Below, in pieces: positions 1 through 64,000 of a DNA stretch of 64,000 nucleotides (position 1 is the stretch's first letter; each line of letters starts with the position of its first letter). Made by a program: the position numbers and the translations under genes. The notes beneath the pieces were generated by a model. It was not told the DNA's origin, made no database searches, and saw nothing but the letters and a program-made list of their open reading frames with translations. Source of the DNA: Marsupella aquatica (lineage: Eukaryota > Plantae > Marchantiophyta); assembly GCA_973895155.1 (NCBI GenBank), contig OZ316896.1, positions 22,711,722-22,775,721 on the forward strand, written 5' to 3'.

Positions 1-170
1 TAGGTTCTTTCAGTAAAAGCACAGGGTTGAGGGTCTCCTGAGATTCAATAAACCGTCCACTGCACATTTGAACTACAATAGAGTATTGCCACCGTTGATA
101 GGTTTTTTAGAGTACAAAAATCAATGTGCTAGCATTGCGTGATATTAATTGCAATAGAAAACTTATCTTC
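1..170 (+). repeat. 3' flank of a further P450 paralog lying just upstream of the window
   Basis: 1-170 is nearly identical to 20262-20430 (starting ~60 nt after the CYP stop at 20202) and similar to ~37515-37670 after the second CYP. Confidence 0.8.
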
Positions 171-932
171 CACCACCTTCACCTTCCATAGCATTCACTT
201 TTAAACCACAACTGTCCAGGCATATAAAAGGGCATACTCCCCTGCCCAGGCACTGTTCATTTTTGTCTCCCATGCTTAGGCTGAAAGTGATTGTTGGCAC
301 CACCTTGCACCTCTAAACCTATTTGAAGGGGAAATTAATGGTTAAATCCTGGCAACCAAACTCTACTCAACATGCCAAGAGAATGGCACCATATGTAGAT
401 TTTTAGTCAATAATCAATTGAACTGAATTGAACTCTGACTTCTTAGCATGCAAAGAGACGATAGCATAGGAGTGCCCCTCTCTCAGGAATCTCTCTCCCT
501 CTTTTTTTATTGGATTGAATACATCAAGAATACAATAATATCTTCAGGCAGGTCCTTAAATGGACGAGAAACTAGATTGAGAGTCTTCTTTGATCCTGCC
601 AGCAAGCTATCTACAAGAGCAGCCTGGTTAGTTTGACTAGTAATTAAACCACACCTACCACTATAAAAGCCTCATTCCATGTCTCACTATTCACCATAAA
701 AGGTGGAAGACTAGCACTTTTTGTGGAGTACTTATCAAAAAAAGATTTTGCAGTCAACACCTTTTGTGGAGCTCAAAGCCCATTCCTGAACCTTTGCTCT
801 TTACAATGAGAGCTATGGGTTACCCATAGCCCTTTATAGGGGCAGTTTTGGTTTAATTGTTCTTGCCAGTTCAGATATAGGAGTAATTGGTATCAAACCA
901 CGAGCTACTCAAGCAATTGCCAATGAACAAGC

Positions 933-1560
933 TGTTAGGATTTACTCTTAGGTCTAGAGTTATAACTGTACCGTAGTTAAGACTAACCTTAGTCGCAGAC
1001 TTGGTTAGGTTAGTCATGTTGTGCATACTCTATAACCAAACGGTGTTTGCTTGGAGAGTGGGAACTCAGGCTCATTGTTACGGAACTAGTTGAGAGATAG
1101 AGAGAGCTTTCACTGTGGATGCTTGGTATGGCCGGTCGGCCTAGAGTGCAGTAAAGCTCATGTGTGTTCTCGTGGACGTAACCTCATGTGGAGGTGAACC
1201 ACGTATCTCTCTGTGTCAACTCTTGTGCGTTGCACTACAACATATTTGACACTTTTGCGAAGGTATTTTTGTCGACGCTCTTGTATTTCTGATGGGCGGC
1301 GCTTTGCATATTTTGCGAATCAACCCGTATCGCAATTTGCGATTCTATCCCTATCGCAAATATAATAGCTGAAGCGCATTATATCGCTAATAAATTGCGA
1401 AGTAAGTGGTTTTGCAATTTTTACCGAAATGCGTCGAATGGAAAGGCACCTTCCGAAGACGGAAAAATCGCTCGCCGACTCCGAAACTAACTCATGTAAA
1501 TATTTGCGAAGATTGGATGGTTGATGGGCTTGTCGTTGCGATTGTCGTTTATGCTTAACA
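933..1560 (+). mobile_element. Solo LTR related to the copia element at 22113-28990, interrupted by a CACTA fragment
   Basis: TGTTAG...TAACA ends; 5-bp TSD CAAGC at 928-932 and 1561-1565; 3' half closely matches the 22113-22456 LTR; ~345 bp once the 1233-1515 insertion is removed. Confidence 0.9.
1233..1512 (+). mobile_element. One-ended CACTA fragment (left terminus plus subterminal repeats)
   Basis: Starts CACTACAACA, rich in TTGCGA/TCGCAA; flanked by TTG at 1230-1232 and 1513-1515; no right TIR. Confidence 0.8.
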
Positions 1561-3093
1561 CAAGCCATGTTAGAGAATTTGCGTCAGTTGCCTGGCTATG
1601 GATGGCTATTGGGACAATTATGAGGCCTGCTGCAAAGCTGGAAATGTCACACCTTGCCCAAACTAAGAACAAACAAATTACACTAATTAGTGTAGTTCAG
1701 CCAACATCAATTCTTCAAGCTTCTAGTCGCGGAACTTGATTACCTTAACACTTAGCTCCAGCGTTGTTGACTTTGACGTCGAGCTTCCTTATGATCTAGG
1801 CCCGAAACGGCCATCCAGGGAGGACTTAGCATGGGGAGACTTGTGGGTAATGGGACGTGGCACTGGTGAAGGCAACTGAAGGCGCTAAGCTGACACACAC
1901 TAGGTAATTAGACTAGCTAGTTGAGGGTTGGTCAGATCAAGGGGGAAAGGGCCGGGCTCAAGGTAGTCCGTCCGGACCCCGGACGGAATTTGAGTTCTAA
2001 GGGCTTGATTGAGAGCTCCTCTTGGGCCTAAGGCCAATGGAATTACTCCATGGTCAACAAACGTTTGGGGCACAAGCCCTGGGCCCTCACTCCGAGTAAA
2101 AGAAGTGAAACCCCTTGCAATCGGGACCTTTTCCGTCTTACCCCTTGCTATTTCTATTTTTCTATAAAAATTTCACTTGTTACCGGTAATAATTATAATT
2201 ATTAGTTTCAAATGAATTAAATCCAACCTTTGAGCGTTCACACGTTGTCCGGGTGACCGTGTTTTCTGGTAAGAGCATGTTGGCTCTTATGAAGTCAACC
2301 TTGCATGCTTATAAGTTCTACACTAAAACCAAAATGGTAACTCTAGTAAGAATGGTAGTGGGTATTAAGAAAAGTTCAGGTGAAACTAATATATTATTAA
2401 ACCCTACTTCCACTACAACACTACCCACACCTTTTGCGAACTTGAAAGCATCGCAAACAACAAAGGAAATCAAAAAACAAAACTCGCCTTTGCGAAGTAT
2501 CGCGCATCGCAATAGAATCGCAAACTGCGAAGCCCAAAGGTTCGCATCCGGTCTTTCGCAAGACCTTCGCAACGCCTTCGCAACTTGCGACACTAATAGA
2601 ATCGCAAAGGACTCACATTTAAGCAACTCCGTGGGCGTCGCGAGAGGCTTGCGATAATAATCAAGCAGTTAAATATTTGCAATCCCAGAAGTTTGGTAAT
2701 CGGTTTGCGATATTAAGTTAATGGTAGTTATGCCATGAACATGGCTTCGCATTTTTGTGAACGTATGTGGTTTGCATAATGTTTGCGATACCTTCAATAT
2801 GGTAAATATGCGAATTGGGTTGTTCGCATAGGTTTTGCAAGATGTCTTGAGGCTAGGGTTTAGATTTAGAGTTTTGAATTATGGTTGGGGTCTTGTCGTC
2901 CAACACGGAGAATGAGGTCTGAATCAAAATTGCTTTATAGAAAATTGATAGGTACACAAAAATTAGGGTTTCCTAAACCCTAAACCCTAGATGGGTGTCA
3001 TATGATAAGCTAGGTCCCTATAAGACTACCCATATCAAAACTATATACTACACTAAGTAAATGGGCATCCCATAGGCACTACATCACCAAGCT

Positions 3094-5070
3094 CTAGAAT
3101 GGGGTCCTCCTAGTCCTTGTCGCCGGCCTCTTCCCCTTGTCCCTCTTGTGATGATCCGGACGTGGCACAGGAGGTGGTGCTGGCTGCTCCTCCACATCTG
3201 GTTCCTCCTCATCCTCGTCCTCATCCTCTTCCTCCCCCTCCTGCTGGGAAACTCCTCCTACTAGTCCAGATCCACTACTCCCTCCTACCTTGGGCCCCTT
3301 TGTCGTGGTCACCTCATTGTTCTCATCGGTGCTGCTGGTATCACTGGCATCCTCATCATCCTGTTTGCACAGCACAACGCCAAATTGGTTTAGGTTTACG
3401 GAATGAAAAGATAAGTGGATTGGGTGGGAAAAAATGAAGGGGATACATGCACTTACAGTCGCCAACTCTGCGTCAACCAAGTCAAAGAGATGTTTGGCTC
3501 CATGCGCAGCTCCTATCTCCATCTCTTTTGCTGTTATCTTCCTGCGGTACCTCTTATACTACCACAACCAAACATTCCAAAACCAAAATAGATCGAGGTT
3601 AATATGCTATAAACCCAAGAAAAATGCATGGAGGTGCTAATAGGGTGCCCCCTAACACAAAACTGGGCTCAATAACCCTTAGCGGTTTTTTTAAAACATA
3701 ATACACACTTGCGAAACTCCCCACTTCGCAAATTCAAATAAATTGGCTGTTTACGAAGTAGTTTGCGAAGCGAGTTATTTTGCAATAGCTTCGCATTTAC
3801 AACTTTAAAAAATGCCATGATAGACTTTGTGAAACATTTGCGAAGCAACCCGCATCGCAAAAGCTTCGCAAACTCTGTTTTTAAAAAATTCCGAGAAATC
3901 TCTAAGGCACGCAATGTGTCAGGGTGACCTAAAGTACAAGGCAGGCCGTAAGAAAGAAACAAGAGGTATGCAGGGGGGGCATTGCAGGTTTGGATAGCAA
4001 TTGAAAGCAAGGAAACAGAAGCAGGGGAGGAGAGGAGAGGGCCCACTCACAAAGTGTGCTTTGAGGCCGGGAAGTCCACCTTGGCCCATCTTGTGCGTGG
4101 TCTTGGGCCGTTTGCTGACTCGCTCAGCTGCAAGGATGAATTTTTGGGGTGGTGCACCCACTTCATCCATAATGTGCTGCATGTGAGACACTTTCTCAGC
4201 CATTGCCTTGAGCTCTCGGTCGGACTTCCCGGCCTTCTGTGCCTTGGCTTCCATCTCCTTCCAGAAGAGAAGGTTCCTGGCAGCTCTCATCTGCACCTCC
4301 ACTTTGTAAAAGGCATTCCACACGTCCTCAGTGAATTGCAGTGGCCTCCTCACGTTTCTGTACTCCTCCAAGTTTGCCAGGTAGGCCCTTACCTTCTTCC
4401 TATCATGGTACCGTGCTTGAGACATTGAATTGGAAATTCTATCTGCAAGCCACTGTTCATCAATCCCTGCTCCATTTCGAAATGAATCTTTGATTTGACT
4501 CATTACTTTCTTCTGGTCTGCCTTGCTGAGTTTCCCCCACTCAACTCCTCGTGCAAAATTGGAGCGCACCATAAGCCTGATAGTACTCTTTGCCCCGGTG
4601 TAGGCCAGTTCAGTAGGAATGCCTTCGATCAAGGCAATCATAGGCAGCTTCTTCCTCTCTTCCTCCTTCTTTCGCTGCTCCTCCCGCTGTGCTCTTATCT
4701 CATCTCGTTCCTCTCTCCTCCTCTTCTTTTCTAGGGCAACAGGTGAGACTACTCCTGCCTTGGCCCTCTCCTCCTTCTTACGCTTCTTCTCTCTTGCCTT
4801 CTGTTGAGCTGCACTCCTTTGCTCCTCCTCCCTTGCAATGTTCCCTGCATCTACTCCCGTTTGCAAGGCTTGCCCAAGGATTGCACTCAAAGAAGCAATC
4901 CCTGCTGGTGTAGTCAAATCTAAGTGGCTCAACTGTGCTGCATTGAGGTGCTCAGCCATCAAATCGGTCCATCGATTCCTCTCCTGCTCCCCATTGCCTT
5001 CATTCCCATTGCCACTCTCACTCACCCCTGCCCTATCACCTCCATTTGCTCCACTGGAATCCATAGCCAA
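3094..5070 (-). CDS. TnpA/Ptta-like (Transposase_24-like) accessory protein, ~462 aa; complement(join(3094..3360,3457..3558,4051..5070))
   Basis: Core W-x-K-L...F...W...P-x-x-F-T-E-D-V-W...H-K-M-G-Q-G-G resembles the plant Ptta/En/Spm ORF2 family; two GT-AG introns with GTGAGT and GTAAGT donors join three exons in frame; acidic C-terminal tail. Confidence 0.65.
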
Positions 5071-5529
5071 GCCACCCCCCGAGCGCGCGCGAGCTCCCTT
5101 CTCCCTCCCTATGCTTGAAATTTGTCAAATGCCGCTGAGTACGCCGTGGCCGAGTGCAAAAGTTCAAGCAGGAAAGACTTGCGAAGCAACCCGTTTCGCA
5201 AGTTGCGATTCTTCTTGTTTCACATATAGTTTCTCAATTTTGCGAAACCATTGCGACGTGAAAGGCTTCGCAACACCTTCGCTCTCTCGCAGAAATGCTC
5301 TCGAGCTCTGTTTTTCTGAAGGTCTTGCGAAAGCAGTAGCTTCGCAAACTTCAATTCTAATTTGTGATGGTATTTGCGAAGGAAGCGGCTTCGCAAGACA
5401 TTGGCAACTCGTCCTGGGGGAATGTTGGTTTCATTTGAAAGGGTTTTTTTCAAAGGTGAAGTGGACCCCTCTATACTCATATTTGGAATGCTTTTTGGCC
5501 ATGTTTTGGGTGTTAGATAATAGTTGAAG

Positions 5530-5900
5530 GCGGGTTTGAAGGGTTAGGCAGATTTCAGGTTAATGGGTTATGTATGGTGTTGGTTTAGGCTAAGGTTTGG
5601 GTTTACATTAGTTTAGAAGAAATAATAAAGGTGTGGGATTTGGTTTACAAGAAATAAGTAAGGTTTGGGTTTAGGGTTTTAGGGTTTGGGGTTTTTAAAT
5701 AGAAAGGTCTCTAGGGTTGAAGAAAGGTTTGGGTTTGTGTGTAAGTCAGATTTAGGTTTAATAGGTAGGATGCGGTTTGGGGTTGAAGGTTTGGATAAGA
5801 CAAAGCAAGGTTTCATGAGATTTATATTGCAGCCTTTTGGGTTTAAGAGAGGTTCATTGGGTTTATGAATCAAAAGGGGATTGGCATGGGTTTTGCTAAC
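5530..5900 (+). repeat. Degenerate plant telomere/telobox-like G/T-rich tract (TTTAGGG/TTTGGG variants)
   Basis: Many GGTTTAGG, GGTTTGGG and TTTAGGGTTTT units between the two divergent transcription units. Confidence 0.6.
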
Positions 5901-6363
5901 AAAGGAGGGGAATATATGATAGCTTGCAGGGTGCGGCACTTTTTGATGATTTGATACTAATGCATATGCATTGTGAGAGCCCGGGCATCTGAAAGGTAAA
6001 CATTGCATGATCGGCTAAAGTGTTCCTTTCATGTACTTAACACTTTTGGTTGCCACTATGTATAAAGGGGACATGTATATAGGGTTTTTTGTTCTTGTCT
6101 GGTCCAGATTATTGTGCTTACATATACATGGAATGGTTGCAGCTTTTCCCTCATACTTTCAGATTGGGTTCATTAATTATCTTAGAGCCACAAGAGCTAT
6201 TGGCACTGCTGAGCCCGGGTCTCATAAAGGTACCTTTTTTATTGCTATGGTCATTTTGGTTTGGGTTTCTTGTCATCATTATTTGGGAACTTTGATTTAT
6301 ATCATTTTGTGGTATGTTTTGGTCATAACATGCCCATTTTAATTATATCTTGTTACAGGGGAT

Positions 6364-7516
6364 ATGTCTTCATCTTCTGAAATCTCCACCACAGACTCGT
6401 CCTCCTCTGATGAAGATACACCACCTCCACCTCAACATCACACGACCGCACCTCCTCCTCGCGGTCCACCCCGTCAACTTTGTGAATGTTCTAGATGTGT
6501 GGGTCAGGTTTCCCAAAAATCTTACATATGTGCCCAACATATTGAGAGATATGGGCGTTGTGGACGTCATACGGCAGGGGCTTCTTCATCTCATATGGTA
6601 AGTGTTATGCCTTAGTTTTCCTACCCTATTCCCATTACTCAATGGTTGAAGGTTTGCAATTTCACACCTACTTTTGTTTGTTTTGGTTTCGGTGGAATAG
6701 GTATCCAATAGGCCTAGACCTGCGGCACAAGCACCCTATGTCCCATCACAAGGTGTTCTAGATGCTATAGGCAATGCATTCTCAAAAGCCTTGGGTCTAG
6801 CGGCAAGGCCCACCAGTCCTAGGGAAGTTGGGGTTGAGGCTATTGTCCCAAGAGGGAGAAAGCGTTCCAAGAGGCGGGCCCGAGGGGATACTGATTTGTA
6901 CAAGGCAGTGGTTACGGGTTGGTGGGGTGATTGTGAGTTCACTGGCAGATGTGTCCCTATCATCAAGGACTGGGCTCCTGAGACTCTTGGTTTGCCACAA
7001 CAGCTTTCCTACGGTGCGGAGGTAGAGGTTTGGGGTAGACGTTGGGTTATCAAACCTTCCACACTTGGGGATAGACATGGCTATGGAGTTTTTGCCTGTG
7101 AGGACATCATTGTGGACGCCGAGAGTGGTAGAGGTGGACGCGGCCGAGAGGGGCCTACTTTGTTTCCTTATGGTGGACCCATCTACAAGAGAAGACATTG
7201 GAACATGATCCTTGCACAACACCCTGAGTGGAAGACTTATGCATTGGACATGGATACTTTTGATGGAAACACTAGAAGGTATAGTGAGCAGCGTGTCATA
7301 GATGGGGACCCCATACGGACTGGGAATATTGCTGGTTTCATAAACAGTACTGTGGGGACTTGCCCTAAGCGTAGGCAAAATTGTGAGTGGGTTTTCATTG
7401 AGGGTCCTCCGCCAGCACCTTATGGCCAGACATATCATCATGACCATTGCCTAGTTGTAGCAACAAGGACCATTAACTCAGGGGATGAGTTATTTACTCA
7501 CTATGAGTGGGATTAG
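6364..7516 (+). CDS. SET-domain protein (putative lysine methyltransferase) with N-terminal CxCxxC...H motif, 349 aa; join(6364..6597,6701..7516)
   Basis: SET motifs in order: KPSTL..GYGVFA, FPYGG, IDG..GNIAGFINS..QNC, VVATRTINSGDELFTHY; GTAAGT donor at 6598 and T-rich AG acceptor at 6699-6700 are both phase 0; no stops. Confidence 0.8.
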
Positions 7517-7712
7517 GGTTAAGTTAAGGGTCATAGGTGGTATGTTGCATATCAAAGGGCACTACATATGGCCTTTGGCCACATTTTGTATTTGCACCAC
7601 AACCAATATTATTTCATTTTTGCACACCCCTAGCCCATTTTTGTGTGTGTTCTCTTTGCATATAACTTTCAATTGTTTGCTTTGTTTTTAGAATGTGTGA
7701 CCCTCTCCAAAT

Positions 7713-10700
7713 ATGTTACCACGGAGATTGAGAGCAACATATCGAGAAATGGGTATGCCAGAAGAAGGACATGGATCAGAGTCACACTCCTCATCAAGTG
7801 CTAGTGGAAGCAGTAACCCTGATGAAGAGGTACCTCGGACGGATGAACAAGTAACTGATGACCAGGATAGAGCCATGGATGACTTTATGGTTGATTGGTT
7901 TGGTGCCGACAACCTTGGTGATGACCTTCCCAATGAAGGGCAGGTGCCCCCCAATGATCCACGCCCAAGGCATACCCCTGAGGGACAACGCCAATGGGAA
8001 GAAGTAGAGGAACATGCCCGAACACCTATCTATGAGGGTGCTCGTTTGAGTCGTCTTTCAGCCATCTTGGGGTTGATGAACCTACAGGCCAAACACAAGG
8101 CAAGCAATGCCTTGTTATCTGATATGTTTGCACTTTGCCATGACCTTATGTTGCCCACTGAGAATGTGTCGCCAGCAACTTGGAAGGAGGCAAAGAGTGT
8201 TCTCTCATCTATTGGCATGGAATATCATATTGTTCATGCATGTGTGAATGATTGCATGTTATTTCATGGGGCCAATGCAAACATGACACAATGTACAACA
8301 TGTGATGAGCCTCGCTATGACCCCAACATGCTAACAAAGAAGGTGCCAAGGAAGGCTGTTCGTTGGTTTCCCATCATTCCTTGGTTGTTGCACATGTATC
8401 GGTGTTCTGACTTGGCAGAGTTGATGGTATGGCATAAGACTCATCGATCAGAGTCTGGTGTCATGCGGTTGCCAGTTGACTCCCCTGCTCACAAACATAT
8501 TGAGGCAACATGGCCAGACTTTGCACATGATCCTCGCCATGTGAGGCTAGGATTGGCATCTGATGGAGTTAGCCCTCATTCACTTGGAGGAAAGGGGCAA
8601 CCTACATCAGTTTGGCCTGTGGTTGTCATGAATTATAACCTCCCACCATGGCTATCCATGAAGAAAGGGTTCCTTTTATTGTCTTTGATTATCCTAGGTC
8701 CAAAAAAGGTGAAGAACTTTGACACTTACTTGGCACTATTGGTTGGAGAACTTCAAAAATTATGGAATGGAGTGTGGGCATATGATGGCAGGAAAATTAC
8801 AGGAGGTTTTCCACGTGTCTTTCAATTGAGAGGGATCATTTGTTGGACAATGCATGACTATCCTGGTAAGATGACTTCCATGCCATTTGCAACCCTTCAA
8901 TAATGTGTAGTTCCTATTGATGTTTCTCATGTGACAACCCTAACATAAAGTTTGCATGGTTTGATTTCTTCTATGTAAGCAGGGTTTGGTTTTGTCTCTG
9001 GATTGCAAACTCAGGGGTACAAAGCTTGCTCTACTTGTGGCCCAAGCTTAGAGGACATGGCCTCATATTGTTCATGGATTAGAAAGATTGTTTATATTGG
9101 GCATACAAAGTTTCTTCCCATGGGGCATGAGATGAGGTTTGACCCACTTCTATTCTCCTCCTTTGACATGCCATTTGGTGATGAGCGTGAAATTCCTGAT
9201 GCAACAAGTTTTGCACATTGGAAGTCACTAGCTAATAGGGTGGCAGACCCAAATGATTCCTTCACCTTTGATAGGACAGGTTTGACCAGGTGGAGTATAC
9301 TAGCCACTTTGCCCTATTGGTCTGAGTTGAAGATCCACCATCTTTTAGACCCCATGCACATAGAGGGAAATGTGGGGAAGGCTTTGATAAAGCATTTTTA
9401 TGGGGAGAAGGACACTAATTTTAGGGAGGCATGCGAGGAGATGGAAATGCATCCAGATGTTTGGGTGACAATTGATCCTATCACAGGTGTGGAGAATCGT
9501 CCTTCTGCTCCTTGGGTGTTGAGTGTTGGCCAAAGACGTGAATTTCGGAACCGTATAGGAGAGATGCGGTTTCCTACAGGCTATGGTGCCAACCTTCGAA
9601 AAGCTTTTGGGATGGAGGACAATCACAAGTGGCCACGATATCTGAAGACACATGACTATCATCGCCTATTGCAGCATATATTGCCAGTGGCAATTATAGG
9701 TATAGGGAGTGAAGAAGTGCAAGATGCCATCTGGTCATTGGGTCGTTTGTTGAGATGGATATGCTCAAAGGAGATATATGTAGAAGAGATCCCTGGGATG
9801 GAGGTATTGGCAGCTGAGGTGGTATGCAAGTTGGAGAAAGCCCTTCCTCCTTCCTTCTTTGATTGTCAGGTTCATTTACTTGTGCATCTTGTGCGGGAGG
9901 TTGCCATTGCAGGTCCAGTGCATTGTAGATGGATGTATTGGCTTGAGCGTTACATGGCGGTGTTGAAGGCTTATGTACGTAACCGTGCACGGGTGGAGGG
10001 AAGCATAGCTACAGGATACTTGGCAGCAGAGAATATGTTTTATTGTAGTAACATCTTGGCCACCATTGATCCTACTTGTCCACGTACTTGGATGGAGGAA
10101 AGAGAAGAGGAGGAGGACCGTTTAACAGGTGCCACAAAAACACGCATGTTGACATCAACAGAGTGGTCACAGTTGACAACATTTATGTTGAGTAATAGTA
10201 ATATCATGGAGAAATGGAGAGAGTTTTATGAGAATGCCAAGAGAACAAGTCAAAGAGCAAGAATTTTTCCTAAGATGCATGAGTATATGAAGCAAAAGTT
10301 GCTTGAGTTGGATGACATGGTGACACAAGGAGGAGATGTGTCCCACTTTCCTACCATCACAGATGACGTTCGGACCATTGTTCATGGCCCTTTGAGAGTG
10401 GTGACATCCAAGACGGCTATGTGGACACAAGGGAGACACTTCAGGTCCACTAGTACCTAACCTTTCTTCCTCTATTAATTCATGTAGACCTTATTTTGAT
10501 TAGTTATTTCTATTGTTTAAAAACTTTCTATTATCATTAATGACATCCATAACTGTAATGTTGGCTTCTATATTTATGCCATAGGCCATGTGGGTTTTGG
10601 CTATTTAGGGATGGGTGTCATATTTTGATGATTATTACATTAATGGTATCTTTTACAGTGTAATAAAAATTTGTGGGTTTTGTTAATTTTAGGGTTTCTT

Positions 10701-11182
10701 CCCTTGATGAGAAGAGGGGTCGTACTTTTGATTGTGGAGTTCAAGGGGAATTTTCTCAAGACTCCAGAAGCAGCCGCCATGACAGGAACATTGTTAGAGA
10801 TGTTGTGCCACACTATGGGAAGATAGAGGAGATCTTGGTGGTATCATATGACAACCATTCAAAGTTTGAGGAATATGTCTTCAAGTGCAAGTGGTTCAAA
10901 GTGAACCTTGTTGGTCAAAATTGCACTGTACTTCAAGATGAGAGTGGGTTTACACGGTTGAAGACAAGTGCCACTAGTGTTCAAGCATCTCATTGGCAAA
11001 CGTCAGAACCATTTGCTTTCCCATCACACTTGGAGCAATGTTTCTACATTCCATACCCCTTAGACACCGAGTGGTCAATTGTCATCACCTATGTGCCACG
11101 TTCTCGTTCCATTGTTTCTGAGAAGCCAGATGTTATTGTATCAGACCTAGATGACCTTGAGGCCGATGAGGACCAAGTGTGA
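7713..11182 (+). CDS. CACTA transposase (TnpD-like: Transposase_21, DUF4218 and DUF4216-like regions); join(7713..8865,8983..10444,10693..11182), 1034 aa
   Basis: Motifs HACVNDCMLF, LGLASDG, YNLPPW, TMHDYPG|FGFVSG..GYKAC, LDPMHIEGN, PPSFFD..VHLLVHL, GPVHCRWMY, YGKIEEI, FKCKWF; the spliced length of 3105 nt is a whole number of codons. Confidence 0.9.
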
Positions 11183-11429
11183 GGGACATATTTATATGCA
11201 CTTGGGTCCAGCCTAGACATTTGTTCATGTTATATTTGATTTGTTCATGTTTGGTGATATAAAAAAAAGGATTGTCTATATTTATATTTGCCATTCACTT
11301 TTGAATGAGTCATACTCATGACATATGTATTGTATTGTTTTATTGTGATCACTTGTGAATTTTACATGCAACTTTCTATCTAACCTCTGTTGCTCAATAT
11401 AACTTTATTTCCTACTTATTCCATAATTT

Positions 11430-11640
11430 TCATTCTCACCCTCGTGTTTCCCTCCTCCGTGGTACGTCTGTCCCTCCTCCTCCCTTCCTCTTTCTCCTCC
11501 CTCCTTCCTCTTCCATTGTACTCCCTCCCTTTTCCATCCTTCATTGTACCTCCCTCCATCCTCCCTTCCTCTTCCCTCCTGCCCCATCCATATATTGGAC
11601 CATCCACCCTCTTCATTGTCTCACCTCACAATAACCTTAA
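11430..11640 (+). repeat. CT-rich low-complexity tract
   Basis: Polypyrimidine run downstream of the transposase. Confidence 0.6.
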
Positions 11641-11739
11641 TTTTTAGTTTGCGAACAATTTGCGAAGCTCACAAACTCTCACCGGACTCGCAATTTATAT
11701 GAAGCTTCTCGTTTCTCAATATTTCCATACTACACTAAT

Positions 11740-12988
11740 TCTAGTTGTGATTATTGGATTGGGTAGTGAGGAACTTCGTGATGCCCTTTGGTCATTGGGC
11801 AAGCTTTTGAGATGGGTATGTCAGAAGGAGGTATAGGAGGATGAAACTGCTGCAATGGAGACATTTGGAGTAGAGGTTGTGTGCAAGTTGGAGAAGGCAC
11901 TCCCTCCCTCATTTTTTGATGGTCAGGTTCATTTTCTCATACATTTAGTGTGTGAGGTTGCAATTGCAGGCCCAGTGCATTGTCGATGGATGTATTGGGT
12001 AGACCGTTATATGGGAGTGATAAAATCGTATGTCTCTAATCGTGCTAGGGTGGAAGGTAGCATTGCAGAGCGTCATCTTGGAGCAGAGAGTATGTTTTAT
12101 TGTACAAACATAGTTGCCACACTAGATCCAAATGCTCCTAGGGGATGGATAGATGAGGCGGCACGAGAGGAGGACTACGAGGATGATAGACTCACTGGGG
12201 CATCAAAAGAGCATCTCTTAAGCTTAGCGAAGCGTTTGCAACTCACAACATTTATGTTGTACAACTCACCAGAGGTTGTAGGGGAGTGGACATCGTTTTA
12301 TGAGGAGGAGAAGCAAAATAGTCGACGACCACGGATATTTCCTAAGTTTCACCCATACATGAAGTCAAAGTTGTTAGAAGTGGATGCCTTGGTGGGTACA
12401 GGGGAGAGTGTATTGCATTATCCAGAGGTGACTGATAAGCTTCGTACCCTTGTTCATGGTCCACTACTTATAGTCACAACTTGGACTGCCATGTGGTCCA
12501 AGGGAAAACACTTTCGTGTGGAACGACTTGATGAGAAGAGGGCAGCTACACAAGATTGTGGGGTCATGGGTTGGTTCACCCAGGATTCACAGAGCAGCAC
12601 ATCGGACAGGAATCCCATTTGGTCCACTATCGCTCATTATGGAAAGATTGAGGAGATCCTAACTGTGAAGTACCATGCACATACTACTTTGGAGGAAGTG
12701 GTATTGAAGTGCAAATGGTTCAAGATGAATCTTGTGGGCCACAATCGTACATGTGAAGATGATGCATGCAGATTTACTCGGTTGAAGACAAGTGTTATCA
12801 GCTCAAATTAGAGGTCTTCAGATCCGATTGCATTCCCACATCACCTTGAGCAATGTTTTTATCTACCTTATCCGGATGACTCAAATTGGTCTATTGTGAT
12901 GCCATATATCCCTCGATCACGATCTATAGTCCAGGATAGACCCAACGTAGTTGTAGTGGAAGATGATGACATCCCCTCCACCACTTAG
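11740..12988 (+). pseudogene. 5'-truncated CACTA transposase of a sister family (family B)
   Basis: Homologous to 9680-11182 (IIGLGSEELRDALWSLG, PPSFFDGQVH, GPVHCRWMY, LEQCFYLPYP); in-frame TAG stops near 11834 and at 12809. Confidence 0.9.
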
Positions 12989-13159
12989 CTAGTAAGTAGC
13001 AACTATAGCTAGCCCCTACCATATTTGTGTTTATTTTCCCGACATTATATATTTCTCGGCACTATATTTGTTTCTCAATGTCCACTCTTGCATAAAACAT
13101 ATTCCATAAAGTATCTCTAATACTTCTCTCAAACCCACTCAACTAAGAACCTCAAGATA

Positions 13160-13712
13160 ACCAGTGTCCAATGGTCTATCCGATGAAACTTGCATCGGAT
13201 ATGCATCGAAGCACAAAAGGCTCAATCGCAGAAATTGTCCGATATCGCAACTATCGGAACACTCACATCCAATATTGGAAACATCGGACCCCTCGTCCAA
13301 TGTTCCAACAGATTGGTCCGATATTGACCGCTTCGGAAATGTTTCCGATTCTTTACCTTACGCAATTTATGTCCGTAGTATTCTATTACGAAAACCATGT
13401 CCGTTGGAATAAACATTGGACAATATCTGATGTTGTCTATAACGCACATTGTATCTGATAACCTGAAGATCGGACCCTTGACAATACTTTTCCGGTCAAA
13501 TGTCCGATTCATTTAGTTTCGGAAACGTTCCGATGTAACCGATATGGGATATTGGTTGCGTTAGGGAACACATCGGACTAACTAAATCCGATGCGATGCA
13601 CATCGGACATTACGAAGATTTTTGTATCGGACAACGTCCGATTCTCTCGGGTTCGGACATGACAAAATAGTCGCATTTTGAGTATCGGAAAGTCGTCAAA
13701 AATGTACTAGTG
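13160..13712 (+). mobile_element. Right terminus of family-B CACTA with a TCCGAT/ATCGGA subterminal motif field
   Basis: Ends ...GTCAAAAATGTACTAGTG at 13712 (reverse complement CACTAGTACAT); dense TCCGA/TCGGA motifs. Confidence 0.85.
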
Positions 13713-14109
13713 AAATATTAGGGTCTTTTAAATCAAATTTCAAAGGCATCAAGTGTTCAGTTAAATGGGATTTTAAAACCAGTTTTTAAAAATAAATAAA
13801 TCTTTGAAAACCCACAAAAGAGTCAGTCACAATATTTGAACTGTAGACCTATAAGTCTCAACTCAAGTGAGCTACTAGCTACTACATAGCCATGTCTCTC
13901 TGGGCTTAAAACCTGTGCATGGGAGTCATGTATATGCACTTCTTACATGTATGTGCATGTTGCATTTTCCAATTATTTAGTGCATGTGAAATCATTTATG
14001 CACTACTGCAAATGTCTTTTCAGGTCATATGCATGGGACTCCTCATATCCTAAATCCTCAATTGCGCCATTCAATTGCATAAGTGCATGAAACTATCATG
14101 TGTGGCTGT

Positions 14110-16101
14110 CACTAGTACATATTTAGCTGATTTCTGATGCTCAATTTTTGCAAACAATTGGCATCCGATTCTTTTAGAATCAGAAATTCCCATTATCACA
14201 AAATGGCAATATGCCATACTCTCGGCTTCGGATATCTTCATTTCCGATGTAATTAGCAACGGAAACTTTCCGATGCAGTAAGAAATGGATCATATCCGTT
14301 ACAAAATACATTGGATCCCCTAACAAACAATTTTGATTGATGTGTCCGATGTTTTTTGTAACGGAAATGATGTGCGTTTCAATATTGATCGGAAAAGTTC
14401 CGTAGTTGATAAGAACGGATATGATATTCGATTGTGGTAAAATGGCAAAGTCCGATGTTGAGAGAATGGGAAAGTCCGATGCTGAGAGAATGGGAAAGTC
14501 CGATGCTAGGAGAATGGGAAAGTCCGATGCTAGTAGAATGGGAAAGTCCGATGCTGGGAGAATGGGAAATTTTCATTTTGGCAAAACGACAAATTCCTAT
14601 TGTGTTAGATGGGGCATGTAGTTGCACCAACATACTCTTCCTAGAAAAGAGGATACAATCATTCTTGCATGTTGAATGACTTCAAACTTGAGGCAAAGGG
14701 ACTTAATTGAATGTTGTTATTGCCTCCTTCCAAGACCCCAAAATATTGTTCCCTTTTGGCAATATTTGCTCAACATGCAAAATCAAAAATTTATCATCTA
14801 AAAGGAGATTGCTTGTCCCATGTAGTCTTTGTTGCAAGTCCAACAACAACATAGTTGATGAAAGATGAGACAATTGGGAGCTGCCCTTGACGCCAAGGCT
14901 TTGGAAGGACCAAAATATTAATCTTCCATAACTAATAAAATATAATGATCTCATGTCAAGTCGGATGGAGGAGGGCTTTACTATTCACAAATGACCCCAA
15001 ATTTCTATTGATTGTTCCAAGGGAATGTAAGAGGGTAATCGTAATTATAGATCACTCGATGCAAACATGATGCAATATCATGATAGAGCAAAATTGGGAT
15101 TTATTAGTCTAATGCCACACTTTTGTGGCATAATCACTACATTGCCACTCTTTTTCTTGTATTTATCAGTCTGCCACTCGTTTGAGTCATCGGTTAAGAA
15201 AAGTAACTCAGGTTAACTACCTAAGATCCGATGTTTGAGATTTCTTTTGGTCTTCCCATTGGACGGTCGTCGCTTCCCTCACAATTACATTTTGAACCCT
15301 CAGTATAGTTTGCAGAGGGGTGGGTCGGCTAATCCATTTCTCCTCCCGTCCATTTCTCTGTCACCATAGTCAAGGCGCACTGGCTGCGTCTTTGCTCCAC
15401 CTTTGCCACTATCGTTGCGTCCTCATTTCCCCGGCCCGGGCTGTGTTGTTGTTGACCCTAGCTGCCTCTAGCTTGGCTGGGGCTGCATCGCTGCATGTTG
15501 CTTGTCGGCCTCTCCCGACTCTGCCCAACTTAGGTCCATTTAGGGTTTAGGGTTTAGGGATCTTAATAAATTTAGAAGTGTATAAAATCCCTAAACACTC
15601 CAAGTCAAACAATAAAAGTGTTAAGCTTGCATGTACATTGTGAGGGATAAGAACCACAAAGTTAAGCTCATGTTGGAGGAATAGCAATTGGGATGGGTGA
15701 CCACTTAGTTGAGGAATGAAGAGTTGAAATATCAAAGGAGATGGGCACCTCGCTCATGGTTGCAAAATGAAAGTAAATATACAAAGGAAGAGATGGGTGA
15801 CCTGAGCACCCCGCGTCTGCTCCAATGTGTATCCCATTTTCATTGTTTTAAACTTTCCCATTCTCCCAACATCGGACTTTCCCATTCTCCCAACATCGGA
15901 CTTTCCCATTCTCTTAGCATCGGACTTTCTCATTCTTTCAGCATCGGACTTTCCGATATAAGTCCGATTGTCGATATCCGATACTTTTATCATGGCATGT
16001 TACGATGCCGGCAGAATCGGATGTATGGTTTTTTCATATTTTGTTTTACAAAGACGTCCGATGTGGAGAGAATCGGAAAAAGGAGGTAAAATGTACTAGT
16101 G
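14110..16101 (-). mobile_element. Complete non-autonomous CACTA (family B deletion derivative)
   Basis: TIRs CACTAGTACAT/ATGTACTAGTG; 3-bp TSD TGT (14107-14109, 16102-16104); 24-bp subterminal tandem repeats in inverted orientation at 14441-14570 and 15852-15958; decayed transposase N-terminus on the minus strand at ~14600-14900 (QLSHLSS..LQQR..SWKEA..CKNDCILF). Confidence 0.92.
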
Positions 16102-16284
16102 TGTCCAAATGAATGCACTTATCAATAAATGCTTCTTACAAGAATGAATATGTTGGCTTTAGGTTTACTTGTTTGAATGGTCCTAGGTTCAATCCTGGGT
16201 ATGATGCAGTGGGGACAAAATATAAAGAATATACCATAGTGAGTTGGGACACATGCCCCATGGATATGATGCTCGAGGGAGAAT

Positions 16285-17020
16285 ATATATCACACTGCCA
16301 AAACAAAATGCTCCAAAACTCTTAGATATGATGCAACTTGGATGATATATATATATATACCAGACTGCCAAAGAACAAAATGCTTCAAACTTGTCCATAG
16401 AATGCAACTAGGACACTATTTATCACACTGCCAAAGAACAATGCTTTAAACTCCTCAAGAACATAATGCTCCAAGCAAAATGCTCCAAACTGCTAGAACA
16501 AAATGACACACTCGCTGCCAAAGAACAAAATGCTTCAAAGTGCCGTAGAAGAGAATGCAAAATGACAAAGACTGCCAAACGACAAAGAATGCTCCAAAGT
16601 GCCATAGAACACAATGCTCCAAAATGCTCCAAAATGCTCCAAAATGCTCCAAAATGTCCGAAGAACAAAATGTTCCAACCCTGGATGAGCCAAGGAACAA
16701 AATGCTTAAAACGGGAAGATCCAGTAAAAGGTACCCAATAAAGGTGACAGATCCCCATGCCCCACGGGTATGATATATGTATTACATACATTGCCAAAGA
16801 TAACATAGTATATATCACGTGGGATCTCACCATAGTATATAATTACATATCATGAAATTATAATATATATATCACACTGCTAGAGAACAAAATGATACAA
16901 AAAAATATGAACCAGATAATCTACCAAAAAGCAAAAGGCTGCTAGTAAAAAGTACCCAATAAAGGTCCAATGAAGGTGATGCAGACTATCACATTGCCAA
17001 AGAACAAAATGCTCCAAACA
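16285..17020 (+). repeat. Dispersed/tandem repeat field (CACACTGCCAAAGAACAAAATGCT and AAAATGCTCC units)
   Basis: Motif recurs many times; a shorter related field lies at ~33970-34145 upstream of the second P450. Confidence 0.7.
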
Positions 17021-18681
17021 AGTAATTTGTTAGAGGACCCCTTGGTTATGTAAGCTTGTTTTATTGAACTATTTGGAATTATGAAGAGTTGCACATTAAA
17101 ATAGATAGATAAGAAGACAAAGTTTAAATGGAGGATTCTAAATGAAGTGAATTTTAAAGGTAGTTAGGACAATTTCATTGAAGACAAATAGGAGTACATT
17201 CATGGTAATGCCGATGGAGGGTAACTCTCCATGCAAATCTTTTCCCTAAGTAATCACTAAGTTTGTTGACTGAATTATCACAATTTACTTTGCACACTTT
17301 TTGGAGGTATTTGCTTGATGGACTTCCACAATGAAAAGTGTTAGTGGATGGGATTCTTGAGTGATCTGGACCATGATTAACCTCAATAGACCTTAACTCA
17401 ACGTACTCAAAACCTGATGGGTTGATTGAGGGGAAAAGTTTGGTTTGGGTTCTATCAAACAAATCTTTTGCACTTTTTCAGTAGATCTGTTCTTTTCTGC
17501 ATACCTGGCAGACAAATAATATGTATACTCGTGACTGAGCTTTAAAAACACATCACCCTTAAAAAGCTAAGGGTTAGCTATGCTACCATTAAAAGTAATT
17601 TTCCCCTAAATTTAGTTTCCATTTGAAGTACTTTTTTTCCTGAAACCGGTAAAGAAAGTGGCAAAGTAGGTGAGAAATGTGAGTGGAATGCTGGAAAAAT
17701 AAATGGCCAGTGGTGATTTAAGTATTCACTCAGGGTACCGGGTAAGCCCATTTCCTGGATTGGATAGGATGATGGGCTGTAATCCACTTGATAGCTTGTG
17801 CTGGAGAAACACTCCAAGGCATGAATTCACCAGAATTATTAAAAACATTAATCAGTTGACCAGAATGCTCCCCGTTCTGGAGAAAGTATCCTAGGCATCA
17901 ATTGACCAGAATGTTTCCTGACATGGCCTACTGAATTAAATTAGTCATTTCCACATTGGACGTGCACGCGAAGAGAGCATCCCCAACAACTCGTCACCGA
18001 GATGGATTTCTCGACTTGGGAACATCGCAAGGTCAAGGTGGAGCTCCAAGAGCCGGCTCTCCACATCGCAACCATTCGAGCTAAAAAGGTATCTCCAAAA
18101 CTTCGCGTCAGTACATGGAAGATGAACCGAATTGTTGTAATTGTGTATCTCGTAAGAACACTACAGAACAGCTTAGGAAGATGCCTGTCCTTCCGGACAA
18201 GTGTTCACTCAATTCACACTAAAAGCACAACACACAGGTTCACTAGTACCACCTCGAGTGCAACTATACTTCCAAGACTCCTGTAATTTACTTGGGAATG
18301 ATCCATTCACGATCATCTATTTCTGAAGAGAATGCATTGTTTTGTCTAGTCTGCGTTCTTGGACTAATTCTCAGGGTTTCCTTCTTCAGGGTAGTCTAAT
18401 TTTATTAAGTATGTCACTTCCGGCAATGAATATCAAGACTTCATCGAAATATAGTTTCCTGCCGTTACTGATTGAGTCCTTTCATCATGCACTCGGCATT
18501 GAACAAAGAACATACTGATTTATGAATTGGGTGTCCAATTGATTCGATGAAGCGATGAAGTGTACGTTGGAAGAAAGCGCAGGAGCTACGCACATACCTG
18601 AGGGTGGAGATCGACCGTCTGTCTTCACCAAGTTAGGAGCAAGGCTTCCAGACACTCTCACTCTCTTGGACATCCTTTAAG

Positions 18682-20202
18682 ATGGCGATAACGATGGCAA
18701 CTGCCATAATCGTGGGCTTCATTTCCTTGTTGTTGCTGTTCTGGAGGAGCATCTTGCTGCGACCATCACTGAGATTGCCTCCTGGGCCACGACCACTGCC
18801 CATCGTGGGCAATTTGCTGATGATGAGGAAGTATCCATCAACCGCGGACTTCGCCAACGAGCTGAGACGCAAGTACGGTCCGATAGTAACTCTATGGATC
18901 TTCTCCACACCAATGGTTATCATCTCCGAGCCCAAGGTCATTCAGGAAGCGATGATCACGCACGGCAGCGTCTTCATGGAAAGAGCTCAGCTCAAGTCAA
19001 GGAAACTCATTCTGCATGATTACAGAGGCGTCACTTTTTCTCACGGTGAGCGACATAGATTCCTCCGCAAGATATTGGTCACCGAGGTGTTGAGCAACAA
19101 GAGAGTGGCGGGATTCAGACCCATCCGCGAGCAAGAGATAGGCATCCTGGTCGACAATTTGAAGAAGCAGGCTCTCGGTAAAGATGATAACAAGGGGCCG
19201 GGACTTGTCCCTAATTTTCGTGCATTGATCCGTTTGACCGTCTCCAACTTCTTAGTAGGAATTCTCTTCGGGAGGAGATTGACTTCAGAGGAGTATGTCG
19301 ACCTGGATGAGGAAATGATCTTGCGCTTCCAACTAGCGACTGGGAAGCCTCGGGACTTCATTCCCTGGCTGGCCTGGCTGCCGGACAAGAAAGGCATCGA
19401 GGTCCAGCGGAAATCGCTGAGGAGAATTTCTCGGATCTTAGAACCGCTCATCGGGGAGAGGAGGCAACTCCTAAAATTAGGGGAGACACATCATCAAGCC
19501 CCATACGTAGACACTCTATTGGAGCTGCGAAATGGGAATATCAAGAGCCCAGTCGAGATCACTGATGCAGATATTGAGTTGCTATCAATCGAACTTCTCA
19601 CTGCAGGAACCGATACCACTGCACTGAACTTGGAATATAGCATTGCAAATCTCATCAACAATCCGGAGATGCAAGAGAAGTTGGCCCGGGAGATTTCTGC
19701 CGTTGTAGGTGAGAGAGTGGTGAACGAGGGCGACATACCTCACCTGCCCTTCTTGCAAGCAGTGGTCAAAGAGGCTTTGAGAAGACATAGCCCGGCAAGA
19801 TTGACACCACCCCGACGAACTTCGTCAGCTACCAAAGTTGCCGGCTATGACATACCAGTGAATACAATGGTTCAGCAGCATCTGGAAGCTGTGTCCCTGA
19901 ACCCTCAAATCTGGGAGAACCCTCTCGAGTTCAGGCCTGAGCGCCATCTCAACAGGCCTCTCGACCTCACTGGCTCTACCGAAATCACCATGATCCCGTT
20001 TGGGGTGGGTCGTCGAATATGCCCAGCCATAAATATCGGACTTTTGCATGCAGAATTGATTTTAGCTCGGCTGATTCAAACATTCGAGTGGAAATCTGCC
20101 ACCCCAGGCGAGCTTCTGGATGTCACCCCTGGTGGTGAGTTCACGAGTCCCATGAAGTATCCGCTTGTGGCATCCATACAGGAGCGTTTGAAGGTGTCTT
20201 GA
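18682..20202 (+). CDS. Cytochrome P450, clan 71, CYP77/CYP89-like, intronless, 506 aa
   Basis: N-terminal TM helix, LPPGPRPLP hinge, AGTDTT I-helix, EALR (ExxR), PERH, heme motif FGVGRRICPA; the DLTGS.EITMIPFG context resembles CYP77/89. Confidence 0.93.
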   Translation: MAITMATAIIVGFISLLLLFWRSILLRPSLRLPPGPRPLPIVGNLLMMRKYPSTADFANELRRKYGPIVTLWIFSTPMVIISEPKVIQEAMITHGSVFMERAQLKSRKLILHDYRGVTFSHGERHRFLRKILVTEVLSNKRVAGFRPIREQEIGILVDNLKKQALGKDDNKGPGLVPNFRALIRLTVSNFLVGILFGRRLTSEEYVDLDEEMILRFQLATGKPRDFIPWLAWLPDKKGIEVQRKSLRRISRILEPLIGERRQLLKLGETHHQAPYVDTLLELRNGNIKSPVEITDADIELLSIELLTAGTDTTALNLEYSIANLINNPEMQEKLAREISAVVGERVVNEGDIPHLPFLQAVVKEALRRHSPARLTPPRRTSSATKVAGYDIPVNTMVQQHLEAVSLNPQIWENPLEFRPERHLNRPLDLTGSTEITMIPFGVGRRICPAINIGLLHAELILARLIQTFEWKSATPGELLDVTPGGEFTSPMKYPLVASIQERLKVS

Positions 20203-22112
20203 GTTTCCACAAGACTTGCAGTGCACATTAGGAATTCTGTAAAGGGATTGCCACCTTTTCATAGGTTCTTTCAGTAAAAGCACAGGGTTGAGGGTCTCCT
20301 GAGTTTCTATAAACCGTCCACTGCACATTTGGATCACAATAGAGTATTGCCACCGTTGATAGGTTTTTTTAGTACAAGGATCAATGTGCTAGCATTGTGT
20401 GATATTAATTGCATTAGAAAACTTATGTTCCAGGCTTCTGTCGAGACATAAGCCTCTAGACGGGGACTGGGGGTAGAGGTTTCTCCGAGCTCAGGACTTT
20501 CAAGGAGAAGAGTCGAAAACAATTCAGAACCCGGTAATAAGACATGTACAAAAGGGAAACGAGATTGGAAGGACCAACAGTATCCTAAGGTGGAAGTTAA
20601 CTTCCCCTTCCTGACAACTTTATTCGTATGGGGGCTTGATGACTTCAGTGTTGCTTAAGAAGATCAGTAAAAGTATCTCGGACCGGACTCAATTTTCCTC
20701 AACTTGCAAGGTCCACGGGTACTGAGACTCTAGGAGTGAGGGCAGAATATAGGTGCTGGTATCCTTTCTTCCAGCTATGCTGATAAGTTGTGAGTCTGCG
20801 TTGGGAATGTTCCGACGTTGCGATAGACGGAGAAAGATAACTAAGGAGGAGTCGTGACAGAGGATAAATGGTTACCTGGCTTTTTGTGTCCGTTTTATCA
20901 TGTGTATTCAAAAGAACACCGACATTACCTCTACTTCTCGAGAAGCCAGGGATGAAACAGACGAGAATTCAGCCAGAGAGAATTCGTCTTTTTCATCGTC
21001 TGGCACCCAGGTCGTACACCCAGGTGCTTGGATGAAGCAGACATGTCTAAGTAATGAAGATCAGGCAGAGTTTTATCGTTTATAACAATTATTATTGTAA
21101 ACCCAGCCACGGAGAATTATTCTTCGTCATCTCACATGATTTTGTCTTGGTGCAGCTCAAGCCTCCGCTCGAAGGGGACTCTGGATTCTGGATCTGGAAA
21201 CATCATGAAGGATCACCTGCTTGGTGTAGTTTTCGTGTTAGCCAAGTGTTTCCCCTGCTATTTCTATTTCTCATAAAAATAGAAACAGGGTGTCTCTCAA
21301 AGCTATTTCTATTTCTCATAAAAATAGAAACAGGGTGTCTCTCAAAGCCTGGCCTTAACAAGATAAGTCCAGCCTGGCCTTAACAAGATAAGTTCCTTCC
21401 ATAACTCCACTAGTACGGGAACTTCCATAAAAACTATGGGAACATATATTCAGCTCCGTAAGGAAAGCCTGCGGGCTCAACACTTAACCCATAACTTTCT
21501 CGCAACTTCAGGCAGAAATCCAGAAATCCAGAAATCCAGGACTTTGGAATTCCGGATTACTCAGTACCGGGCCCATTACTCATTACCCGGCCCATTACTC
21601 CGCAGCAAAATCAACTAAAACAATCAAGGGAGCCCCATTTCAAAGACAAACTCTTCATTTGAGCAATGGAGTGTTCCAATACACAGATAGAAAGGCATTG
21701 GAACACCTTTAATAGCTAGGGAACAAATGTACTTCATGCACCCTGGATGATTAGAACATCAACAAAACTTACACCTGAAGAATAAAGCCTTAAGGAGGCC
21801 ACACTACTTGTCAATCAACGGCAGCACAAATCCAGAGCAAGACTTGACAAACGCGAATTTTCCGGTGAATTGCTCTCTTTTCATGGAGTTTTGACCCTAA
21901 ATAGTCTTAGCCCAAACCCACCAAAATCAGTTTTAATCTCTACTCAAACCGCTTAGCCCAATTCACAATGCTGATGCACATTAATGCATAATCCCGTACC
22001 ACTAGGGAGACTGCTGCCTATGACTGTTTCCCGACCTTGATGTTAATTGATATAAGTAGGAGGTGCAAATGAGAGGAAATGTGGAGTAGACGCTGGAGTA
22101 CTAGAGTAGGTC

Positions 22113-25100
22113 TGTTAGATATTGCTCTAGTCTTGTGACTCATGAGCTAACCACAGTTAGTCTAACTCGGGTTAGGACTTAGCTAATGTTAGCGGTAGTG
22201 CTATTGTGCATATAGCCAGGGCTGATGCCAGACCCTGGAGGAACTTAGGCTCATTGTTACGGAGCTAGTTGAGAGATAGGGAGAGCTTGTGCTGTGGATG
22301 CTTGGTATGGCCGGTCGGCCTAGAGTGCAGTAAAGCTCTTGTGTGTTCCCGTGGATGTAGCCTCATGTGGAGGTGAACCACGTATCTCTCTGTGTCGACT
22401 ATTGTGCGTTGGATGGTTCTTGGGCTTGCCGTTGCAAATGTCGTCTATGCTCAACAAGTGGTATCAGAGCATGCCTGGGAGGTGACGAGGTTTTATCGTG
22501 ACAGGTTTTTCCAGCGTTCATTGTCGATGGGACATTCGGAGTTTCGTCGCATGAAACTCGAATGTGTGTGGTTGAGCGGATAGGTTAGTGAGAGGGCTTT
22601 CTAACGGTGGTTAGAACTCGCTGATCGGTATCCGTGGTGCGGAGGAATTGAAGTTTGCGTCGTTCAGGGTTTATTCGTGTTCGACGGTATTTTTGGGGGA
22701 AAAACCTGAGTTCGCTTTTTTCAACGGTGTGAGTTGTGCGGTGCGGGAGGGATCACACATTACAGCTTAAGTTGAAGGTTGAAGCGAGCTGGTCGTTTTG
22801 GTAGCTGGATTGCTGTCGAGTTGTTACCGAGTGCGACGTGACGAGTGAAGGAGGCGTTCAGGTTTTTTCACAAGCTATGAAGCTTGTTCACATCTGAACC
22901 GGGTTTCTTTTCGTGACGTCCGACTCGGTGGAAGAAACGCGAAGTGCTACAGCTCAACGGTTTAATCGCGGCGAGGCGGTTGTTTTGAGCCCGGGATTGG
23001 CACTTGACGCGGAGTGAAGGCGATGCGACGGAAGTTTGGTCTCTGCTGAGGTTGAAGACTGTGCCGGTGAAATTTGGCCACATTCACCGTCGGCGGCATT
23101 CACTTTTCTCGTTGGAAACAGCGGCTTTTCAAGTGAGTTTTACATTCATTTTTTTCCATGGGAGCTTTTTTGCTTTAAGGGGGGTTTTATTGGGCCCTTG
23201 TGTGTGTACCCACCCCGGCCCCGTGTCTTCGTTTTCACGGCCCCCCCTCCTCCCCGCACCACGTTTAACGTCGGGGTACGCAGCGCCGGCCGGCGCGCGC
23301 CCCGGCCATCCCTGCCCCGCTCGCCCTTTTCCCCGTCCAGGCCCGACGTCCCTGCCTCCGCGAAACGCCGGCTCGCGCCCTCACGGCCCTTTCCACCCTT
23401 GGGCACTTTGCGAATACGCGGCTGCATACACAGCCGCTCGGGTACGCGCCCTGCCATACGCCCTTCGTACCCCGGCCATAATACTTGGTATTTTTGGGTC
23501 GAAAAGGGATTTGCACCCCCTTTAGGGCGTTTCTTATAGCTGTTTTTTACTCCCGGGCCCTGCCTCAACGCCCTGTACACCCCCTGGCCCGCCTCGCGTC
23601 GCCTATACGCGGATGCGCCTTTTTTATACTGGTATTTTTTCAGGTTAAGGGGCTTAGCACCCCTTTAGGGCCCCTTTTTATGCCATTTTTTCCTCTCTTT
23701 TGGTTGTCCCTTGTGCCAGGACCTGCCGCCCTCCGTTTTAACCGCTCTGACAGGGGGAACGGCCCCCTGTGAGACCTGCTGTACTGTGCGGGAATATTCC
23801 CAAAAAACAGAGAGCTGTTTTTTGGCCGTCCAACAAAGATTCTGTCCGCCAAACGGTAACTTTTTTGGTTCTTTTTCGGTGAGGACGTTGCCACTGGAGT
23901 TAGCATCGCGGCGCACCGATCACATCGCGATTCCGACGACGGGTTATACTGGGTATTTTGGTTATTCTCCGAGGTGGTCACAACGGGGGAGTTTCCCAAG
24001 GTTTTACCCACCTCGACCGAAATTTGAATAACTTTTCCGTCAAATTTTGATTTTGATTTTGACTTTCAGTATTTGACTCCTAGCTTCGTGGGCTACGCGG
24101 TGGTGTTGAATTTTGAGTTTTATGAGAAATTTCAAAAAACGACATTTTTTCGTGATTGTTTCATATGAGTGACTCGGAGGATACTGGAAGAATTGGCGTC
24201 GGTGGAGCTTCAGGATCGCGACGGTTAGACGGAGAGTCTGAGGAGGAGCTGCTACCATTTGAGGAAGAACTAGTGACACCGGTACGATCACCGGTGCGAC
24301 GTGCAGTGGAGGAAGCTGTGTTACTACCAGAGCTATCGGTAGTAGGGAAGAAGAGGGAGATGGCTAGATTTGGAGGAGTGAAGTTTGAGGTGGAGAAGTA
24401 CGATGGTCGTACTGATTACTTGTTGTGGGAGAAGCAAGTGAAGGGTGTCCTTCGGGCCATGGGATTAGCTCATCTGCTTTCTTCGCGAGAGCAGTATGAT
24501 GGAGAGGAGGAGATTTCTGTAAAGCAGTGGAGACAGGAGCAGGTGATTGCTATCAATGCAGTGATGCTATATCTCAAGCCGCACATCATCAAGCAGCTGG
24601 ATGATTATGCGGATTGCACGTCACTGTTCAAGGCTCTAAGAGAGAAGTACTATCGGGAAGATGCGTCAGACCGGTTGTACAAGAAGTCTCTCTTGATGAG
24701 CCTCAGGCTCAAGGAAGGGAGCAAGATGCAGGATCACCTGGATGAGTTTGACAGTCTAGCGGTGGATCTGTCAAATCTGGGAAAAGGAGTTGAAGATGAG
24801 GATAAGGCCTTGCTTCTGCTAAGCTCCTTACCGCCGTCATATCAGGGCTTGAAATAGGTGCTCTTGTACAGAGATCTGAAGTCCATTTCGTATAATGAGG
24901 TGGTAAGCTCTTTACTGTCTGATGATGCTCAGAAGAAGCTGGGTCAATCACAGACAGCATCTTCTTTTGGCACTGCGCTCAATGTGAACAGGGGAAGAGC
25001 AACGCAGCGCACGAATGGGCAGAACAAGTTTAGATCTACATCACGGGGGAGATCTAAATCCAAAGGAAAATCGCAAGAGAGGAAGCCTCTTGCATGTTGG

Positions 25101-28100
25101 AATTGTGGCAAGCCAGGCCACATGAAAAGGGATTGTCGAGTAAAGGTCCCTACTACCTCTGCTAATGCAGCATCGAGCTTGCATGAGGTAGATTTACTCG
25201 ATGATGATGACATATTGTGATGTCAAGGTTATGCTCTCAACGTAGTGTCAAATCCAGGTAGTGATGATTGGATTCTAGATAGTGCATGTACTTTTCACAT
25301 TTGCTCTAGGATAGATTGTTTCAGTTCTTACACGGTTTCCAACGGGTCAGTGTTGATGGGAAATGGAATCCCATGTCAAGTTGTTGGACTTGGATCTGTA
25401 AGATTTCAGATGTTTGATGGTGTTGTGAGAACGTTGAGGAATGTGAGACATATTCCCAGCATGATGAAAAATCTCATTTCACTTGGAGTTTTAGAAGCAA
25501 ATGGCCATCAGTGGAGCTCTGCTAATGGTGTCCTTCAGGTTTCAACTGGTACTAAAGTTGTATTGAAGGGAAAGAGACATAGCAATCTGTACGTTTTGGA
25601 GGGCAGTGTAGTTTGTGATGAAGCCAATGTAACCTTATCTCATGAGGAGACGGCCCGGCTGTGGCACTTCCGTTTGGGCCACATGAGTGAAAAAGGTTTG
25701 GTTATTCTTCAGAAGAAAGGATTACTTTCTAATTTGCAATCTTGTAAATTGGAATTTTGTGAGCACTGTGTGCTAGGGAAGCACCATAGAAAACCCTTCG
25801 GAGTTGGAACTCACACCAGCAAGGAGGTACTTGAGTATGTACATAGTGATGTGTGGGGTCCAGCCCCTACTCCCTCACATTCTGGACGGTTATACTATGT
25901 CACGTTCATAGACGATTACTCAAGGTATGTGTGGATATACTTTCTACATAGTAAGTCTGATATTTTTGCCACTTTTAAGGAGTGGAAAGCCCAAGTTGAG
26001 AATCAGACTGGTAATAAGGTGAAATATCTTTGATCGGATAACGGCGGTGAATACAGTTCCAGGGAATTTGGAACGTATTGTAAGGAGCAGGGGATCACCC
26101 GCCATCTCACAACAACCTATACTCCTCAACAGAATGGTGTTTCTGAGAGACTCAACCGAACACTATTGGACCGCTCGAGGAGTATGTTGAGTCAATCATG
26201 CTTACCACATGAGTTTTGGGCTGAAGTTGTCAACACTACAGCTTATCTGGTAAATTTTTCTCCATCCAGTTCTATTGGATTCAAGACGCCATTTGAAATG
26301 AGGTACGGGCGTCCAGCAGATTACTCACATCTGAGGATTTTTGGATGTGATGCTTATGTGCTTACACCTTCCCAGCTTCGATCCAAGCTGGAGTCCAAGT
26401 CGAAGAAGTGCATTTTCCTTGGCTATCAGAAAAGTGTTAAGGGTTATAGGTTATGGGATCCAGTAACCTGTAAACTAATTGTCAGTAGAGATGTGTCCTT
26501 TAATGAATCCAGATCATCAAAGGAGGGGGAGAGTTCTCAGGACTCTCATACTGACAAGGGGAAATCTCTCATCCCGGACCGGGTTGAGGGGGAGATTAGT
26601 CATGATGCAGTTCATGACAGGAGAGATGGAGAAGCTTCGGGCTTGGAGCTGATTCCTGTGATGGAACAAGAGGAGCAGATTGTTGCTGGGGTACCTCAAA
26701 TTCAACCAGCAGCAGCAGCAGATCAGCCTGAGTCATCTACTAGAAGAACTTCCAGTCGTTCTACTAGAGCTCCTACCAGGTATGGTCAATGGGCAGACTC
26801 ATCTAAGCTAGATGATATTGACATTGCACTTGATGAAGATGACATGGCTTTGATTTTGGAAGAAGGAGAGCCTTCTTCGTACAGTGAGGCTTGTGCTTCA
26901 GAACAGAAGCATGAGTGGAATGCAGCAATGCAGAGAGAGTTGCAATCTTTGAGTGACAACAAGACTTGGGAGCTAGTGGAGCTTCCAAGAGGTCAGCAAG
27001 TGGTGGACAGCAAGTGGATTTACAAGTTGAAGGACAGTCCTTCAGAGGGTGGAGATAAGATCTACAAGGCACGGCTTGTTGCCAAGGGATTCACTCAGGA
27101 GAAAGGAGTGGATTACAATAAGGTTTTTTCACCGGTGGCTAAGTATTCCACAATTCGGATCTTGTGTCAACTTGTTGTGTTTTTTGGTCTGGTGATGGAT
27201 CAGATGGATGTTGTTACTGCTTTTCTCTATGGTAACTTGGAAGAGTTGATCTTCATGAGACAGCCACTAGGCTTTATGAAGAAGGGCCAAGAGAACTTAG
27301 TTTGCAGATTGCTCAAGTCCTTGTATGGATTGAAGCAGTCTTCCAGATAGTGCAACAAGCGGTTTGATGATTTCATGTTTGCTCAAGGTTTTACAAGGAT
27401 GGTATATGATCCTTGTGTGTATACGAAATCAGTCAAGAATGATGTATTTGGTTTCATCATTCTGGTGATCTATGTGGATGACATGCTGATTGTGGCTAAA
27501 GATCAATCTGAGGTTGACAGTCTCAAGGCAAAATTGAGTGTTGAATTCAGGATGAAGGATCTTGGTAAGGCCAAGAGGATCTTAGGAATGGAGATTTTTA
27601 GGAACTCTGAGACTAGACAGTTGTGCTTGAGTCAAGGCCAGTATGCGAGGAAAGTACTTGCACGATTCAACATGGAGAACTGTAAGCCAGTGAGTATTCC
27701 TTTAGCTTCACATTTCAAGTTATCATCGGCTTTCTCTCCTACGGATGCTGTGGAGAAAGGTCTGATGGCTAAGATTCCTTATGAGAAGGCAGTATGCAGT
27801 CTGATGTATTTGATAACTTGTACTAGGCCTGACTTGGCCCTAGCGATGGGCAAGGTTAGCAGATTCATGTCAAATCCAGGGAAGGTACACTGGGAAGCTG
27901 TGAAGTGGATTCTCAGGTATGTGAAGGGTACACAGGACTATGGATTACTATTTGATAACAGATCAAATAGAACGTTAGTTGGCTATGTAGATTCTGACTA
28001 TGGAGGGTGTCTAGATACAAGGAGGTCTACAACTGGGTTTGTATACACTCTTGGAGGAGGATGTATCAGTTGGAAATCTACCTTGCAGAAGTGCATTTCT

Positions 28101-28990
28101 CAATCTACTATAGAAGCAGAGTATGTTGCAGCAGCAGAAGCAGCAAAGGAAGCAATTTGGTTGGACAAGTTGATCGCGGAGATGGGTTTAGAGCATGGCA
28201 AAATGACTCTAAACTGTGATAGTCAGAGTGCTCTTCACTTGGCTGCTAACCAGGTGATGGATAGTAGGGTGAAGCACATTGATATCAGATACCATTTTAT
28301 CAGGCAAGCAGTGTCTGATAAAACTTTTGAGCTAGTCAAGATTGATGGAAAGCTCAATCCCGCCGATGCCTTTACCAAAGTGATTCATTTGGAGAGTTTC
28401 TCAAGACACCGTGCTACTTTGCAGGTTTTGCAGTTGTAATGCAAGTAGAGTTATTTAGCAATGTGTGACTATTTGTATATGGATTATTCATTCCTGTTTG
28501 GCTACGGCTTAGTTCTAGTTAACCCTTAGTTAACCCTTGTGGTTTTTAGGGGGAGACCTGGTTTGGTGATTGTCTAGAACTTCCCGTTGAGGATTCCATA
28601 TGGTAGCATTTAGTCTAGTCCCCAAGACAAGAGTCAAGGGGGAGTTTGTTAGATATTGCTCTAGTCTTGTGACTCATGAGCTAACCATAGTTAGTCTAAC
28701 TCGGGTTAGGACTTAGCTAATGTTAGCGGTAGTGCTATTGTGCATATAGCCAGGGCTGATGCCAGACCCTGGAGGAACTTAGGCTCATTGTTACGGAGCT
28801 AGTTGAGAGATAGGGAGAGCTTGTGCTGTGGATGCTTGGTATGGCCGGTCGGCCTAGAGTGCAGTAAAGCTCTTGTGTGTTCCCGTGGACGTAACCTCAT
28901 GTGGAGGTGAACCACGTATCTCTCTGTGTCGACTATTGTGCGTTGGATGGTTCTTGGGCTTGCCGTTGCGAATGTCGTCTATGCTCAACA
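22113..28990 (+). mobile_element. Full-length Ty1/copia LTR retrotransposon
   Basis: 344-bp LTRs at 22113-22456 and 28647-28990 (TG..CA, 4 mismatches by eye); TSD AGGTC; PBS TGGTATCAGAGC (tRNA-iMet) at 22459-22470; PPT AAGGGGGAG at ~28636-28644. Confidence 0.97.
24165..28439 (+). pseudogene. Copia gag-pol (gag, zinc knuckle, protease, integrase, RT, RNase H) in one frame with four in-frame stops
   Basis: CWNCGKPGHMKRDC, WILDSAC, HxRLGH..C..C, HSDVWGP, YKARLVAKG, YVDDML, KHIDIRYHF; stops at 24855, 25218, 26031, 27348. Confidence 0.93.
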
Positions 28991-29148
28991 AGGTCTAGGC
29001 AGGTGTGAAGTTTGAACCTGATAAGGTCCAACGTTCTGTGCACACAAATCTTATCCAAGAATGGGGTTCATTCACTTCTAGTGACACACTTATCACCAGC
29101 AGTGGAGTGTGGGAAAATGAGCATTCATATTATCCTTCTACAGGCAAT

Positions 29149-29150
<2 letters not shown>

Positions 29151-29184
<34 letters not shown>
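29151..29184. repeat. (GT)n microsatellite
   Basis: Perfect GT dinucleotide run. Confidence 0.95.
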
Positions 29185-29186
<2 letters not shown>

Positions 29187-29734
29187 AAGACACATGAATG
29201 AGCATCAATATTATCCTTCAAGCTGAATTATTTCAAACCTGTCCCACTCTTAAATTAGGGTTACTACCATTATAGTCTACCTTGTCTAAGTGCAGGAAGA
29301 TGCCCCAAGCCTGCACTTATCCATGTTATGCACCATGCCATAATTGCATGGGCATCATTTATGCACTTCTCCATAAGTGCATATTGCATTTTCCAATAAG
29401 TGCATGTGAAAAATCACTTATGCACTGCTGCAAGTGTCTTGTTAGCCAGGTCATGCACATCTGGCATACCCAGAAGCCTCATTATATACTGCACAATTCA
29501 ACTGGATAAGTGCATGAATCCACCAAGTGTAGTTCTCTACTGCACTAACTTCACTCAATGCTTCTAGCATATGCATTGCAGTAAATGATTAATGCATGTG
29601 CACTCTTATAGACATAAATGTGTTTATGTATTTGTCTTTTAGTTACTCTACCACACTTACAAAGGGTGCATTGTTTTTGGTGCATTAGAAAGAAAACTAT
29701 TGTAATATTAAGGGACTACATGACCAACATCCAG

Positions 29735-30378
29735 TTACCCACAGAATGCACTTATACACTCAGCACTTATCCACGATAGACTGTAATTAGGGACAACACT
29801 AGTGGAGGTTACCCACTGAATGCACTTATACATGCAGCACTTATCCACCTAGACTGTAATTAGGGACAACACTAATGGAGGTGAAGAGTGTCATTAGGGA
29901 CAACACTAATGGAGGTGAAGAGTGTAGTTAGGGACAACACTAATGGAGGTGAAGAGTGTAGTTAGGGACAACACTAATGGAGGTGAAGAGTGTAATTAGG
30001 GACACCACTAATGGAGATGAAGAGTGTAATTAGGGACAACACCAATGGAGGTGAAGAGTGTAATTAGGGACACCACTAATGGAGGTGAAGACTGTAATTT
30101 TAATTAGGGACACCACTAATGGAGGTGAAGACTGTAATTAGGGACACCACTAATGGAGGTGAAGAGTGTAATTAGGGACAACACCAATGGAGGTGAAGAG
30201 TGTAATTAGGGACACCACTAATGGAGGTGAAGACTGTAATTTTAATTAGGGACACCACTAATGGAGGTGAAGACTGTAATTAGAGACAACACTAATGGAG
30301 GTGAAGAGTGTAATTAGGGACAACACTAATGGAGGTGAAGAGTGTAATTAGGGAGACCACTAATGGAGGTGAAGAGTG
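29735..30378. repeat. 34-bp minisatellite (TGTAATTAGGGACAACACTAATGGAGGTGAAGAG, ~15 copies) preceded by two ~73-bp related units
   Basis: Direct head-to-tail repeats with no unique spacers. Confidence 0.95.
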
Positions 30379-30965
30379 AGCTCTCTCCTTGTCTTAGTTT
30401 TTGTGAGCTCTCAATTTGATTCGTCGATTCGTTTTTGCAATTACTCGAGTAGATTGACGCATTTCGTTCAAGCTCAGGTTTGCCGCAATCTGAGCTCCAT
30501 GAATCAACATTCTGCCTCGTTCAAGTCTCTCGTTCAACCCAGGTCAGAGCACTTCTTCTCAAGCTCTCACCCAAAAGAAATCTTAGCTCGATCGACTCAC
30601 GCTCTGTCTCCGTTTCGCTCGCTACTACGTTAGGTTTAAGCATTTTGTCGAAACTCAGCACAGAAATCGTAGCTTTCCAAACACTCTGTCTTCGAGCATT
30701 CAGTGATCTGTGATTTTGACCTTCTAAAATTTCTGCAGTGATGGCTGCAGTTCGTTTGAGTATGTCGGCGGCAATCGGGGCTCCGGGTGATCATGGTATG
30801 ATAAGCAATTGACAGAAATTGACGAATTTCTCCCGATTGCTTCCCCTGTCCCGAGCGAATGGACTGACGGACAACAATTCTGTTGGGAAGAGCCCTCACT
30901 TCGCTCGGGCACCAGGAGGATGACGTGAACTGAGGAATCCACATGCAAACTGGGAGTGGGTAGAG

Positions 30966-33487
30966 ATGGGAAGTGATTCATTCCAAGCGGTTGACGATTC
31001 TCAAAGTGCTCTTCTCGCACGACACGCATATGCTGTTCTGGGAGCTGTTGCCACGGAGACGGTTTTCTTTTACCCCCTCGACACGCTCACGACTCTTCTT
31101 CAGGTCTGTCTCTCTCTTTCTCTCGATCAAATTGCTTGATAACAATCCCTTCCATATCTCCGATTGTCTTGTCACTGATGTAGCTGAGCAGGTGAGTGCG
31201 AATGCAGGGAAGAGCTTGGGCATATCGGCGATTGTTGAAGGAGTGGGGGCAACCTCCGGATTTGTAGGTCAGACGCCTTAATTTTCCTCTCATGTGTTTA
31301 ACAAATGTTGGTCGTAGGAGTGATCAAGGAGGATGCTGACGGTTTTGGCTATGTCTTTGCCTTTCAGGACTCTATGGGGGTACCGGCTGGCAAGTGCTAG
31401 GGAGGATACCTGTCCTGAGTGTGCGCTTTGGAGTCTATGAGATCATTACAGCATACTTTAAAGGTAACTGGGATCTGTTATATTTAAAGTCGCAATTGTG
31501 TCGAAATTAGTAAATTGCCTCACAAATTTTTATGAAGTCTTGTTTCTTTGTGGTTTGGCTTGAGCTGAGCAATGCTCGATCCCAGAATTACGCTGGAATT
31601 CTTGCTTAACTGTGGTTTTACTTATGTCGCTTATCCTACTACAACTACATGCCCACTCGACCTCGTAAGTGGAACCTTTAGATTTTTCGACGAGAGTGTG
31701 ATGGCAATGGAGAAATCTTGATCGCATGAGAGTAGCTCCGCATGCAACAATGTAACCACACACGACTAACTAAAATAAAATATTTCATTGGAATGTGTAG
31801 ATGGTCGAAGTGAGAACTTTGTGAGCGTCTCCGAGGCCCTTTTGGCTGGCTTAGCTGCTGGAGCCTTCGAATCTGTCATTGCCACCCCCTTCGATTTCCT
31901 TAGGGTGCGGGCACAAGTGAGTACTGCGACTACCGGCGAGGTCCAAGCACGAAGAGCCTTGTTCCAATCAAATCAGAAGAATTATATCCCAAATCGAGGA
32001 TCTAATCCTGCTCATTGGAAAAGTATTAGGAAGTCCCTATCCCTATTACCTGTTCAATCCCCCAATCTAATACCTGCATTGAAAGAGTATCCATGGTTAG
32101 CAACTGGATCTGGACAGCCACCTCTTGTCAAAGACGTTGGGGGTCTTAGGGGAGCAGTTGTTCTCGAAGGTTGGAAACGTTTATGGAGTGGACTGCGTCC
32201 CGGTATATACCGAGATGCTATTTATGGTGGATGTTTCTTCAGCGGCTGGCAATATCTTGATGATCTTGTAGCAGAGTGGAAGGCATTCAAAATGGATCCA
32301 CCTCCAAGGTTAGAATCAAACTTCTTTCTTATGCAACTAAGATTTTCTCCTTCCTGTCATGAGCAAAATGAGGCTTTTCATCAGCTTCACATCATCTTCA
32401 AAGCCTATTTTCCCGTGGCGGATGTAGGATTGGTATTCACTTATGACTTCACATCCTCAAACTTTCAGCGGAAACTTGAGGAAGGCTGCAATGTTCTGCA
32501 TTGGGCTTCATCTGTGCCGATTTTTCCATGATTTGCAGCTTTCCGTCGGTCACTTCCTGCTCTTTGAAGTGCAATGTCATACGAGTAGGAGGATCTCATG
32601 CTTCGAAAGACGCTTTTGTTGGGTCTGGACCGCAGCTCTTGGGACGAGGTGGGACCATCATCGCCAATACAGCTTAGTTTAACAGCTGGTATAGCGGCCT
32701 CATTTGCAGCTACTGCTTCTCATTCATTTGATTCTGCCAAGACCAGAGCTCAAGCTACTGTGGTGCCAAAGGTAACTCCAATGTCTTGTCTCAGCTTATC
32801 CCTGGTTTTTGCCTTGCTCACCATGTTAGTATGTGAACAATGTAAATCAAAGGTTGAACAATTAGTTCAAGGGTTACAAAACCATGGTGAAATTTCGAAT
32901 GATCTCACCGGACACAGTTCGCATGGTTTATCATGAATACAGTCTGTGATATGTTTGAAAATGCGGGCTAACCTACCTTGGGGGGAATTCGGGAACGGAA
33001 CATACAGTGTGTTGGACTAATGACAAAGAAACGCTTGGACGAGAGTGGTACTAGTTGTAATGGAGAATTCGTTGTTCACTAAGAAACGGACATAAAAGAG
33101 TTTGTAGAGAAGGAAGTGAGAAGTGATATACTAGTTTCTGACGCATTCAGCAGGCAGTGACAAGAGTTTAGCATGGGTTACAAAATTGTCATCTTTGGTT
33201 GTGAAAGGAATTACCATACGAGATGTCATTCATTGGAATCGGATTTGCCGTTGTTCTAAGATAGTTTCCCTGGTTTGCAGTATCTAGCCATGGAAAGGAC
33301 TCTTTTGAAGTGGAAGGTGCCAGGGAACTGGTTTGAATACATAGTGGGATTCAGTCCGTTAGATAGACCATTTCTGCGGAAGGGACTGGGTGTAAGGGCT
33401 TTGCAACATGGTCTTGGCACTTTTGCTCTGGTATTAACTTACCATACTACCTTGCAGACGGGATTGAGCCAAAGGAAAATAAAATAG
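30966..33487 (+). CDS. Mitochondrial carrier family protein (At4g15010-like); exons ~30966-31103, 31192-31267, 31368-31463, 31801-32308, 32636-32771, 33281-33487
   Basis: Carrier signatures YPLDTL, TPFDFLRVRAQ, SHSFDSAKTRAQ; RFGVYEIITAYFKDGR and EYPW..TGSG match the recalled Arabidopsis homolog; GT-AG junctions in frame. Confidence 0.85.
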
Positions 33488-35950
33488 AAATCAGTCAACT
33501 TTTGATCCTGTTAGAGCATAGGTCAATCTCCAGAATTCTTTCAGGAGACGGCCTCCACTTAAGTCGGCATGTAGGTTATTGTCACGGCTGAATGTTCTTT
33601 CTTTGGGCGTCATTTAAAGTCCCGCTGGATCCAAGCGATTCGTGACTAGTTTATGGTGGTTTACTCATGTCAAAACTGAGATGAGTCCATCCCCTTTGGT
33701 TCCAGATCAATTGATTCTTTTTACATCAGACCAAATGCTGTGAAGAATTAGCTTCAAATGGAAATTGTTTTCACGATTGTAATTAATTATTGGCTTCGAA
33801 AGAAGAGTATAGAACTCACGTGGGGTAAAATATGTTTCCATCTGGGTGCCTCATTTCAGTTGGAGTTGGTTTAAAGTTGCAAGTAGACAATAGTGATATG
33901 GAAGCGAGAGTCCACACATAATTGAATACAATCCCCTCGAGAGGGATCGTACTTAAGAAAGGTGGCGGATCACACTGCCAAAGAACAGAATGCTCTACAT
34001 CTAGAGAAATAATATATGTCACAATGCCAAAGAACAAAATGTTACTAATTGGGAGAAATGATCCTACCCACTGAAGACCCAAAGAACCAAAATGTTCCAT
34101 ATTGGCAGAAAGGGTCCCAAACCCCGGAGACCCAATAAAAGGTATCGAATAAAAATGACAGCAGACTTGATAGACATAGGTGACATCGTATAATCACTGA
34201 GTACTCTCGGACTCCTCTGTATTTTCATATTGCAAAATGCGTTACAATCTACTTTTCCGTTTTTCTTGGTGTACTTTGTTGGCACTTTTCAGTAATCTGT
34301 TATTTTCTGCAGACGTGACAGACACTTGTCTTATAGAAAAAATGCATCACAATTTACTTGGCCTTCTCCTACTTTGTTGGCATTTTTTGGTGCCGTGACA
34401 AACATAGTTGACAGACTGCAATTATTGAGTCCTCTCTCACTCGTCTGTACACACCCTCCACCAACACGAGGACTTGTTTCATTAAACGCATCACAACTTA
34501 CTCGGCCCTTTTTTTCTTATTGTACTTCGTTGGCTTTTTCATGAATTTGTTCTTCTCTTCTGTTTTGCCAATGAAAAAAGTCAGTCATCTGAATGTCTCA
34601 ATTGCCAACGACGACTGATCTTCATCCACTCTTTTTCGGCAATTTAATTTAGTTGCTAGGTTTTAGGGGCAACGGTAGGGAGTTCAAGCATCACTTTAAT
34701 CCGCCAGTAGCCATATATAAAGCAAAGTGTCCAACACTTCCTTTGTTTTCCAAATTCCATCCACTCCCCTGCCAGTGTGCTCCATGAATTCAGGAAACAT
34801 TGCTGTTCATGGTGAAACCTGGTGGATCCAGGTTTTTGTCGTGGGTAGTGGCGGTTAAACCAGTCCATGTACATACCCACAAGATTCCTTCCTCCATTAG
34901 TAGCTATAGTCTTTATCATTTTTTTCCCAACATTAAAAGCTTAAAAAAAAAATTACTATCAGTTTCGAGAATAATTCACTTTCTAGTTCATTCTTAAGAT
35001 AATACTTATATATTTTTTGGTACTACACGACATAATAACAAATGATGCCACGATGGGAGACAAAGAACAAATGATTCCAGGGTAAAGCTCTTCTTGTTCC
35101 TTGTAGCTCGTTGTGGAGACAGTCTCCTCAGAACCAATTGACCAGAGCGCCCCCGTCCTGCCATGGTCTACTGAATTAAGTCATTTCCACTTATTATATA
35201 TATGTTGGACGTCCCGGAGAAGAGCTCATTCCCAACAATTCGTCACGGACCTGGAATTCTCGAATCCGGAACATCCCAAGGCCAAGGTGGAGCTCCACGA
35301 CCCGGCCTTTCACATCGCAACCATTCGAGTTAAAGAATGTGCGAAACTTTGCATCAGTACAGAGAAGTAGAGCCGAATGGTTGTTGTGTATCTCCTAAGA
35401 ACACTACAGAACAGCTTAGGAACATCCTTCTAATCCATGTCTGTGATTCCGGACAAGTGTTCACTCAATTCACACTAAAGCACAACAAAAAGGTTCACTG
35501 GTACCACCTCGAGTGCAATCGATACTCACACGCCTCCTGTAATTTGCTTGAAAAAGCCAGAGTGGTCGGTCCTATTTTTATTTCCCATGATCCATCGATT
35601 TCTGAAGAGAATGCAGCGTTTCGTTTTGGATGCGTTCTTGGACTTGATTCTTACAATTTCCTTCTTCGTGGTAGTCTAATTATATGTACCAAGTCACTTC
35701 TGGCAAAGAATTTAAAGACATTCTGAAGATAAATTTTTCTGCCATTATTGAGTCTTTCCATTCCGTGCATTCAATTATTAACATACTGATTTCTGACTTG
35801 GGTGTCCAGTTGATTCGATGAAGCTGTGAAGTGTACGTTGGAAGAAAGTGCAGAAGCTACCCACATATGCCTGAGAGTAGAGACCGGCAGTCTTCCCAAA
35901 ATTAAGAGCAAGGCTTCCAGACAGTCTCACTCTCCTGGACATCCTTCAAG

Positions 35951-37455
35951 ATGGCAATAACAATGGCAATTGCCGTCCTTCTGGGCTCCATAACTTTGTT
36001 GCTGTTCTGGAGGAGCGTCTTGCTCCGACCATCCGTGAGACTACCTCCTGGGCCACGACCGCTGCCCATCGTGGGCAATTTGCTATTGATGAGGAAGTAT
36101 GCATCAACTGCAGACTTCGCTTACGAGCTGAAACGCAAATACGGTCCGATAGTTACTCTATGGATCTGCTCCACACCAATGGTCATCATCTCCGAGCCCA
36201 AGATCATTCAGGAAGCGATGATCACGCAGGGCAGCGTCTTCATGGGGAGAGCTCAGATGAAGTCAAGGAAACTCCTCCTGCACGAATACAGAGGCGCCAG
36301 TACTGGACACGGCGAGCGACAGAGATTCCTCCGCAAGATATTGGTCTCCGAGGTGTTGAGCAACAAGAGAGTGGCGGGATTCAGACACATCCGTGAGCGA
36401 GAAATAGACATCCTGGTCGAGAATTTGGAGAGGCAGGCTCTCGGTAAAGATGATAACAAGGGGCCGGGACCTCTCACTAATTTTCGTTCATTGATCCGTT
36501 TGACGGTCTGCAACTTCATAGTGGGAATTCTCTTCGGGAGGAGATTGACTTCAGAGGAGTATGTCGACCTGGATGAGGAAATGTCCCTGCGCTTCAAGCT
36601 AGCGACTGGGAAGCCTCTCGACTTCATTCCCTGGCTGGCATGGCTGCCGGACAGGAAGGCATCGAGGTCCAGCGGAAATCGCTCAGGGCAATTTCTCGAA
36701 TCTTAGACCCGCTCATCGAGGAGCGGAGGCAACTCCTGAAGTTCGGGAAGACAGATCATCAAGCCACATACGTAGACACTCTATTGGAGCTGCAAAATGG
36801 GAATATCAAGAGCCCAGTCGAGATCACTGATGCAGATATTGAGTTGTTATCAATCGAACTTCTCACTGTAGGAACCGATACCACTGCACTGAACTTGGAA
36901 TACTGCATTGCAAATCTCATCAACAATCCGGAGATGCAAGAGAAGTTGGCCCGGGAGATTTCTGCCGTTGTAGGTGAGAGAGTGGTGAACGAGGGCGACA
37001 TACCTCATCTGCCCTTCTTGCAAGCTGTGGTCAAAGAGGCTTTGAGGAGGCATAGCCCGGCACGATTGGCACCACCCCGACGAACTTTGTCAGCTACCAA
37101 AGTTGCCGGCTATGACATACCAGTGAATGTACTCGTCCAGCAGCATCTGGAAGCTGTGTCCCTGAACCCTGAAATCTGGGCGAACCCTCTCGAGTTCAGG
37201 CCCGAGCGCCATCTCAACAGGCCTCTCGACATTACTGGCTCTACCGAAATCACGATGGTCCCATTCGGCGTGGGTCGTCGAATATGCCCAGCTATAAATA
37301 TCGCATTTCTGCATGCAGAATTGATTTTAGGTCGGCTGATTCAAGCATTCGCCACGCCAGGCCAGCTTCTGGACGTCACCCCTGGTGGTGAGTTCACGAG
37401 TCCCATGAAGTACCCACTTGTGGCGTCCTTACAGGAGCGTTTGAAGGTTTCTTGA
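35951..37455 (+). pseudogene. CYP77/CYP89-like P450 paralog, frameshifted
   Basis: Close paralog of 18682-20202; 1-nt deletion at ~36655 (GACAAGAAAGGC to GACAGGAAGGC), 12-nt deletion removing EWKS near 37350, I-helix AGTDT changed to VGTDT. Confidence 0.85.
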
Positions 37456-39705
37456 GCTTCTACAAAACGTGCGCTGCACATTAGGAATTCTGTAGAGTAT
37501 GGCCACCTTTTCATAGGTTCTTCGAGTAAATGCAGATGGTTGAAGGTCTCCTGAGTTTCTACAAACATTAGGACTACTATAGAGTATTGCCACCTTTTAT
37601 TGGTTTTTTGAGTCCCACGACCAGTGTGCGAGCATTCGATATTAATAATTGCAATAGAAAACTTACGTTCCAGGCTTATGTCGAGAATGAAGCCTCGAGG
37701 CAGGGACTGGGGGTAGGGGCTTGTCGGACGACTTTCAAGGAGAAGAATCAAAATCAATTCAGAACCCGGTAATAAGACATGTACAATAGGGAACACATGA
37801 GATTGTAGGGCCCAACATTATCCCAAGATTGAATTTAACTTTCGCAGGAAACATCCTGGAAGATTCAGCCTCAGCTTCCCTCCCCGACAACTTTAATCGT
37901 ATGTGGTATGCTCATAACTCGAGTGTCTTCGGAGATGCTCACTAAAAGTATGTTCGACAGGACTCAATTTTCCTTCCCTTGCAAGCTCCAATGGTACAGT
38001 GAAGGTCTCCGGGTACTGAGACTGTCGGAGATAGCCAGGACAGAATATATGTGCTGATGTTCTTTCTTCCACCTATGTCTGAGAAGTTGTGTCTGCATTT
38101 GGATTTTTCTGACGTTGAGATCGACGGAGAGCGATAATTGGACGACAGGGATTCGGCGGAGCCGTAACAGAGGATAAATGCTTTACCTGGGTTTTATGTC
38201 CTTTTTGTCAACTATACACAAAGAGCACCCAGATTACCTCCACTTCTCGCGAAACCCAGGATGAAGCACAAGACGTCTAAGTACTGAAGATCAGGCAGAG
38301 TTTCATCGTTTATAACAATTATTAGTATGAATATAAACCCAGCCAGAGATTATATGAATTATTAGTATGAATATAAACTTCATCTTCTCACATGATTGCT
38401 TCTTGGCGCAGCTCAAGCCTCCGCTTGAGGGATTCTGGATTCTGGAATCTGGAAAGATTATGAAGAATCACCACTTGGTTCAGTTTTCGTGTTAGCCAAA
38501 GTGCTACTGTACGAGACAGGAAGTCTAAGTTTCCCGCCTGCAGCAGCTCTGTTTCTATTTCTCGATATTGATGAGATGAAAATGATGTTCCATCTTCGAA
38601 TTCGAAAGTGATGCTCCAATGGACGCGGGTGAACAACACAAGCCCAATGAACCGTGACACCTTTTATACCTCCCCTCATTGACACCAAACTTTGACCTTC
38701 AATATCTCCCTTTCTATCTGGCAGAATTGACTCTTCTCGGGCTCGCTGAAAGCAAATCTAACATCTCTAGTTTGCATAAAATATTTAGAGATATCTATAT
38801 AGCAGAATTGACTCTTCTCGGGCTTGCTAGAAGCAAATCTAGTATCTCTAGTTTGCATCAAATTTTTGGAGAGTTATGAATTTCCAAAGAAAATTCCAAT
38901 CACTTAGTGTCCACACTCCACACTTCCGAAAGTTTTGATGGAGCTAAGTCTTGCTAACTTTGACATGATCTCCCTTGACTTCCAATGGAATCTTTTTTCT
39001 TGGGTTCCTCAGAAAGGACTTGGACAGGTCTTTCCAAATGAGAATAATTATAGTCAAATTCCATTGAGAATTGAGAGACTCACAAATATTCAACGATGAC
39101 TGACTTGTTCTTTTGCCAAATTTCACTCGTCAATGTCATCTGTAATATGAGCAGAAAGAGGGTTTTGCTGCCGTCCATCCAGGTTGCAAAAATCTTTGAC
39201 AAACGTAGAGGTCTATCCGTGCTTCAATTTCCTGCATCTTCACCTCCCAGAAGCACTCATTTTTAAACCGGAGAAAGTAAACCTTCCATTGACCTGACCA
39301 GTACAGTAGGTTCACATCCAGATCGACCCCTGGAAGAATATCCATTCTGAAATATTCATGAATTGGATGAGGTGACGCCCCTGAGAAATCTTCATTTGTG
39401 ATTGATACAAATCGGGTGTTGCAGAGCTAGATTTTGGTCTCTTTTTTATTTCGATTCCAGATGGAGGCACAAAGATCCACATGAATAATTTTTCTTTGCT
39501 CATTTCAGATACTCAGTGGAACATTTGGACAAAATCATAAGACATGAGTGACGATCATTTTGCTTTCAATATCGTGAGTTGCTCCAAGAGTGAAAGGGTT
39601 TCCAAACCTTCAATTTCGCAACCTCCGAAGGAAGATGTCCTTCTGGAACTTTAGGAGTGCCGTTCACAATTTTCTAGTCTCTAAAAATAATTGATCATGA
39701 GCTGT

Positions 39706-42700
39706 CTAAAGAATATTACTCGAAAAGGGAAATGGAGCAAGGAAGTCCTTGATGGAGTTGTTGAATCTCCGCAACACTTGCACATGAGGTTCATCGTCCT
39801 CGATGGGGATGATTGAAGCCTGCTCTCCTTCACTGAAATAGCTTACAACTCTGTTGGCAGCTTCCAGTCCTGTGACGAAAGCTTTCTCCTATTTTCAAGA
39901 AACGAATAAAATGATCAGGATGTCCAGTTTTAAAGCATGCCTTCCTCAATTAAGTCCTTACTTTGATCCTAGTGAAAACACGCAGACTTAACTGAGAATG
40001 TGAACTCAACGTTGTACACATGCTGACAATAGTTTACACAGCTTTACACATATCATAAATTTACGTGCAATTATAAAGGTGATGGGGATGCACGAAGGAG
40101 AAAGCTTATGTTGGAGGATTACACAGGCAGAGGGGAGGCAGGGCCACGGGCTGGCCTGAGATGGGAAACTTAAGAAGTTGCTCTTATGTTTTCACAAATA
40201 TACATATGATTTAACATGGGCAAGCCTGCATGAACTTCACTTCTGTCAGAAATGATCGAAAACAGCAGCAAAGTCAACCTCTATGCAATTGAGTGGACAG
40301 CATTATTAAAACGGTTGAGCTATACCTGTGACCAAGATCCATGCTGAGTAATGATCCAGTCCCCTGCCATGAATAGGTTTGGAAAGCTTGTGGATCCATG
40401 CATCATGCTCTGATATGACCCTGTTCAAAAAGCACGGTGTTTAGTTCTCACCTGATGGAACACGTAAGCTTATTGCTATCCACTGACCACCCCACTGCAT
40501 CCATGGATCCACCGTGAAATATGATTTCTTCCTGGTACAGAACTTCTATTACAAACTTCAGCCTCACACAGGAACCCCTACGGGTAGGAGTAAAAAATCA
40601 TGCTTGCCTGGAGAAAAATGCGTTACAGCCTTTGAGAAACGGACAACAGCATGATCCATAACCTGTGCCCCATCAAACTCTGGAATGCACTGACTGAGAT
40701 ATTCTTTCACCTTCGTCACAATCTGCTCGTCGCTGAGGGGAAGAAACTGATTGGCATGGTACTAGAATCACAAAACAAACACGGTTCAATCACTAGTTCT
40801 TCATTACGCAGTTTCAGATTTGAAATTACGACGCTGTAGACAATTTGTTGGAGAAATACAGAGATGAATCGGCAGGATCAAGATGCAACCATTATGCCGA
40901 GGACTTACAAAATCGGCTTCCACCACAGTGCCAAGTTCGTCTTTGTACTCATCATGCAGCGCATTGAGATCAAAAAATGTCCATCCTGTTGTTGTGTCAA
41001 ATCCAAAGCAGGCGTTGCTGGGTCTGGGAATTTTGACCTGGCTTATGTACATTTCAAAGCGATGTTCATTTCTACAAAGATATAAAATAGCAAGAACGAA
41101 GTGCAAGTTTTCCACCTGGACCACTCTGGATAACACCCTTAGTTGCAAATCTCAAATGAGGAAATAGTTCTTTTACAGAATTAGAATTTAATATAAAATT
41201 GAAAGGAAAATATGAGGAAGTATTGCACCACTGGGTGGCTTACTGGGAAGCACAAACCTTCCTGTCGAGCCAAAGTCGGACACCCAGGACATCAATTGCT
41301 CCAAGATTGGCAGTGTTGACAAACTCCTCTCTCTTTTTCAAAACAGCACTGGATGGAGAGAATAGAAATAATCACTCACCAAGACAATTTTTATTCACCG
41401 GCCAGAAAGTCAAATAATAAGCATGACGAGACTCCAGTTTTAGCATACCTGTTTGGAACAATTTTTTGCAGGGCACTTATGCCTACAGAAAAGATAACTG
41501 CGTCAGCTTGGAAGGTTTCGTCCCCACAGACCACACCAGTTACAGCACCGCTGGCATCGTCCAGGACGACGTCAGTGACCCTTTTTCCGGACAAGAAACG
41601 TGTACCCTTCGCCTCCATGGCCTTGACCCAGGGTCTGAATATCTTCTCTCCAACTGTTCCTCGACACCAGACTACGTCAAAGTCTGCCTGAAAATTCCAC
41701 GGCATAGACTAAAAATCGAAAAGCGGGATCTGATAAAAACGACCATTGAATTAAAAGAGGAGAAAGTCACTTTAGCATATTACAAAGTAGGAAGAACAGT
41801 AGGAAGAACTTATACCTGATGGGCAATAATAAAATAGTAGAGCATGCCAATTGTGGCAGCTGCACTGCATTGCTCCCCCGGAGCAAACAATCCAACGAGC
41901 AGCATTGGATTGAATGCGTCATTGTAGACCCGTTCTGAGCATCCAGCTTCTCGAAAGAGCTCGCGGGCAGTTCCTGTAAATCAAACTTCGGTTCACATCA
42001 GCATGCTTTCAACCCTAAGCTGCCGTAAGATGATGACATCTCCTAGATCGCAGGTCAAGTCATTTTTGCTGACATGAACCTCTACACGTTTTCTAAGACA
42101 CTATTGCGCTAATAACAAGGACTGCAGACATGATCCTAGTTCACGATCCAATTTATGTTTCTTTTCTTTTCGTTTCCTGTATCTTTTCTTTTCTTTCCTC
42201 ATTCTGTGACCTATTATTTTCGGAATTTTTTCATAATCTTGACTCTAGCGCAACCTCCGCGACTAACATGTCTATGGCGAAACTTACTTGTATCATATTT
42301 CTTCCATGCGAAGTCACTGTTGTCGAAGTCGATCACTGGGAGAGAAAAGGCAAGTGAGTGAGATTGCACTACTCATCCGATAGGGCAAACTTGTATGTAT
42401 CCGAGAAAAATCAGATCAGTGATATACAATGTTCTAAGGTCAAAGTGTCACCTGCATACATCAGAGGAAGTGCTGTCAATCGGTCCAGCAGCGGCAACCT
42501 CTTAAACTGCTCCACATGGTCAAGACCACTTCAGAACTTGCGTCTCTAATGGACAACAAATGTCAAAAATTGAAGAGATGAGACGAGATGAATCTTAGAG
42601 ATTTCAATAACCTAAGAATACCCTACAATAATTTACTGACCTGCGTGTATATAAATGTTCCAAGTGGGCTAGGAAGTCGAGGCAGATCTTGGAAAATTGG

Positions 42701-44387
42701 GGACTCCACCTTCACCGCGCATAAGACGTAAAAAGAGGTGAGATTCCTCCATTCAATCCGGTCCGAATTTGAAAGATACACGCTCCTCAAGAATTTGAAT
42801 ATACAAGGGCCTTAAAGCACAAGCAAGGTTCTCCACTCTAGGCCATTGTCAAATGACAGCAAGCACACTCGTGATTTTTGTTGGTATGCGTTGATTAATA
42901 CCTCTGGTGGAGTTGAAGTAGTACCCAAAGAAGTGAGAGTGATGTCTACATATGTGACATGAATACATTTAAAAGCAACAGAGGAGAATACCTCAAGACC
43001 AGCAGGAGAGTATTGTGCAGAGCGAGTCCAGTCTGTGAATGGCCGCAAGCCTAGTTCGTCGACTAGAGCAAATATGTTCTTGTATGGATACCAAAATCCT
43101 GTTTCCGGGAATTTGCACATCAAAGGAGGACAAAAACAACTGTTGGGAATTATTGCATTGTCATATCATTGGCAAAACTTCATTCCACCAATGACGAGGT
43201 TGAAAGAGTTGTAAGACATAATTGTAATTGTGAGAGAGTTCAAAAGGGTGGATTGATAAGGAACAATGAATGATATACCATGAATGCCAACCTCCACAGA
43301 GCGCCCAGCTGATGTCTTCCATCCTGCGACTAATCCACCTGGCTGGGGCCCTGCCTCCAACAGATCCACATCAAAGCCCTGCAAGTAATCGACTCAGACC
43401 ATTCCATTCAGATAAGGTGCACAGCCGACATTCAATGCAATTTCAACAGTAAAACTAAGAGACTACAATTCAATTACAACTATGCACCCCCTTCCCCTCC
43501 AAAAGAACTAAACTAGAAATGAAAAATAAGTCACGTTCCATCGTACAGTATTACTACTCATTACGAGAGTGCGAAGCAAAGAATAGACACAGCAATCACG
43601 CAAAGTCAATACCAAAAAAGAGGAGATGAATATAGAAGAAGAGAAAGAATAGCTAAGGACAGACAGAGAAATAGAGATACAAAATGGATAGATTCTACTC
43701 CATCCAAATGCCCAAGACTCGCAGATAAACGAAGCGATAAAAATTCAGGGAATTCATACAGTATGTGGAAAACCGTTCACGTTGCACGGGATATTCTGTT
43801 AATTCTTCTGCTCGTGCTCAACCGATTCTCCGCTTTGCCGTGGATTGGATCAGCTAACGTTTGGAAGACAAGCATCTATTGACAAAGTCCTATACAATGC
43901 GGATTGCAGAATTGAAAATTTCGGGACTTTGCTTCACAGACCCTGCTCTCCAGCGCCCGACGTGCTCAGGCCCTCAAAAACTCAGGCCAGAATGGACCAA
44001 CTACTTCACCTGCTTGGACAGATGGTGAGCAGCACCCAGACCAGCCCATCCGGCGCCAACCACCACCACCTTCTTCCTCCTGGTCGTGCCATTCCCATTG
44101 TTGGCAATCTCCTCCGTTGTAGCAGCTGCTTTTCCTAGAAATACGACTTCTTTCCTGCCACATACTCTGTCATTCCTTGAATTCATCAGCCCAATCATCT
44201 CCCTGCTGTTCATGGCCCCCAAATTCGCCGAGCTACTCAAACTTCTCCCCAGAAGCTGTGCTCTAGTCTTTGCGCCCATCACCTTCTCCCCACCCCATGG
44301 CGCAGCCTGTCTACCAGAGCAACACCAATGGTCATTGGTGGCCAGTCCACAAGCCATTGCACCCACCACGGCTCCCGCTGCTGCCAT
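39706..44387 (-). CDS. FAD-dependent oxidoreductase (amine oxidase/carotene desaturase-like fold), probably plastid-targeted, multi-exon
   Basis: KKVVVVGAGWAGLGAAHHL Rossmann motif, LEAG..PGGLVAGW, GFWYPYKNIF, FPNLFMAGDW, SQEKAFVTGLEAAN; N-terminal extension; stop at 39706-39708. Confidence 0.85.
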
Positions 44388-45318
44388 TTAAACCCAGATA
44401 GATTGATTGGTTGATTGATGGATTGATGTCTAGGCTGACATTACTGAACGAGCTCAAAAGCAACCTTCGTTCAATCAATCTCTCGACCCCAATAACTTCT
44501 CGTGCTAATTGAACTTATAGGAAATTCCGGGACACGGGGATCGGTTGATCGATACTCAGGAGCTAAATAGTTCCAAGGCGAATTTCTGTCTCCTCTAGTA
44601 CAATCTCATCCCCGGAAACGACCAGACAAATCTACCCAAGGATCTCTCGGCTGCCACAATTGGGCAGCAGCCAATGCTACCGTCCTTTTTGAATCTAAAA
44701 CACTACGGTAGTGACCAATTGAAGGGATAAGAGGAAGAACGAGAGAGAGCTCAGAGCTCAAAAAGCCAGGTGTACTGTACAGAGCACTTTAGAAGGGACT
44801 AATCCAATGCGAAATTTTAGGACAATAAGTACTTTGGCAACCGAGTTGACCACAACCAGCACAATGCAGAAACATAATTTGCTTTCTTGTGAGAAGATAG
44901 TGGAGCAGCTGTGAGTTGGGTGGACTGGCTGGCTGGAGGATGGAAGGCCAGTCGCTGGGTTATCCATTCTGGACGTTTGCCAGCCAAGAGGAGAAGATGG
45001 CTCCCAATTGATGGGAAACTCACTGACTAGCAAATCCAAATCACTAGAAACCTTCCTACTTCGAGGCTCTCGAGGGTTTGTGGCCAAGACTTCACAAGAG
45101 TAGAACTCGTTCTCTACGCTTTTACATATTTGGGTTTTTTAATTTCTGAAGGAAAGCCTTGGGTCATGTACTTGGATGGGATCCAATTCATCACTCTGCC
45201 CATCTTTCATAACTGATCTTTCACGCCTGATCTTTCACGCCAACTTTGCATCTGTTGTCCGTGTACACTCACAAAGAAAATACATTGATAATGCTTTAGC
45301 ATATCCAGCAGCATGCGA

Positions 45319-45390
45319 ACGACCGTAGTCCAACGGTTAGGATAATTGCCTTCCAAGCAATAGACCCGGGTTCAACTCCCGGCGGTCGTA
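45319..45390 (+). tRNA. tRNA-Gly(TCC)
   Basis: Cloverleaf: ACGACCG/CGGTCGT acceptor stem, ATTGC-CTTCCAA-GCAAT anticodon arm, CCGGG-TTCAACT-CCCGG T arm; T-run terminator at ~45415. Confidence 0.92.
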
Positions 45391-46489
45391 ACAAAATGTA
45401 TCGGATGTATTGCTTTTTTGTTGGCAGAGCAGCATTAATTTGCTTGCTCAAAAACAACATGACCAATTTGAAAAGTTGGTGTCAACCGGTTTATCTTCGT
45501 AATTGTTTTTATGAGTTCTAACTTCTAATTGAAACACAATATGTTTGCCACCTGAGGTTTTAGATGTGTTTGGGTTGTGTACAAGTAGCCTGGCTACCCC
45601 GTCCCTTGGCTGGGACATCACTATCCTCACAACCGCCTCACAACCTAGGGCGGGAACAGCTAGTCGTGAAGAAGTCGATTCTCTTCGAATTTTTGTTTCT
45701 TTCAGTACATTCCTGAGGCTTTTCTACAGCCTGCAGCAATAATCAGGGTTTGACGCATTCTTGAATGTTACCCCAGACAAGTTTGGAATGGGTGAATCAC
45801 ATAATGTAATCTGGAATTGGAATGCCAGGTTGGCAACAAAATGCCCAATTCCAACTTCTAGCGTTTTGGACGACGTTCTCGTACATCCTTGTCTGATTGC
45901 TTTTCCTTTCAGTATATGGTGATATTTCCAGAAAGACTAGAAAAGGTACCCTTCTTTCCTTTCCTCTCTCCTGTTCTCTCTTAGATTTGCTACTTATTAC
46001 TTCCCATGGCCTTCCTAGTGTGCATATATCCATCTATCTTGAAAACCAAAGTTCAGGCCGGAAAGCACAGGACCAATATCAACAGACGGTCGTCACTCTG
46101 GCATCTCGAGTCTGGAGATGAAGTTCATAGCAGTCCACATAAGGTACGGTAAATCATTGCAAGAGTGAGAACTCCCACCTTGTTCAATAGCTTTGCATCT
46201 CCCGAGTACTTCGCTGAGCACTACAGAGTGATGAATGCATCAAAATTGAGCGGTGAACCAATTTACATTCCTACCTACATGTGTGCAAAGCTAGTAAGAT
46301 TTCGTTCAACAGACTGTCTCCTTGCCTATGAACGGGATCTAACCCTTCAGACTGAACTTACCTGCCAAGTGGGTTCCTTGTACAGCCCATCTACCGGTCT
46401 AAGTATCTGTATGGTGACTGACCTTCACATCTAAGATTGGGCGAAGAAGCTAGTCTATCTTCTTAATAGCGAGAGTCGATTTGGTATGT

Positions 46490-49400
46490 TTACAAAATAT
46501 CAGTACAGTGGAGGCAATATCTCCCCATTACTTTATCAATGAGGCTGCCAGGTTCAGGCACACGATTGAATGTTAAGCCGTTCCATAAGTGCACTGCAAA
46601 TGATTGCGACATTATTCTGTTGAACAGCTCAAGCTCTTCAGCAACGGCCTCATCCTCCTCTGGAGCTATAAGATACCTGCATCCAGCACCCTCAGACTCT
46701 TAGAAATTTTGGGGGAGCGTATTGCCATATAAACCAGTCACATGCATGAGAGAGGTAATGTTCATTCACATCGTCACTGACTGCACCCGTAATGAACATC
46801 AACCAAAATCTGCTAGTATTATATGTTTGTGACCGACATGTATAGCGATCAAGGAAGTTTGTCGCAAAGACCGGGTGATTAACAGTGTTCAGATCCATTC
46901 TTTAGATTACATTGAACAGCTCGCCGCAATTGACGAGTCATAGCAACGTGTGATGTGCTTGGAAACCATGGAGAGCATCATGACGTTACCTGCAGATGCT
47001 CTCTGAACTCAACGGGAAGAAGGAGCTAGGAGGCTTCACTTGTGGCTTGTCCAAAATGGCTAAGTGGAAATCATTGCCTTCCGGTAGCACTTTCATCACT
47101 CGATCAAGCAGATCCGCCCCATTCCAGTCCAGCAAGGTCTCATCGTAGGTGGCTGTGAATTCTACCATACTTCTATTGAGAAATGAACTGCAGGACAGAG
47201 CAAGACTTAACCAAGTCAGTCTTCGAAGCGTTCCCAACCCTCTGGCAATCTAGGCACTAGAGTTTTTTAGGAATTAGCCATCACCGGATATGCATATGTA
47301 ACAAAAGTTATGGCAGTTTTTAAGGACTTAAAACAAGGACAGAAGTCCGTCAAATGGAATAATTTCTAGGTTCCCCACCCTTCATCATTCCTGGTATAAA
47401 GTCAGGTGCCTTCCTCACGTGAGCTTTCACACATGAAATTCTCTCATGCATAAACATTAGCTCTTTTCCGACATAAACTAAGGTTAGACATGAACCTAAA
47501 CTTTTCGAAGACCATAATTGCACCATTTGGTCGTATGTCTCCGTTTTCTAGGACTTCCGAGCCAATTGTATTCTTGAGACTTGTCAACGGCTTCAGAACG
47601 ATCATGTCGAAGTCCAAGTATATCCCCCCGTACCTGCCAGAAAATAGCACATGCGCATGTTGTTAAGAGGAAAGATTCTCACTTCCGTTTCCAGAGTCCT
47701 GTAGCTGCTGCGAAAACTTGGTCTACAAACAAGCAGTGAATAGCAAGACCAGCAACTTATGCAAGTACACACTGTGTCTTAATATAGAGGACAACCAGAC
47801 CCTCTAAATTTATTTCAAGATCAATTGCCTACTCTGAAATTGTGATACTCCATTCAAACGGTCACGAGAGACAAACTCTACAATAAGAGTATGGCTCACT
47901 TGTACAGGGCACCAAGCCGCAGTAGTTCAGTATAGTGGAGATAGAATAGATCAACCGTGCGCCACTCGTTAAAGATGGTAGCAAAGACATCCGTTGGCGT
48001 GTTCTGCAAAAGCTCCTCCAGGACAGGCACTACTGTGGCTATACGATACCTGCGCAACTCATCATTTTGCTCTTCAAATCAGGTGCTCGACTTGCCTCCG
48101 GCTTGCTATCTACTTGTGCCAGTAAAGCATGCGGCTTAGCACCATAACGCATATGAAACGAGCAGACCAACAGAATAAAAGGCAACCCATAGGTCGGCAC
48201 TTTCCATGAGTATGGCCAACTACCACACCAACAAAGTTAAAACCATGCAATTCCCATGAAATTCGCTTTGTTGCGTAGCAACGTCTGTTCCGATTAGGCC
48301 ACAAGTTCAAAGAAAACAGGGTTCAGGCGTGCAACGTACCCCTCGTCTGTAAAGCTCTTGAAGAAGCCGAGCTCCATGGTGTCGGAAAACACCACCACAC
48401 AGGCAGTTGGGTGGAAGTAGAGAAGGCTCTCCAGTACACGCTGATGTCTGACGGTGAAAGACCAAGGTGCGGTCATCCATGCCATGAACACTCTCAAGGA
48501 ACAATTCTCATCAAACAGGAACTCCTGCATGAAACTAGAGAATGAGATCTCCGGGTGATACCCAGGTAAATTTCCCCATCCCCTCATGTCCACCTTAATT
48601 TTCAACTTCTGGGCTTTTTTCTTTCCTTCCTTCTTCTTGTGCCTCGTTCTTTGCGACCCTTCCATCTTAGAAACGTCCGATAACGTCTCCGAAGAAGTCT
48701 CTTCCTTGCTATGACTGCTATCTGAGGGCTCTGATTGACCCTTCAACAATTCCAACCCCTCTCTTACTTTCCTTCTCCTTGATTCATTCTGTGCAGAGAC
48801 TTCTGTTGCCCGTACGTTATGAGCATCAGTAAATTCATTCATCAATTGACCCCTCGTTCCTTCTTTCGAATCACGCTCAACGCTTGCATCCGGTGACTTC
48901 TGATATATAAATGAAGAGTGAGCAGTATGACCAGACCATTTAAATGCCCTGTCATTCTTGGTTAGACCACCACCATCCTGGTTCAGAGAATCTGGGTCCT
49001 GCAACAGCGGATTGTTTTCCGGATTCAATGGATCGGATGCCACTTTTCGCCCTTTCTGTGTTTTCGCGGGCTGCTTATCTTGAATCTTTCCCAATCTCTG
49101 TTTCTTGCTGAACATCAGGACATCTTCGATGTTCGACATGTGCTCCAAGCGCTCTCTTGTCTCTTCGTTGATTGGTTCATCATCTGAGCTAAACATGCCT
49201 AAATTTCCTTGAAATTCTTTTCCCTTGGCCACCTTTCGCGGTAGTGGTAACCGCGTGCGGACGCCTTTCGTTGAGTCAGACGTGGGGACAGCCTCTGCTC
49301 CCAATTGATGGGCTTCCACCATCCCAGCTCCTTTCATTTTCCCGTCAGCGTCCTCTCTACCCCTTCCCACTATTAGCTGTTCTTTTCTGGCCAGCCCATT

Positions 49401-49907
49401 CTTCTCTGTTTCCACTAGCAATCTTTTCTCTCTCGCATGTGGCTGCCATTCAGCGTTTCCACCACCACCAAAGCCCTCAAAATCTTCCCCTTCTTCGTCC
49501 TCCATGTCCATCTCATTCTCCATGTCCTCAAACCGGTCGCCCTCATCCTCCTCGGCAGCATCTTCCTGATCCTCAGAGGATTTAGTCGGGTCCCCTCCCA
49601 TTTCACTAAGGATTTCAGAGGCTCCGTTGTTACTCCTCTTCTGGTCCATTCTCTGCACTCTCTCCCCTCCATCTCCTCCAAGCCAGAGCTTCCCTTTCCA
49701 AACCCTCGCATCATGACTAGAGTTTACAGACAACTGGCCAGCATGCTGGCCACCTCTGGCTGACCGCACTTGGACTATAGACAACGATGCAATCAGCACA
49801 CAGCCGAATGTAATTATGCACAAAGTCAGCTTCCTCGAATCCTTTCCGTTACTCTTGCCATACGAGAGAACTCGTGCCACCCGTGCCTTGTGGCGCGGTT
49901 TCTGCAT
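46490..49907 (-). CDS. Alpha-1,4-glycosyltransferase (GT32, lactosylceramide 4-alpha-galactosyltransferase-like; At4g19900-like), 5 exons
   Basis: Type II TM anchor and long stem; FMAWMTAPWSF..RHQRVLESL, HYTELLRL..LY, YGGIYLDFD (DxD), WNGADLL.RV, HLWN...PEPGS..YCLHC. Confidence 0.88.
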
Positions 49908-52868
49908 AGTGAGAGCCTCCTCCTTTCGTCCACAGCACTCAGGTCACCCAGCTGAGTGGCCAACGCCCCCGCCTAAAACAATATGCCCAGAATCATAGCT
50001 CAGTCCTTCTCGTCATAGCCGCTCTCTTCCTCCCGGCGCCTCCTCAACGTATGGGTCCACAAAGCTGATGAGATTATAATAATACTGGACTCCTCGAGGC
50101 TACCCGACCACAATCTTTGCGGGTTTCAATTCATCTCCCTCCATTCTTCAGTTTCTTCCTCCGTACTGTCGTACCAGTCCAAACCCAGAGGTGGTAGTAA
50201 ACATTTTGGATGGATGCTCCTGCAGCACGCTTCACTGCCGCGACCAGAGCATTGAATGCAGTACTGAAGGGGGTGTGTACGCGCGCGAGATCCAAAATTC
50301 ACCTGGAAACTGGCTTCCAACGACCAGGAACAGAAACCCCAGGAGCAACGTTGGATGGCGATGCAAGCCTCTGCATCAAGTTGGAGCAAGTGCGTCCAAG
50401 AGAAGGAAGTACATCAAAGTGCTGGGATTGTATCAAACCGAAGGGAGTCTATCAAAGTGGAGGCACTGGATCGAATCGCAGGCAGTAATTCAAAGTGGAC
50501 TCAGTATATCAAAGTCGACGGAGAATAAGTCAAGTGGGTTCAATGCCAAACGAGGAGCTGGCTGGATGGATAGTGGCTCTCTTCTGTGCGGCAAAAAAAA
50601 ACCCACCAAAGAAAAATGAAAAGTCACGAAAGAAGCCGGCTAGTTGGATAATGGCTCTCTTTCTATGCGGCAAAAAAAACCCGCCAAAGAAAAAATTCAA
50701 AGGTCACATAAGAAGCCCCACAGAAGACGTGGTCTTCTACGACTGCCGAATTGCGGGTGCGCAATCAACGCTTCTTGATTAGACCATTCGGCACACACTT
50801 CATCTCCCACGCTTCAACAAAATGATCAAATGCGATTATGCGACAGCGGTGTCTCCTGCTGAAGGAGGCGAGACTTCAGCAGAGAAAACATGAGCGAACC
50901 CGAATTGAGAGCGTCTTTCGTTGACAGTAAATGAACAGACACTAAATGCTTCACTCTCTCTCATCAAAGTACCATCTGAATTGTCAATCATTTCCTGACA
51001 CTCCTGAACCAACTCGCTCATCAGCAATGTTATGTCTGTCCTTACGTCCAAGAGTCCAAATACTGCTCTGTATCTTCTGACTCACCTTCACGAGTATCAG
51101 TCGCCACTGTTAAGACCACTGACTGACCCCTTCAGACTGATGAGAACTGAGGCAACCCTGAGCTCAGCTCAATTCAGCTCAGGTACTCATCAATCCTCCT
51201 CTCGCCCTTACAGTGAACATATTTCAACCAAATACAACTTAGAGCGAATTTGACCACGGCCATCTTGTACCCTGCAGAGATCACTTTAGCTTCGCCTACT
51301 TGGCCCATCTTCAGAGACCAGCATCAGCAGCAAAGCTCCGTTCCTACCAAAATGGATTCCCAGGCTGATCCAAACCATCATTGGCATCTATGTCATCATC
51401 GTTATCTCCCGAGTGTCGGAGTGTGGAACGAAAGAATACCACTTTACTGTCCTTTGTATGTATCGGACTATCGTGTAATGAGTCACGTTTGTTCCCTTCT
51501 CCAGCCTGCACCTTACTATCATACCATTGGAGAGCAACAGCTCAGACGAGCTAAAGTGCTAAAGTGCTGCAAACCGAGGCAAAGGACAGGGACGGTAGCT
51601 GCAGAAGACGAGCCAATTCAAGGCCAGTCGAAATCAAATCAATTAGAAAGCAGGAAAGCAGGAAAGCACTCAGCCGTGTACAGTACTGCAAAGCGAGCAC
51701 GTCCAGACTTTGGAGGTAGGCGAACACGAGCTTTGACTCGTTCAACGGGGAAGATCATGCATGGCAAACCCGTTGCACGACTGACTTCGAACAAAATTGA
51801 CGACAACTTATTTTTGTGAAAGGACGATGCAGCTCTCGATGCAGCTCAGCGTAATTTGTTGTAAGCTTTTCGTTTCGTTTTGGGCAGAGTGCGAATGTTA
51901 CCTTGTGCGAAGGAGAAACACTTTGAATATAGATTATTTTCTGAGCATCAGATCTTCCCTGGATTTAATTGAGGGGTGACAGTTCGATTCTGGCTAAATA
52001 ATGGGCCTCTGGCGGTGATGGATCATAGAAATTCTTCATCAAAAGGAGCTCATTTTTTAGATAGGTGGAATCTAGCTAGTTGAGTGGTCCATAAGCTATC
52101 TCTGTTCCACCTTCGTGACATGTTGAGGCACTTTACATAATCAGTGAAGCAAGTTTGAGCAATAATCAGTGAAGTAGTATGAGCCAGAGTATAGGATAAT
52201 CTAGGTGGGGGGTGTCGAGTGGGCTGTAACCCCCTGCATAGAAATGTGAGAACAAGTTGACCTAGGGCACCCAGGCAGTTTTGTCAAACATTCTGGGAGC
52301 AGGGTGATGGACTATAATTGTTGTCTGGAAAAAAGGTCATCCTTTTCAGGGCACAAGATTTTGACTCCATCCATTTAAAATGCTCAATGGGAGAGCACAA
52401 ACTCCTAGAAATTCTCAAAGGGAGACCAATAGAAATGGGAGTAGAAATGGTTTCTGTGCAGTATTTTAAGTCTCCAACTGGCACCCACTTTGGAGTACCT
52501 GCGAAGTTGACAACCACCAATCTTGCAATGGACAGAGCTCCTCAGAAGAGGTTTACCATGGACTCCAGTCTAGAAAATGAGGCAACCATGTTACTGCCAG
52601 ATTGTAGGTATAATGATGTGTTCGTGCGTGCGTATGCATGTCTTGAATTTCTTTGAAACAAAAGTATTTTGTGCTCTCCCATTAAGCTAATCTAGGAGTT
52701 GAAGATTAGTGAGACTTGAAATATCCAACAACATGTCCAATCCATCTTTCATGTTGCTAAAGAAGAAATTGTGAGATTTTGGAAGACATACTTTTAATCA
52801 GTTTCAATATGACATTTTGTTTAAACCAAACAGTGAATTCGGAAGCCATTACACAGATTTGCTGTTTG

Positions 52869-53212
52869 TGTTGAGCATAGACGACATTCGTAACGGCAAG
52901 CCCATGAATCATCCAACGCACAATAGTCGACACAGAGAGATACGTGGTTCACCTTCACATGAGGCTACGTCCACGGGAACACACAAGAGCTTTACTGCAC
53001 TCTAGGCCAACCGGCCATACCAAGCATCCACAGCACAAGCTCTTCCTATCTCTCAACTAGCTCCGTAACAATGAGCCTAAGTTCCACCAGAGTCTGGCAT
53101 CAGCCCTGGCTTAATACACAACAGCACTACCGCTAACATTAGCTAAGTCCTAACCTGAGTTAGACTAACTGTAGTTAGCTCATGAGTCACAAGACTAGAG
53201 CAATATCTAACA
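52869..53212 (-). mobile_element. Solo LTR of the same copia family
   Basis: 344 bp, reverse complement highly similar to 22113-22456; TSD GTTTG at 52864-52868 and 53213-53217. Confidence 0.95.
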
Positions 53213-53929
53213 GTTTGCAGGGGGGGTATGACTCTCTTTTACGTTCACAAGGTTTCCAAGCCAAACAGGAGCTTGACTTGAATTACTAGATGATACAACT
53301 TATTGAGCAGAGTAAGATTTGACAATTTAATTCCACAAAAGTTTCAACATCCTCTTTTCCCAAACCTTTAGTCACTGTAATAGCTGTTTTCTTAAACTGC
53401 CCTTAAATAAGTTTTGTGGACTTGGACGACCTCAGTGTTTAGATACATGCAATGCTATTTGCTGTATGTTTTGAAGGATTGTTTATGGGAATGACTATGC
53501 CAGAAATTTGGGTTTAATATCCTATGCTGTGAATTTGCCTTTTAGGTTCCCAATCATCAGTTCTGTTCACTCTTCTTGTCCTTCTCTTGTGGCTGTTTGT
53601 TTTGAGATTACATGATGTGAGAATGTCACTTGAAAATTAAGGTGAAGGATTCAATTCATGAGAATGCCGCTGTTTGTACATGAGGAAGATGGATCCAGAC
53701 TTTGGCAGAGGATGAGTACTTTGTCAATTCATGTTGGTTTCTCTGCAAACTTTCATCCACTTTCCTCAGCTGCTGGGTCTTTTCTACCGGGAATGACAGG
53801 GTTTCCAGCTCTTCATCCATTGACGTGGATTGAAGAGGAGGTGCACAACAACTTCAATCAATTTCACATCGCCCCGAACTTGTGCCTATCATGGCTTGTT
53901 TTGGTTTGTTGAAATAACTATAGCAATGG

Positions 53930-54400
53930 TCACAAGTGGTGGTGAAACCAAGAAGCACAACTTGGTTTATGAATTTTTAGTGGGTTAGTATGGAGATGAT
54001 AGGTGGTTGGAGAACATGTGTATGACCAGGTCTACTCTTGGTGAGCTATGCAAGCTTCTGCAGCCATCACTCGTCAAGTGGGAGACAGCTTACAAGAGAT
54101 CTATTCTAATCTTTCCTAATGTAGTAGCTGCCAATTACAAACTCACATCTGGTGATGGTCCCATAAAAGTTTTGGAGAAGTTTGCCATTAAAAAACTTAT
54201 GCCCCGAGAGTGCTTTATGCACGGCTTTATGAGGTTTGTGAGGCCCTTGGCGAGCATCTAGGCAATTTGGTCTAGCTTCCTACAGGGAGGAATATACTGG
54301 TGGATGTCATGATGACCTTCCATGAGCAGTGTTGCATTCCTAACATTTCAGAATTGGTGGAAGTCACAGGTATATACATTGTGGCACCAAACACACTATT
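53930..54400 (+). pseudogene. PIF/Harbinger transposase relic
   Basis: WLENMCMTRSTLGELCKLLQP..VVAANYKLTSG..KFAI and FHEQCCIPNI..VEVTGIYIVAP resemble the Harbinger N-terminal HTH and the GxIDGTHI region; frameshifted. Confidence 0.65.
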
Positions 54401-57400
54401 TTACAAGATTACTACAAGTTACAAAACTACCTGGACTTGGCACAGACTTGGTATCCTACTTGGTATCATTCTCATCTTTCCTTGCAACAAATTACCATCA
54501 CTCAGATTAGAATTCTCTATCTGTTTAATAGTGAAGTCATGTGTAGAAGTCAGGTTTATTTTTGGCTTAATTAATGTGTATGGCGACTGCAATAGGTGTA
54601 GAGAGCATTATTTTGGATATAATAGTTGGGGACCTAGCCTGGAACCTTGTAGGTTTAAAGATGGCAGAGCTCCTTGCTAAATGGGACCATCGTCAGCATC
54701 AAGCCATCAAGTAAATCTGTATATTTGGAAGCATTCTATGAAATAGGAAACAAAAGTCCGGATGGACCGAGACATTGTCCATGCCCATCCCCATGGACAT
54801 CGCTTTTACACCAAAAAGAAAAAAGAACTGGGCGTGGATTGCAGTTGACAACTTTGACTACCTTGGGGAGAAAGTGGTCAAGACATCACGTTGATCCTGA
54901 GTAAGGGCATGACGTCATGACAACTTTCAGGTTCAAGGTTGTCAAGTCGTCAAGCTACCAAGGAAACCGGTTTGGTAATGTAATTGAAAACTACTGCAAA
55001 CAGCAAAGGAGACCGTTAACAGGTCACATTCCAGTCAAAAGTGTAAATAGTGTTATCTGAGTCAGTTTAAATGTTCTGAGCAAGTCCATCCAAGCTTCAT
55101 AGACAAAGTGGAGGTCCATCCGGGCTTAGTTTAATTCATGAAATAGAGAAGCTGTGTAAGAGATGGTTGGGGAGATAGCAATCCCATGCAAAGGGAAAGC
55201 CAAGGATTGTACTCTTAGTGGACAAAACTTTGGACCTACTCTAGAGGCCTTCTAATCTTTTGGCACAAAGTTTCCCTCTTGTAGGCTAGTTGGGTCTCAA
55301 TCTCGCACCCACTTTGAGTACTAAAATAAAAACATTAATTTTACAACCAGTCTAAGTTCTTGTGAGCCCCATTTGAGTTGGAATCAATCTCTACATGGTG
55401 AGACCCATTTGAGTGAGACTTGGTTCTCTACATGACATGACCAAGTGGACAAATCCCAATCCTACACGTACACCCACATTGGGTACTAAAACATTGACCC
55501 CACTCAAACCATCTACTCTAAGTTCTTGTGGGGCCCATTTGAGTTGGACATCACTCTCTACATGACATGACTGAGTCACAACCTTAGACCTACTCTAAAG
55601 GGTCTAGTCTTTTGGCACAAAGTTCCTATCTGGTAGGCTAAAAGCTGGGTCCCACTCAATTCCACTCAAGTCCAGATTGAATTTGCCAGTCCCTAAAGTG
55701 CCTCCCTTTTTTTGTCACGAGAAATGTTGTCACATGCTTGTAATGGATAGACTAGATTTCAGGCATCAACAAAACTCTCCCAAGTTACTGCCTACCCATT
55801 GTCTAAAGTGAGCTTCTAACAACAAAAGTGAAATATGGAAAGTGCCCAACAAGCTCTTCCGCCTTCTTGAAAGGCTTCTCTTTCTTCCTTTATGTCCAAC
55901 AGATTTTATTGCAATCTTAATGCCTGGGTGATTTTCTCTTTGTAATGGAGAAGAATGCAAGTACAGTCAATATTTGTTGGCTGAAACTTCTGTTATACTT
56001 TCACTCAAATTAGTAAAAGTAAAAATCCCTTAGACCTTTACACCACAAACTACCCAGGCATATATAAGGGGACAAGACTTCGAGCAAGACTTCTCTTTTT
56101 TCCACATTCCATGATTTACTTCTTTCCTCTAACTTTCCAGTCTGCTCCACTAATTCAGGAAAACATTATTGTTTCTAGTGAAATTTTGTGTCTATGGTAA
56201 TCCATAGCTCTTGAAGGGGCAGTTGTCGTTTAAGTGTAGTACGTAAAGTCCAATTACCAGAGCATTATGAGCAATAATAGTCTCCAAAAGAGAGCTACTT
56301 AAGTTTATTAAGGTCCTCTACTAGAGCATTAAGGGCAACTAAATATATAAATTGTATGTTTATCTTGTTTCATGAATGTTCATATCATTAATAACAAAAG
56401 TGAGATTGAAAACATCAATCGAACGGGCCCAACTAATTTCCGATATGTTAAGGGTGAAATGCAAGTTTCAGTTAATGAATACTGGTAGAACAAGTACCAA
56501 AATAGCTAAACAAGTACCAAAATAGCTAGGATTGGACAGAGTTTGTCAAATCCAGGTGGTTCAACACCTGTGTATATATGACCTGACCTTCTACCCTCCA
56601 TTGTCCAGGGACTAATTTCTTCCACCCAGTTGTTTGACTGAGTTGGTATAAACAGTGAAACTCAATTCAACTTATTTTAGGGATTGGGCATTAGGGTTAC
56701 AGCAATTCAGTTTCTGGTCAATTATATCACAGTGAGCTTGTTAGATCTTATTTGAGTTGGGGGCATGAACTTGTTTGAGCAAAGACTCCAACTCATTCTG
56801 TAAATTACTTCCATCATGCACACTCGTCTTTGCAACACCAACTTGTTTTATGAAGTTGTTTCAAAACTTGCTTAAAACTTGCTTAAAATTTGCTAATATC
56901 AAGTCCCAGGTCATTATCAAAAAACCACTTGAACTCCTGCAGTTGGTCTGCAACATGACATGTTTACACCTTACATCAAACACATCCAGTAATCTACTCA
57001 TGAGACCCACATTAATGTGATGAAGCAGTTTTGTGGCTCCTTAATAGATGCTGATTGAATCCCAGGTCCTGAACATTTAAAGTAAACTCAGATGCAACCA
57101 GGAGGAGTTTTGTGGCTCTTTAATACACTCTGATTGAATTAAAGGCCCTGAATATGTCAAGTAAGCTCAGATGCAACCAGAGGAAGCAGAGTTTGTCATT
57201 ACTTTCATATCTGAGATCAAAGAGAGAGACCCTGTTAGACTTTGTCAGGCCATACTGTAGTGGACATGGCATGGCAGGAGCTTTCAGGGTAAATTAATCT
57301 CCTTTGCCTAGCCAAGAGATAGAAGTTCCTTGACATGGTGCTGAAGGGTGAAGATAATTTGTCAAACAAACTGAAACTGACTCTTCAGCCAAAAGAAGAG

Positions 57401-57697
57401 AGGTATTGTAAGCTGCTAGGAAATAGGAGATTTGGCTAGCGGGGCAAAAAACAATGTAAGCGCGTCCAGGGCCAATTCCCATTATGTACCAATGTTTGTT
57501 TAATTAAGCCAATACATCTAGAACTGGACTCTTTTCCAAAAAAAAATCTCATCTGAAAACTGTTTGATGCACATATCCATCAGCCAAACTAGAGAAAGAT
57601 ATGTTGAATGATGTAAGATCTATCAAGGGTCTGGATCACTCAGGGTCTCACCAAGAAACACTTTTCATTTAGGGGGTCCATCAAGCATATACCTCCC

Positions 57698-58090
57698 CAA
57701 AACTAGATGGCACAGAACCCCCAAAATTAGATGGCACCTCCCTTAAACTAACTACAGTAGATGGCACAACCTCCCGCTAAACTAACTCAATGGCACAACC
57801 TCCCGCTAAACTAACTAGATGGCACATCCTCCCCTAAACTAACTAGATTGCACAACCTCCGGCTAAACTAACTAGATGGCACAACCTCCCTCTAAACTAA
57901 CTAGATGGCACAACCTCACGCTAAACTAACTAGATGGCACAACCTCCCCCTAAACTAACTAGATGGCTCAACCTCCCTTTAAACTAACTAGAATGCACAA
58001 CGTCCCGCTAAACTAACTAGATGGCACAACCTCCCCCTAAAATAACGAGATGGCACAACCCCCTAAACCCCCTAAACTACATGGCACAGA
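57698..58090. repeat. 29-bp minisatellite (CTAAACTAACTAGATGGCACAACCTCCCG), roughly 11 regular plus several degenerate units
   Basis: Direct tandem repeats. Confidence 0.92.
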
Positions 58091-58848
58091 AGCCAAGAGG
58101 GGACCAGTGAGACGAGACCGACAGGGCCAAAATTATGGGGGAACGGTACTAGAGAGCAAGAGGGGTGGAGCTTGACGGCCCCAAGATTTTCAACAGGCTC
58201 GCTCTCGTTCGATTTGCAGCCTTTCCTGAGCACGTACATTGAAGCTTACACCGTGAGCTTCAATGGCTATGGAAAGGTTGAGGGTTTTGCGGCGTGGCCC
58301 TCCAACAGCTGAGTTGTGAGACGGCGTGAGGAGACGCGAGCTTCACAAAATTAGGAACTGTTATTCAGGCTGTCGGTGGAGATATTTTCTCATGGATTTG
58401 CAGTAGTGCTTCGTGCTCAATTCATGATCCAAGCAATCAGCGGGCTGCCACAATGCAGAGCCGGCGACAGCTTCTGTGGGTGCTGCAAGGTGGGTTTCTT
58501 CGTTTGCTCTCCTATTCTTGGCTGCCAGTCTATTCTTCGCCCCATCTCTCAGTGCATTGTTTTCGTCTTCGTCTTGGGAATCCCTGCTGCGACATGGTCT
58601 GAGTAAGGTCCCGCGTTTATCTTTTCCTGAGGTTTGTATATGAGCCGGGATCTGTATTTTGGAGCACAGTAGCGTATCGGAGATGCCGGGCAAATTTTTA
58701 GGTTATGAGATTTAGGTCATGGTACGTAGCGGAATAAGATGAATTTGCCTACTGGGAGCTTTGATTTGGTTTGCGACCTGGGAGCTTAGTTTTAAAGTGT
58801 GAGGCCTTTGTAAACATAGTTAGCTTCTTCATTATTTCTTCCCCTCAG

Positions 58849-60282
58849 GTCACACTGTGCACCAAAAACTCCACGGAGAAATCGCTGCCTTTCGTAAGGC
58901 AGTGAGGATTGGTGGCACTATGGGAATAGTTTAGGACGTGTTTGTGAACGTTCGCCAGTTTAACGATCACCCGGGAAGATGTTTTTTATGGCTAGAGTAT
59001 CCAATTCTCCAATCTTAGTTTGCTAACTCCTTCCTCGGCCCGCTTCATCTTGCAGTAGACTTGGTCTTCAACAAGTGAGTATGGCGTCGTGAGATAGTGT
59101 TTAAATATCCAAGCAAGACCCTTTGGCTTCGCCGTGGGTGACATCGAGCACATGTGTGTGTAGATGAATTCTCGATTCGTTCAACAGTGCGATAGGAAAT
59201 CGAAGGTTACTCCAGTTTCTGTGTGCACTACGGATCCTCTGAATTGTTCCTGGATAGATTCGATTATTCAGTTCCCCAGTTCCGAAGATTCCGTCCACTG
59301 CCGGTAGATGCTATCCATCGAGCAGGTTGTAGAGTCGCTGGCACACATCATCGTATTGTACTAACTAGGTAGCATGTGAAGAAGTAGTGTTCACCACCTC
59401 ATACAGCGTTGAATGGGGATTGTAAATCTCCGTCCATTTGTACTATGTTTGGGATCATAGGAGTTACCCCGAGCGTTTGTCCTGTATTCAATTAGCAGAC
59501 AAATGCTCTTGTGTTGGTCTGATTCGGAGTTGAGATTGCAGAACGCAAGCAGGTCGCAACTGGTCCAAACTTATGGATCGAAGGACACCAGGTTTGGGGT
59601 CGAGTCGAGGCGAGGCGAGGGCTCTTACTTTCCAAGTTGTTGAGGAATTACCGGATGCTGAGAAGGTTGCCATGGGCCGAAAGGTAGAGAACACAGCCTC
59701 TTAACGTAATTATTGTCCGCTCCAAAATTATGTTTAGGTGTGTCGTAGGTGCGTGACATCCTTGAACTAGTCACTCATTGCTTTCTGAATCTGTAACTCT
59801 TTTTCCAACGTCGAAATGTGGTTGGAGAGCAATGTTTTGGTTCTCCTAAAGTTAATAGGGATGGTGTGACAGTGGCAAAGGCCTTTGCAAACTTGCCTAC
59901 GGATCCTGGTCCTCCTATTTGCACCTCGTTGAAATTCCCATTGTTCTTTCTTCTTTTAAGTATAGATGAATGCGACGTTGGAGGACCGAAAACATCTTTA
60001 AAACGAACTAGAAGTTGAGGGGGCCTTGAAGCTTGACCGAGGCTATGTATCTCCTTCTTTTATTTTAGTTGTTAAATCCCCAAAAGTTGTCAGTTCCAAT
60101 GACCCGGAGCATGGCAGCTTTGATTTAGGCTTGCTGTGGTGGGTTAGTAACACTTGTCAAATGATTGGGACAGATGCCTGCCCTACATCGTAGCACAAAA
60201 TGCTGGAGTGGAAGGAGCAGTTGTGGTGGGAAAGCTTCTGGAGCGGCAGAGCATAGAGCTTGGATACAATGAGGCAAGAGGT
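58849..60282 (+). pseudogene. Fragmented chaperonin-60 (mitochondrial HSP60-like) relic
   Basis: NVVGEQCFGSPKVNRDGVTVAKA (~59815-59885), EV.G.KLDRGYVSP (~60010-60060), NAGVEGAVVVGKLLE..LGYN..RG (~60195-60282); possible VTL..K exon start at 58849. Confidence 0.75.
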
Positions 60283-60926
60283 GTGTGACCTCTATATCTC
60301 TTACTACAAATGATTTCTTCATGTTCTGTTATGATTAGGGAGATGTAGCAGCTGCAAATAACGAGTGGTTTGCAGCACTGGCATTGTTGAATTAATCAAG
60401 CAATTACAGTCGATGAATTAGTAGTGCCTCGGTTAAGCGGCGTGGTTGGTGGGAAATTTGGAAGGATTCGGCTGTCACTATAAGTGTTGGTAACTGTAAT
60501 AGAAATTCTGGTGTAACTTGAGTTATGCATACCATGGAAAAGCCTTGGGAAACTGACTCTCATACAAACGGGCGAAAATTCCTCGTAGAGAAGGGAAAAC
60601 CTTTAGAAGAGAGCTCAACCCTGTCCTAATTAGCGGGATTTTCTTCAGTGAGAATGAATTTTTCGGGGAGTTATCCCTACTGGGTTTGATGTGGATGAAT
60701 CAACTCGTCTATGATGCCTAGGTAGGGTCCTAGCCCTAGAATCAGGGACTTACCGGTCTGCTATCTTGTTGTTAGCGTTGCATTGTAGAAATATGGTTGA
60801 CTTCAGAAACAAATAAATAACAATTCATTGCACCTCGTGCAGTCGCTTGCATTTTGTGCTGGTCGATCTGATCGTGGGTTGTGGTGTCCACAGAGGAAGC
60901 CCAGAACACCTGAGTTTAATCATAAG

Positions 60927-63900
60927 ATGACAAGGAAAGCACTTTGGGTAAATGGCTACTCTACTCCAGCATGGGTGAATGCGAGGCTCAAATTGATTAT
61001 TCAAGGCAGATTGCAATCTTGTGCGTATGGAATTGTGGGCCCCGTCATCCGGCAGATGTCTGGCGTGGCAAAAGTTTACAACCCGTGCCTACAGCGGGTG
61101 CAGCACGAGCTCGACTCATTTCGTGAGCAGTGGAGGCTTCAGAAGAATGCTGCCGGGAGGGAAGCTCAATCAGCACAGCCTGACTATAAAGGGGAAGCTG
61201 AAGCTCGCGCTGGTTATCAAAGTGTGGCAGGGCATGACAACCATGTAGCACAGCTGGAGGCACCATCCCATCAAACTCGCCCAGGAGCTGCCAAGTGGAG
61301 GGAAGCTGCAAAGATGATCGAGCAGAATCGGAACCTTTCACAGAAAGTCGTTGGTGGGATTGAATCACGTCAACAGAATACAGACAGCTTGAAAGTGCAA
61401 CTCGAACGAACAGGTGACATGAAAGCGAAATTAACCAGATGTATAACAGCGAACGGTGTCCAAGAAATTCGAGATCCGAAACCTCTATCCGGGGAGGAAG
61501 AGGAGCAGTCTTCAGCTATCTGTGAAGAAAGGGTGACTGAGAATTTAGGAAGGCAAGACATGATAACCGAGGAGCTGCTCAAGAGAGGAAATTTGAGGGA
61601 GGCAGGGCTCGAGTTGATTGGTCAAGGCGATTTGCGATCTCGTTCCGATTGTGGCAGCAGAGATTGGTCTCGAACCAGTGCACAACGGAATGGCGGTAGT
61701 GACATGCATAGCGCGGTGACCACGAGTCAAGCAATTGCTGTATTGCAGAATCGTCTACAACGAGGCATTATTACAAACTCGTACACATATGTTAAAGTTC
61801 TGCAGATGTGCTCAAAACAGAAAGACCTTTTAGCGGCGAAGCAGGTGCAAGACCACATCATCCAGAGTGGAATGGGTAAGAATCAATATGTGGCGATAAT
61901 CCTCCTGAATGTGTACATTAGATGTGGGGCATTGTTGGATGCACGCCGAGTTTTCGATCAACTTGGGAAGAAGAGTGTTATTACTTGGAACAAAATGATT
62001 GCAGGATATGCTAAGAGTAATCATACAGAATCTGCAGTAAAGCTTTTCAATCAAATGCGCCAAGAAGGCGTGCAGCCTAATGAGATTACATATCTGAGCA
62101 TCCTGAAAGGATGTTCCAGCCCATTATCTCTAACATACGGAAACGAAATTCATGAGCATATTCGACACGCCGGATTTGAATATGACGTGCGTGTAGGGAC
62201 TGCCCTCGTACTGATGTACTCAAAATGTGGGTCCATCACCGAGGCAAGGAAAGTTTTTGAAAAGTTGACCAATCGAAATGTCATTACGTGGAATGTTATG
62301 ATTCGAGCATACGCAGAACTTGGTCATGGTGTGGAAGCATACAGACTGTTTCTCCAAATGAGACGGGAAGGTTTACAACCAGATGCATTCACTTACGCGA
62401 GCATCCTGAATGCATCTGCAAGTGAAGGGGCTTTGGAATGGGTGAAGGATGTTCATGGCCAGGCTAGCAAAGCTGGAGTGGATTCAGATTTGCGTGTAGG
62501 CAATGCACTGGTTCACATGTATGCTGAGACTGGCAGTATAAATGACGCTCGACTGGTTTTTGACAGAATGGAGAAACGCGATGTAATCACGTGGAATGTA
62601 ATGATAGGAGGACTTGCACAACATGGATGTGGTCATGAAGCGTATCGAGTGTTTCTTCAAATGAGACAGGAAGGCTTTGAACCAGATGCATTCACTTATG
62701 CGAGTATTCTGAATGCATCTGCAAGTGCGGAGGCTTTGGAGTGGGTGAGGGAGGTTCATGGCCATGCTAGCAAAGCCGGACTGGAGTCGAATTTGCGTGT
62801 GGGCAGTGCACTGGTTCACATGTATGCAAAGAGTGGCAGTATAGATGATGCCCGTCTGGTTTTCGACAGAATGGAGAAACGTGATGTTGTCACATGGAAT
62901 ACCATGATTGGGGGACTTGCACAACATGGATCTGGGTATGAAGCATATCGAGTGTTTCTCCAAATGAGACGGGAAGGCTTTGAACCAAATGCATACACTT
63001 ATGCGAGCATTCTGAATGCATCTGCAAGTGAAGGGGCTTTGGAGTGGGGGAAGGAGGTTCATGGTCTTGCTAGCAAAGCCGGACTGGAGTCGGATTTGCA
63101 TGTGGGCATTGCACTCGTTCACATGTATGCAAAGAGTGGCAGTATAGATGATGCCCGACTGGTTTTCGGCAGAATGGAGAAACGCGATGTAGTCGCATGG
63201 AATGTAATGATTGGAGGACTTGCACAACATGGATGTGGGGATGAAGCATATCGCCTATTTCTCCAAATGAGACGGGAAGGATTTGAACCAAATGCATTCA
63301 CTTATGCGAGTATTCTGAATCCATCGGCAAGTGCGGGGGCTTTGGAGTGGGTCAAGGAAGTTCATGGCCACGCTAGCAAAGCCGGACTGGAGTTGGATTT
63401 GCGTGTGGGCAATGCACTCGTTCACATGTATGCAAAGAGTGGCAGTATAGATGATGCCCGACTGGTTTTCGACAGAATGGAGAAACGCGATGTAGTCACA
63501 TGGAATGTTATGATAGGACGACTTGCACAACATGGATGTGGGCATGAAGCATTTCGAGTGTTTCTCCAAATGAGACGGGAAGGCTTTGAACCAAATGCAT
63601 ACACTTATACGAGTCTTCTGAATCCATCTGCAAGTGCGGGGGCTTTGGAGTGGGTGAAGGAGGTTCATGGCCACGCTAGCAAAGCCGGACTGGAGTCGGA
63701 TTTGCGTGTGTGCAATGCACTGGTTCACATGTATGCAAAGAGTGGCAGTATAGTTGACGCCCAACAACTTTTTGACAGACTGGGGAAACGCGATGTAATC
63801 ACATGGAACATAATGATCGGTGGACTTGCACAACACGGACATGGGCATGAAGCCCTGGAGCTTTTCAGAAAAATGATTGCAGACCATGTGAAGCCCATCG

Positions 63901-64000
63901 AGACGTCGTTCATAGCTGTGTTGTCAGCCTGTTCTCATGGGGGCCTTGTTGATGATGGCCGTAGAATCTTTTCAGCTATGACGCAAGATTATGGTATGGA
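60927..64000 (+). CDS. PLS-class pentatricopeptide repeat protein (probable organellar RNA-editing factor), 3' partial
   Basis: Open frame from ATG 60927 to the window end; P-L-S triplets VITWNVMIGGLAQHG / AFTYASILNASAS / LRVGNALVHMYAKSGS, then P2-L2 (FIAVLSACSHGGLVDDG); N-terminal extension. The E/DYW domain would lie beyond the window. Confidence 0.92.
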   Translation, partial: MTRKALWVNGYSTPAWVNARLKLIIQGRLQSCAYGIVGPVIRQMSGVAKVYNPCLQRVQHELDSFREQWRLQKNAAGREAQSAQPDYKGEAEARAGYQSVAGHDNHVAQLEAPSHQTRPGAAKWREAAKMIEQNRNLSQKVVGGIESRQQNTDSLKVQLERTGDMKAKLTRCITANGVQEIRDPKPLSGEEEEQSSAICEERVTENLGRQDMITEELLKRGNLREAGLELIGQGDLRSRSDCGSRDWSRTSAQRNGGSDMHSAVTTSQAIAVLQNRLQRGIITNSYTYVKVLQMCSKQKDLLAAKQVQDHIIQSGMGKNQYVAIILLNVYIRCGALLDARRVFDQLGKKSVITWNKMIAGYAKSNHTESAVKLFNQMRQEGVQPNEITYLSILKGCSSPLSLTYGNEIHEHIRHAGFEYDVRVGTALVLMYSKCGSITEARKVFEKLTNRNVITWNVMIRAYAELGHGVEAYRLFLQMRREGLQPDAFTYASILNASASEGALEWVKDVHGQASKAGVDSDLRVGNALVHMYAETGSINDARLVFDRMEKRDVITWNVMIGGLAQHGCGHEAYRVFLQMRQEGFEPDAFTYASILNASASAEALEWVREVHGHASKAGLESNLRVGSALVHMYAKSGSIDDARLVFDRMEKRDVVTWNTMIGGLAQHGSGYEAYRVFLQMRREGFEPNAYTYASILNASASEGALEWGKEVHGLASKAGLESDLHVGIALVHMYAKSGSIDDARLVFGRMEKRDVVAWNVMIGGLAQHGCGDEAYRLFLQMRREGFEPNAFTYASILNPSASAGALEWVKEVHGHASKAGLELDLRVGNALVHMYAKSGSIDDARLVFDRMEKRDVVTWNVMIGRLAQHGCGHEAFRVFLQMRREGFEPNAYTYTSLLNPSASAGALEWVKEVHGHASKAGLESDLRVCNALVHMYAKSGSIVDAQQLFDRLGKRDVITWNIMIGGLAQHGHGHEALELFRKMIADHVKPIETSFIAVLSACSHGGLVDDGRRIFSAMTQDYGM

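Follow-up and report, generated by a model that had tools for sequence, protein, structure and literature searches.

The window analysed here, a 64,000-nt stretch of the Marsupella aquatica contig OZ316896.1 (positions 22,711,722 to 22,775,721), harbors a CACTA/EnSpm DNA transposon, and the sequence places a SET-domain exon inside its CACTA left end. In window coordinates, the element has the following features:

2411..2420, plus strand: left terminal inverted repeat, CACTACAACA, read from the sequence as the start of the CACTA element
2434..2607, no strand assigned: left subterminal cluster, three exact copies of TTGCGA-N11-TCGCAA, from an exact-repeat count
3094..5064, minus strand: divergent accessory gene, main exon in the open reading frame 3919-5124 with the first Met at 5064; later exons predicted
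3709..3860, no strand assigned: two copies of TTGCGA-N11-TCGCAA inside a predicted intron of the accessory gene; corresponding sites occur in loci L007, L030 and L042
5179..5396, no strand assigned: four copies of TTGCGA-N11-TCGCAA in the divergent promoter region; corresponding sites occur in L007, L016, L030, L039 and L042
6364..6597, plus strand: coding exon 1 (78 aa) with a phase-0 donor GTAAGT, likely common to the SET and transposase products
6598..6700, plus strand: intron of 103 nt, GT..AG, phase 0, seen in the sequence, with the same donor and acceptor in related loci
6701..7516, plus strand: SET terminal exon (271 aa and stop), recognized by Pfam SET, an AlphaFold2 model and structural matches
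7690..7691, plus strand: conserved AG acceptor, in phase 0 relative to the transposase frame and 21 nt upstream of the first Met, in 22 of 25 loci
7692..11182, plus strand: TnpD-type transposase, exons 7692-8865, 8983-10444 and 10693-11182
11649..11693, no strand assigned: beginning of the right subterminal repeats, with three half-sites at 11649-11688

The related loci used for comparison are 42 metagenome loci derived from 204 pattern matches; they are peat-moss-like by sequence and not independent of one another. Six contigs of sequencing run X1 represent the empty site and depart from the window exactly behind position 2410. Moreover, the left terminus of five loci (L007, L008, L030, L040 and L042) is identical to that of the window element, and the flanks of the left ends differ, corresponding to at least four distinct insertion sites. 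An earlier, sequence-only reading of this DNA had already placed the SET gene inside a CACTA element, and the left end at 2411 together with the empty-site contigs bears this out. The right terminal inverted repeat of the window copy is missing, the element being cut off near 11735, where a second CACTA family takes over whose transposase is 62% identical to the first. A complete element of about 10 kb is present in L030 (6069-15961), with inverted ends and the 3-bp target site duplication (TSD) ACA on both sides; its right end is GTAGTAATG, with one change, and that of L021 is GTAGTAGTG. Four features characteristic of CACTA/EnSpm elements are found: inverted CACTA termini and a 3-bp TSD (both in L030), a TnpD transposase and subterminal repeat clusters. 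Read depth in the run X1 mapping is flat across the element, a profile that, having no single-copy baseline, gives no copy-number figure.

Several other repeats populate the window. A short insertion at 1233-1515 has the same CACTACAACA left end, TTGCGA repeats and TTG on both flanks; it is without a right terminal inverted repeat and sits inside a high-depth repeat. The sequence replacing the right end of the SET element (11735-13712) is the 3′ part of the second CACTA family, with ATCGGA/TCCGAT repeats and the right end ATGTACTAGTG. A non-autonomous CACTA element of this second family occupies 14110-16101, with CACTAGTACAT ends, TGT on both sides and 24-nt subterminal tandem repeats. Farther along, we noted by eye a pair of similar cytochrome P450-like genes (18637-20202 and 35906-37455, the second split over two frames) and a Copia-type retrotransposon gag-pol in one frame with a few stops (24156-28439). 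Long tandem repeats at 62484-63923 give rise to repetitive minus-strand open frames.

The window contains 11 exact copies of the palindromic motif TTGCGA-N11-TCGCAA, where 100 shuffles give an expectation of 0. Nine copies fall within the SET element and two within the small insertion at 1233-1515. Among spacings of 5 to 19 nt, the half-site pairs use only 11, both in the 11 window copies and in the 23 copies found in related loci. The half-site TCGCAA(A) coincides with the core of CCVTCGCAAA, the target of Arabidopsis TnpA-Spm1, and eight of the nine TCGCAAA cores in the window are in the SET element or in the 1233 insertion; the full 10-mer CCVTCGCAAA is absent from the window. This common core suggests that the divergently transcribed gene encodes a TnpA-type binder. 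The gene is found upstream of SET in nine of the 14 related loci that have at least 2 kb of upstream sequence, and its dN/dS is 0.27-0.31. Its main reading frame (3919-5124) has no match in Pfam or PDB and none to a TnpA profile, and pairwise comparison with a Transposase_24-bearing protein also gave no match. The sequence-only reading had placed SET between a TnpA-like gene and the transposase; the position stands (3919-5124 on the minus strand and 7701-11182 flank the SET gene), and the TnpA label found no support in the Pfam and PDB searches. We therefore refer to the product only as a putative TnpA-type DNA-binding protein.

The SET gene itself turned out to be organized differently from the uninterrupted reading frame first described. 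The frame opened by the ATG at 6364 is closed by a stop at 6615; a different frame (6701-7516) contains the SET motifs, and the 349-aa product requires the joining of two exons of 78 and 271 codons across the GT..AG intron 6598-6700. The donor GT of exon 1 is conserved, in phase 0, in all 15 related loci that reach this site, and the gene models P0001 (Calypogeia) and P0003 (Sphagnum) splice the same exon pair. Exon 1 starts with a Ser-rich and acidic stretch followed by a Cys/His knuckle, CxCxxC-x13-H-x3-G, which resembles the transposase-associated domain and is kept in distant members of the family. The terminal exon consists of a basic linker, a family-specific N-terminal extension and the SET domain (about 7007-7513).

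The transposase gene (scanned over 7701-11182) exceeds the Pfam cut-offs for Transposase_21, DUF4218 and DUF4216. Its frame from the conserved acceptor to the first Met is open in 20 of 25 loci, and the seven codons in between (N-I/V-R-P-S) are conserved, with changes at third positions. The SET stop keeps its position in 27 of 28 loci, and beyond residue 190 of the SET core the loci show no phase-0 donor that is conserved. The phase-0 donor of exon 1, the phase-0 acceptor, the conserved codons ahead of the Met and the conserved SET stop all point to SET being an alternative terminal exon: the element probably produces two splice forms, exon 1 joined to SET or, with SET skipped, exon 1 joined to the transposase. 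This arrangement, judged from splice signals, is the most likely one, and had been missed in the sequence-only reading. A full in-frame SET-transposase fusion was also considered; it is unsupported by the donor phases, and the fused gene models in the databases are computer models. A search for SET fusions among longer proteins, in itself weak evidence, found none.

The nature of exon 1 bears on the same question. Pfam Transpos_assoc (PF13963) does not match it. A profile built from five transposase-associated domains aligns the exon 1 Cys/His motif in register; in this test four of ten N-termini scored above all 300 shuffles, and the score of the window's own N-terminus was reached by eight of the 300. 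Five of 11 long relatives carry such an N-terminal Cys/His domain, which the transposase would lose were SET a free-standing accessory gene and the transposase a separate gene starting at Met 7713, with the same functions. The latter arrangement draws support from the Met itself, present in 25 of 25 loci, and from Arabidopsis EN/SPM2, 5, 6 and 9, which are described as having split TnpA/TnpD genes (PMC13547354). It would also leave the transposase of the window copy open: a TGA at 7698-7700, the third codon after the acceptor and the sole internal stop when the transposase exons are read singly, replaces what is Arg in most relatives. Nevertheless, the SET stop and the conserved acceptor lie only 175 nt apart, and seven codons ahead of the Met are conserved in frame, both of which speak against separate genes. 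We regard separate genes as unlikely, though not negligible, and favor the alternative terminal exon. With exon 1 used, the window transposase contains a stop, and the right end of the element is missing as well; the window copy is probably non-autonomous.

Proteins related to the SET product are numerous. A protein search returned 42 matches with E values up to 0.001; those with a name come from Calypogeia fissa (72%), from several species of Sphagnum (55-83%) and from Riccia sorocarpa (39%); one Sphagnum cluster alone holds 360 members. A profile search of 1.84 billion sequences gave 129 representatives (50% clustering). Among the 30 of these that were looked up, the named ones belong to Riccia, Calypogeia and, in one distant case, Ginkgo, the others being without taxon; one of the weakest matches is an unrelated S-layer protein. 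The Ginkgo protein (Gb_21150, P0167; E 7e-4) is a distant family member in a seed plant. Apart from the S-layer protein and three models with Transposase_21, a domain scan of 48 family members found SET only. No relative was present among 30 pattern matches in viral contigs or among 42 in prokaryotic genomes. A quick tree search covering 88 of 123 aligned rows shows several SET subfamilies within Riccia and within Calypogeia, with hosts mixed. Several subfamilies per host are what would be expected of transposon families.

The transposase follows SET in 25 of the 29 loci with at least 280 nt of downstream sequence, and the four remaining loci break off inside SET, so that every locus with a complete SET end (25 of 25, all peat-moss-like metagenome contigs) carries it. 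The gene order, with the divergent accessory gene first, then SET and then the transposase, recurs in these contigs. Furthermore, gene models running from SET into Transposase_21 are found in Sphagnum jensenii (P0028) and, for Riccia, in two further SET subfamilies that form distinct clades (P0087/P0109; P0116), implying that the link between SET and the transposase predates the subfamily of the window.

Comparison of the window with 30 loci over the SET core gave dN 0.18, dS 0.78 and a median dN/dS of 0.23; the ratio is 0.15 for exon 1 and 0.14-0.15 for the transposase. In matched loci, the catalytic part of SET has a dN/dS of 0.13-0.23 versus 0.09-0.17 for the transposase. By this measure of coding sequence, the SET lineage is under purifying selection. 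Among the related loci themselves, dN/dS is 0.83 and stops interrupt 15 of 42 SET cores, a pattern expected of the ordinary decay of inserted copies in a lineage that is still constrained. Such decay of many related copies is also what one would see if SET were a host gene fragment captured passively, as in Pack-CACTA elements, and had no role for the element. Yet the dN/dS of SET is near that of the transposase, the exon occupies the identical position in mosses and liverworts, several subfamilies coexist in one host, and the family extends to 129 representatives; of the 30 looked up, not one bears the name of a known host SET. Passive capture thus seems highly improbable. The proposal of an intact transposon-borne SET, distinct from Pack-type capture or a recent host copy, is upheld by the dN/dS of about 0.2 rather than near 1, the breadth of the family, the linkage to the transposase and the SET fold described below. 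Overall, we are confident that the element represents a SET-carrying CACTA/EnSpm lineage of bryophytes, found in both mosses and liverworts.

For six loci (L001, L009, L013, L015, L030 and L033), dS against the window is lower in SET (6887-7513; 0.74-0.82) than in the transposase (1.06-1.58) of the same pairs. This may reflect either additional constraint on the SET exon or exchange of sequence among families. The dS values separating the window from the peat-moss-like loci (0.7-1.6), together with the mixing of hosts in the tree, would be compatible with horizontal transfer, which we do not put forward as a claim.

All four SET motifs occur in order within 6701-7516, as had been noticed initially, and the exon scores 27.6 bits with Pfam SET against a cut-off of 22.4. 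The AlphaFold2 model based on 123 sequences is of high confidence (pLDDT 91.7, pTM 0.87), in contrast to the one based on 30 close sequences (pLDDT 46). Foldseek returned 317 matches at E 0.001 or better, all of those listed being SET proteins, and the VIA-align matches listed are SET/PR folds, the top one with Z 12.0 and rmsd 2.6 over 124 residues. An Atlas search likewise led to SET clusters, the first of them streptophyte. Searching PDB with the single sequence of the SET product gave no match at E 10; a profile search produced a sole strong match, LegAS4 (E 3e-8), the next one being at 0.002.

The likeness to ATXR5/6 suggested by the sequence-only reading did not hold up. ATXR5/6 reach only E 0.31-0.37 in the profile search, ATXR5 ranks 32nd among the Foldseek matches listed, which are headed by LegAS4 followed by SET8 and MLL1, and its VIA-align Z is 9.8 versus 12.0 for Set1, 11.6 for both SET8 and SET7/9, 11.5 for PRC2 and 11.0 for LegAS4. 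The family is a clade of its own; in the absence of any special kinship to ATXR5/6, methylation of H3K27 cannot be inferred, and the tied top Z-scores name no substrate, so that the target lysine is not readable from the structure. ATXR5/6 carry a PHD finger; Pfam detects none in exon 1, exon 2 or the full-length relatives. Chlorovirus vSET, which is a homodimer, is not named among the structural matches listed by Foldseek and VIA-align, and this does not imply its exclusion.

Across the 123 aligned proteins, the catalytic motifs are largely retained. The two glycines of GxG are conserved in 102 of 109 and 106 of 110 sequences, the Asn of the NH motif in 106 of 117 and the terminal Tyr in 92 of 101, and the YxG position holds Tyr in 86 of 112 and Phe in 26. 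The canonical wording of the NH motif is RFxNHS, with His; here this His is replaced by Ser in 107 of 117 proteins, the window reading GFINS. The protein also ends early: the tail past the last Tyr has a median of five residues (six or fewer in 59 of 92), and the window product terminates as Y-E-W-D-stop, three residues past the Tyr and without a post-SET Cys cluster, just as first reported. In SET domains, the F/Y switch position bears on the multiplicity of methylation. The family has Thr, Ala, Cys, Val or Ile there, and such small residues lead us to predict that methylation, if it takes place, probably occurs more than once.

Methyltransferase activity is plausible on the basis of the model and these motifs; since the NH histidine and post-SET are absent, activity and substrate stay predictions. 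The NH His and post-SET aromatic residues are described as forming a lid over the cofactor in G9a, GLP and SUV39H2, and for G9a/GLP the terminal Tyr is reported to be essential (PMC2797608). The importance of lid residues in those enzymes, the family-wide change of His to Ser, the missing lid and the Phe found in a part of the YxG motifs would all suit a pseudo-enzyme, that is, a reader or decoy that binds a histone tail, or else a silencing protein of the host, without methyl transfer. On the other hand, conservation of GxG, the Asn and the terminal Tyr stands at 91-96% across very distant members, and LegAS4, the closest solved profile match, is likewise without the NH His (N-F in the alignment) and is reported to methylate H3K14 (bioRxiv 10.64898/2026.05.29.728679). 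A pseudo-enzyme is accordingly an improbable outcome, albeit one worth keeping in mind. An active enzyme might instead modify a non-histone protein, whether a silencing factor of the host or one of the element's own products, the transposase or the accessory protein. A single promoter likely drives both SET and the transposase, the SET protein has no chromatin-reader domain, and the near-equal Z-scores (12.0-11.0) of Set1, SET8, SET7/9, PRC2 and LegAS4 single out no histone-specific family. Still, most of the top structural matches are histone methyltransferases, and published transposon SETs are read as putative histone writers in the accessible accounts. We consider a non-histone target quite unlikely, and histone methylation remains the preferred reading.

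The splice signals, repeats and fold can be combined into a possible mechanism. One promoter would give rise to two mRNAs, exon 1 with SET and its stop or exon 1 with the transposase, much as En/Spm yields TnpA and TnpD. The divergent TnpA-type protein would bind its TTGCGA-N11-TCGCAA sites in dimeric form. Apart from the Cys/His knuckle of the shared exon 1, the SET isoform lacks a DNA-binding domain; it may be brought to the repeat clusters by the TnpA-type protein or by the transposition complex. There, SET might methylate a histone lysine and thereby oppose host silencing, which is the weakest step of the scheme. In general terms, we lean slightly toward a bryophyte CACTA/EnSpm element with a SET exon, likely spliced to transposase exon 1, whose predicted methyltransferase marks the element's copies and helps their activity. 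For the more specific role of SET as an anti-silencing enzyme, the chances appear evenly balanced. More tentative, and on balance doubtful, is the joint reading in which the fusion of transposase exon 1 with a bacterial/viral-type SET gives the element its own histone methyltransferase, delivered by the TnpA-type protein to the repeat clusters, where it would directly lay down a silencing-blocking mark, possibly on a lysine not methylated by the host, in mosses, liverworts and perhaps further (Ginkgo).

If true, an element-encoded writer of a histone mark would represent a strategy different from that of VANC and TnpA, plant transposon anti-silencing factors that are described as sequence-specific binders. 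For transposon SETs of algae and oomycetes, the accessible parts of the reports describe no tested function; the family sits in bryophytes, a group with standard model plants in which the function of a transposon SET can be tested. DNA transposons are reported to be preferred H3K27me3 targets across green plants (PMC11982613), and a self-encoded writer would bear on the origin of this bias. A small SET protein and a DNA binder of known motif would also make a compact epigenome-editing pair. A practical consequence concerns annotation: in Sphagnum and Riccia, these SET exons are entered as host genes for a 'SET domain-containing protein'.

The implied novelty of a SET gene in such an element was overstated, since SET genes have been published in Plavaka, HarbingerS, MuDR and Helentron elements. 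The nearest parallel is Plavaka, a member of the EnSpm/CACTA superfamily in red algae with a SET-bearing accessory gene, PAG2 (bioRxiv 10.1101/2025.02.11.637652). As far as the available text describes it, Plavaka shares with the bryophyte element the superfamily, a conserved SET accessory gene, inverted-repeat arrays and a putative chromatin role. It differs in that PAG2 combines SET with an N6-adenine methylase, in its three-gene cassette, its size of 17-19 kb and its Plavaka transposase. By description, the bryophyte element contrasts with it in having a TnpD-type transposase, a length of about 10 kb, SET alone, likely as an alternative exon, and land plants as hosts; an N6-adenine methylase fused to SET was not found in the 48 family members scanned. 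SET genes are also reported in HarbingerS and MuDR of Phytophthora (Kojima and Jurka 2014, cited in PMC12730594) and in proto-Helentron-Pi, where SET is described as Clr4-like (PMC4067079). These, too, are DNA transposons with a SET-domain reading frame, but as described they belong to other superfamilies and hosts, and the bryophyte SET is not close to any solved family.

With regard to gene organization, the closest counterparts are maize En/Spm and Arabidopsis EN/SPM3, reported to produce TnpA and TnpD by alternative splicing, while other families have split genes (PMC13547354). Arabidopsis TnpA-Spm1 is described as binding clustered CCVTCGCAAA motifs and reactivating the element via host demethylases (bioRxiv 10.64898/2026.08.24.746577). 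CACTA termini, the 3-bp TSD, TnpD domains, clustered motifs with the TCGCAAA core and, here predicted from splice signals, two products from one gene are common to these elements and ours. The second splice product is where they part: in En/Spm and EN/SPM3 it is the DNA-binding, demethylase-dependent TnpA, whereas in the bryophyte element it is a SET fold, with a separate gene, transcribed divergently, coding for the putative DNA binder. As for the SET domain, LegAS4/RomA and SETs of phaeoviruses and other giant viruses also have neither a Cys post-SET nor the NH His. This bacterial and viral likeness is apparent in LegAS4 being both the best PDB profile match and the first Foldseek match, and in BFVD matches at E 1e-7. 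However, identity to these proteins is only 20-27%, Z-scores tie with those of eukaryotic SETs, and the ankyrin domain of LegAS4 is absent from the bryophyte protein. In the literature covered, outside subscription journals and Repbase, we found no paper on a land-plant CACTA element with SET. Thus, the occurrence of SET domains in transposons was already known; new are the host range, the type of transposase, the SET family and the likely shared-exon design.
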